A stretch of DNA of 58,621 nt, counting the filler, from Sphacelaria rigidula (Eukaryota): NCBI GenBank assembly GCA_964200075.2. It is 6 parts of 6 records of this genome, joined end to end, with 100 filler letters (N's around TTAATTAATTAA, not from the genome) between each part and the next. Parts side by side here need not be neighbours in the genome. Positions count along the whole stretch, not along the records: positions 19,577 to 29,263 come from CAXNAA020007963.1; 5 more parts are not named here. One strand, given 5' to 3'. The notes below the pieces were generated by a model. That model was given only the letters and a program-made list of their open reading frames with translations. It was not told the origin of the DNA and did no database searches. Made by a program: the position numbers and the translations under genes. Of this stretch, positions 1-58,621 are shown piece after piece. Every line of letters begins with the position of its first letter. Positions within the stretch are counted from its first letter, which is position 1.

Positions 1-67
1 TCTGACACACTTATGAGCCTCTTTTTTCGTGCAACCAAATACCCCCCCCCCTATCGTAGGATGACTC
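1..67. mobile_element. Right end of Sola-like MITE (same family as 3935-4187)
   Basis: Near-identical to 4120-4187 and ends in ...ccccctatcgtaggatgactc; the left part lies outside the window. Confidence 0.8.
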
Positions 68-69
68 TT

Positions 70-1850
70 CTGAAATTCGGGGCCCTCGAAGGTTTGTGTC
101 AACATTGAAATCCCCCGAATAATTTTTAGAGGCACAAGTGCAATGAAAATCCTAATTTCAAACTTGGAATAGGGGGAAAAGGATTCATTTCAAAGAGCTT
201 AAGCTGTACAGATAATCCCATATACACTATATACCGCAGATGGAATTTGTACACCGCCAAAACCTGGAATTGGGAAGAGAAAGCACTTGCTCGCGAGCAG
301 CTTCAGCTGTTCAAGTCCCGTATACTGTACGCAAGTTTTTGTTGCAGCTCACGCAATGATGACGGAACGCGATTTACTTCGGTTATGAATGCATATACCT
401 GATGAAAAACCCGTAGTCCCGTGACGACCAAACTAAAACAATATACAGGGAATAATGGAACATCTCATCGCGCGTTTGATACTGCGTACTCGGGACGTAT
501 ATTTACAACAAAAGACTGCACTGGACTGTACAATACCATTGCAAGCGGGACAGTGCGCTATACCGTGCTTATACGTGCGGCGCCATGTACTGCAGATGGC
601 TGGCTATATATATATACAATGTATAGATGCCTGAAGCTTATTTTAATATATGGGGCGGGTGTTATACACCGTCACGAACTCCAGTTTTTCACCTGCGTTC
701 CACAGCATATTTGCGCACAGCTGCTGGAGCACAGTAAGTAGGGCGTGGAAGAGAAGGGGTAAAGTACAGTACAGACAGCGCAGGACGATTAATATGTATG
801 TTCTCTACCTACAGTGCGACGCGAAAAGGACTTGAACAACGTGCAGCATATCGTACGGCCTGCTGTGTATGCTGCACTATGTTATCGGTGCATCCAGCAT
901 GCATATGGGGAGTGTGTATGCATAATAGGCGGCCGGTTAATTGTTCCTCGCATCCACCTACACCCCACGTATGTCGTCGCCGCGCGATGTCGCGACCATG
1001 AAAGAAGATGCGCTCAAGTTTCCACTAACAAGAAATACACCATATCCACCCACGGCAGTGTATATGTGTCTATATCCCTGTGCCCAACCCGTGCTCTTTG
1101 CTGCAGGCGGGTTGTGGTGGTATAGCCGGTTGGTGGTATGTACGGAGTAGATATCTTGGGGTCATGGTCCATGTACTATTAATATAGGATTGATTAAGTG
1201 ACTTTTTCTAAACATGGTTCGTGTTGGTAGACCAAGGAATACGGGGTTTTTGTGAAGTATGTGGATTAATGGGCAAGGTATACCCCGTTCCCACAGCATC
1301 TTATCACGCCTACCAGGTGGTTCGCTTGAATCACAGGTGTGGGCATACACACGTATCCAACGTGTGGGATCTCTATTTAGCGAAAGCTGTTGAGAGTTAT
1401 TCATCCCTTAACCCATGTACACATGAACTGGGGGGCAAAAGGATAAATACCTTTCAACAACTTTTTCTGCGTGTCGGCTCCCATGCGCTGGTAACGGTGT
1501 AGTATGCGGGATTTGCCCAGCTGACGCTGCTCGCAATATACCTCTTTTCCCCCAATCTCCGGATGAAATGGAGGGCAACGTGAACATGTATTTCGAGCTT
1601 CTTCTGCTGTTCAAATTCCAAATCTGTCAGTGTGCATGGGATTTGCGCAGCAGCAGAAGCTGTTCGAAACCGATCCTTTTTTCGCTCATTTCAAAAATGG
1701 GCGAAAACATTATTGATTTTGAACAGCTTCTTCTGCTGTTCGAACTAAATTCATTTTTTTTGGCGAAATAAATTGGGCGAGAAAAGGGTCTGTTTTGAAT
1801 AGCTTGTCCTGCTTTCCAAAAACATTCCTTTTTGCCCGATTGAATTCGGG
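70..1850. mobile_element. Partial copy of the non-autonomous 'CACACGCGGCCATTCGG' foldback/MITE family
   Basis: 70-330 resembles 50100-50160/50690-50950. 500-1140 is homologous to 51050-51520 and 40270-40750. Inverted gaacagc/gctgttc sub-repeats occur at 1590-1810. Confidence 0.7.
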
Positions 1851-3339
1851 TGAAGAGGAATTTACCTCGGACAGGAGGACAAGCTATTGAAAAAATATAT
1901 AAATTTACAGATTTTGTACCAAAATATGTTGAATTTAAAAAAAAAAAAGGTCAGGGTTGTTTACCGAAACACTACCACATGACTGTGCAGGGCTTTGCCG
2001 ACAAGCCTACACAGGGCTGTAAACCCAACCCTGGGGAAAACCCTATCAAAACGCTACGAGGGGTACAGGTTTGGATTTTCACTGTCAGGGTTTTTTCACA
2101 AATACTGTGGAGGACCCTTTACGGACCCTGCACAGTGCGCCCCACAGGGTGCTATCTGTCCACGGGTGCATGATGTACCGGTTCAGAGGGGATGTTCATG
2201 TGAACGGGTACACTGAGTGAACATGCACATGTACGGATAGATTTATGCTGACGCACGGGTACTGGTGGTCAAGTCTGTGTGACTACAGTACCATACTCAG
2301 GCCGGCTGCGGCTCTGCCGTCTGAGTTCACTCCACATATGATCCCTCTATCATAGGATCGACTCCGTCAAGGCACTCTCCAATAATACAAAAGACAAAAC
2401 TATCTATCCTTCGCCACGGGCCATGGAGTATAGTGTATGGTGCGTACGGTGCCGCAGTGTACGGTACAGTCAATGTTGTGCCGGTCTGTGCACTTTCGTA
2501 CAGGACGCTGGTCGATCGTACATTTGCCGGGGCAACCTGTGGCCAATCACTGCGACAAAAAACAAATCACGTCAAGTCACGTCACACCAGCTCCCTGTTA
2601 GAATTTTCAACGGCTCCCATTAGGGTTGGCCTAAGACCAACTGTTATGGCAACGAATCTCGATTGTTTTGAGACCCTGATCTTGAAAAAATCGAGGGGAA
2701 TCAAATTCGCGAACTCAAAATCGGGGGGGACGTTTTATGGTACAGACAGACAATAGTATCAAAGAATTGTGAAACAGTTCTGTACACAGACGGCCATTTC
2801 TGCATGGGTGCGGTACTGCGTACTCGTACATGAAGCCGACGAGTAGACAGGCGGTGACTGATCCTTCGAGTACAGTGTCGTACATTGGTACCCTAGGGTG
2901 ATACAGTGCAGGTCACTTCATCAGTAGAGTGCATGATAATGCCGTGTGGTAGTACATGATGACACAGTCGATTTTGCCAGAACAGTGAACAAACGGTTCG
3001 CGAGCAGAGCTTAGTAGTGCAGTGCCGTACATCACCCGTTAAGTCCAGCAACAATAGACTGGGAGAGTACAGTAGCAATCGTTACAGTGATATATATGGC
3101 AGCGTAGCGCAGCATAAAGTGTTACCGTCGCCGCAGCGTACGGCGTCAGCACTTATTGTGCGCTAGTCAAGCCCCGTGCAAAGCTGCTTCAGCAACTGAC
3201 GCAGGCACGCCCTGCGCTGTCACGAGACTGTCTTCTGCTACCGTTGCAAAATATCAAACGCCTTGTCCCCCACTATTATACGTCAATGCACGTACGTCAC
3301 CCCAAACAAATCGGGGGGAGTCACGATTTTTACGTCCAA

Positions 3340-3620
3340 GACTTGGTCCGAATCAACAGCGGGTCCTGAAAAATAAGGTTCATCTCAGAAATGAGGTTCA
3401 AGTGGCATATCCTTTTTGTAAGGACGACGCCAAACAGTAGCACAGAGCGAAACCATCTTTCCCCCCAAAACTCCGCAACTGTGAACCATCAGCTGTGGCT
3501 AAATGCACCGGACGACTGCGGTGTACACGCGTGTCGATGACGATATCACCAGAGAGAGAAGCAACGATAGAGAGGAAGCTCCTCGCCCGTGTCCTTTGTG
3601 TGCCCTCGCTGGGCGATTAC
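3340..3620 (-). pseudogene. Decayed retropepsin (LTR-retrotransposon aspartic protease) remnant
   Basis: The minus strand reads GAC ACG GG/GCG AGG AGC TTC CTC, i.e. DTG-ARSFL with a 1-nt frameshift. It continues VHLATADGSQLRSFG and later PSLG, a typical retropepsin layout. Confidence 0.5.
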
Positions 3621-3934
3621 TATTCGCTGGAGAGACTCTGGCATCATGCATGTTACCAGCACGTGCCAAATTTCTCATGTGCCTGTAGGTATCCCCAAAG
3701 TACATCGAGCTGCGGAGAGATTTCGTCTCTTTGTTTGTGGAGGTCACCAATGCGAAGATCGATTTCTCTCTACCTCTCCTTTTGGACAGGACGCGCTTTT
3801 GTGCGCTGAAAAACTGGGCAATGTTCCCGTCACGGCTACTACTGTTCTCTGTCACACACATGCCAGCAAGGACGGTGCGCTACGCGGCAAAAATTACAGA
3901 TGATCCAATTTGAACTTGGGGGGTGTTATTCATC

Positions 3935-4187
3935 GAGTCATCCTACGATAGGGGGGAGGGGGGTATTTTGGGCCATTTGTTGCTCGAAATTTCGAGTCAA
4001 ATCGTCGTTGAAACCAGCAACGGTTGTTCGAAAAAGCGTGTTGTGGATCGATAACGCTCATCCATACTGCCTGGCACCGTTTGGAACCAAATACAACCGC
4101 ACCGCAAGTGTGGAAGGATGTCTGACACACTCATGAGCCTCTTTTTTCGTGCAACCAAATACCCCTCCCCCTATCGTAGGATGACTC
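3935..4187. mobile_element. Complete 253-bp MITE, GAG..CTC termini, 4-bp TSD CATC (Sola-like)
   Basis: TIRs GAGTCATCCTACGATAGGGGG / CCCCCTATCGTAGGATGACTC; CATC at 3931-3934 and 4188-4191. Confidence 0.85.
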
Positions 4188-4927
4188 CATCGTTGATTTC
4201 ACCCGACATGAGCACAAGAGCTTGCCACAGGCCGGTTGGGGTGTGTGTGAGAGAGAGATCAAATCTTGTGGACACCTTCTTGACATGCGGAGTGAAAAAT
4301 GATACCCAACTATTGCTAGCGTGGTTCAGAGGGGTGCGTCAGCTGCAATCTGGAGCTTTCGTTGCTCTACTCTACTAGCTTCCGTCTGCACAGCTAGTAA
4401 GAACATGTTATTACATACCCAAATTCGGAACAGCTTCTGTATGGAAACAAGACAGTTCGTTTTCGAAACTACGTCCAGATCATTGAAATGGTTCTTCTTA
4501 CCCGAGGAACTGCGGCTTCCCCATCCCGCCGTCAGGTATGAAACAAGGACGAAAGAGTTTTTGGAAGTGCATGTGACGCCCACGGGAGAACGCAGAGTTT
4601 CTCGTGTATGAAGACCTCCGTTTTCCTACCTGCAAATAGTTTTATGCCCGTTGCTTTTTAATAAGAGTGTTAAGCAGTCGATTTGTGTTCCGTACTGTAC
4701 TGATTGGCGGATGCCAATCGCAGCAAAGTTTGGTGGTGCTATTCAAAAGTATCTTCGAACGTTTGAACGGACCCCAAGCGGACACTTTTCCTCAACACAA
4801 GTACAAGTCTTACTCCTTCACACTTCGCCTCAATGCGAATGCATACTAGTTCCAACCACCCAGCTCAGTACAACCGTCGCGGCACTCAAGGACGAAATAA
4901 GAACGGGTAACAAAGCCAGACGGAACT

Positions 4928-5373
4928 CAGATTTTGAATGTGTTGATCAGCTTGACGAGATGACGGTGCCTGTGTCTGCTGAGGTACTTGGTCCCTATGT
5001 CGGCGTGTTGGTCTTCGGTCTTAACGTAACGAATGTCGATCATTCCCTCCTTGACTAATTCCTAGATGAAAAAGTACCGTAGAGCTACGTGCTTAACTCT
5101 CGAGCTGTAGGTTCGGTTGCCTGCGACGTGAAGTGTTCAAGTGTTGTCGGTGTAGACGGGGACAGAGTCGAAGCGTGTGCCAAACCCCATCTCCCGTATC
5201 ATATTCGAGAAAATTATGACTTCCTTTATGATAAGTGCAGCGGCCACGAGTTCTGCTCCCATGGTCGATTGCGCCGTCAATCCTTGTAGTCCCACGTTAA
5301 AACTAATGGGGCCATTCGAGAGAAAAGTTATATATGATAGATTGCCCTGTGTCCAGAGCGCTTCCAATTTCAA
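4928..5373 (-). pseudogene. Ty1/Copia RNase H fragment of an internally deleted element
   Basis: GPISF..LQGLTAQSTMGAELVAA...VYTDNT, then SSRVKHVALRYFFI*ELVKEG..VKTEDQHADIGTK. A Copia-type PBS-like AGTTATGGGCAG lies on the - strand at ~5464-5475. Confidence 0.85.
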
Positions 5374-6525
5374 TTTATTTTGGTGTTTGGGACGTTGCCG
5401 TCTCGGATTTCGGCGGCGAACCCGAAGTGGTCTCGGCTGGGCCCTCTACTCTAAGATAAAGGTCTGCCCATAACTTATTTTGTATTCACAAGTGGTATTT
5501 ATCTCCTTACGGTAGGTTGTGGAGAGACTGGTGGACTCGTTTCAGTACCAACACCCCCAGGTATCATCATGTAAATGCTTTGTCTTGTGTGTCGTTCGAA
5601 TCACCTGTTGCATGCTAATGATAATAACAACTGCCTCTACTGCAGTATGGTTGTGCCCTTGCATTCCTTGACTTAAACTACGCTCCCCGCGTCTCGTACA
5701 CAGTTCATGATAAACAGAGCATGTCGGTGGCGTTTATTTCATGCATATCCGTTTTTGAACTGGTACGGTATACTAGCTGGTGCAGCACGGAGCATGTGGC
5801 AGTACTAGATCGAAAACCTGGTTCACCACACCTTCAAGTGCAACAACGATAGACTCGCTGGCATCTCTTCTGCGTGTTTTCGAATAAATCGTGATGAAAC
5901 ATGAGGAACAATACCGTGACGGGCTGCTACATGGGAGTACAACGCTGTAGTGCACAAGCGCGCTGGCACGGTGTCGGCAATACGGAAATGCTAGCGCGCG
6001 TGCTGCTCGAAAATAACACGCTCCGCTAGTGTAATCTAATTCAGTGCATTTTATTGAATTTCAATGCAGAGGTTACCCTTCGGGTGTGGAGCCGATACTG
6101 TGTACCAACCGCGGCGTGACGCCTGCAGCGGTACTACATGCTCACTGCACAAGCACACCGCAGAACGTCGCACCCTTAGCCTATCCCTGTTCTGCAGTGA
6201 TTTCGCGTTGTCCTATGCAGTTCGCCACACCACGCGTGCAGCCTGTTCAAGTGATTCAAATACCCAGCAATGCTGGATCTCCGCAGAACCGGGGATCGGG
6301 GTGACGTACGAGTACCGACAGGCAAGTGTGTGCAAATGCGGTACAGTGCAGCTGAGGGTGCAGGAGCAGCCTGGCCCTCGAGCTTACTCTCTTTCAGCTA
6401 CCCTCCATCTCATCAGCACTCTCCCAAGTTACAGTAGAACTTGGATGCTCTTCAATAAAAGATCTAAAACCATTACCCTGTGCCTGAGCCAAGGAATACA
6501 CTAGTGATCAATCGATTGGGCAAGT

Positions 6526-9400
6526 ATGGCTAGGAACGATAGCAACGCTCGGTCTTCTGGTGAAAGGCTAGACGGGCTGACGAATCAAATTGAAAACACG
6601 ATGAATCTGTTCAGTGGTCAGTATACCACACTGACCGAGATGGTCAGAGACGTACAATCTACACAAACTGTGATCCACGATAGCGTGGATGGCATCGAAG
6701 ATCGAGAGTTCGGAGGCGCGAGGTGGAGTGGCGTCGTCGAAAGCGAAGAAGACCAAGCAACACAACAACACCAGAATGACAGCTCAGCCAACCACAGCAC
6801 ACCTCAAGGTCGAAGACGCAGCCGCGAGGGCGAGCAGGGAGCTCCGAGCGGGAGCGACCACAGGAGAGCAAGCGACGGAGCAAGGGATGTAGACCCCGCA
6901 AGTGAGTCTGTCACAGTATTCGGTCGCGAGCGACCAAGTGTCCACAATGTTTCTCGGGTTCCAGTTTTCAAGGCAACTGTACCTAAGTTCTCTGGGAAGA
7001 GTTCAGAGTTCAACCACTACAGTCACGAACTAATCATGTTTGCCAGGAGCGAAGCAATTGATTGGGTATTTACTATGTCGGAAGATTGGGCATACGATGT
7101 GGAGGTGCGAAACAAGGCGTTATCCTTGAGTTATCTTGAAGTAAGGCACGTAAAGGGCACTGTAGCTGCAAACGTGAGAGCGAGGCAAATGTTGGTGGCG
7201 AGTCTCGAACATAAGCGAGACCGGGATGTTCTGTTCCGAACACCGTCTCCTGCAGCTGTGTGGCGTGAGTTGAACGATTTCTACAGCCCAGAGATCAACG
7301 GGGCTAGATTAGCTCTCCTAGAAAAATATGATCACGTGAAGATTGGAGTTCGCGGTGATCCCGTTTAAAAACTAATCGAGATGGAAGAGGTGGCGAGGGA
7401 ATTACAATCACACGACTACAACATCATCCTGACGGAGTCACAAACCCTCCTCAAATTTGTCAATGCGCTTCCTTGCGAGTATAACTACCAAACACAGGCG
7501 TTGGAGGAGTGCGAGGGTCCGCTCACGAGGGAATTCGGAGTGACGTCGGTTCGAAAACGTTTCGAATCGGCACTTTTCAAGCAGGAACTCGCCAAGAGAA
7601 AGAAGGCTTCCCCGGGTGACCAGGCCCTTGCCGTCAAGGGCCATCCCAGCAAGCCTAACGTCTCACACCGGAAAGGTAAACCGGGAAAGACCCAGAACCC
7701 AGGCCGCGCGGGTGATGGGGGGCAGGGCAAAAACAACCAGTCGCTGGCTCCATCATCAACGGGCCAGTCGGGGGCTGCGACGCCGTGGAGGTGCCACGTT
7801 TGTAAGAAGATGACCACACATCGGGCGAGAGACTGTCCAGACAGGTGTTGCGCTAGGTGCGGGAAGAGAGGACATCACTTGATTGACTGTCAAAGCACTG
7901 CGGAGGACGCGGCGATTGTGATGGGCGTGGTGGAAGACCTGGTGGACGACGACTCAGTGTGTTCGGATGCTGATGCAGAAGCTTTCACCAGCATCGACAT
8001 GACGATGGATGAGGTCAACACAGGTGAGTATGCGTTTGTAACTGGGAAGGGGTATGTGGAGCAGTCAGATGAGGGCGAACCGTGGGTACTTGACACGGGG
8101 GCCACTTCGCACTTTTCTCCTGATTCGAGTAAGGTGCCGGATTATAGAAAATGCAATGTTTGGGTACTACGGTGTGCGGGCGGTGGTACCTACCCGAACG
8201 TGGGAAGAAGAAACTTGACTCCATCTTTACGATCTGACGGACGTGATGTAGTCTTGCATTTGAAAACTGTAGACCACGCTCCTTGCGTCCGTCATCATCT
8301 GTTGTCATTGACCAGGATGTCTAACGCAGGTCACACCTACATTGGGTCTAGCAACGGCTTCCGGGTTGAGTTGAAGTCAGGCAATACCCTGAAAATCCCC
8401 GGTCAGCACAGACAATTGATAATGCACGCCCAACGCATCTATCCAAATGGTCATGACAAGCATGCGTCAGTATGCGCTGTGATTGCCCCGGGGAAACTAC
8501 CTAACCCCCGAATTGATTATATCAACGATTTCCATTGCAAACACGCACATGCACACGAGGATCTGCTACCGCAGACTGCAAAGCAGCTCGGAGTGGAGCT
8601 GCGCGGCGAGTTGAGACCGCGCCGATGATACTCGGAAGGAAAAGGGCTGCGACAGCCCATCCCAAGATCAACCCACACACGAGCGGTTGAGCTAGCTTCC
8701 AGAGTGTTTGTCGATCTTACAGGTCCGAAACCAGTTAGATCTCGGGGAGGAAAGTTGTACATGATGATAGTACGTGATGATTGCTCGCGGCATACCAGAT
8801 TGTTTTTTCTGAGCACAAAGGACGAGACTGTACAGTGCTTTAGTAAATACATCGCAGAAATCCACCCGCGAAAAATCGAGAAGGTCCGCAGTGATGGTGG
8901 AGGTGAATTTTTGGAGGGGGCGTTCGTGGAACTATGTGATGGAGAGAAAATAAAGCAAGAGAAACCAACTGCTGACTCCCCACAGTTCAACGGCGCAGCG
9001 GAACAGGCAATTGGCATCATAAAGTTGGCCGGCCTTGCAGCCAAAATTCAGGCATCGGATATGTACCAGAACCAGAATATTCCCACTAGCACGAATCTGC
9101 GGGCGGAACAAGCTAACTGGGCATGCCATGCTTTGAACTATACTGCGACCTCGGCCAACCCGGCAAAGAAGATGCCACTCGAAATGTGGCACGGAGTACC
9201 ACCGGCAAACAACCTTCTTCCTCTTTTAAAGCCTGGATATTGTAGGGTTCAGAGGCCAGACAAGTTACAACGAAAAGCTCAGAGGTGCTGGTACGTTAGC
9301 CCAGCCCCAGGATACCCGCGCGATGCTATGAGAGTAATGACGGAAACAGGATAAACTATTACGACCAGGCACGCAACATGGGTGTATGTTCCCCCAACTC
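6526..9400 (+). mobile_element. Ty1/Copia gag-protease-integrase polyprotein with in-frame nonsense codons (RT/RH absent before the gap)
   Basis: ORFs 6526-7368, 7381-8628 and 8704-9354 share one frame. Motifs: two Zn knuckles (CHVC..H..C; CARCGKRGHHLIDC), protease WVLDTGATSH, integrase FVDLTGP / RSDGGGEF / NGAAE. PR-IN order is Copia-type. Confidence 0.92.
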
Positions 9401-9688
9401 CTCTCCCCGCCCCACGGCGAGCCATCCCGACGCCCGACGGAGCAAGGGATGACAAGATCGAAGGAGGGCCGGCCGGCAGCGAGTCTGCTAAGTAACAAAC
9501 TCCGGTGGCGCGTGCTTCACCCCGCGGTTCACGTCACGTGTCGTTCTTGCTCCCCAACTCAGAGCTGAACGCAGACACGGCACAACAGACCCCCGCTATT
9601 GGCGGAGGGGGGTGAGATGACCTCGCCGCCTCCTTGCAGACGCGGGGGGTGTACTCATGATCATGCATGCCATAGTCATAAGACCATT

Positions 9689-9788
9689 NNNNNNNNNNNN
9701 NNNNNNNNNNNNNNNNNNNNNNNNNNNNNNNNTTAATTAATTAANNNNNNNNNNNNNNNNNNNNNNNNNNNNNNNNNNNNNNNNNNNN
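9689..9788. other. Assembly spacer (N44-TTAATTAATTAA-N44)
   Basis: Six-frame stop linker flanked by Ns; it is artificial. Confidence 0.97.
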
Positions 9789-9829
9789 GTGGAGAAAGTA
9801 CTGTTTTGGGCTCGAAGCTCATTTCATTG

Positions 9830-10980
9830 ATGAACCTCATTTTATAGAATCCTCTGTTAGATGATGTGATCATCATAGGGAGCCCTACGATGGAGGCGCT
9901 GGGTATTGACGTGTACAGTAGCTTAGGTGCTTGTGCACGTGCAAGAAACACTTCGGTGCGAGGTGTGAACATGCCTGATTTTACGGACTGTCGGCGTATC
10001 AGTATTGCGGTTGACGCTATATAGCAACCAGGAGATCGGGCGGAGTCCGTTTATTCCTCAGTCGGGCGGGTGTTGTCGAGAAGCCCGACGATGAGCATAT
10101 TCCCGGAACAAGAGCTTGCTGAGCTTGATGTTGCGCTGGAGGAGGCAATACAAGTCGCCTCGGATAAGGGCATATCGGAGAGCGATGTAAGCCAGATTTG
10201 TGAGCCTGTACGGAACAGAGCGAGCATTTTTAGGCGAGTGCTGCATGGTTCTCCGCCTGCTCGCGTCGAGCCCTTGAAGGTGAAATTCAAACCTGCTGCT
10301 GTGGAGGTAAAGGCTCGGCCGAGGGCGTACTTTCCGGTCAGGATGGCGTGGTTGGCACGCTGCATCGCAACATTGGTGGCGCTCGGGCTCGTGTACTACA
10401 GTTTGCAGGTAGAGTGGGCGAGAGCGGCGATTGCAACGCCCGAGAAGTCCTGTTTTCGCTGGATGAGTGCATACAAGGCAAGGAATGAAGTTTCCCGTCA
10501 CCACAAGGAAGTGGTGCACGGTGCTCGCCCAGGGAAGGTGCTTCATTTCAATTTTCTCAGTGTTGGCCAGGGCGGTCCGTGGGGAGATCATGGCTTGGAC
10601 GAAGGAGATCCGTTCAAGTACATATTGGTAAGGATGGATGACCTTAGCAACTTTGTGCGGTTGACGCCCGTGGAGTCTTGTACGGCGGCGACGACGGTGA
10701 AGCATCTGCTGACATGGTGCAAAGCGCTGGGGCCGCAGGAGGGATGGGTCAGCGATACGGTATCGCAATATGAGAATCGTGTGGTGAGAGTGCTCAAAAG
10801 GGCGCTGATGGATCGCAGATTCGTGGTGGCCAACTCGCGGTTGTCACATCGTGAATGTGAGCGAATGGTGCGTGACATTGTTCGTACCTTGAAGGTCATC
10901 ATACAGAGAGGAAGACGCAATGCCAACGCCTGGGTGGCTTTGGTACCTGCCGTGCAGTGGGCATTGCACACTGGTTTCGG
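9830..10980 (+). pseudogene. Ty3/Gypsy pol remnant: protease tail and RT start fused directly to integrase (internal deletion)
   Basis: FRRVLHGSPPARVEPLKV..EWARAAIATPEK jumps at ~10510 to VHGARPGKVLHFNFL..MDDLSNFV..WVSDT..ERMVRDI..VQWALHT; homologous to 29364-31300 and 53500-56180. Confidence 0.88.
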
Positions 10981-12289
10981 GACAGCTGTGAGAGCTGTTG
11001 CTGCATCTAGGATGCGAGGAGCGACCGTTGGAGTGGAAATGCTACTCTACGGTTTGGACGAGATTGTAGCCGGAGAGCTGCTGTTTCTCAGGAGGAGCGC
11101 AGGAGAATTAAAGGCAGGCATTACCTGAGGTGCTCGATGTTGCGGTGAGCGCAGGGTTGGGTGACGTTAAGGAGCAAGTACTAATGGAATTGCTTGTTGA
11201 GAATGAGGAAGCACCTTGTGACTTGTATACCTGAATCGTTTTGTGGACGATTGTAGGTGATGGTGGTGTGGTTCCTGGACCTGTGTGTTGTGTTGCTCTG
11301 GTTGGCACGCATGATACATGGTGGTTTCTGCAAAGAAGCTGCTGAGTGAAATATGAGCATGCAGGTGTGACTGATGTGCATGGTATCTGATGAAGAGTCA
11401 GAGTGAGGCAGTTTTCAATACGCTGCTGTGTGCTGAATGAAATAAAGCTCGTATATTATTGTTCGCGCAAAAAGTGGAATCATCTTTGTGCGGTTTGCAA
11501 AAACTGACTGTAGGAGATGGTGATTGCTACTGCTGGCGTGAAAATGAGCGGAAACTACGAAATGCGTAGGCTTGTATGTGAACAAGTGTAACGTGAGTAT
11601 TTCCAGGGGTTGACGATAAAAGAAATCGTGCGCGAATACAGTGATATTTTACTGTGGCACATCTTTGATGGCTTGTCATGTGTTTGGATAAGCGCGTGGA
11701 TGATGTTTCGCATCTGAAAAATGGAGAATGTGGATGGTGTGCCCATTTTTCTGGAAGGAGCACCGCATATTTGTTCTGAGCTGCGTCAGTTGGAACTGAG
11801 TCAAAAGGTGCGAGCACGATTGTAGGCAAAGTACGGTATCAAGCTTTGAGTGCATGGTATGATTGAATGCTACGGTTCGAAAGGGTATTATCCTCGGCGC
11901 GTTTGCTTTGTGTGAGCATGCCACGACTCGAAATTGCCGTTGAATGAATTATTGACTCCAATAAATTCGATTGAGACGCTATGTTCAAGTGTCATTGTTC
12001 AGCGTTTTGCAAATGATCATTTTCTTTGTGAACATGACATAGCATGGTCATGTGTCACTAACAGGCAGACAAAGGTAGCATGAACGTGTTTGTCGGTGTC
12101 TACTGTTTGTCAAACTTGCTTTCTACTTCGCGTAGTGCGGAGTTTCGGGGGTGCTGTAAGTTAGTCCACCTCCAGTACACGTACGTGCAGGTTCATGATG
12201 ATATACAAGTGGAACAATCTGCTGTAGGCGTTTTCTATTGGTTGACAGACTTGCGGGTCTGGTCGGCAGACTGTGTGGATTTGAACATC

Positions 12290-12430
12290 ACATGCTTCAC
12301 GCATGTGGTTACTTCCGATAACGAAGGTTGTGTGTTTATGAATAACAACTGTCTTGAAGTCTCCAAGCCCTAGTGAGGGAGGAAGCCCTTGGAGCAGTCT
12401 TCTGACCTTGTTCTGAGTCCAGGAGGGCTC
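12290..12430 (+). repeat. LTR-like segment related to 17820-17960
   Basis: Shared ttacttc..taacgaag..gtcttgaagtctc..agccc..ggaggaagcc..tggagcag..accttg; the 17.8-kb copy lies just upstream of a Gypsy gag. Confidence 0.5.
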
Positions 12431-12529
12431 TATAGTGTACATACACTCACAATCAGTGTATGGGATTTGAAACCAGCCAAGGCTGTTGAAGACTTCGATC
12501 CGCTTGCCTAATTGATATATGAAATGGGG

Positions 12530-13025
12530 GGCAATACGATGAATTTTCAACGACTTCTGCTGTTTCTCGATACTCATCCACTGATACGGTGCAGTATGTG
12601 GGACTTGAACAGCAGAAGCTTCTCGAAAATGAGTATTTTTTGCCCAATTTCAGGTATTGGCGGGCAAAATGAGGATTTCTTTCGAACAGTTTCTGGTGTA
12701 CAAATTCCATTTGCGAGAGTATATGGGATTTGCACAGCCTCTGCTGTTCGAAAGAACTCCTTTTTGCCTGATTCCGATAATTTGGAATCAGGATTTTTTT
12801 CGAACAGCAGAGACTGTGAAAATTCCAGATTTCCATAGCACTTTTGCCTCCAAAAACAATCCAGGGGATTCTAATTTCGACACCGACCTTCGAGGGCCCC
12901 GACATTGAAAGTCCTCTGGAGGATTAAGAACACCCAAGATCCTTGAGGGGGGATTTCGAAACGGACGGAACCGAGGATGACGTTTGAAAATTCCTCTACG
13001 AGGTAGCCGAATGGCCGCGTGTGTA
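12530..13025. mobile_element. Right arm of CACACG-family foldback element
   Basis: Ends ...gtagccgaatggccgcgtgtg|TA; carries ttcgaacagc sub-repeats and is homologous to 41160-41800. Confidence 0.75.
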
Positions 13026-13895
13026 GCACTGACCATGCTGAGACTGAGGAAGATTGTCATAGCCAATCAGGCGAATAGTGTCTAATGACGAAGGTTATGC
13101 GAGTGCAATACATTTGCGGTACGGGCAACTGACTCGCCCTCCGTCGGTCAGTCTGGTTTGATGCCGCTGTCAATGTGCCTTGCTCTGGGGGTTTGCATGA
13201 GTGTGTGTGGTGAGTTTGAATGAGAGACATCGAGTGTGTGCTATTGTGTGAGAGAGTGAGATTGGCTGAGAGCCGCAGGGTTTGATCAGAGAAAATCGAA
13301 GCGTTATACAATACGGTTATCTGCGTTGACTGAACCAGGGTATTGATCATTGTTCACGATTACCTGAGTTGTGTGGACGAGTACCCCCGCATCAGTGCAG
13401 TTTCTCACCCTAGCGGAAGAGACTTGCCGCCTTAGGAGTTGTGTTTGAGATTGGAGAGAGTTTGAGCAAGAGAAGAGTTTGCGCCATAGAATTGTTGGGC
13501 GAGAGGTGTGAGAGAGTTCAGATTCGAGTAACAGGGTAGAGCAAGGCTGATAATTTGATTGAGCTGTACAGAAGGTAACAGAGAACATTTTTTCCGGAGC
13601 ACAGAAATCAGTGATCTAGTACAGAGTGAGCATAATATGGCATAGCACCAAGAGACTTCAATGAGTCCAGCAGGAGAGAACAAAAGGCCAACTAAGAAGA
13701 AGAGTAACTGAAGAGATGAAAAATATGAAGTAGGCTTTCAACAGCACACCAGTGATGCCTGCTACAACAACAGCGTCTCACTTATCCCCAGTATCCGACT
13801 TCCGGACTACTCCGTGCCATACTTCCCAATCCCACCGTTTTCGCAGCAGTAAAAGCATACCCCCTGAGGATGAAAAGGCTGCAACATCCACAAAT

Positions 13896-16020
13896 ATGAG
13901 GGACAGATTTGACCTGTTCTACGTCCAGATGTGTACGCACTTCAAAGACGAGGAGTGCTATGACGCGTTGGGAACCAACAATCCCATCAGAGTACACCGT
14001 GAAAACGGTGAAGACTTAAGAGCGCATTTCGGTGACGTAGCTGTCGATGAAGTAAAACGGGCCATAAAGATCATTCTTGATAAGATTACGCACACCCCAT
14101 TGGTTAGGCACATCGAAATGCTTGGGAGCCCCAGCCAAGCATGAGCTCATGTGGTGAAGTACCATCGCCCTCCACTAGCCACGGAAAAGGCCAGACTCGA
14201 ATATGAATGGCAGACGTTGCAGATGGCTGACGGAGAATTGCCGATAAATTTTCTCTCTAGGGGTGAATTCATTCGTGCGAAATGCGAAGAATTCCATGTT
14301 TTTCTCTCGGACTCGGAGGCGAACAGACATATTGTAAGGTGCGTTTCATCGGAGTATGGGCACGAGCGTAGGTCTTTGTTGGCGCACCGCAAAAGCAAGA
14401 CCGAGGAACTCAACCACCATCTAGAGACGGCTTACGCTGAGTTACAGTTGTCTAGGGAGAGAGACGAGAACACAGCAAACCAGGTCCTCTCTGTTACTCT
14501 TACCGGGGGTAGAGGGGGACATGGTTCACCAGGCAGACGGCACAACGGGACCCCACGATTCACAACAACAAAATTACCAACACAACCCATCCCAATTCCA
14601 CACCAATTCCCCACAGCAGTCCAAATAATTTCCATTCACACCAAGGATCACAGTATCACCACCAGGGTCGTGGTGGTCGAGGAGGGTGGTATTCCCCGAG
14701 ACAACAACAACAGTAGCGTCCTTACAGTCCTTGGAACCGGGCAGGACCGGGCCGTGGTAGGATGTACCAACCCAATCAACGAACATACCAGATTCGTTGC
14801 CCTTTCAACTGTCGTACTTGCCCTCTTCGCTGACAACCTATCCAACAACCTATCCATCAAACGAATTCACGCCCAGACAACCACCGCTTTTCAGGTAATC
14901 AGGGCTCCGTCCACACCCCACATTCATAACACCCCGTCCACAACCATCCACCTCATACCAATACCGTTCAGCACACCGATCCCGTCCAGCCGCATCGTGA
15001 CGCAAGCGTCGACAACTCTGTTTACGGAGACACGGCTTTCGACGCGGCCGGTCTTGCTCACACGATGCAGTATTGCACCCCTCAACACCAACTGCAGCCG
15101 CAGCCTACCCCCGACACCGAACATCTCCCCTGCTACACATCACCTCCATCATCTTATGATCACCCACCACCGAACCAAGCACCAGACTACTGCCTGTATC
15201 ATTCCTTAGCTCCACCACCACCATATCATCCATCACAGCCTCCACAACCCAGCCGATTCCAGCATCATTTCTCAGCTGCGCCACTATATCACCCTGTCGC
15301 TGCCTCCAACACCCAGCCAATCCCAGCATCATTCATCATCGACTGTACCACCGTCATATCACCCATCACCAACTCGACCGCCCGACCAGTTCCACCATGA
15401 TCCCTCCTCCGCTGCACAACCACCGCCATACTTTTCACCCCATCCCCACGGGTCATCTGATCCACCTTTCGATCCGGTGACCCCCCATCCTACGCCCACT
15501 GCTGAGCTGCTGCATGCTGATAACCCTGGTATTAACATGTATATGATGCTTTCTGCCTCCCTAGGAGAATCAGTTTTCTGGTTACGTGATTTCGATGTAA
15601 GGGATAGGATGTCGTATCAGACGAAATCTTTTCCTGTTTCTGATTCAGAACTATGGGTTGCAGACTCGGGTACACCACATCAAACCACAAGCAGCATGAC
15701 CGACGTTTTCGATACTCGTCCTCCCCCAGTGGGGAAAGAAAATGTTGTTTTAGGGAATGGTGAAGTGCTACCGGTCAGCACATTCGAGAGTCTCAAGTTG
15801 AGCTTCCCTCAATCATATGGCAACGACTCCCCAGATACTGCAGAGACTAGTGTACCGCTCACGGATGTGTATGTATTGGAAGGGATTCCGTTTAACCTGT
15901 TCTCTGTTCGCCGGGCGTAAAAGAGCGAACGAGTAACCTGCGATGAGAAAGGCTTACACGTGTTCGACGGCAAGCTACGTTTCGACTACAATGAGCGTTC
16001 CCCATCACAATTTGCCACAC
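13896..16020 (+). pseudogene. Degenerate Ty1/Copia gag-protease
   Basis: Gag-like SPSQA*..EKARLEYEWQTLQMADGE..FLSR, a Pro/His-rich linker, and protease WVADSGTPHQ..VVLGNGEVL..DVYVLEGIPFNLFSV; contains stops and frameshifts. Confidence 0.75.
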
Positions 16021-16074
16021 GCCTGCCATCGACCTACGGGCAGATTCCATTGGTCATTCCTGTTGTCACCACTA

Positions 16075-16860
16075 AGAGTGATCCTGATTCTGCATCCATC
16101 CCACAGCGAGCAATTGTCAGTAAGATTCCCCCAGACTCTGCTTCCATTCCACAGGGAGTGAGTGTCAGTGAGATTCCCCCAGATTCTGCTTCTGCTCCAC
16201 AGCGAGTGATTGTCAGTGAAGTTCCCCCGATTTCTGCTTCTGCTCCACAGCGAGTGAGTACCAGTGAGCAATGCTACGGTAGGGGTGCACTATTTTCGCG
16301 AAATTTTGTCTGGTTCAGGGGTTCCCAACGATTCTACATGCACAAGAATGTGGGTCAGGGCATCCCCGTTTGCAGATTCATTCGGGATATCCCCAGCACA
16401 TTGGAATAGTAATCCGGGCGTACTTTTGAATATTTTCATGACTCATGTTTTGGATTAAATAAAGGACTCCTAACAATTTTAACCTCAGGAAATATTTGTG
16501 TCCCCCTACCGTAGCATCACTCAGTAAGATTCCCCCGGATTTCGCGTCTGTTTTACAGCGAGTTAGTGTCAGTAAGATCCCCCCCAATTTTGCTTCTGCT
16601 CCACAGCGAGTTAATATCAGTGAGGTTCCCCGACTTCTGCTTCTGCTCCACAGCGAGTTGGTGCCCGTAAGGTTCCCCCGGATTTTGCCTCCGATCCACA
16701 GCGAGTAAGTGTAAGTAAAAGTGTTTCTGATCCTGCTTCCATTCCACAGCGAGAAAGTGTTGGTGAGTTTCCCCTGACTTCGGATTCCCTTCCACAGCAA
16801 ACGAGTGTCGGTAAGATCCCCCCGAATTCTGCCTCTACCCCACAGCCTGTGAGTGTCGAC
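16075..16860 (+). repeat. ~48-bp minisatellite (16-aa unit SxIPPDSASxPQRVxV), interrupted by a MITE
   Basis: Repeated gtcagt(a/g)agattcccccagattctgcttc..ccacagcgagt units on both sides of 16266-16522. Confidence 0.85.
16266..16522. mobile_element. Sola-like MITE inserted in the minisatellite
   Basis: TIRs GAGCAATGCTACGGTAGGGG / CCCCCTACCGTAGCATCACTC, similar to the 3935 MITE TIR; flanked by (c)AGT on both sides. Confidence 0.78.
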
Positions 16861-18135
16861 CATAACTTCCGCAAATATTCTTGTACTCGGTCTTCAAGTG
16901 CTGAGGATTTGAGTGAGGGGGGGAGAAGGAACGTGGCACTGGTATCCAACCGATGACTCTCCACGGGCGGGCAACCAGGACGTGAAATGGACATCACCAA
17001 CAGCGTCGCGTGGACTGTGCCTCGTCAGCCATTTCCCACGCCGGCGTCGCTCGACGGCCGGGTGCGGGGGGGAAGCAACAACACACACAACAACATGACG
17101 CCCGGGTGGGGGGGGGGGAGAAACGATCATCGCGCCACCAACGCCGCCGACACACCGACATTACCGTCACCTTTCTCCGTTGTCGCATCACCGTGGTTAC
17201 CACTTACTACCGCCACTACACTTTCCACTCCCGCTCCAGCAGTCTTGCGATCGCACCATCCGAGACAATCTTCTACATCCCCAGTCCCGCGGTTGCACCA
17301 CACGCGACAACCTTCTACCTTCCCAGTCCCTATATCATCGCCGACAACACTACCGTCGCCGCCACTACCACCAACTGTGTCGACAACATCGTCGCCGCCG
17401 TCGACACCGTCTTGAATACTACCTCTGGCGATTCTGTGACCAAGGCCATTGTTGCCGACTCTGCCAACAACACCGCCAACAGCATAACAGCAACCGCTGC
17501 CGTTGCCACCGAATCTATGGGCGAACATCTTTTCACGCATGGCGCGGTGCCGGTCAAATAGAGCAGGAGGGCGGGTAGGGATCCCCATGTAGTCGAGTAC
17601 GGACAGCCAAGGAAGCAGGGGGGGCACTAGAATGGCATGGAAATACGAAGAAACAAATTGATTGGAATGGAGAACGGAGATGGATTCGAGGGTCTCCACA
17701 AGAGGAGAAATGTAGAGTAGTCCACCTACAGTATCCATCATGTAGATATGCGGCGGATCCTGGATTGATTGTTTGGAGGATGACTATTGGATGCGTAACA
17801 TATCGTGTTCGTGAGGAAAGCTCGTGAAGCTTACTTCTGGTTAACGAAGACTGCCGTTTGTATAACTGCTTGAAGTCTTGAAGTCTCTGGAGCCCGTGAC
17901 TGGGAGGAAGCCTCTGGAGCAGCACTGTAACCTTGTCCTGATTGCAGGCAGGTTCACAATAAACGTTTATTCAGGAAACTTGTCGTTTCTGGATTGGGTT
18001 TTGGACGTCGCACCCGACTGTTTGTGAAAAGTGAGGACGCTCACGTTGGATAGCAGGGGGGGGAGGAGCGGCGTAGAGAGAGGCGCAGGCCACACGAATC
18101 CAAGGCGACTGCGGTGACAGGAGGCTGTTGGAAGG

Positions 18136-19400
18136 ATGGCAGCGCGAAGGAAAGGGGGAACCAGCGAGACGGTTGATGAGGTGAAGTTTGCAGTAACCGA
18201 ATTGACCTTGGGTGGATCCTTGAAATTGCCCGAATATGGGCGCGTATTCAGTGAGCAAGCTTCCAGACGCTTTTACCAAAAGTATCGCGACTATGAGCAG
18301 GCAGTGGGAAAAGTAACCAAGGCCGGTCGGTCAAGTGCGCACTCCTGACCATGCAAGAGTTGGTGCCAAAGCACATCCAGAACTGCGTGTCTGACACCAT
18401 CTTTGACGGGTCACCACTCGACGAAGACGAATTGCAGCAAGGGATTGCACGCCATGCCAAATGCTGGATCGATATGGAACTTGATCCTTCCGAAGCTGCA
18501 GCAGGCGTGAAAAAGGCCCTTGCCGCACGGTCTGAACCGATTGCAATGGGTCGACTTGAAGGGCAATGGAGTTCATTACAGGACTACTTTGCGGAAAACG
18601 CAGGTGCCGAGTGCGTTTTCCTTGAATCTGGCCGTACGTTCAAGGCTGGTCCAGCACACATTATTACCAGAGCCTTGGTCGCCGGCCTGACCCCACCTGA
18701 GTTCAAGAATAAAGTTCAAAATATACTTTACATGAAAAAAGACTGGAAAGAGAGCCCGAAAATGGTTTATGAGGCAGCTCATGACTTGGCGGGAAAATGG
18801 AAAACGGTTGAGGAGGTTGACAAACATCGCCGACAGCAACCGCAACTTAGGCAAAAAAGGGGCTTACAAGGCTCCAAAAACTTGACATCGCGTGCCGGCG
18901 CCACGGCTGCGGCCGGGGCAGCCGGTGCTGGCAGCGCAGGTAGTGGCGGTAAGAGCTTAAAAAAGCCCCACAAACCTGGTCCGAGCTATGCAGGTTGTTT
19001 TGAGTGTGGCGATAAGGGCCACTACAAGAAGGACTGTCCCAAACAGAGCACACCCGTGGCCGCGGTGAGTGCGTCCGGTGGGCAAGCGGGGGGCGGTAAA
19101 GGTCCTGCTCCCACACGGGCTGTTTTCCCGGGGGATGGAACACAAGGGGGCGCGAGTAGTGCGGATAGCATGGTGCCGCCCCAGCCTTCCGCTCCAGCTC
19201 CTGCAGCTCCAACCCAAACGGCGGCGGGACCGGCTCAGGCGTGGACGTCTCAGACAATGCCGGTATGGCGGGGTCTGCACACCGCTGAGGTTGCAGATTT
19301 ACAGGCTGAGGGTGTAATAGTTGACCGCAAACAGCGATGCTGCAGGGCCGACTTGTCCGTTCCAGGTTCCGCAGTCAAGAGCGTCTGCCCTGTTACTGCA
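18136..19400 (+). pseudogene. Ty3/Gypsy-lineage gag (frameshift at ~18340) with CCHC knuckle
   Basis: PEYGRVFSEQASRRFY..FKAGPAHIITRALVAGLTPPEFK..CFECGDKGHYKKDC; homologous to the gags at 32084-33221 and 57135-57902. Confidence 0.85.
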
Positions 19401-19476
19401 GTTAACAACAAATTGTGAGAATTGAGGTTTAACTTCGAGATGAGGCTCAAGCCTAAAACAGTGCCTTCCCCACACT

Positions 19477-19576
19477 NNNNNNNNNNNNNNNNNNNNNNNN
19501 NNNNNNNNNNNNNNNNNNNNTTAATTAATTAANNNNNNNNNNNNNNNNNNNNNNNNNNNNNNNNNNNNNNNNNNNN
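19477..19576. other. Assembly spacer
   Basis: N44-TTAATTAATTAA-N44. Confidence 0.97.
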
Positions 19577-20651
19577 ATCACCGCATGCCGCCGCTGCTAT
19601 GATGTCAATTTGCACACTACCCGCTGCTGTACATCATGTGTCCACTGCTGTTCACTGGAAGCTATACCGTAAGTTCCTTGAGATACCACACCCTTCAGAG
19701 CGAATTTCAAAGCTCGATCACTTTCTCTCGACGACATGGTTGCAACGCCGCCCAACTCAGCCCTGGCATCGCTTCTTGTGAGGAGTAAGTGAGCTTAGAA
19801 AACCTGTCTAGGGGATGTGGTATCTTGAGCGACCTACAATAGTGAGTGAGGGTGTCAGTGCCAGTGTACTACTCGGTCTTGTGCACTGCGGCCATACCAA
19901 AACAGTCATATCGTATCGAATATCGATATTCGATACGTATCGTGTCATTTTGAGAATATTGACAAAAATATTGATATCGGCGGTTGTGGTTCGATATTCT
20001 AAAATATCCAACGAACTTCATTCTCGGTCCGATATGCAACACTGGGTACAATATTGCTGTATCTACCCGATTGTGTTGGCCCGGGTTAATAACCCTTCGA
20101 CCACCGTGGAGGGGAGTATCCATCCGTTGAATCGGCATCATTTTGGCATGGAATCATCATCATGGGCGTCACGAATTAGTCTGGTGCGCAAAGAGGAGAC
20201 TGAGTGAGGCTGTGTCTTATCAAATTATTTTCGTATCGAAAACGTGCGGTCGAATCGAATTCGCTCGTTTCTGATTCGTCCACGCTGCTAGTTTTCTCAC
20301 ATGATTGAGAACATGAAGCCGTGGACGTATCAGGTAAGAGCAAATTCGATTCCACTGTACGTTTTCGAGTCGAAAACAGTTTGACAAGACACGGCATGAA
20401 CCCAAGTGTGCATACCGCAACCGAAAGTAGGAGGGGTACGTGTAGTGTTTTTTTGCCGATTTCACTTGAATTAAAAACACTCCGGAAATTCAGCGAGTGG
20501 AGTATCATCCAAGTGTCACCTGACACATTTTGACCCACGAACGAACGTGTCTATGCTTATGACATAATAAAAGTATCTCCAGCTCGAGGTTCCCGATAAA
20601 GTTATCTGTAAATTTCTGTGAACTATATACCGAGAATCAACGACGTCGCAT

Positions 20652-21890
20652 CACCCGCGGTATAGCGGCATCCTGGATAGCGAAACGCCCGATATAGCGG
20701 AATGAAGGTCTCTTGGCCCAATCTTGACCCTGAATAGCGGCATTTTGGGGTGGTTTGCCCCTCCAGTAGCGGCAATCTGCCGTTAAAAGAATCCCTTTGT
20801 CACCCTGCTGGGGGGTCGGAAAAGTGTGGCGCCGCCGTCGTACGCGAAGCTGTCTTTGCATTTTGGTCCTCCCCATAGAGTAAAAGTACGCAGAGTCGTG
20901 TGGCATGGAGGAGGTCGGCCTTTTTTTCCGCAAGGCAAAGCTGGGTTTCCTTGCAGTGGAGGCCGCTACACCGGGACATCAGAGCGTTCATTAAATCATA
21001 GCGGAATTCATTTGCTAGACGCGTGCGGCGAAACGTCGCAACGGCAGGCAAGCGTTGATGTACTAGGTGGGGGAATATGTTTGATGTCCACATGCGTTGG
21101 TGCTTCTGGTTTAGCGCTATCGGCACCTTGTTTTTGTCGATATGTCGAGACCCTTCCTACATGGTGCGCCAAATATATCACCGCTGCGCGTTACTGTCCC
21201 GACACTAGTGGTGGACAGAAGTCGGAGCGCTTCCACGCGAATGCAGAACACAACAACTAAATAATTGCTGCAAAGTGATCATTTTCAGTTGAATGACAAC
21301 GCAGTGGCAATTACACGATCATACATCTCAGCAGAACACACACCACCAGTTATTGTAGCGCCCAGGGGAAGAGATTCAGTGAAAATGTGTTGTTTTCTAT
21401 ACGAGGAAGAAGCGTTTCCCTCGATAACGGCCTAAATGCCGCTATTAGGGCCCTAATAGCGGCACTTTTGCCGTTATTCGGGAATAGCGGTACTGCCCTG
21501 CACGCATAGCGGCAGTTTCTTTGCGTGACACTATATGCCGCTATATCGGGGTCGCTACACGGGTGGCCACTGGGGTGCCTACATCCTCAAATTTGGACGT
21601 TACAGACCTTGTAATGCGTGAGAGGACCGGGTGCTTAGAGGACCACATCGGAATTTGAACATCCCTATGATTAGGGTTAGGATTAGGCTTAGTGTTGGGG
21701 TTGTGGTCAGTGGTGTGGTACCTGCAGGGACTGATCCGATTGCTATTGAAAAACGTCCATCCTGAGGTGTTTTGAACTACGGCGCGGTCCTCTGAGCACG
21801 CGGTCCTCTCACGCATTACAGACCTTGTGCAAGGTCTGTAACGTCCAAATTTGAGGTTGCAGGCACCCCAGTGGCCACCCGTGTACTGTA
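20652..21890. mobile_element. Tc1/pogo-like non-autonomous element with ATAGCGGC sub-repeats
   Basis: The right TIR ccgctatatcggggtcgc[TA]ctgta is restored when the inner MITE is removed; atagcgg clusters occur at both ends; the left end is degenerate. Confidence 0.55.
21558..21883. mobile_element. TA-flanked MITE with ~80-bp TIRs and internal telomere-like motifs
   Basis: TA|CACGGGTGGCCACTGGGGTGCCT...AGGCACCCCAGTGGCCACCCGTG|TA; TTAGGGTTAGGATTAGGCTTAG at 21671-21692. Confidence 0.88.
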
Positions 21891-22180
21891 CCTCTGATAA
21901 TACTGTCAAACGAAAGTCACTCGATACTCATAAGAACAGGTTGTGGGCCGGTGATCGAACATGAAGGAGATTCAAGGACGTCGCATCACCCGCGACGGCG
22001 CCATGCCTACCAAGTATCCCGACGAGGCGTTGTAACTCTATCCTCGTCTGTCCATTGTTGGCGAGGTGCCAAATGGTCCCTGAGTCCCTGAGGAGAGAAA
22101 TAGTATAGCGGCACGCCGTTTTCTCATTGGCCAAGAAACTACGTCCTCTCTAGTCGTGGACTTGGACATATACTGTACTG

Positions 22181-22430
22181 CAGTATAGAGGTATCTCAAA
22201 CTCGAGGTTCAGGATACATTGAACTGTTGTGAATCATTGTGAATTGTATCGAGATTCCCAAAGTTTGAGAACCCTCTTCTAGCAATTAGTCTTCCCATCA
22301 AAAACTGCAAGTCTTCTTTACAATAGAGGTAGTAGGTATCTCGAACTCGAGGTTCCCCCAATATACCTGACTGTAGATTACTGTGGAATATACCAGGAAC
22401 CTCGAGTTTGAGATGTACCTCTATTATATT
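22181..22430. mobile_element. Small MITE-like inverted repeat
   Basis: tagaggtatctcaaactcgaggttc ... gaacctcgagtttgagatgtacctcta; a related motif occurs at ~20570. Confidence 0.6.
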
Positions 22431-22561
22431 GAACATGGAAATATTTTTGGAAAATGATGCAAATGCACTCTCCGACCGTGAATAGAGTCTCGGAAAATGT
22501 TTTTTTTGTCATGTCAGAGGGCAAATATCTCAGGATCAGAGTACAGAATAATAAAAACACC

Positions 22562-23605
22562 TACCGTGGGGGTCCCGATATAGTGCGGGTTATATAGTGC
22601 GCGTGCTCGATATAACGCGGGGGTTAAATCGTTTGGCACAACTTGGACCCCTTTATAGTGCGCGTGCCGCACTATTGGGGGCACCCATATATAGTGCGGG
22701 TTTGGTCCACCCCGCGACCCTATATAGTGCGGGTATGACGTCACCCCCGCGGTATATGCGGTCAAACCAACACGCACACACGCACAAATCATACACAGCC
22801 GCGTGAAGTACAGAGTACAGGTAGAGTATTTTGACGCGTAGAGCGATTTGCGTTTTGCCGCACGCACAGAAGTTACTGCTGTAATTTTTATTTGCCGGGT
22901 CTAGCGGGTGCCTGACTTCCGCGTGTGGTAAATGAGTCGATTAGTTGAGAGTTGGCGCATTTTTCTTCGTGCATTCAGGCCGACCTCAATGACGTTTTCT
23001 TGGAGCAACAGAGGTAGAGTGTGCGGGAAGTAGGGACTTCCGGGATAGATCCTTCTTGCTTGCCGGGTTTTTTCCCCCGAAGGTGTCTGGGTCGTGTTGA
23101 AGACGGCGTTCCGTTGCGCAGGTGCAGGTTTCGTGTGTAGCTTGAACTATATGATGAATCCCCGTGACTATTTTCGTAGTCAACAAGTGGATGCGAAAGC
23201 AGACTGAAACAACCATGGGACTTTGCACACGTAGCCAGTTGGTACGCCCAGCGTGCGAACATGTCATGAACGAAGTACTGTGCAGTACTCAACTACTCGT
23301 ATAACTTTACTCACGTTCAGGATGCGGATTCGCCGTTGCGATATGCTGTCCTCTTTTTACTATGAAGAGACGCAGGATTCAACACCTTGCTTGCGTACAT
23401 ACACCTTGCTATTGGTTGTTTCCTATGCTTGCAACAAGTGATGTCGTCAAGAGTGCGCCTTCCCGTACTATTGGGGGTTCTGAGAAACTCGAATAGTGCG
23501 GGAAAGCGCACTATTCAGGCGCAATTATATATAGTGCGCGTGCCCGCTATAGTTCGGGTTTTACCTCGTGGCACATACCCGCACTATATCGGACCGCCCA
23601 CTGTA
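22562..23605. mobile_element. pogo/Tc1-like MITE with TATAGTGCG sub-repeats
   Basis: TACCGTGGGGGTCCCGATATAGTGCGG ... CCGCACTATATCGGACCGCCCACTGTA; TA ends. Confidence 0.78.
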
Positions 23606-23772
23606 ATCGAAAAAGAGGTAAGGGGATGTCATATTCCGCTGAGGGGAGAATGATTTTTCTCTACACTCTTATCCTGAGACATGTTTTGCACTCTTGAATG
23701 ACATGAAAGCGTTTTCCGAAACTCTCCAATGTGTTGCCTCGTTCATCCTTGAAACAGTCCATCCGCGTAATT

Positions 23773-24204
23773 CAACAGCCGATCATCGAAATTGCTGAGA
23801 CTTTTCATTGAGGATGACAACCCGGAGGATTAAACTTCGTATCCACGACATATGTTTCCGTTCCTTCACCTACTGGTAGCTATTGACAACTGCTACACGC
23901 CCAACAAATTTCGATTTCGATAACCGAAATGCTGGGGTCCTAGATGAACAACCAATTTCGGGGAATCTAGGTGATCCGATCGGATCGCCGGAATTCTCCG
24001 AAATTAGTTGTTCACCTAGGACTCCAACATTTCGGTTATAATAATCACATTTTGTACGACGTGTAGTACTTGTCAGAAGCTACCAGTAGGTCACGGAATG
24101 GAACCATGTTTCTAAGATTCGTTGTGGATACGACGAATATTTTACTCCTCCATGTTCTCCTCCTCAATGAAAAGCTCCATCCTTAATTTCGATTGTCGGC
24201 TGTT
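23773..24204. repeat. ~430-bp spacer-less imperfect palindrome
   Basis: Centre GATCCGATCGGATC at 23973-23986; arms pair, e.g. cacctactggtagct/agctaccagtaggt and aacagccga/tcggctgtt. Confidence 0.85.
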
Positions 24205-24754
24205 ATTTGTAAAACCCCGGGTTTATACCGAACAATCTCAACCTCCGCTCATTCTCGAACAAAAACTGCTCTTATTCATCAGAATCCTCTGTACTAAACA
24301 TGGAATTCTCAAGTTGCGGGTGGATTCGTTTCGAGGATTAGCGAAGCCACACACATCACGGTCGGAGAGTGCGATTTGATTTTTGCTTCGACCCAACGAA
24401 ATGTTGTGGCGCCGCTAGTGTTGTGTGATGTTCCGTCTTTTTCTTCATTTGTTGAAATCAAGAGGCATTGTATTGGATATCTTTATCTCAATGTTCACCA
24501 CTTCTCTTGTTTTTGGGCCTGCCACCAGCTGTGTTTGAGAACTGCCGTGCTTGACACATATGTATTATACGCACCGCGGCGTACCACTACTGCACGCCAC
24601 TATACACCGTCTAAAGGTACTCCCACAAGGCCGTACAGGCCTGCTGGTGATAGATTTGTGTGTGTATATACAAGCGGAGAGGGGCGGGGGTCCTATACTA
24701 AGTTGATTTCTGGTGTTGCTTTGTTTTGGCGCACGCCGAATCGTATGTAGCCAG

Positions 24755-26180
24755 CCCGTTTGATGTCTTCATGGCTTACCTGCCGGCCGGGATTGACATC
24801 CGTTTCTTCTCGGCAGCGGTTTGTTGCACTTTCAAAAGATGGGCCTCTTGTTTCTCACTGTTTTCTCGATGGCGGACTACTGCTGCATGTGTTCACAGGT
24901 GGAGAACGGTCCAGGTGCATGGCACGATGATGATTTCCCTGCTGACTTTGTTATCTTCACCGTCGCCTTCATAACACACTTGCGATTTCCAGGACAAGAG
25001 CCCGTAGACTCAAGGAATCAACACATCCCCTCTCCCCGGTACCGGCCTTACTCTTTGTTGTCAATCATCGTAGGAGCACCGCACAAGCCCGTCAACCTGT
25101 GCGGAATTGTGTTCAGTTCACCAACTCTCATTCTAACCTGCCGAGACGACAGAAACCATATGGGAAAGTATCTACTTCGGTTCGTTCCCACGTAATCTCG
25201 CCGAGCTAGTGTTAATGTACTGCACCCCGTAGACCACTCATAATAGGGCACAGCGGTAAAAATGTACCATGTAAGTGTGGATATGTGAAACGCCACAAGC
25301 GTCTGCCGAGGCCTCGATAATTTCTTGACACGTACCTCGTCCCAAGGGTAGGTTTTCCCACGGCCATGAGATGCACACAAGATATCGTGTAGCTTGAGAG
25401 CCTCTCATTCCCCCTTCTTTTGTCCGAGGTGTCGATCACTTGGTACTACGCCTTTGGGGTGTGGTTCAAGCCGTGACTGTGGGGTTTGGTGTACACTCAC
25501 ATCGGAATACATTCCGCAGCTCCGCACATTGTAGGGCGGTAGTTTCCGTACTACTGTTGCATATACCCGATAAGAGCTTCGGGCCGAAGACGCTTCACGC
25601 ATGTGTTCCGAGGATGGTGCGGGCTGGCTCCCATCACTATGTTTGGCTTGTGCGCAAAACAGACTGCCGAACACGAACCGTCATCCTGTGCCATGCGTCG
25701 TTCACCATATTTGACGAGCAACCCAATAGTTTCAGAGCACCAACAGTTGTTTGGATATCACCCGTACGAAGGTAGCGCCAAGATGCATGACGGGTGTTTC
25801 AACTACTGTATTAATCTGCATGTACCGTGTTGATGTTTTGCGCCTTTCGTGCGTTGCTCTCTCTACCCCAGTTTCCCAACAACCTGGAACGGCAACGGAA
25901 CGAGCTCTTTGGGTATGCTGCAGCTCTGCTGTCCAGGGCTGGAACGAGCTTGCCTCGTCACGCCGAAGCGATTATCAAGTTGTTCCGTGAGTCGGCGATA
26001 GCTGTCAACTCTTGGGCTGTACTCAAGACCGTCCGCGATGGTTCGCTTCCCACGCTCGAGCCCAGGGCCGCCCTGCTGAGCTCCGGTGGTGGCGTGGCTA
26101 CCCGCCCTGCTGACCCCTCGAGAAGCATGGGCGCTGAATCCAGTAGCGTAACGCCTAGCACCGAAGCGACGGCGAAAGAG
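24755..26180 (+). CDS. Spliced exons encoding a putative 2OG-Fe(II) dioxygenase (TET/JBP-like) domain
   Basis: Exons ~24755-24818, 24899-25167, ~25575-25616 and 25872-26180 join to FFSAA|VENGPGAWHDDD..FVIFTV..LCGIVFSSPTL..FGPKTLHACVPRM|FPNNLERQRNELFGY, giving HxD...H...RxxLxxY. Two internal junctions are ambiguous. Confidence 0.5.
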
Positions 26181-26668
26181 GTATGGATGCGATGATGGTG
26201 TACTATGGGGGGGATGCGGTAGGGACGGGGTAAAGATGCTGTCTGGCGAGACGTCTTGGCGTGGTGTGTGATATCGAGAGTAGCAAGGCACGTCGGTAGC
26301 GTGGCATGCGGAGCTAAGCGAACGAAACCACCTGCAACACGTTCTGACCGTCGTGACGACTTGTCCTTGAGGAGTCGTCGAGGCATTTTGTACGAATCGT
26401 TTGTTTTGCTTGTGACATATAAAAGAGATTAGCTGACTGTAGTGTATAAGCATAAGTAGTCCGAGTAATCCCCAACACATCGCGAACCCTTTTTCCAATT
26501 CGAAAATTACTTCACAAGTGCTTGCGGTGCGCCCTGCAGAAGCTTTACAGTAGAGGGAGTTGGGTGTCTCGGTGGCTTTGCCGTGCTGTAAACGACGAAC
26601 CCGAGGCATTCCGCGCTTCTCTGAGAGCCTGGGTCGTCATCACGCTCAACAATACAAATATTTCCGCA

Positions 26669-27281
26669 AGATGAGGTTGAACACTAAAATGGGGGTTGAA
26701 GTCAAATTTCGAAAAGTCACATGTTACGTGGAACAGTTTTGCAAAAGCAACCAATCGGTCATTTGAGTTGTCTGTTCAAACTTCCCCTCGCTTTTCTTGT
26801 CGCGCATTGTTACTCCGGTGTCTACAACTCCTTCAGTAGATTCGAAACGGCTCTCACCAGGTGAGGGAAGCCGCTGTTGATTGGATTCTCTCGTCTTGAA
26901 AGAATATGGTACCGGAGTCTATTTCGAGTCCTAGGGAGATTTGCAAGGGGCAGAGAGTCAGTTCCTAATCTATGAAATTTCCTATTTTGACATCCATAAA
27001 ACGTTTCCAGCAAAGGGAATTATTTTCCGAAACACCAAGGGCGGCAGTTCAATTCTCATGGAACGTTTTCCTTTTTCATCATTTCGAGAAATTTCGACGG
27101 ACCTCCGGAACACTTTTGGATGAAACCCGAAGGATGCTAACGAAAGCACCCCTCTCTCACCTGGGAAGTTCCAACACATGAGTGAAATCCTGAGTTGGTT
27201 GTTTTTGCAAAACTGTTTCACGTGAAATGTGACTTTTCGGAAGGCTACTTTAAGCCCATCATACTGTTTGACCTCATTTTT
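26669..27281. mobile_element. Intronic MITE with ~120-bp inverted arms
   Basis: cgaaaagtcacatgttacgtggaacagttttgcaaaagcaaccaa versus ttggttgtttttgcaaaactgtttcacgtgaaatgtgacttttcg. Confidence 0.7.
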
Positions 27282-27495
27282 CATTTTTGTTTCTTTCCCC
27301 CTGAATGGCGGAAAGCGTGGTCCACCCCGGCACTACCTAATATGTGTACCTTACTTCAGCTACTACATACACCGAGAAATATGCGAACGTTTTCGAGGTT
27401 GCGAAACTGTCTCGGACTACCCAGGACAAGCAGTCTATACTGACAGAGTCCACTCGCACGTTTGAACTCTTGATATACAATGGCTGCACACGCAG

Positions 27496-27684
27496 AGTTT
27501 GGCGAAAGCTCTGGATGCGCTCCAGATCACACATGGCGCGCTCATGAAGTCGGAGTCGAGTAAGGTACAATTGGAGTCAAGGCTCCAAAAGACCGAGTCG
27601 GCGCTCGCTTGGACGGAAGCAGAGCTGCAGACTGAGCGAGAGAGACTGGCCGACGCCCTATATGCGTTGAGTGACGCTTTGCAG
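27496..27684 (+). CDS. Coiled-coil exon (phase 0/0) of the same gene
   Basis: cgcag|AGT..TTGCAG|gtaggt; SLAKALDALQITHGALMKSESSKVQLESRLQKTESALAWTEAELQTERERLADALYALSDALQ shows heptad periodicity. Confidence 0.7.
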
Positions 27685-27951
27685 GTAGGTGGCCAGGATG
27701 TTACGCTTTGTTGCCACCCGTTGCTGTCGTCGCTCTTTTTGGTCGCTCTTCCGTGTACAGCCAGCACCCGTTGGATGTTCAGCTTGTTCGGCCTTGGCTT
27801 GGTCACTAGTGGTCATATTTTCTGGTATGAGACGCAACGTCAACCAACGGCAAGCCCTTCACAGCAAACAACTTTCCGCTCGAACGAGAGTTCACGGCCG
27901 GTCCCGTCTTCCTTGTCTGCGCCTGTGCACTGGCACAATCACATATGGCAG

Positions 27952-28770
27952 GAAAGAGCTGCACCTGCATTCCCCTGTACGCCGTCTGGTAGAGCGGCGT
28001 TTAGAGAGGAGCACATTGCTCTCAAAATTCATTGCGCGAAACTCAAGCGTACTGCCGAGCTCGAGGTGAAGGGCCTCGGGTTCGTCGGCGACTGGTCGGA
28101 ATGGGTGGTGGACAGTGGACGCTTTCGCACCGGTAAGGTGCGTGTAACGGGGCAGAGAGGACGAGGCGGCCAGGGAGGCGTGTTCGGCCTCGAGGCCGTT
28201 GACGCGGCCAAGCAGCGCCGTATCCTCGAGGTCACGGGACAAAGAGGCGTCGTTGTCAAGACCGCTAGCAAGGTACGGCAAGGATTTTCACAGACGGGAG
28301 GAGTCAGTCAGGCCCACCGGGAGGATAGCTGCTGAGACGTTGTCGGGGTGTCTTCGATACAGTCCTCGCCTTGCCTGCCTTGCGCAGTACGTAGGATGTT
28401 ACCCTTTTGTCGTCAGCAATGTTAATGGCCCTGAGAAGGAATTTAAGGAATTTGCCCGGCACGTCCATGCGATGTTGATGTAAGCTACCGATCTGTTTTT
28501 GTTGTGCGTTGAAATAAGCTAAACTTGAACGACCGCGGTAGCGTGGTCGGGAAAATGTAAACACTGGTGCGTTTACTCGTACGGTTTACCACTGAGTACG
28601 CACAACTTGATGTGGGGTCGTATGAAGCACAGCCAACATTGCTGAAGGAAGGTCGTCGTGACATGCCTACTCTGGACGTGTCCGTGTTGTCACTGTTACT
28701 GTCGGTCGATCTAGGACCCGACCGAGGGGGAACTGGAGGGACTCAAGAACGAGCTCAGGTGCTTCGCGCG
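27952..28770 (+). CDS. Protein kinase N-lobe exons (27952-28272 and 28715-28770)
   Basis: Gly loop GRGGQGGVF and VVVK lysine, donor AAG|gtacgg. The next exon ctag|DPTEGELEGLKNELRCFAR|gtaagc supplies the alphaC glutamate. A possible further exon lies at 29007-29070; the rest is lost in the gap. Confidence 0.7.
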
Positions 28771-29263
28771 GTAAGCAATTGGTGTGCGGTGCCTGCGTGA
28801 CTTGGACGTTTAGCGCACATACGAAAGGTTCCACCCGTGTGCCAGCAAAGCACGGACGTGGTTGGTCTCTCCCTTGTATTTTCAAGGGGTATAAGCTATT
28901 TCTGTACCATCTGGTTTACCGTCTAGAGCTACAGTGACAGTTGCTCGGAAACGTTCAACGACCATCTAAGTGGTTTTGCTCGAAGGTTTTCCAAATTTAC
29001 CCCTAGGTTGTTCCGAATCATCATCGGCTCCATCGCACCATTGAAGGCAACACTCGTAGTTGATCACCTCGTTTCTCCTTTATTCTCATCTTGCGCTCTC
29101 ATTATTCCTCTCTCGCTCTCTCGTTCCCTCTCTCTTCTGTCTCTCCTCTCCCTCTTCTCTTTTCTCCCCATCCCCATCGTCTCTTCATTTTGTTTTGCTC
29201 TCTCTCTCTCTCTATACTTCCTCTGTCCCATAAGTCTGTATCGTTATGTTTGTACGAGCCCTT

Positions 29264-29363
29264 NNNNNNNNNNNNNNNNNNNNNNNNNNNNNNNNNNNNN
29301 NNNNNNNTTAATTAATTAANNNNNNNNNNNNNNNNNNNNNNNNNNNNNNNNNNNNNNNNNNNN
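29264..29363. other. Assembly spacer
   Basis: N44-TTAATTAATTAA-N44. Confidence 0.97.
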
Positions 29364-32300
29364 CAAGTCCAAGACTCCTTGCAATGCACTCTTAATTTGA
29401 ACATCGTCCAGAACATCACACTTCCATTCCCCCGCCGACGAGGACGCCAGCACCGAGAAAGACGTCCGAGGGGCACGGCCAAACATAACGTGGTACGGCG
29501 TACTATCGTACCGACGGCGATACGCTGTATTTAGCGCCCATTGCACCGCCGGCAACACGCCCGCCCACTCGGAAACCGCTCTACGCTGCTCGAGAAGGAC
29601 AGAGCAAAGAGCACGAACTACTTCCTTGACCATGCGTTCGCACGTACCGTTAGACCACGGAGACTACGCTACCACAAACTGGTGATCAACGCGCACAGCC
29701 TCTCGCAATCGGGCCAAGATCGCATTCTTGAAATGCGTGTCGGTATCACTCACCCACACACGGGGCACCTCCAAAGTATTGCACCAATTCAGCAAAGACG
29801 CAGCAGTCGATTAAGCAGTACACACTGCTGCTGGTTCCAGAGCCACAAAGATGCTCAAATCATCCATGAGTACCAAAAGATATCGAAACCCCGCATCCTC
29901 CGACAAACTTTGGGAAGCTAGCGGGGCACCCTTGCCCACGTAAACGACTTCATTCGGCGTGGTCCCATGGACCGTTTCACCGAGCGGGCGGGGAATAACA
30001 TCGCCCGCCCGCGAGTCAGCACACTGGCCGACAAATTCGCGCACATTAGTTTCTATCCCCTGCCAGACACAAAACTCTTGCAAGCGCACGAGCGTCGCAT
30101 CCGCACCACGATGCCCGGCGTCGCGCATGTGCGCGCAAATCATCAGACGTACCTGCAACTGCTTGTCAGAACTCGGAATCCACAAAACGTTTCGACCACG
30201 CACATACACACGAAACAGACCTTCATTATCCAAAATAGCAGTACCAACGTCCGACTCGAAAGATTGCACATCCGCATCTTCGACCCCCAGATCTTTTCAT
30301 TGCGCTTGGCGGACAACAGAGTTGAACGGCATCGAGTCATCAGGTTCGCACGGACCATACACAGCCACATCGCGCGCAGGCAGAGTGGGAATATTTACCC
30401 AGCGCGACGGCAAGCTACCCCACGCGTTACGTTCATCCTAAATATGACAAATCGTGTACCGATACCGGCTAGTACACCTTTACACACCTCCAATCGCTGT
30501 GCCAACGCCTTCGACACAGACGTCACGCATGCCTCCGGGTTGAAAATGTACGTTAGACTTCAGTGACCCGTGAAAATGTGTACGCCATTCCACAATAGAT
30601 GCTCGAGACTGCGAAAAGTGCTCACGATAGCAAAACCTTCCTTGTCAATGGTTGCCCAACGCATCTGTGAAACCTTGAAATTACCACTAAGAAAAGCCAG
30701 CGGTTCATGCGTCATGTATTCAACCGGCAACCGTTGGTGCGTTTCTGCATCAGGCACCTGCGTTACAAAACTACCCCAATGGCACTCAAATGCATCCGGA
30801 AACATTGACATCTGACAATCAGGACGAGGATGGAGCAGCGTCGCGGCATGAGTCACCAGATCCTTCGCTGCCGCCCACGCTGCAGCCTGCCCTCCGTCCA
30901 TACTGCAGCCTTCTTCGGAAACGCCATATCTAGACTGGATCACCCCGCCTGCAAATTCCGTAGCACCAACCCGAGCGCCAAAAGAGCCGCCATGCACAAT
31001 GCCAGCCAACTCGACTTCACTGGATCGTACCGCCGCGGCTTCGTCTTCACCGCGGACGCCCCAGGTTTTGGCTGAACGCGCAGGGGCTCCACACGCGCAG
31101 GGGGGTCACCTCGCAGCGCACGACAAAGCGCGTTGACGCGGCAATACACTATGCCGCGCAGGCGCTGCACTTTCGAGACGCTGAGGCTTCACGCCCCAGC
31201 ATCCGTCACGCTCTCATCCAGCGCGACCTTCCGAGCGGACTCCTCTTCCGCCTAATCAATGAATATCTCCGGGCTGCGCTCTATCAAGCGTTCCACCGCC
31301 GCATCCCGCTCCTTGGTCACCTGCCCTCCAGCCTCCTGAAAACTATCACCGACAAGCTCACGCGACGACTGCCCAAGACGGCGGGCGTCTCCAAGCGTGG
31401 GCCAGGCGGAGACATCCGCGTCTTCATGGAGTCCCACAACCGCCGAGCGTTGACTCCAATATCCTGAACCATCGGCAACCCCAGAAGAATAACGCCATCC
31501 GACCCCGGCATGATCGCAAACGAGATCGGAGGCAACTACGCCGACCCCCAGGAAGTCATCAAAGTCAGCTGCAGCGGAACAGTACGCTCTGTGACGTAAA
31601 GATGCTGACCCGATGCGGTGACGGCCTGCCGCGCCCCGAGCGAAAATGAAGTGCGCAGCGGCACACCCGGGAGCAGACGCTCCAACATATCTGCAATCTG
31701 TACCGACAGACTCACATGATCCGTCCAGTGTGCGCCAGAATCCCACTTGGCCTCTACCGCAATGGCTCCCCGCGCCCGGTGATTCGGGAGATAAAACTCG
31801 GCAGGAGTGTATTTGCCTTGATACTCGACCGGCATCTGCTCCGCCGACTGATTGATCGTGATCCCCACTTGGCGCCACGGCTGTGCGTGCGGTGCAGGCA
31901 TAGACGCTCCCGCTGGGGTCACCGGCACCGCCGGCGGGTACGAAGCCCCGCCCGCAGAACCAAATTGCAGCGGTACTCCGGCCGACGCAGCAGCGGATCC
32001 AAATTTCAGCTGAAATCCGGCCGGCTCCGTCGTAGGCGTCTCGCCTTGCTCTGCTGCCGGCGGCGTCGGCACCGAGCCCGACACTAGAGAGGTCGGTCCC
32101 ACCTGCACCGCCCGTTGTGGAGCAGCAGCCCCTGCTGCTGCTGCTGTTGGACACTCGAATGTACACCTGCACCGCTGGAGGATCCGCCTCCGCCACCACC
32201 CCGATTACCTTCCCCTCCTTTGTGATTGCGAGGGCGCGCGGCACTCGTCTGCCCAGTCTCCCCCTCAGAAGGCGTTGGGCACTTCCGTGAGATGTGGCCT

Positions 32301-33657
32301 ACCTGGCCACACTGATGGCAAGTAATATTGGCGGCGGCACTGCCTACGGATTTTGATCCGCGGTTACGCGAGCTCGAAGACTGCGGCGACGATGTGGACG
32401 ATTTTCCGAGTACTGCGACCCGCCGCCATGCCTGAGCTTCAGCCACCACGGTATCCATAACTAAATACGGGTCTAACTTCCAGTTTGTTTCGTGCTGTAA
32501 CTGCACGAGCACGGCCTGCTTGAATTCCGCCGGTGCCAGACCCTCCACCATCGCTTTCGTGATCACCGCAGCGGGCCCTGGGCGGAATTTCCCATCGGAG
32601 GAACGATAAGCCAGCTCTACGTTGGGATTTTCCGACAAAATATTTCTCCAACTTACCCATTATGGGCTCCACCCTGTCACGCATGGTCCTGCCTTTGTGC
32701 TTCATTTCGACAGCCCTCGCCACGGCCGCGGAAGCTTGTGTTAGCTCTACCTCCGCGCCCGCCGAATGTCCTGCATGCTTCTTTATTACTGCGGCCAATT
32801 GCAGCGGCGTTATGGTATGCTTTTCATGGAATCTTCTCGCGAAGACGCGTTGGAGGGGGGTAGGCGCGAGTTGCACCATGGAAACCACCTGATGCCTTAC
32901 CGCACCCCCCGCATTCGCATGCTCCACCCTCTTCTTGTATTCCACGTATTTCGTGTAGAACGAACGAGAAGCACCCTCAGAATACAAATTCCCGTAACTG
33001 GGCGGCCGCAACTCCTCCCTTAGAACGACTGGGGTTACAGTCGTCTCCGCTGGCTCTATTACGGGTACCTCGGTAGTCGACATTCTCGAGCGGACAATCG
33101 AAGATTTCTGGACCTTCCCGAAGTCACAATTCACACCTGCCTTCTTCGCCGCTCGACAAAGTCCTGGGGTCCTATAAACACCCGCTGCACGCAGCTCCAG
33201 CAAGTCTCCAGTCTGGATCAATCACGGGTCAATCGCCTTTGCAGCTACCTCAGCTTGAAACCTCCTCACGCGTCCGTGAAACTACATGCCCGAAGCTATC
33301 ACAAGCTGTCCAGACTCCTCCCTGCTGAAACATTTCCAGCAGTCTCCTAACGATAGCACAACTAGCACTCCTAGCACTCCTAGCACAAATATCGATATTG
33401 TGACGCCAGCAGGTTGCTAGTACTGCAGCGTCTAATGCTGTTGAGGGACTCCCCAGTTCCACTGGCCTCAAGGTCTCACTCGCCAGCCTTCACGACACCT
33501 TCATTATTCCCGGAGTGCCTCCCAGGCACATACGCTCCATAAACCACATCAGGGTAACACCCCTGTGCCCATGTCATCATCCATCTCATCACTACAGATC
33601 CCAAGTCATCATCCAATCATCACCATCTACTCAACGTGAAGGCGTGATTTCGTCACA
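29364..33657 (-). mobile_element. Ty3/Gypsy LTR retrotransposon: 5' LTR, gag, PR, RT largely deleted, RH, IN; 3' end in the gap
   Basis: Gag with CHQCGQVGHISRKC; PR WDSGAHW..ILLG; RT start RALRGDPPARVEP fused at ~30945 to connection/RH (MFPDAF..HEPLAFLSG..DKEGFAIV..IFTGH); IN with H..GHRG, MDDLS, WVSDT, VQWALN. Confidence 0.92.
33399..33657 (-). repeat. 5' LTR (259 bp, TGTGACG...CGTCACA)
   Basis: Perfect 7-bp terminal inverted repeat; lies upstream of gag. Confidence 0.7.
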
Positions 33658-33659
33658 GG

Positions 33660-35072
33660 TCGCATTGGCAATAACATATCGACCGGTCAATATATGTTGG
33701 GTCCGTGTGGGTGCCAATGTATTGGTCGGTCAATATATGTTGGGTGTTCTAACTTTGGTGTACGCTTTGAGAAAGATCCAGACGTCATGGATGCCGGAGC
33801 CCGTGTAGATTGGGAAAAGCTTCAAAGGGAGGCGCAGAAGTTTGCGCGCAGTGCTACGGAGAGTTGTCGAATGCGTTTGGTATACTGCGCATACATATAT
33901 TTTGGTCAGAAAATATGATGACAGAAGAGGCGACCCGGTATATGTGCCTTTTGATACCTATCTGGTCACCGATGCGGGGCCGCCCATCTCCTTTACAGCA
34001 TGTAATGTATTTTGTCTGAACATCACGAAGACAGAAAACGCGGGTCGATATGCGTCTTTCGGCACCCCTGTGGTCACCAGTGCTGTGTTGATTATACCTT
34101 CGACAATACGGTATGTTCCAATATGATACCAATACCTTGTATTGGAGACATCACAAATGTTGTTCTGTCAATATATATTGTGCTGAGATGTCCTCGGAGA
34201 CATTGGAGCAACAACATGTATTCCTCGTGCCATGATCGTGAAGTAATGCATGACGATATATGATGGGCATGCATTCACTTCGGGAACAAAACATTCGAGA
34301 TATATTGTGCATGTCAGCTGCGTATGTATTGAAGTGTCAACATATATTGAGTCAAAGCGGTGCGTGACATATTGTTACGATAATATAAGTTGAACGCAAA
34401 CCATGCAAAAATATTATTTTTCCAATATATATTGCGCACGCTCATCGCATAGCTATTGTGCAGCCAATGTATATTGAACACGCTCGCGGAGGAATATATT
34501 GAGCGTTTTCGGCATGTGGTGACACATCTTTGAATGGCGCCCGCGAACATAAAACTGCCCACCATACTAATCCCAACACAGTTTCAAATCTACATGTTGG
34601 AAATAAATATATATATATATATTACTACACCAATATGTTTTGTGACAATCCGCTCCCTGGTGTGTTGTCCACCCAACATAAATTGGATGCATTGACGCAC
34701 GACATATTGGGGCGGCAAAAACATATCGGTGCTTCGGGTGTTGAGTACATGGAATCGTCAATATATATTGACCTCGTGCGGCAGCCAATATATCACTCGA
34801 CAAATATATGTTGGGGCCTTACCGCACCAACATATTACTCGGCCAATATATGTATATATATATATTGCGATGGCGCGTATCGTGATACTGTATATTGTTC
34901 AGTAGATATATATATATATATATTGCATGTCGCGAGACTTGACATATTGATGGCACAATATATATTGATCTGTCTCTCGTGCCGTCATACTGCTCGCCCA
35001 ATATGCATTGACCACCCGACGCGTTGAAATATTGAGCGGGCAATATATATTACATATTGTATTGTCCACGGT
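33660..35072. repeat. AT-rich element with many dispersed CAATATAT/ATATATTG motifs
   Basis: The motif recurs densely in both orientations; the right end ...gtccacggtg abuts a Sola-like MITE fragment. Confidence 0.5.
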
Positions 35073-35074
35073 GT

Positions 35075-35185
35075 GATACTGTTTGGCACCGCGAGTGTGT
35101 TAGGTCGCCTGACACATCCATGAACCTTTTTTCGTGGGTTTAAATGCCACCCCCCCCCCCCGCCGCCCCCATTGTAGGACCACTC
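35075..35185. mobile_element. Right end of a diverged Sola-like MITE
   Basis: ctgacaca..catga.cc.tttttcgtg...cccccattgtaggaccactc resembles 4062-4187. Confidence 0.6.
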
Positions 35186-35249
35186 AAATACGCATCTTTA
35201 CTGCGATTGGAAGATCCGTGCCGACATTAGTACACTTTACCCATCAGCA

Positions 35250-36560
35250 TGAACACCGTATAAGGTAATCATTCCAACACACACTGAGACGAATGTTCCT
35301 TTGCTGAGATGTATGATACGTTGCATCGCTCGGCTTGTGGATGAGTGAGAATTTGGGCCGAACGGGCAGCCCCTGTGCGTTCAAACCGACTTAGGGCGCT
35401 ACTTGTCAACAACTGATTCCGGAGCACCGATGGAGGCGCAGCTAAAATCCGACGGTACCATCGCCCCACAGGATTCCAAGACTCTTCGCATGATCGTCGA
35501 TACACGTATCTTGTTGAAGTGTGTATTTTCATTCACCGGTTCAAAGATGGTCATGTAAGATCTTACAATCGTCGTCTGGTTCAATAGTAGCCATCTGAGT
35601 GGCACTCGTTTTGCAGATGGTCATATGAGACTTCTGTCCGGCTGAAACATGATCGCATGAATTTTCACTTTTGCTGTCCAGTTCAATGACGGTCGAATAA
35701 ATGAATATTTGGGTCTAATTCAGAGACGATTGTGCTTGATTTCAACTTTTGCCGCCCAGACCAGAGGTTGTCACGTCAGGCTTTCGATCGGTTCAACGAT
35801 GTTTGCATGAGTTCCCTTTTACACAGCCGATCATTACGACTGCTTTGTGTGAGCACCCGTGTTCCATATCAACCACCGGAACGCTCTTTTCCAATATTGA
35901 GGAAAATATCGACATAATCGAGGCAACATGCGCTCTCGGAACAGTCTCCGACATGCCACAATAGTCTAATTAATCCTATCTCGGATCAGCACTTTCGAGT
36001 CACACCGTGGTTTTCAAAAGTGTCTGTTCGTGTTGTGAGTAACACCGACCTAGAGCAACACCATCCGTAGCCTTGAAATTTTACTCAACATCCTACCGGA
36101 CCACAATGATGAGACCAAACGCAATCACCGACTCTAGCCAAACACCAAAAACGTTGACTTTTCCGGTTGAGGTTTCCAGCACTGCCCCATTTGGCCGACA
36201 CAAGTGCATCGTGCACACAACACGTGCTGTCCATTTCACCCAACGGTGGTTGTGCGAACAACAAGTGCGCAAGTCGCACCGTGTGTACTGGATTGATGTG
36301 AGGGTAGGTCCGCCCACCCGCATCACCACCGCATCCAAGACACAAATGCATCATCCCTTAATGAGGTGAAACGTATCTGACCATGAGGAGCAACCCGAAA
36401 AAAAAAATGGCCAACCAGTCAAGAACGGGGTGGTAATCGCTGATGTACTGTGGACAATCCAAGTGGTGGAAACGTCCCCGGTAGCGGTTTCACTTCCCCT
36501 GACACGTTCAAACCGAAACGAATACATGGCGATGAACATGACTTCTTCCGGTGAATAGAT
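35250..36560 (-). pseudogene. Decayed archaeo-eukaryotic primase (PrimPol / NCLDV-herpes clade-like) candidate
   Basis: Ordered degenerate motifs: SPCIRFGLNVSG (I), SDTFHLI (II), IHAIMFQPDRSLI*PSAK (III) and a Zn-finger-like RGCPFGPNSHSS..IIHLSKGTFVSVC. Confidence 0.35.
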
Positions 36561-38856
36561 TTCCCCGGATCCTCCCACCATGAGATCCAGACTCTGGTTT
36601 TTCCGGAAGGAAACATTTTTACTGTGTAGCCGCAGTTGGACCCGGGGGAGGACCGGATATACTTTGTTATCAATGTTTTGGAGCATTGTACGCTACATTA
36701 GCACACAGAGCACGTGCATGGCAAACATCTTATCACTCGTGCCCAAGAGTTTCCCTCATGATCGGCATATTCTACGCGTGACCGGATCATTATCAGGACA
36801 CTTCCAAAACTCGTGTATTGTAAATGGCTGCCGAGATAGCCCCCCTCCGAACCGGCCAAAAACGTGCACGGAGGCGCTGATCGTAGATGCCGTTAGAGCT
36901 GGTTTCGTGCTTCACGACGCAACTCACTTGGGCGTTATAGCTGATTTCGAACCGCTACAAGCCTTTCATGTGGGCGGAATTTCTGCAAACGAGCCCAATA
37001 GTGGGATCGCAGCCCGTTTGTCGTACGATCTCCTGTGCACTTCTTGTGGGGGGGCTATCTCGGCATTAGTCAAATATACATTATTACGTATGTTATAAAA
37101 ACCTTTGTCTGAATGTTACGCGTGATTGGGATTGGTTTTTGCGGGATACATGCTTGTCTTCGTCCCGCGCCCGTGTTCTTGGTTCGGTTCGGAAGTGGTC
37201 ACGTAAGATTTTCACATTTGCCGCCTGGTTCAAAAATGGCCTTGAGAGAATTGCGCCCGTCCACAAATGGCGTTATGAAAGTTGTCCTACGCGTTGAAAG
37301 TATTGAAAAATGTCTTCGAGTTGAATCCTATGCTCGACTGTAATCGTTGACCTCGACTCCCCCCCCATCCCCTTTGTCCCAGCGTCTTACGGCTTTAGAG
37401 CGGGGTGAGAGAGGATCACCCTTGGTTGAAATATCTCCGCGGGCGCGGAATCGTTGTACATGTATATTCTTCGTGAGTATCGGAATGTTGGAATTCCTGT
37501 ACTCAACGGCGAGAGGCGAGATCTCATGCATCCTGCCGGTACCTGTTGCCCTTGGTTGTCTGCTCCAAAGCACTTCTGGCATGATTTGTCCAATAAAACA
37601 TGGCAGCATGCTCTGTATTCCTTTTTTATTATTCGCATTTCAACCCTGTACACCACGACACACCAGCCCCACGATGCATGATCACACTTCAGACTTTCGT
37701 CCGCTATTTTTACACGACTTTGCTGTGTATCGTAACTCACCAGGTGTTCTTGAATGAATTCGTCGGGTCGGTTGGCTGCCCAGAGACCCAGCTCAAGGGG
37801 ATCTTTCATTGAGCTTCTCGTAGCCTCCCGCAAGCACCGCCCCGCTCGCACTGATTTCAACTACAACACCGTGTCGCGTTGACGTGGGGGGAGGGCGGGG
37901 TGTACTCATGATCTTGCATGCCGTAGTCATAAGACCATCGGCATTGCATCCCTACAAAGCCGGGACAGAGTGCGCCGGCTTTTTGACACAACAGGCCAGG
38001 TTTTCGACGGATCACGCTCGCAATCACCAAGCACGAAGCGTCGTGATGTTGTCAGTGAGCTGCATCCTGCTAAGATTGTTCGGCTCGAAGTGTACTAATA
38101 ATCGTGCAATGCACGACAGCCTGCAATGAATTTCTTCATTTTCTGGTATCGCCACTTCCAGAGACAGTCACGGGTTGCACACCACCTTATGGATGTCTCA
38201 CCATATAAACACTACGTAGCATGATCTTTTTCTTTGCGCGGAGTTCAGGTTCTCCATCCCGTACAATGTGATCTAGCTCGGCCACACCCATGAAAAACTA
38301 AAAAAAGATTAAACCAACAAAAATCGTTAATCTGATTGCCTAGCTTACGCAGTAAGCGGCGTGTTTTACAGCGGCGTTGCCGACCGACTCCGATCCTCAA
38401 GAGGGATGGGAGGAAATTTCTATCGCTGCGGATCGTTGCGGTATTCAACAAGTACGATTCCTTCACTCGCTGGCCAGAAGGTGAAGCAAATGAAGAATAC
38501 CAAGTGATCACTGTGAATCTAAAGCGAAAATCAAACGACCAACATCCTCGGAAACACGAATGCATTGGTAGTATCCTCGAAGACATGTGATCCCTCTAAA
38601 CAACTACATATGTGTGACGATAATCTACGCCAAACCCTAGTGACGAGCGATTTCAGTCATCATTGGATCATTCGGTGTTGACATCCGTGACTGCTTCATC
38701 ATATTGGCAGATGACTCATATTTACGACGTACTGGCAGTTCTCTCACGACGGCCCCCCGTCCGCTCATGGAAATTTCAAACGATTTCGGGTGGAAGTTTC
38801 GGTCATCACGTCGAACCGGAGCGTTCACAAACATATGGAAAATCAGTTCAAAATGG

Positions 38857-39049
38857 CAAGGGTCGGACAAATCAATGATTCGTCTGGACATTACTTGCTT
38901 TTAGTGTCATTGATTCGAACCGTACGAATCAATTCCTAGGCTTTGTTTCCAGCGTTGCAACCCAGGTACACGCAGTCCAGACACGTGGAATGGCACAAAC
39001 GTTGCGTGGCTACCCCTTGGATCAGCGGTCACCTTTTTTCTCCCTTTTG
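38857..39049 (-). mobile_element. hAT-like MITE, second copy (truncated by the gap)
   Basis: Starts CAAGGGTCGGACAAA; inverted homolog of 39530-39724. Confidence 0.75.
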
Positions 39050-39149
39050 NNNNNNNNNNNNNNNNNNNNNNNNNNNNNNNNNNNNNNNNNNNNTTAATTA
39101 ATTAANNNNNNNNNNNNNNNNNNNNNNNNNNNNNNNNNNNNNNNNNNNN
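39050..39149. other. Assembly spacer
   Basis: N44-TTAATTAATTAA-N44. Confidence 0.97.
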
Positions 39150-39363
39150 GTGGGGAAAGCACTGTTTTAGGGTTGAACCTCATCTCGGAGTTAAATCTCA
39201 ATTCGCGCAATTTGTTGTTATGCATGAAAAGAATGCTTTGGTTTTCATTTTATTCGTGGACCATGGACTATGGGTCTCTCAGAACCTGTATTTACTGAAA
39301 AGCGAGGAATATTCCCACGTAACACCTATCACCCACCAGCCAAATAAGCTGTATAGCGCGGCC

Positions 39364-41614
39364 AACACGCGGCCCGTATTCGGCTACCTGTGGAGGATTT
39401 TGTAAAACGAAACCCTACCTAGTGTCCGTTTTAAAATGCCCTCTAGAGGATATTGGGCATTTGTAATCACGGTTAAGACAAATCATCACGACTCAAAATC
39501 ACCAAATTCGCGTTTTCTTCGGCCTGATTGCCCAAAAGGGAGACAAAAGTTGATCGCTGGTCCAAGGGGTATCCACGCGACTTTTGCGCCATTCCACGTG
39601 TCTGGGCTGCGTGTAACTGGGTTGCAACGCGCTGAAATAAAGCCTAGGTATTGATTCGTCACGAGTCGACTCATGATACTAAAACTAAGCAATTTCCAGA
39701 CGAATCAGGTTTGTCCGACCCTTGTTTGTAATCCTCTAGAGGCTTCTCAAGGTTGGGGTCTCCCTCGAAGGTCTGCGTCAGTATCGAAATCGTTTGGATT
39801 GTTTTGGAAGGCACGCGCATGCTGTGGGAAACACAATTTGTTCAGCCTCTGCTGTTCGAAATAAATCCTTCATGCCCGACGTCGGGAATAAAGGATTTCT
39901 TTCGAACAGCAGAGGCTGAACAAATCCCATATACACTGGTAGGTGGAATTTGTAAAGCAAATAAAGCTGTTCGAAACAAATCTGCCTTTTCCCCATCGAT
40001 TCATCCTGTAATTGGGCAAAGAAAAACGTATTTACGAGCAGCTTCTGCTGTTCAAATCCCACATACGAGTGTGTGTCCACACGGCCGCGCTGTACAGCTT
40101 TAGCCTGTGCGGATGTGGTGCACCGGGGGGGAAATACCTCGCTATTCTATGGATACAGGTTCTCAAAACCCCGTAGTCCATGGTCTACGAGTAGAATGAA
40201 AACCGCGAAACATTTGTTTCATGCATGCACTTTGATATGACGATCACAACGAGAATAAGCACGCGGTTTGGTGCTGTATATACTGGACTGTACAATACCG
40301 TACAGGACAGTACTGTATGTTGTGCTTAAACACGTACGGTGCAATATACTGCAGAGTCATAGCGTGTCATATGGGCTACGTATGGCTATACAGAGTGGAT
40401 TCCTGTAATTCTGCGTACATGGGGGTGTTATATACCGTCAGCTACTGCAGTATCGACCACGACGCGTGTTCTTGCAGCATGCGCACAACTGCCGTCAGTA
40501 GGACGTGAAAGGGAAGTGGACAAAGTACAGTACAGACAGCGCAGGACTATATGTGTTTTCTGATTACAGCGAGACGTGAAAATGACTTGAACAGCGTGCG
40601 TAGCTTTGCCTAAGGCTGCACCACTGTCCATGATCACTCGAGTGTGTAGGCAGTAAGCCGGTTATTCCCCGCACCCTATGTACCCTGCGTGGTTCCGCCG
40701 CCGCGCCTGTGCCCAACCCGTGCTCGTGCCTGCAGTTGTGGTGGTAGCTGGAAATAAGTGTTGTGCGGGGTTCGCATGGTTCGATCTGTGAACGCGGCGG
40801 GTGATAAAGTACCACAAGATTGCTGGGGTATGCATTTCACAGCAGCAGCGATATGGTCATATATAATATATCGAACTGATTCGGGAAACTCGAGGAGTAC
40901 TCACTGGAGCATTAGATGCCCTCCAGAGTATTCGTTGATATCCATTGCCGAGGGATGAAACACCCCTACAGCATATTCAGACCTCAGAAGTCACTGGAGC
41001 ATCAGATGCCCTCCAGAGGATTCGTTTATGTCCATTCCAGAGGGATGAAATACCTCTAGAGGGTATTTCACCGTCCAGAGGGTCATTTACCCTCCAGAGG
41101 ATGAAAATCACACGATAGAATATTTTCAAACAGGAGCCGAATGGCCGCGTGTGCCGTGTGGACATACACTCGTATATAGGACTTGAACAGCAGAAGCTAC
41201 TTGTAGACATTTTCTTTCTTTGCTCAATTACAGGATGAATTGATGGGCAAAAACCAGATTTATTTCGGACCGCTTTTGCTTGACAAATTCCACCTACCAA
41301 TGTAGATGGGATTTGTACAGCCTCTGCTGTTCGAAATAAATCATTTGTACCCGACGTTGCATCGGGCATGAAGGATATGATATTTCGAACAGCAGAGGTT
41401 GTCCAAATTGCGTTTTCCATAGCATGCGCGTGCCTTCAAAAACAACCCAGACGATTTCGATACTGACGCAGACCTTCGAGGGAGACCCTAACCTTGAAAA
41501 CCCTCCAGAGGATTACAAATGCCCAATATCCTCTGGAGGGCAGCTTAAAACGGACGCTAGGTAGGGTTTCGTTTTACAAATCCCTCTACAGGTAGCCGAA
41601 TGGCCGCGTGTGTA
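39364..41614. mobile_element. Foldback element of the CACACG family with ~460-bp inverted arms
   Basis: 39364-40085 (minus the insert) is the reverse complement of 41154-41612; the right end is ccgaatggccgcgtgtg|TA. Confidence 0.82.
39468..39724 (+). mobile_element. 257-bp hAT-like MITE with 8-bp TSD TTTGTAAT
   Basis: TTTGTAAT at 39460-39467 and 39725-39732; TIRs CACGGTTAAGACAAA / TTTGTCCGACCCTTG; the empty site is visible in the opposite foldback arm. Confidence 0.85.
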
Positions 41615-42149
41615 GCAGTTGTGCCTCCAAAAACAATCCAGGGGATTTCAATATCGACACAGACCTTTGAGGGCCCCAACATTGAAAATCCTCTAGAGGA
41701 TTACGAATACCCAAGATCCTCTGAGAGGGATCTCAAAACGGACGGAACCGAGGATGACGTTTGGGAATTACTTTACGAGGTATCCGAATGGCCGCGTGCG
41801 CCCCCTGAATATGGCGCAATAGATGTTCATTGTTCAATTGCGCAAAGAGCTATTTGTACAGCTTAACCATCGCGAGTTGCAATGGATCCATCGACAACAA
41901 TGAAAATACGTCTCCACCTGCATACCCCTTTCCGCGAGCAGACCAATTTGATGCGAGAAAACTGCACGAATTACAAGCGACGTCATATGTACATCCAACA
42001 TAAACTGACGTTTCAAATTTTGTCGTGTAGAAAAACCAACATTCACTCCAACGAAGGCGCTCATGGATACTAAAAACATCGTACAACGCGTTTGCTAGTA
42101 AAACAATAACCAGACACACAGGAAATCTCACTTCCTACTTCGTACAACA

Positions 42150-42813
42150 TTACACTATATATATATATATGAATGAGCAACCCGGACGCGCTCACGGAAT
42201 TGCAACGGACAACCTAAACCCCGGATACTCTGACAGTCAAAGGCGACATCAGTGATGATCGTCGCTGGCCAAGAAAGTGTCGGACGAGCCCTCCCCGCCA
42301 AAAGCGGCAAAGTGATAAATAAATCCAAACGTGATGCCCACGCGAAATAGCGCTCGAGGAGACGCTTCTTGTGACTCACTTCTACGGGGACCTCAAAAGG
42401 CGTTTATGTTTATTCTTCCAGCAATGCTCTACTCGACCTGCCCTTGAAATATACACATCGAGAGGTGACACCAACTTCCTCAGCGGAGTAAACCAAGAGT
42501 GTGACGCCGTTGGCGGATCAGGTTGGTCACCCCGCGACCAAACGTCGAAATTAGCTACAGTATAGCACCGATCGCGTCAAGCCGAAGATGTTCCTGATCC
42601 TCCTCTGATTAGTGTGCCTTCACCAACAAGGATCGGGCTTGATAAAGTGGGATAATACGCCGACTATGATGGGCGTACAAACTCCACACTTCCATCGACC
42701 TCTCCGACTGGCGCGGCTCCCACAAGCTGAGGGCACGATTCCCGCTTACATGGCGGTTGGGCCAACCGTAGGCATCGGTGTGGTGGGCGCGGGTGTAGGT
42801 AGAGGAGGTACAT
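42150..42813 (-). pseudogene. Most decayed third copy (C) of the PTPAPT exon cassette
   Basis: ctgcag|AT GTA CCT.. = (D)VPPLPTPAPTTPMPT; upstream 42814-43070 is homologous to 46264-46520. Confidence 0.45.
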
Positions 42814-43170
42814 CTGCAGGGGGAAATGTTGTAACGGGCGAGGTGAAGCAGAGGAAGACGTGCAAAGGTGACGGTGGCAGTGGCAAGACACGGTGATCAT
42901 CTCAGGGCGGAATGTAACGCCAACGCGTTGCTCGCAAAGGTGGTGGCCATGCTGTGGCAGAGAAGTGGCTTTGTAGACAGAAAATGTTCAAGTCACCACA
43001 TGGCATAAGACCGACGACCGCTGTAGGTGGCGAACGATATCCACAAACTTGGCTGCGTTCTCGACACTTGATAGCATACATTCACTTCTTGTGCATATTA
43101 TATCAAAACGTCGGGATTTGAAACACCATGAGCTTTGCTAAATCTGTGTGGGGTGCACAGTTTGTTGAAC

Positions 43171-43658
43171 TGAGGCCGGATGTTATGGCACACGGATTTT
43201 TGGCCGACGGATCGTTCACTTTTGGGACGGTTGACCTCCTTTTTGACCCCCAAACAGGGAAAATCGCCAACACGCGTCTTGGACACTTCGCATCACCCCA
43301 CAGAAGGGAGCCTAGCCCACTTTTCAGATTCGCTTGGCTCCAAGGTTTCGAGATTGGCCGCTGGACAAACATTCGTGTGAAAAAATCTGTGCTTGCCGAC
43401 CCCCGCCAGTTTGCCCAATAATCTGTAGAGATCGCCTCAGATGTTGTTGCACACGGATTTTGGTTCAGCGGCCAATCTCGAAACCTTGCAGCCAAGCGAA
43501 TCTTAAAAGTGGGCTAGGCTCCCCTCTGTGGGGCGGTGCAAAGCGTCTAATACGTGTGTTGGCGATTTCCCCTGTTTGGGGATCGAAAAGTGGCTTAAAC
43601 GCCGTAAAAGTGAACAATCCGTGGGCCAAAAATCTGTGTGCCATAACATCCGGCCTGA
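43171..43658. repeat. Hairpin with ~220-bp arms (probable MITE interior)
   Basis: ccggatgttatggcacac..aaggtttcgagattggccgctg versus cagcggccaatctcgaaacctt..gtgtgccataacatccgg; a possible piggyBac-like GGG|TTAA end at ~43763-43769. Confidence 0.8.
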
Positions 43659-44929
43659 AACAGAAGAACACCGTCGGTGGCAAGCGATATTCTACACGCG
43701 TTTTCTGCGCTCATGACACCCCATTCCGTTCTGCTCTGATATCGAGCCCCTGACAACGAAGTGGGTTAAAAAAAAGGCGGCTGCAATTTCGAGAATATAA
43801 AAGTCTCCAGGCTGGGCACTGCCTTGAACCTTAAGAAGGCTGACCCTCCCTTCTTCTGCCTATCCAGGCTTGAGATGTCAAGGCCAACGAATCGCGGCAC
43901 TGCAATAGCACAGCAGCAGCACAATACTGTAGAAGAAACCTCCCCTCATACCCCCCCCCCATTGTGGTGATGAAACTGTTTTCTCTTCTGAAAGGCTCTT
44001 CTCAACGTAAAATTCGAGGTGGACTCGTTGGAACACAATGTGCGAAATGGAAAAGTGCGGTTTCCCGCTCGCATACTGTAGAAGGAGATATGGTAAGGCT
44101 GAACCTGCTTCTGGTTTCTCGCCGGAGGGACGATACTGTACTTCTGTTGCGGGTTGTTACAAAACCTCGGAATATGAGAAATAGTGAACTTTGCCACACC
44201 TGTTCGAGAGCACGGATGGTTGACCTGAGGCAAAAAAGGCCAGGGCTAAGCTACGACACTACAAGAGAAGACGCCTGGCGGGCGTATCATGAGGACCGTG
44301 CTGCATGCCCTTCGACACTTCATTGCACAGAACTTGACCATCAACAAATAGAAGTGCATGCCCCTGTGTACATGGACTGTTCTCCACGAATTCGATGGCC
44401 GTACAGTTGCCGCACTGCTCTATCACCGTCGTGAGCATTTTTGGAGCTGTCGATACCGTACAACGCATTCAAGAGTAGCACGGAGGGAGTACCAAACAGA
44501 ACTTGCGCTGAGGTCGATCTCTGCTTGAGCGTCAGTCGTTGCTTCTGGTCAATGTGGAGATTGCGTCGATCAAGGGACGTACTCGGTGGAGAAACCGCAG
44601 CGCGATCTTCGCCCGGCATCCTCCTGGTCCGAAAAATATATTAGCTGAAACGTATACCGCACAGTGAGAAGTTGCGAATTGAACATAAAAAGAACAAAAC
44701 CAATTACGCTATGATGACACGAATGCGCACAGGCCCCTCGCGAAGGCTGATCCTGCGGTGTATTCCACGTAATGAAGCGCACTTTACGAAACCTCAGTGG
44801 AGGGCGCGTTTTTGGTAGACGGTGGCATCAGTGCTGGGAGCTGAGCCGCGAAAACCAGCGTAACCGATCGCTGGGTTCAGTAATGCACACGTATTCACTT
44901 TTGTCGTTCTTATGCATATATATATATAT

Positions 44930-46263
44930 ATATATAGCCTAGCTCACAATGCCGGTGCTTACATGGGTTGAAGATGCACTCGATCAGAATCACGCAGAAC
45001 GGAGTGGGACATATGATCAAGATCCCAAAGGCCGGAGTCCAGACGGGCAACAAGGTCGGAGCCGTGACCGGAGTGTTGCCGACGAAAACCGAGTTGACAA
45101 GCACGTTCAGCCAGTAGAACCCGAATCCGCTGACGCCAGTGATCCGGGAAAAGTTGATGTAGAACTGGTTGAGGAAGACAGTGAGGCCGAGATGCATACC
45201 GACGGAAGAGGTCAGCGGCGATCAGTCCAGCAAGGTTCCGTGTTGATTTTGGTTGTGGGTGTCGTTGTCGTCGTTGACGGAGTACCTTAAAGCACCGCAC
45301 TTTTCATTACGCATCAGTGCTACTGGAATAGTACGTGCTACCGAATATTACGGTGTGCTCTGGCGTTGGGGCGCAACTTGCATGGCTTTTCAATTTTGCG
45401 ACGCGCTCATCTTATCTCAACCAAACTTCACCCAACCCGTTCACCCAGTCGGACCCAGCCACCCACAAACTAGAACACTCATTCGCACGCCGTGGTATCC
45501 AAAGTGGATATACATTCCGGGAGTGGGTACATTTTGGCCCCGATAGCTCGCTCCTCACACAATCGATTTCTTCGGGTGCGATGCGCATCCCAAGCAGCGA
45601 GAGCAGGACAAGACAAGAAAGAGGCAACCACAGACTCGGACACGTATCGCGTCGCCAGTGGGAGGGCATGTATGTAGGTTGGCAATGAGGCAACAGATCG
45701 GAATGTTGTGGAGAGACAGTGATCACATTCCAATACAGCGGCAAGGGTGAGGACTTGAATTGTTGCGTACATCGTGCATCCCTGTGCTTTTGATGTCACA
45801 GTACGAAGCGAATAACGCGTCGTACCTTGGCTAAGGTGTGAATTGCATGTCCTACCGTGATTCGAATGAGCTGTGGCGCGGCACTCGTCCGATTGCGGGC
45901 AACGAACGCATCAGCTCCTTATTATGCAGTCACATCATTCATCGCTAGATCCCGCGGCGTCTGAAATCGCACTCACCGCACGAAGGCCCTGCAAATCGCG
46001 ACCGTCGCCACGGAGCCATTGCTGTCCATCGAGTGCCTCCATCAACTGTCGCCGATCCGCCGGCGTTACGGTGGCAATGACGTTGCCCGCTGGCTGATTG
46101 GTGTCCTGTTCAACCACCTGTAGCGATATCTCCCCCTGATCTTGAGCTGCGTTTTCCAGGTCATCATACCCCATAGTTACCGCGGCGACTGTTGTGTTAA
46201 CCCCCTGAGGCAGGGTAGGTGGCGAAGTGATCGCGGCGGTTGGTGCAGGTGTAGGCGCTGCAT
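44930..46263 (-). pseudogene. Second copy (B) of the WSC-gene C-terminal cassette, with nonsense codons
   Basis: AAPTPAPT..RRQLMEALDGQQWLRGDGRDLQ..DE*CDC..; last exon FGFYWLNVLVNSVFVGNTP..PVW..CK. Differences from copy A fall mostly at minus-strand third codon positions. Confidence 0.7.
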
Positions 46264-47180
46264 CTGCAGGGACCAGTGTCGTGATAGAGGCAAGGCAGCA
46301 GAGGATGACGCGCAAAAATGACAACGGCAATTGTAGGACTCCGTGGTCATCTCAGGACGGGATGTATCGGCACCACATTACCTGCAGATCCATCTGTTGC
46401 TCATGCCGTGGCAGAGACGTAGCCGTGGAGACACAAAAAGTTGGCCAGACCATAGCATGGCGCCGACGAACGCCGCCGGCATTTCACGATGTTCTACACA
46501 TTTTGCTGCGCTCATGAGACCGCGCCGTGCAGCTATTTCTTCTGCCAGATATTACAACAATCTGCTTGAAAAATCGTGAACTATACCAAGGGGTTCGGTG
46601 CACAACTCGTTGACCCGAGGCACAAAGACTAAGCTACGAGACTACCGGAGGAAACGCCTAGACGTGTTGTGAAAACCGTGCTGCATGTGCACCGATATTT
46701 CATTACACAAGGATTAGCTATCAACATGTGGGCGTATCTGGCCTCAGATACATGGGCTGCGTTTCATAAATTGGTTGGTCCTGTGCTTGCGGTACTGCTC
46801 CTTCGCCGTGCTTAGAAGTTTCATAACTGTACATCCCGTACAACGTATCCAAGATTGGTGTGAAGGGCGTAACGAACTGAGCGTGCGCTGAGTTCGATCG
46901 CTGCTCAAGTATCCGCCCCAGCTCGGGATCAATGTGAAGATTGCCTCAATCGAGGGACCTACTCGGGCGAGCGATCGCACACTACGCGCTGGTCCTTCGC
47001 GGCGGTCGCTGCTACGGTGTATACTACGCGTTGGGCCACACATTTCAAAATCTCAGTTGGGAGAATGTTGTTGGTCCACGGCAGGCACCGGTCCTACTTG
47101 CTAGTCCACGAAAACCATGGGCACCAATCGCTCCGTTCGTGAGTCACATTTCCACTTCCACTCGATGGTGATGTTATCAT

Positions 47181-48444
47181 TCATGTTCCACCTGGCCCAT
47201 GAAACCGGTTCTTACATGGAGTGAAGAAGGCCCTAACCTCGACCAGGCATTGGGTGCTGGAACATGTGACAGAGATGACGTAGGGCGGGGACCAGACGGG
47301 GAACGCAACAGCGGGCGTGGTCGGAGTGTTGCCGACGAAGACCGAGTTGACATCTACGCCGATCCAGTAGTATCCAAACTGAGACATGCCCTCGATTCCA
47401 GCAAATGCTAGCTCAAACTGGCGAAGCAAGGTAGCAATACGCGGGTGCACAGCAGCGGAATAGATCAGCGGCCATGAATTGATCAAGCTCAGGTGTTGAC
47501 AATGGTGGGCGTAGCACTCCCTATCAGCGACATACTGGGACCACTGAGCTCATGCAAGCGGGTTGGCGCGAGAAGACACCACGTTTCACAGACCGGGTCG
47601 TCCATTCATAAGCCAAAGCACACACAACTAAACAGGCAAACGGGTAGTAGGCTTAGTTTGGTTCCGGTAGGCTTCATTTTACAAACGTATCGCGTTTGTG
47701 GTACTATGTGTGCGCACCAAGTGGACATTACAGCATTATACCGATATACGGATCGACAGGGATCGATACCCTATCGTCAGCTGGATTTAGCAGATAAGAT
47801 CGGCGTCGAGTAAAGACATCAAAATATTGGAGGTATACGGTGGCCGATTCTGTGTTCAGAGCAGTCCACGTCGCATCTTCCCGCAGGCACAGATCACGTG
47901 TTTTACGTTGTTTCGAGCAAGCTGTGTTTGTGCACTCGTGAGGTGGTGGCCAATCGACGTACGAGATCTCCACCGTAAGGTCACATCCTTTCTTGCTACA
48001 GCTCGTGGGTTCTGGAAACATACTCACTGTACTTGAGGTCTGCAAATCGCGGCTGTCGCCGCGGAGTCCTTGCTGCCCGTCGACCGCTTCCATCATCTGT
48101 CGCCGACGCGCCATCGTCACAGTCACAATGACAGACCCCACTATTTCGTTGGTTACTGCGTCCCTCACGACCAGGTTGAACTCGCCACCATCCCTGGCCG
48201 CCGTGAGCAGATCCTGATAACTCATTCTGGCCAGAGCGATGGCGGCTCCCCCCGTGAGAGGGGTAGGTGCATGAGTGGGCGCTAAGGTAGTTGGCGCCGG
48301 GGTGGGAGCCGCACTGGCGGGGAACGGGTATATTTCAAAGGCGAAGGTACCGCCGCACGTGAGTGAGGAGTCTCCTCTACAAGGTGAGTCGCAGACGCCC
48401 ATACCGTGTATGTCATAGACGGTGCCCGCCTCGCCACACCAGCA
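47181..48444 (-). CDS. WSC-domain extracellular/cell-wall protein, 3' exons (copy A); 5' part lost in the gap
   Basis: cag|CWCGEAGTVYDIHGMGVCDSPCRGDSSLTCGGTFAFEIY (C-terminal half of WSC), PTPAPT linker, LRGDSRDLQ motif and a Cys-rich segment; last exon ~47520-47181. Confidence 0.72.
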
Positions 48445-48835
48445 CTGTATCATGGAAATGGCGTGAAGGCGATGGCGCGGAGATCGCACACAACGTTAGG
48501 ATCATGGGAAAAGATGGGAAGTCGAGCGGAGGGGAGTCGGAGTGAACTCGTGGCCAACAACCGTTCCCGTTCTACGATGATCCATCTACGCCGACATCTG
48601 CTAGTAGCAGAGACAACACAAACACGCATACAAGCGGGCTCGTGCTCACCTCCAATCCGTACTGTACCGCGTAGTACCGGAAAGGGGTCGAAGCTGAAGC
48701 GCAGGCAGCATAGCACACCTGCGATAAGAGGAGCCGTCGCGCGTTGCTGTGGTCAGAGTCATGCTATGATAGGGGGGGGGGGGGGGGGGGGGGGGGCGCC
48801 AGTGTGGCTGGGCGTGGGGGGGGGGGGGGGGGGGG

Positions 48836-48935
48836 NNNNNNNNNNNNNNNNNNNNNNNNNNNNNNNNNNNNNNNNNNNNTTAATTAATTAANNNNNNNNN
48901 NNNNNNNNNNNNNNNNNNNNNNNNNNNNNNNNNNN
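48836..48935. other. Assembly spacer
   Basis: N44-TTAATTAATTAA-N44. Confidence 0.97.
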
Positions 48936-50168
48936 CCGGGTTCTCATCCTCAATCAAAAGCACCATCCTCAACATAGATGATTGGCTGTTCAGAAAACGT
49001 TTTTTTTCACCCCGAAATCGAGGCAAAAGAGTGCTTTTGCACATACCCTTCAAGAGAACGGAAGACTATAGAAATCCCCCGAAATAGTTTCAGGGAGGTC
49101 GGGAGGAATAAGGTCGTCCGTATGAAAACCATTTCTGGGGAAATTCGGTCAGGGAAAACACGATTTTTGAGTCGAACCTCATTTTTTTCAACCTCATTTT
49201 CAATAATCCACTGTTGTTGACTCATTTTCTTGACTCATTTTCGAGAATCTACTGTTGACTGATGGTATACGCTGAGATATCCGCCAGGTAACGCGCATCA
49301 TCTGCTTGAGATTAAAGCGATATATATACTGAACTGACTTCGTGGGGGTTGGACATGTAACGACACTGTTTTCATGAGATTGCGAGTAGAATACATTTAC
49401 TGAGAATGGGTTTCATCCTTCGCTTTATTGAGTTGAGCATTTTTTAGGTATGTATTTACTTTCCTTTGCATGCAACACTGGTGCCGTGTGCTTACAGCTA
49501 CACATCCATCGAGATAGGATATCAAGGCTTCATTCAGTGGTAGGTACGCTTGTATAGAAAGCGCATCGAACCTCGTAGAGGGGCATTTCGGAACTGAAAC
49601 AATACATTCATTAATTGACCACTTCTCACTCTCAATCGTATCCTCTATTACTTTCAATCTCACGAAAACATCGCCATGCCAGGTTTTTGTGCTCACAAGG
49701 GTTATTTCTGCTGCCCAATCCATTTATTTCCAGCAAAGGTGCATACGTACATATCACATATTTCGCAATCAGCTTCTCAGATAGGTAGGTGCTGCGCTGT
49801 TGCGCTGGCGCACCAGCTGCATGGTCTAGAAACGAGGAGACTCCTGGCGCCACAATCGCTAATTTTGTCGCGGCATTGTTTTCGCCTGCGGCGAACAATT
49901 GTGTGCGGTATGATCCAAGTTAAAGCAGGCCTAAACAATCGGGTCTCCTGTTCTCGCCCAAGTGGTCGAATAGGTTACACACGTGGCCATTCGGCTACCC
50001 TCTAGAGGATTTTCCAAATGTTATCCTCAGTTCCGTCCGTTTTGAAGTCCCCACGAGAGGATCTTGGGTATATTCGCAATCCTCGAGATGATTTTTAATG
50101 TTGGGGCCCTCGGAGGTCTGTGCTGTGTGTCGAGATTATCACCCCCTGGATTGTTTTTGAGGGCACAA

Positions 50169-50687
50169 AACGATGTTTTCGCAAAATTAAGAGTTGAAGA
50201 TCCAATTGAGAGCGACCACTTCATTCGAACCGCGCTGACGGGGACCTTTTGAATTGTTCCACGACACTTTGGTTTGTAGTATATAACAAGAGGCTAGTGG
50301 ATCCTTTTTTGTCAGTGGTGGGTGTGCCTGATGAGCACCGTGTTGACCCAACTCTGCCACCACACTACAGCCTTGGCCAAGGGTAGCAGTGAGAAGGAAT
50401 CACTCCTTGAAGGTGATTCCGGCCCTACGCCCGCCGAAAATATCCTCCCCACGCCGTACCGACGAGACCGGTCATGGCCTTCGTTGGAGGATGGGAAACG
50501 GAGCAACACAAACTGTACTCGAACGTTGAGTAGATTGCAGGTTTGCTTCAAGGGTCCACTAGCCTCTTGTCATATACTACAAACCAAAGTGTCATGGAAC
50601 AGTTCAAAAGGTCCCCGTCAGCGCGGTTCGAATAAAGTGGTCGCTCTCAATTGGATCTTCAACTCTCAATTTCACGAAAACATTGTT
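50169..50687. mobile_element. MITE with ~140-bp TIRs, AAC..GTT termini, 4-bp TSD ACAA
   Basis: Near-perfect inverted arms 50169-50305 / 50550-50687; ACAA at 50165-50168 and 50688-50691. Confidence 0.8.
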
Positions 50688-51706
50688 ACAAATGCTATGT
50701 ATGGAAATCTGGAATTTGGATCGCCTCTGCTGTTCGAAATAAATCCTTTACAGTATGCCCAATTCCAAATTTGGAATCTGGCATAAGAGATTCATTTCGA
50801 ACAACACAGGCTGTACAAGTCCCATATACACTCCTCGCAGATGGAATTTGTAGACCAGAAGCTGTTCGAAATAAATCCTATTTTTAGCCCGCTAATAATA
50901 CCTGAAATTGGTGAAATAAAAAAATCAGGTGGGAGCCACTTCTGCTATTCAAGTCACAACAACACCACACAAAATAATTTTAGATTGAAAACGCGAAAAA
51001 ATCTCATCGCGGTTTATACTGTACTTTGATAGGGATATATAATCAAAACAATACACTGTATGTACTGGACTGTACAATACCATGCAGGACAGTGCCATAC
51101 CGTGCTCATACGCGCGGCGCCATATAACGTCAGGAACTGGAGTTCACTCGCGCGGTCTTGCAGCATATGCGCACAGCTGCAGCACAGTAAGTATGGCGTG
51201 AAAGGGAAGCGGGAAAAGTACCGTACAGACAGCGCAGGGCTATGTTTGTATACGTTCTCTGTCTAAAGTGACGTAAAAAGGACTTGAACAACGTGCAGCT
51301 TTGTACGGCCTGCACTGTCCATGATGTGTGTGTATGCAATAAGCCGGTTATTCCCCACCATATATCCCGCGTGGTTCCGTCGCCGCGCGATGCCGCGATC
51401 ATGAAAGAAGATTCTCAAGTTTTCACCAACAAGAAATACACCATACCCAACCGCGACCATGTGTATTTATATCCCTGTGCCCAACTCGTGCTCTTTGCGG
51501 CAGGGTTATGGTGGTAGCTGGGAATAAGTGTTGTTGGGTTTGCATGGTTCGGTCTGTGAACGGCGGGTAATATATACTTTCGGGTGATGGTCTATACTTG
51601 ACAAGATTGCTGGTGTCCCAAAGGTGCCCTGCAGGTAGTTGAGACACAAATGTCGTCCAGAGGTTTGATGTAGTGCAAACTCCAGAGGTAAATTTACACC
51701 CTGGAG

Positions 51707-52346
51707 CAAGGGTCTGTCGAGAAAACCTTTTCGGGCACGGACGCCCCCCCCCCCGCTCCCCCCCTGCCGGAGGGGAATTTCCCGAAAAATATCATATCTA
51801 CATTTTTTTCGTGTGATTGTCTTTTTTATTTTTTCATGTTGTTGATAACAATTGGTCGATAAACACTGACAAAAACCAAAAAGTCTGGCTGGTGGGCTTT
51901 GCGAGGTTAGTAGATTTGCTTCTGCTCCTTGCCCACCCTGTCCCGATGACCTCGGATGTCGGCGACGCTCACACACATCTACATACAATACACGAGCGCA
52001 AGGTGGCGACAGCCTGTAGCTAAAGTAGCAACATTATCCCACGCCATGCCAAATCTGCCCTGACTACTGGTGGTAGGTAGTCGAGGCACACGACACGCAA
52101 CAGGATCCCATCATTGTAATCATGGTAGGTGCAATGAGCTTGGAGCGGCGGTGTGTTCATCATCTCAGCGGCCTCCATGCCAACGATCTTTGTACACAAC
52201 ATCTGACCGCATTCGCCAACGCCTCGGCGATAAACTAGGGGACAGCAGGCGAGGTGTCGCCCCCCCCTTCCTACCCCCCCCTCAAAAACTCGAGTTTTCG
52301 ATCTTGGGGCCTACGTGTCCAGAAATATTGTTTTGGCAGACCCTTA
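51707..52346. mobile_element. hAT-like non-autonomous element
   Basis: CAAGGGTCTGTCGAGAA ... TTTTGGCAGACCCTTA; flanked by an imperfect duplication (c/t)CTGGAG. Confidence 0.6.
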
Positions 52347-52611
52347 TCTGGAGAGCATTGTTTCTCCAAATTCTCCCAGAGGTACCCTCAATAGAGGTAT
52401 GTGCCCAAGGGAATCAATCATATGCCCTTCAGAGGATCCGTTTTATGACCGCACCTGGAGATAAAATAACCTCTCGAGAGAATATTTTATCCTCCAGAGG
52501 GTCATTTTCCCTCGAGAGGATGAAAGCCGCGATAGAGGATTCTCAAACACGAGCCGAATGGCCGCGTGTGTAATCACCCGGAAGAAGGTTTTTAGAATTG
52601 GTTTTGAGGAC

Positions 52612-52869
52612 TAAAGCCTCTGCCAGACGATCTGGATAAGAGGACTTTCAACGAGGGAGTCCTCCAGTATCACTGGCCTCGTGCTCGACAAGTCCTTTCT
52701 TCTAGCTTGTTATTATCACGGAGTGATCCTCAACGGATCACATCACGAGCAAGACAGCAAGGGGCCACACAGAAAAGGGCCATCAATCCTGGATCCCCTG
52801 TCCCTTGCCACTGCTTCAACCATGCATGTGACTATACTGAAACCTACGGCTTGGTATCATTTGGCTACG
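52612..52869 (-). repeat. 3' LTR
   Basis: Diverged direct repeat of 58096-58356. Confidence 0.9.
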
Positions 52870-55800
52870 GCACTCTCAAAAGCGAGTTCAAGACATACGA
52901 ACAAGCTTGACAACCAACAAAAACCAAGGCGAAATCGCAGGCGCCAGATCACAAAGAAATACCATACCCCGACGCTAATTTACTTGTCAGCGCCCAAGTC
53001 AACCGCAGTTTACGCAGTTCCTCCTGAACAAATTTCAGGCGCAGAAGAATGAATCTTGCGAAGAGACTCCCGCGTACGTTCTTCAGCACCGAACCCATCC
53101 CAATCGACTAAAATGATGGCATCACCATTGTCATCCCCAGCGACGTGCACCAAAGCATTCATCCGGCATTCACCGTGAGCATATGAATGCTAGAATACAT
53201 CATTGTTTCCGCAGTGATGTGCAGGAGCAAGTCAGTGTAGAAACGCAAACGAGCGACATGGGCCGAGTGCATGGCGCCAAAAACAATGTTCTGCACCGAA
53301 TACACGCGAGCGTAATCGGCTCCGACCACTCGCCACCGACCTGTCCACGTGGACACCAATTTGGGTGTCACATCTTGCCTATGGACACGGGCATATAAGA
53401 CGAAATCCCCAACTGCAAACTTGGGCAACATTGCCTGGCCCTGAGCAAGCTCGCGTTTGGTTCCGCGAGACACTGCGACAGCAGCTTGCACTTCGTTACG
53501 AAACCGTACTTGCTCGTCAACCACGCCTCAAACCTTGTCACGCAACGTATCAGCATCCATAACATCGATGTTCCACTTGCCGCCAGTGACAGATGCCAGC
53601 GCGGAAAACGCTATACACGGCGCACGCCCAAACATCACACAATACGGAGTGTTACGGCAGCGTTCACGAAAAGAAGTATTCAACGCCCACTGAGTGGCTG
53701 GCAAACATCCATGCATTCAGACACCGGCCGTCTCTGTTCCGACAAAATGGACCGCAACGCACGAATAACCTCTTTCGCCATGCGTCTACAAGCACCATTC
53801 GACCAAGAGGTATACGCAACAGCATCTTGGTGTGTTGCACCTTGAGCGCGTCACTCAGCTGCGCGATCACTCGATTCTCCAAGTGCGTGGTGGTATCACT
53901 AACCCACACACGCGGCACCCCCAAAATCTTGCAGCAATGGAGCAAGTGCTTCGCCGCAAGCTCGGTGGTGCAAGTCTCGGTCGGCTCCAACCAAACAAAA
54001 TTGGACAAATCATCCATGATGACCAAAACGTACCAAGAACCATCCTCATCAGGCAAACCATTAGCACCTTCAGGTTCGCTACTTCCGACGTACAGAAAAT
54101 CAAAATGAACAACTTCACCTGGCGCTGTACCATGCACAGTATCGCCATACGGACGAGGTACAATCGCACCAGCACGAGTGTCTACACAATACAAACACTG
54201 GCGAACGAAGTCGCGAAGGTGGGAATCCATGTGCGACCACACACAGTATTCTTTCAAACGAAACGGAGTCGGCGCCACACCGCGGTGACCATCCGACCGC
54301 ATGTGAGCGCACACCATCAAGCGACTGTGCAGAGCCGTATAAATCGATGGAATTCGCAAAATATCACTACTACCAACACGCACGCGAAACAAACCATCGC
54401 CAGCCAAGGCAGCTTGACCGAACGTCGTAGGAAAATAATGAACACCGTCACCGACTGTTTTGCGCTGCACGGTACCAATGACATCTAACGAGGGCAGCTA
54501 ATCCTCGGCATCACACGGGCTGTGCACGGCAACAGAACGAACAGGCATGGTAGGAACCTTCACCCAGCGAGACAACAAATCTCCCCAACAACTGCGCTCT
54601 CCAGGAATATGTTCAATGGCATACCGATATTGACCGAGCAATCATTTCCAACTTTCGAGCCGTCACACCATGGCCTTCGTCACCGATGTGACACACTCTT
54701 CGGGGTTCAAAATGTATTTCAGATTGCGATGATCGGTGAAAATACGAACACCATCTCAAAGCAAGGACTCTAGCCTTTGAAATGTATTGACTGTCGCAAC
54801 ACCTTCTTTGTCCACTGTCGCCCACCCCAACTGTGAACCCTTGAGGCTACCAATTAGAAAGGCCAACGGTTCGTGTGACATGTTTTCGAGCGCAATATCA
54901 CTACCATACTCGGCGATGTGCACTTGCGTTAAAAAAACTACCCCAGAGGAAATCCGAAGCGTCTGGAAACATCAGAACAACGCACCTTGGACGAGGATGA
55001 TACAGCGGCACCGTTTGCACCACCAAATCTTGCGCAGCAGGCCATGTCCGCACACGATCCTCCGTCCAAGCGTCCTCCGGAATGATACGATTACGCGCCA
55101 CCCGCTTGATCCGATGCGAAGCCCCGACCATAACTTGTTCCAAAAATGCGCGAAGCGGCGCAACTCCTGCTTCCGCCATTCGCGGAAGCGAAGTCCGCAA
55201 CCAATTCACCGCCTGCAGAAACTGCGTCAGCTCACTGGCGGTTTCAGGAGGTCGCATATTGCTCAAACCTTGGATGCGAACGGGATCATGCGAAACAGTA
55301 CCTTTGGAGTACACCTTACCACATCATTCCACTTTGCGGGCAGAAAGGGGGCCCTTATGCGCAGCGACGAATGGACCAACACTCCCCAAGCGATCAAGAA
55401 TTTCGTCAAGCAAAGCTTACAATGCTGCTTCGGTCTCAGTGAAATAGAAAACGTCATCCACCCACACTTTACAGTTTAGACCTCGCAAAATGTCAGTCAG
55501 CACACTTTGAAAAATGCGCCGTGGTGTTTAACAAGCCCTGCGAGACATGAGTAGGCGCAAAAAACCCGTCAGGCGTGACGATCGTGAAGAACTCCTGAGC
55601 CTCCGGCGCCAGAGGCATCTGCCAATACCCCTACAGCAGGTCCAACTTGCCGAAGCATTGGGCTCCCAGCAACTTCCGCATGTCTTCTTGGCTTGGCATT
55701 ACCCCCGGAGACTGTTCCACTTGCGCGTTCATCGCCTGATAGTCGCTGACCAAACGTAATGTGTCTCTCTTCGGCACCGCCATCGCCGGACTCGCCCACA

Positions 55801-58095
55801 CAGCCTGGAGGTTCCAAACCACTAAACCAAACGCCACCAAAGCTACGATGCATGAGGCAAGCCACCCGGTCTTCACCGGATCGTAGCGTCGGGGCTTAGC
55901 CTTTACAGCCTTCGCCTGTGGCTTGATTTGCACCCTCATGGACTCCACGCGCGCTGGCGGGTCACCACGCAGCGCACGACGAAATGCATCCACTCGACGA
56001 GCCAAAATATCACGCAGACAATGTGCCCCATCGGCGCTCAGGCCCTTCTGCTCGGCCTGCTGCACCCTATCCTCTAGTGCACGTTCTCTTACACCTCTTT
56101 CGTCCGCTGGGTCCGTGAACATGTCGGGCTCCCGGCAGACCCGAGCGCTCCACCGCTTCATCCGCAGGAGCACCCTCCTCACTGGCGCTCTGGAAAGGCC
56201 GTATGGATACGGTCACATGCCTCGCAGCAAGATAGCTGGGGTTTTCCACGCCGGTTTGCACCGGCACAGCCCGCGGGCGTAACCGATCCAACGCTAGCGG
56301 ATACAAATCAATCCCGAGCTTCTTAATCGTCGCCATCGCAAACAAAACCACGTTGTTCCTGCCGAGCATGAGAGCAAAATTGATGGGCTGCACCTCCACA
56401 GCCCCCCACGGCGTACGCACGCTAACAGCAACCGGCACCCCTTTTTGTGTAATCGTCACGGGAGCACCCGTGGCGGTTTGTACCGTTTGTGGTCTATTCT
56501 CGAACGGAATCTGCAGCTGAACGCAGCCAAACTGCGAAGACACTAGTTATAGCAACCCCACATCGATCGACATGGGCGCGGACCCAGAATCCAGAATAAC
56601 GCGGGCCAGAAACGAACCTACGGAACCAGGTAAGGAACGATCTGCGCGTAAACATTCAGTCTTGCGATCGACAGGTACCACGCCTGCCGAAGAACCCTGG
56701 TCGGTACCAAGAGCCACCTGACGCCAGGGCTGCGCTCCAGCACTTGTCATCGATAACTGAGAATCGGCGGTCCACTCAGATCACGTCACCGAATATACAG
56801 ATGACGCTGTTACAGCCATCGCGGCAGTAGGAGATGAACCAGACACGGATCCTGTTTGGCTGAGGGGTTGCGGACTATTCGCTCCAGCACTCCCTGCCGA
56901 AGTATTTGCATTTCTCACGTACACTGTCCGCCCTGACACGGACGAACCATAAGATCCAGAGTCACCACCTGATCACGTAGTGGAAGACACAGCAGCGGAG
57001 GAACGACCATCCACCGCCGATTGCTTGCTACCGCGGCCGCCGCGCCCGCGTCCCTGGTTGGCACGGTCCCGTCCACCGTGACGACCGCCTCGAAGTCCTG
57101 ATGAATCTTGCGCGAGGCTTGGGGCAGTCCTCCATCAAGTTTCCTTTGTCATCGCCTCAGTTGTGACACGCGCGAGTGGACGACGCCTGCGAAGACGGTC
57201 GCTGTTTCTGTTTCTGTTGTTTGCGGCGTGCACCACCTGCACTTGCCGCAGAGTCGCGCCTGCCACGCGCCTCGATGAACTTCCACTGGTCGGCGGCATC
57301 AAATATGTTGTTGAACACCACCTTCGGATCCTTTTTCCAACCGTCAACATACGTTAGTACGCTTCTAACATACGCCTTGAATTCTGGGGGCGGAATCCCG
57401 TCCACCAAAGCTGTGGGAACCGACTCGGCCGGGCCCGGCAACCAGCTCCTGTTCTCCGCGCGGTACATGGCTTGCACCGTGAGGTTTTCTGCGAAAACCG
57501 TTTCCACCAATGAATTGACCATCATCGCTCGACCCTTGACGGATGTTCCACCGCTTTGCGGCATAGTAAGACATCTACGCAGTCTGCTGCAGCCCGCGCA
57601 GTGTTATGTTTGCTACCGGTTATGGTGTACCCGAAACATCTAGCAATTCGGCGGGGGCCATAGCCCTACGGTCCTCATACATGCCTTCAAAGCACCGGTG
57701 AATTTATGTTGAGATAAGTTGTCCGATGCTTACCCTGGCATGCCGTACGACTCCTTGTGCATTTGCTAGATATGCTGCACTCTTCATAATCAAGATATGC
57801 TGCGAAAAAAACGCGTAATGCCTCCTCGGTCCACACCTTACCATACTTTGGCGGGTCTAGCGGCTCACCTAACACCAGCGGCGCTGCCGCCGCTTGAGCC
57901 ATATCGTCTACGATTCACCACTTTACGGAGAGACTCTTGCCTGACCTGTGCGTCCTCCAGCCCTCGGAGCGTCCTCCATTGCTGTGCGCTTCAAGTTGTC
58001 TCTTTGCGTCTGCGGGTCAAAATGGCTTCCAGCTGCGACCCCTCCTCCTCAGTTAAACTCCTCCAACAGAGTGCCGAAAAGAAATACCTAGATAT

Positions 58096-58356
58096 TAAAG
58101 CCTTTGCCAGACGATCTGGATAGGATAACTTTTAACGAGGGAGTCCTCCACTATCAATGGCCTCGCGCTCGATAAGTCCTTTCTTCTATCTTGTTTTTAT
58201 TATCACAGGGTGACCCTCAACAGATCATATCACAAGCCAGACAGCAAGGGGCCACACAGAAAAGGGCCATCAATCCTGGACCACCTGTCCCCTGCCACTG
58301 CTCCAACCATGCATGCGATTATACTGAAACCTACAGCTTAGTATCATTCGGCTACA
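58096..58356 (-). repeat. 5' LTR (TGTAGCC...GGCTTTA)
   Basis: Direct repeat of 52612-52869; lies upstream of gag. Confidence 0.9.
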
Positions 58357-58457
58357 GGACTTCATTAATGGAATCTGCATCATATCGTTCCTTATTTCAA
58401 GTGAAAATGATGCAGATTCCAGATGGAGGGTTGATTACCAAATGACCCTATAACGCG

Positions 58458-58474
58458 AACCCTAACCCTAACCC
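58458..58474. repeat. Short interstitial telomere-like (CCCTAA)n
   Basis: aaccctaaccctaaccc. Confidence 0.45.
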
Positions 58475-58621
58475 CGACCATGGCAAAAGAGAGTCCTCGG
58501 GCACGGGGGGGTGTAGAGGATGTCTCAGGCACAGTGCACGTTGGCAAGACCTCAAATCGTGACGAAATATCGCCTACATGATGTGCTATGTAGTGATCAG
58601 CAGGATGATGACCGTTGACTG

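Follow-up and report, generated by a model that had tools for sequence, protein, structure and literature searches.

Dioxygenases of the TET/JBP type, which depend on 2-oxoglutarate and Fe(II), are covered in Pfam by the family Tet_JBP (PF12851). Their double-stranded beta-helix needs more than about 30 residues before the HxD motif, and in TET2 the distal His and the Arg lie 15 residues apart. In fungi, TET/JBP genes are reportedly carried by KDZ transposons. The other system relevant here is the eukaryotic protein kinase (Pkinase, Pfam PF00069, and PF07714) preceded by a coiled coil.

The locus described here resembles each of these systems in part. The TET/JBP-type motifs HxD, G-x-h-F, H-x-x-x-P and R-x-x-L-x-x-Y can be assembled from three frames, and the splice proposed in an earlier note, made from the sequence of this DNA, gives the same His-to-Arg spacing of 15 as in TET2. 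In contrast to TET/JBP enzymes, the candidate pieces have no profile match, homologue, predicted double-stranded beta-helix or RNA joint, and the pattern is within what chance produces. With the kinases, the locus shares a GxGxxGxV motif, followed some 26 residues on by VxK, and Glu residues 8-17 residues after the Lys, all downstream of a coiled coil. The region of the Gly loop, however, reads like an RG/RGG-rich stretch with a VTGQRG repeat, and there is no Pkinase match. With the KDZ transposons it has in common that repeats occur on the same contig, whereas neither a transposase nor a TET/JBP domain was found by Pfam in the ORFs scanned at 24298-28332. A literature search for TET/JBP proteins in Ectocarpus and the stramenopiles found nothing, although the spelling with a slash is unsearchable and the result does not imply absence from print. 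A preprint on a Chlamydomonas giant virus (10.64898/2026.10.09.758095) is irrelevant here.

The window, the whole stretch of 58,621 nucleotides of Sphacelaria rigidula DNA that was analyzed, consists of six pieces of about 9.7 kb each, in non-increasing order of length and joined by linkers of the form N44-TTAATTAATTAA-N44. We infer that these pieces are separate unplaced contigs, and the copia-type retrotransposon ORFs found on the other pieces would therefore not be neighbours of the gene. The surroundings had been called rich in transposable elements; this holds for the repeats on the gene-bearing contig itself (19577-29263, 9.7 kb, small, unplaced and repeat-rich), but the retrotransposon ORFs belong to the other joined contigs. 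Among the repeats is one element within a 1315-nt intron of the gene:

26668-27280, no strand assigned: inverted-repeat element, probably MITE-like

Its arms (26692-26786 and 27163-27257) are 75% complementary, and blastn places them at 26668-26786 and 27163-27280. Open reading frames are abundant on the contig, with 58 ORFs of at least 70 aa in 9.7 kb, and those of 90-130 aa are common in all frames. Searches of this contig for Rfam families and tRNAs returned nothing but sub-threshold hairpin matches, and no paralogues of the exons were found elsewhere within the window.

Transcript data were available as contigs from four runs (X6, X7, X8 and X9), whose nature as RNA is only guessed; because the runs are stored as contigs, strand and rare isoforms are invisible in them. 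A joint was regarded as bridged when at least 31 letters lay on its shorter side. Three joints were seen, each with GT..AG borders: X7 shows 26180^27496, with a shorter side of 92 letters, and X9 shows 27684^27952, with one of 31 letters, and 28272^28715, with one of 58 letters that ends at 28770. Spliced contigs agree with the window without a differing letter, in X7 (record 15) for 236 nt and in X9 (record 31) for 183 nt. Of a 754-nt contig of X9, about 513 letters fall neither in the piece matched at 28088-28270 nor in the 58 letters past the joint, and these would lie downstream of 28770. On the basis of these three joints, the following exons belong to a real gene:

25872-26180, + strand: exon with the open frame FPNNLE..., whose acceptor coincides with the start of the X6, X7 and X8 matches (25869) and whose donor (26180, followed by GT) X7 connects with 27496
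27496-27684, + strand: coiled-coil exon, 63 aa, leucine-zipper-like, both borders at GT..AG joints
27952-28272, + strand: Gly-loop exon (GRGGQGGV, VVVK), possibly a kinase N-lobe, both borders at X9 joints
28715-28770, + strand: short exon (DPTEGELEGLKNELRCFA and 2 further nt), candidate for the alpha-C helix, defined by the joint 28272^28715

The earlier note had postulated a hidden spliced gene, and the coiled-coil exon and the Gly-loop/Lys exon are indeed spliced exactly at the borders it predicted. All five junctions that it named have GT...AG borders, and three of the five were seen; the other two, 24818^24899 and 25616^25872, did not appear in the contigs of the four RNA-like runs. The peptides that it quoted are all present in the frame and at the place it gave them. 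The GC content of the confirmed exons is 0.57-0.67 versus 0.46-0.55 for the introns; exon 25872-26180, with a peptide that reads FPNNLERQRNELFGY... from 25872, has a GC content of 0.61. A donor GT lies at 28771, and the gene runs past the 3' end of the contig; its 5' exon or exons also appear to lie outside this contig. Taken together, 25872-28770 probably represents four exons of a real, expressed and lineage-restricted gene with its 5' exon or exons off the contig, and 24756-25616 a non-coding sequence with a chance resemblance.

On the 5' side, a 332-nt contig of X7 has 0 other letters over 25869-25946 (78 nt) and continues upstream with 254 letters that are off the stretch. A contig of X8 likewise continues beyond 25869 with 27 letters off contig 19577-29263, which were not found in the whole window with up to 3 mismatches, and a contig of X6 simply begins at 25869. 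The loose letters of X8 place an in-frame TGA two and seven codons before exon 25872, and these in-frame stops are known from the X8 contig alone. As this contig has 2 differences from the window, and T>C at 25916 is the dominant or sole form in X6 and X8, it may derive from an allele or a paralogue. At least two forms are expressed, as is evident from sequence variants at 25916, 26042 and 26084.

The only in-frame ATG of exon 25872-26180 is at 26127 (MGAESSS..., context aagcATGg). Translation may start there, in which case the first 255 nt of the exon may be 5' UTR. The N-myristoylation pattern is MGxxxS/T, and MGAESS would fit it if 26127 is the start. The FPNNLE frame is nevertheless open for 104 codons before this ATG, for which we roughly estimate a chance of about 4% at this GC content, a hint that the frame is coding and continues upstream.

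The region upstream of the acceptor at 25872 had been read as the TET/JBP-like dioxygenase part of this polypeptide, encoded by:

24756-24818, + strand: proposed dioxygenase exon 1 PFDVFMAYLPAGIDIRFFSAA, an unsupported ORF fragment with no Pfam match and an unseen junction
24899-25165, + strand: proposed exon 2 VENGPGAWHDDDF...RDDRNHMG with HDD and GIVF, one open frame, most likely non-coding
25575-25616, + strand: proposed distal-His exon SFGPKTLHACVPRM with TLHACVP, unsupported, its joint 25616^25872 unseen in the four runs

The searches did not sustain this reading. Pfam scans comprised five exons at E<=10 and ten ORFs on both strands at E<=1, and none of them gave a match. In hmmscan against Pfam-A no family matched 24756-24818, 24899-25165 or 25872-26177 at E<=10, taken as single exons rather than as the spliced peptide, and nothing matched the ORFs 24702-24971, 24797-25192, 25398-25772 and 25543-25830 at E<=1. 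The single exons and ORFs are thus without a match to the Tet_JBP profile (PF12851) as well. With exon 2, phmmer gave 0 matches in the PDB, and its sole matches among 1.84 billion representatives (P0001 and P0002) were discarded as translated tandem repeats. In the ESM Atlas the best score was 0.84, with no family. An AF2 model of exon 2 alone was of too low confidence (pLDDT 56.3) to decide on the fold; searched with this model, Foldseek returned 0 PDB structures at E<=0.001, and a VIA wide search gave no match at Z>=5 and no double-stranded beta-helix. A near-length search for homologues of ORF 25815-26192 found none.

Composition and read coverage were also considered. The GC content of the proposed exon 2 is 0.49-0.53, as in introns. 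Contigs of X6 span 24563-25763 at low depth, and two of them (24563-24834 and 24825-24924) run unspliced through the putative splice sites, the donor at 24818 and the acceptor at 24899, respectively, with shorter sides of 16 and 26 letters, fewer than 31, so that they were not counted as bridges. The depth of X7 and X8 is 0 in the bins 24422-25713, where zero cover was not counted as evidence, and 25714-26359 is covered. The HxD, distal-His and Arg motifs are spread over three frames. An equivalent chain was present in 48 of 200 block-shuffled windows (24%; mean 0.305 per window). The unshuffled window has 23 R..L..Y sites, and for 5 of them an H...P partner that GT-AG splicing could join lies 15±1 residues upstream. 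With no profile, sequence or fold match, unseen junctions and a chain within chance, 24756-25616 is most likely outside this mRNA, either intron or upstream DNA, and the TET/JBP resemblance a product of chance, arising from the free choice of frames and of GT and AG sites.

Several other readings of the locus have to be weighed against this one. That one polypeptide runs from a TET/JBP-like dioxygenase through a linker and a coiled coil to a kinase, with exons stretching from 24756 past 28771, draws on the colinearity of HDD, GIVF, LHACVP and R-N-E-L-F-G-Y with GT-AG sites between them, on the TET2-like spacing, on an Arg motif that lies in an RNA-confirmed exon starting at the predicted acceptor, and on the FPNNLE frame being open far upstream of the sole ATG; a minor isoform may use 25616^25872. 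We nevertheless regard the model as very improbable, since it finds no profile, sequence or fold support, the dioxygenase junctions are unseen and the RNA-like contigs attach other sequence to the acceptor at 25872, with in-frame stops in the X8 contig. Moreover, exon 2 has an intron-like GC content, the chain recurs in 24% of shuffles, and a stop at 24699-24701 leaves about 30 residues before the HxD, too few for a double-stranded beta-helix. A restricted version, in which the Arg-bearing exon FPNNLERQRNELFGY would be the last strand of a TET/JBP-like domain and the rest would come from unseen 5' exons or from a rare isoform with 24756-25616, appears to us just as improbable. The stretch 24756-25616 could instead be the relic of a decayed TET/JBP-type gene, for example transposon cargo, now situated upstream of or within the first intron visible in a gene that is unrelated to it. 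The same motif resemblances would then apply, the need for read-through at two of the proposed junctions would be expected of a pseudogene, and the low-depth X6 contigs cover the region; on the other hand, homology is undetectable even at E<=10, no copy exists elsewhere in the window, the Arg motif would fall in a different gene and thereby break the chain of resemblances, and the chain itself does not exceed chance. This relic is hardly more credible than the fusion.

A different concern is that the copy in the window is a 5'-truncated duplicate, either a pseudogene or a haplotig fragment, and that the RNA contigs derive from an expressed copy elsewhere. The three variants, with T>C at 25916 as sole form in X6 and X8, imply multiple forms, the copy sits on a small, unplaced contig rich in repeats, and the match to the RNA contigs stops exactly at 25869. 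Yet the contigs of X7 (236 nt, and 78 nt at the acceptor) and X9 (183 nt) agree with the window without a single other letter, and the break at 25869 coincides with a canonical acceptor, as expected from splicing rather than from the edge of a duplication. We therefore consider a truncated duplicate unlikely, though clearly less so than either dioxygenase-based explanation, and retain the four-exon gene as the preferred reading.

The product of this four-exon gene would contain a Ser/Thr-rich stretch, followed by a leucine-zipper-like coiled coil of nine heptads and a domain with the Gly loop and the Lys. The coiled-coil exon, also proposed in the earlier note, is convincing: in one register over 63 residues the heptad 'a' positions of 27496-27684 read LLLKLLLLL (Leu at 8 of 9), and its GC1/2/3 values are 0.60/0.43/0.67. 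It is likely to act as a dimerization module.

The assignment of the following domain to the protein kinases fared less well. At the level of motifs, GRGGQGGV and VVVK (GRGGQGGVF...VVVKTASK, 27952-28272) and the Glu in ELEGLKNEL are present as claimed, but no Pkinase or PDB kinase match and no confident fold accompany them. The part of the putative kinase domain inside the window comprises only about 57 residues. In Pfam no family was found for 27952-28272 (E<=10) or for ORF 27466-28332 (E<=1). PDB phmmer with the Gly-loop exon returned RdmE alone (E 0.46) and no kinase, and a two-sequence profile (A1) gave 0 PDB matches. The exon, in which VTGQRG occurs twice, has a single relative in a library of 5.8 billion clusters (P0003), 79% identical over 82 residues (26-107 of the exon) and diverging past the exon end; the Gly loop and the Lys are invariant between the two. 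A longer-length homologue search found none, and the ESM Atlas gave no usable match for this exon. A metagenome match (L001) was rejected as a bacterial contig sharing only GFVGDWSEFV by chance, and a viral sequence scan found none. AF2 with the two-sequence alignment yielded a low-confidence model of the domain (pLDDT 38.7). When all six frames of the window were searched for motifs, HRD was absent and DFG occurred once (43456), beside stop codons on another piece; as the gene leaves the contig after 28770, any catalytic and activation loops would lie outside the window. As far as the motifs allow, the Gly-loop and Lys domain could be a divergent protein-kinase N-lobe, an assignment that we put forward tentatively and at somewhat less than even chances.

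If true, the fusion of a base oxidase with a coiled coil and a kinase-like domain in an alga would be a new architecture, and a surprising one in a lineage that the earlier note believed to be without 5mC. As the evidence does not bear out the fusion, no inference on DNA base modification should be drawn from this locus, which overall is ordinary. A more general lesson is that short catalytic motifs are easily chained across frames and GT/AG sites, as the block-shuffled windows illustrate. What remains for Sphacelaria is an ordinary, lineage-restricted fragment of an orphan spliced gene.

Three of the five splice junctions predicted in the earlier note, which had proposed one spliced gene (24755-29070) joining a TET/JBP-like dioxygenase, a coiled coil and a protein kinase, were recovered at the exact bases in sequencing data. 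Eleven sequencing runs were listed, nine of which contain at least part of the stretch. None is recorded as RNA; four from one study (X6, X7, X8 and X9) were guessed to be RNA and contain 8-29% of the stretch's words, and their contigs were compared with the whole third piece (19577-29263). The joints 26180^27496 (X7), 27684^27952 (X9) and 28272^28715 (X9), with shorter sides of 92, 31 and 58 letters respectively, all carry GT..AG, whereas 24818^24899 and 25616^25872 were not seen in the contigs of these four runs. Because the three joints lie at the predicted bases, there is a real spliced gene here, with exons 25872-26180, 27496-27684, 27952-28272 and 28715-28770. The border of the last exon follows from the 58 letters past joint 28272^28715, which end at 28770 beside a GT at 28771. 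Of the X9 contig's 754 nt, the listed piece and the joint explain all but about 513, which suggests that the mRNA continues past the end of the third piece.

The two junctions that were not seen are those on which the dioxygenase model depends. Matches begin at 25869 (the predicted acceptor once a shared CAG is counted in) in contigs of three runs. The X7 contig, with 0 differences over 25869-25946, carries 254 letters upstream of 25869 that occur nowhere on 19577-29263. The X8 contig carries 27 such letters, likewise nowhere on this piece, and a search of the whole window allowing up to 3 mismatches did not find them; in the exon's frame they contain two TGA codons, two and seven codons ahead of FPNNLE, a reading that rests on the letters of X8 and not on the exact-match X7 contig. 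X8 shows two base differences from the window, and since T>C at 25916 is the sole form in X6 and X8, this contig may stem from an allele or a paralogue. Contigs of X6 (depth 2-5) cover 24563-25763, proposed exons and introns alike; those crossing 24818 and 24899 are unspliced but too short on one side (fewer than 31 letters) to be counted as bridges.

The peptides quoted in the earlier note are all present in the correct frames, and its five named junctions all have GT...AG borders. However, open frames of this size are unremarkable here, as the 9.7-kb third piece holds 58 stop-to-stop ORFs of at least 70 aa on both strands, one antisense ORF reaching 257 aa. For the TET/JBP domain, single exons matched no Pfam-A family at E<=10, and ten ORFs from the two strands of 24298-28332 matched none at E<=1. 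Among 1.84 billion representatives, phmmer with the HxD-bearing exon 2 (24899-25165, 89 aa) matched 2 proteins; both are translations of tandem repeats and were rejected as homologues. PDB phmmer gave 0 matches for exon 2 and 0 for the FPNNLE exon (25872-26180), and an Atlas search with exon 2 found no family. The AF2 model of exon 2 alone was of low confidence (pLDDT 56.3); searches with it yielded 0 matches in Foldseek at E<=0.001 and none in VIA wide at Z>=5, and at that model quality they speak neither for nor against a dioxygenase fold. The GC content of exon 2 (0.49-0.53) resembles that of the introns (0.46-0.55), unlike the confirmed exons (0.57-0.67), and the proposed model leaves only about 30 residues ahead of the HxD, with a stop upstream at 24699-24701. 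A search of the literature on brown-algal TET/JBP, whose slash form is not searchable, found nothing bearing on it.

The His-to-Arg spacing of 15 is as in TET2, and was included in a shuffle test of the motif chain. This chain starts at R..L..Y, with H...P lying 15±1 residues ahead of it on the far side of any GT-AG intron 40-400 nt long, then G.[LIVMFC]F in any frame 30-700 nt further up and H.D in any frame 60-400 nt above that; these definitions were modelled on the finding and, if they err, are stricter than a reader's eye would be. In the real window a spliceable H...P partner exists at 5 of the 23 R..L..Y sites, and the full chain at one, the proposed dioxygenase. In 200 shuffles done by 1-kb block so as to preserve local base composition, the complete chain arose 0.305 times per window and at least once in 48/200, so it is not above chance. 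With its two junctions unseen as well, neither the domain nor its fusion to a kinase is supported.

The coiled coil (27496-27684) was borne out: leucine occupies 8/9 'a' positions in one heptad register, and by its sequence the exon is leucine-zipper-like. The kinase claim is a tentative one, drawn from motifs. At that level, GRGGQGGV with VVVK 26 residues after it (27952-28272) and ELEGLKNEL (28715-28770) fit the Gly-loop, beta3 Lys and alpha-C Glu of protein kinases. On the other side, neither the Gly-loop exon nor a two-sequence profile matched a kinase profile or solved kinase (Pfam, PDB), a model from that alignment reached pLDDT 38.7, and HRD is absent from the window, whose one DFG match sits next to stop codons on another piece. 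The Gly-loop stretch is RG-rich, with VTGQRG twice. A divergent kinase as the C-terminal domain is a tentative reading, somewhat short of an even chance.

The six pieces measure 9688, 9688, 9687, 9686, 9686 and 9686 bases, in non-increasing order, joined by linkers of the form N44-TTAATTAATTAA-N44; they are probably size-sorted unplaced contigs strung with six-frame-stop spacers, and features on different pieces would therefore not be neighbours. The visible part of the gene extends to within 500 bases of the end of its piece. The TE-rich setting described earlier is only partly borne out: the window's copia-type gag, Pol and integrase ORFs lie on pieces other than the gene's and, if these are separate contigs, do not adjoin it.

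Features of the window
9689-9788, 19477-19576, 29264-29363, 39050-39149, 48836-48935: linkers
6508-9354, plus strand: copia-type LTR retrotransposon, weak matches to Retrotran_gag_2, Pol_BBD and rve in three successive ORFs; broken by stops, on a different piece from the gene
10025-11125 and 18297-19415, plus strand: retroelement remnants on the second piece, weak rve match and zf-CCHC zinc knuckle
47731-48495, minus strand: 255-aa ORF on another piece, weak WSC-domain match (E 9e-4, under gathering score)
21515-21885: inverted repeats, one (46-nt arms) nested in another (56-nt arms, 96% complementary, 218 nt apart)
23838-24121: 284-nt palindrome without spacer, its 142-nt arms 77% complementary
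26668-27280: inverted-repeat element, probably MITE-like, arms of about 95-120 nt (75-76% identity), within the gene's 1315-nt intron

At 21515-21885 the summed contig depth across the four RNA-like runs is 1463-4491, far higher than over the gene's exons, and there are many loose ends among the contigs, which suggests a high-copy, transcribed, hairpin-forming repeat; no Rfam family matched there. The palindrome at 23838-24121 has a contig depth of 300-636 in these runs and only sub-threshold, miRNA-precursor-like Rfam matches.

The first visible exon (25872-26180) has a single in-frame ATG, at 26127 (context aagcATGg). A start there would give MGAESS, which fits the myristoylation pattern, and would suit the in-frame stops upstream in the X8 contig. 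On the other hand, no stop interrupts the frame over the 104 codons ahead of the ATG, an event estimated to occur by chance in about 4% of cases. Among 5.8 billion clusters, searches with the Gly-loop exon found one relative: a 100-aa ORF, carried by a contig of 611 nt, that shares 79% identity over the exon and diverges past its end; homologue, metagenome and viral searches found no relatives with flanking sequence. The gene is real but an ordinary orphan gene fragment. Single-base variants in exon 25872-26180 (25916 T>C, 26042 T>G, 26084 C>T) differ between runs of the same study, so the expressed copies of this gene come from at least two alleles, strains or paralogues.
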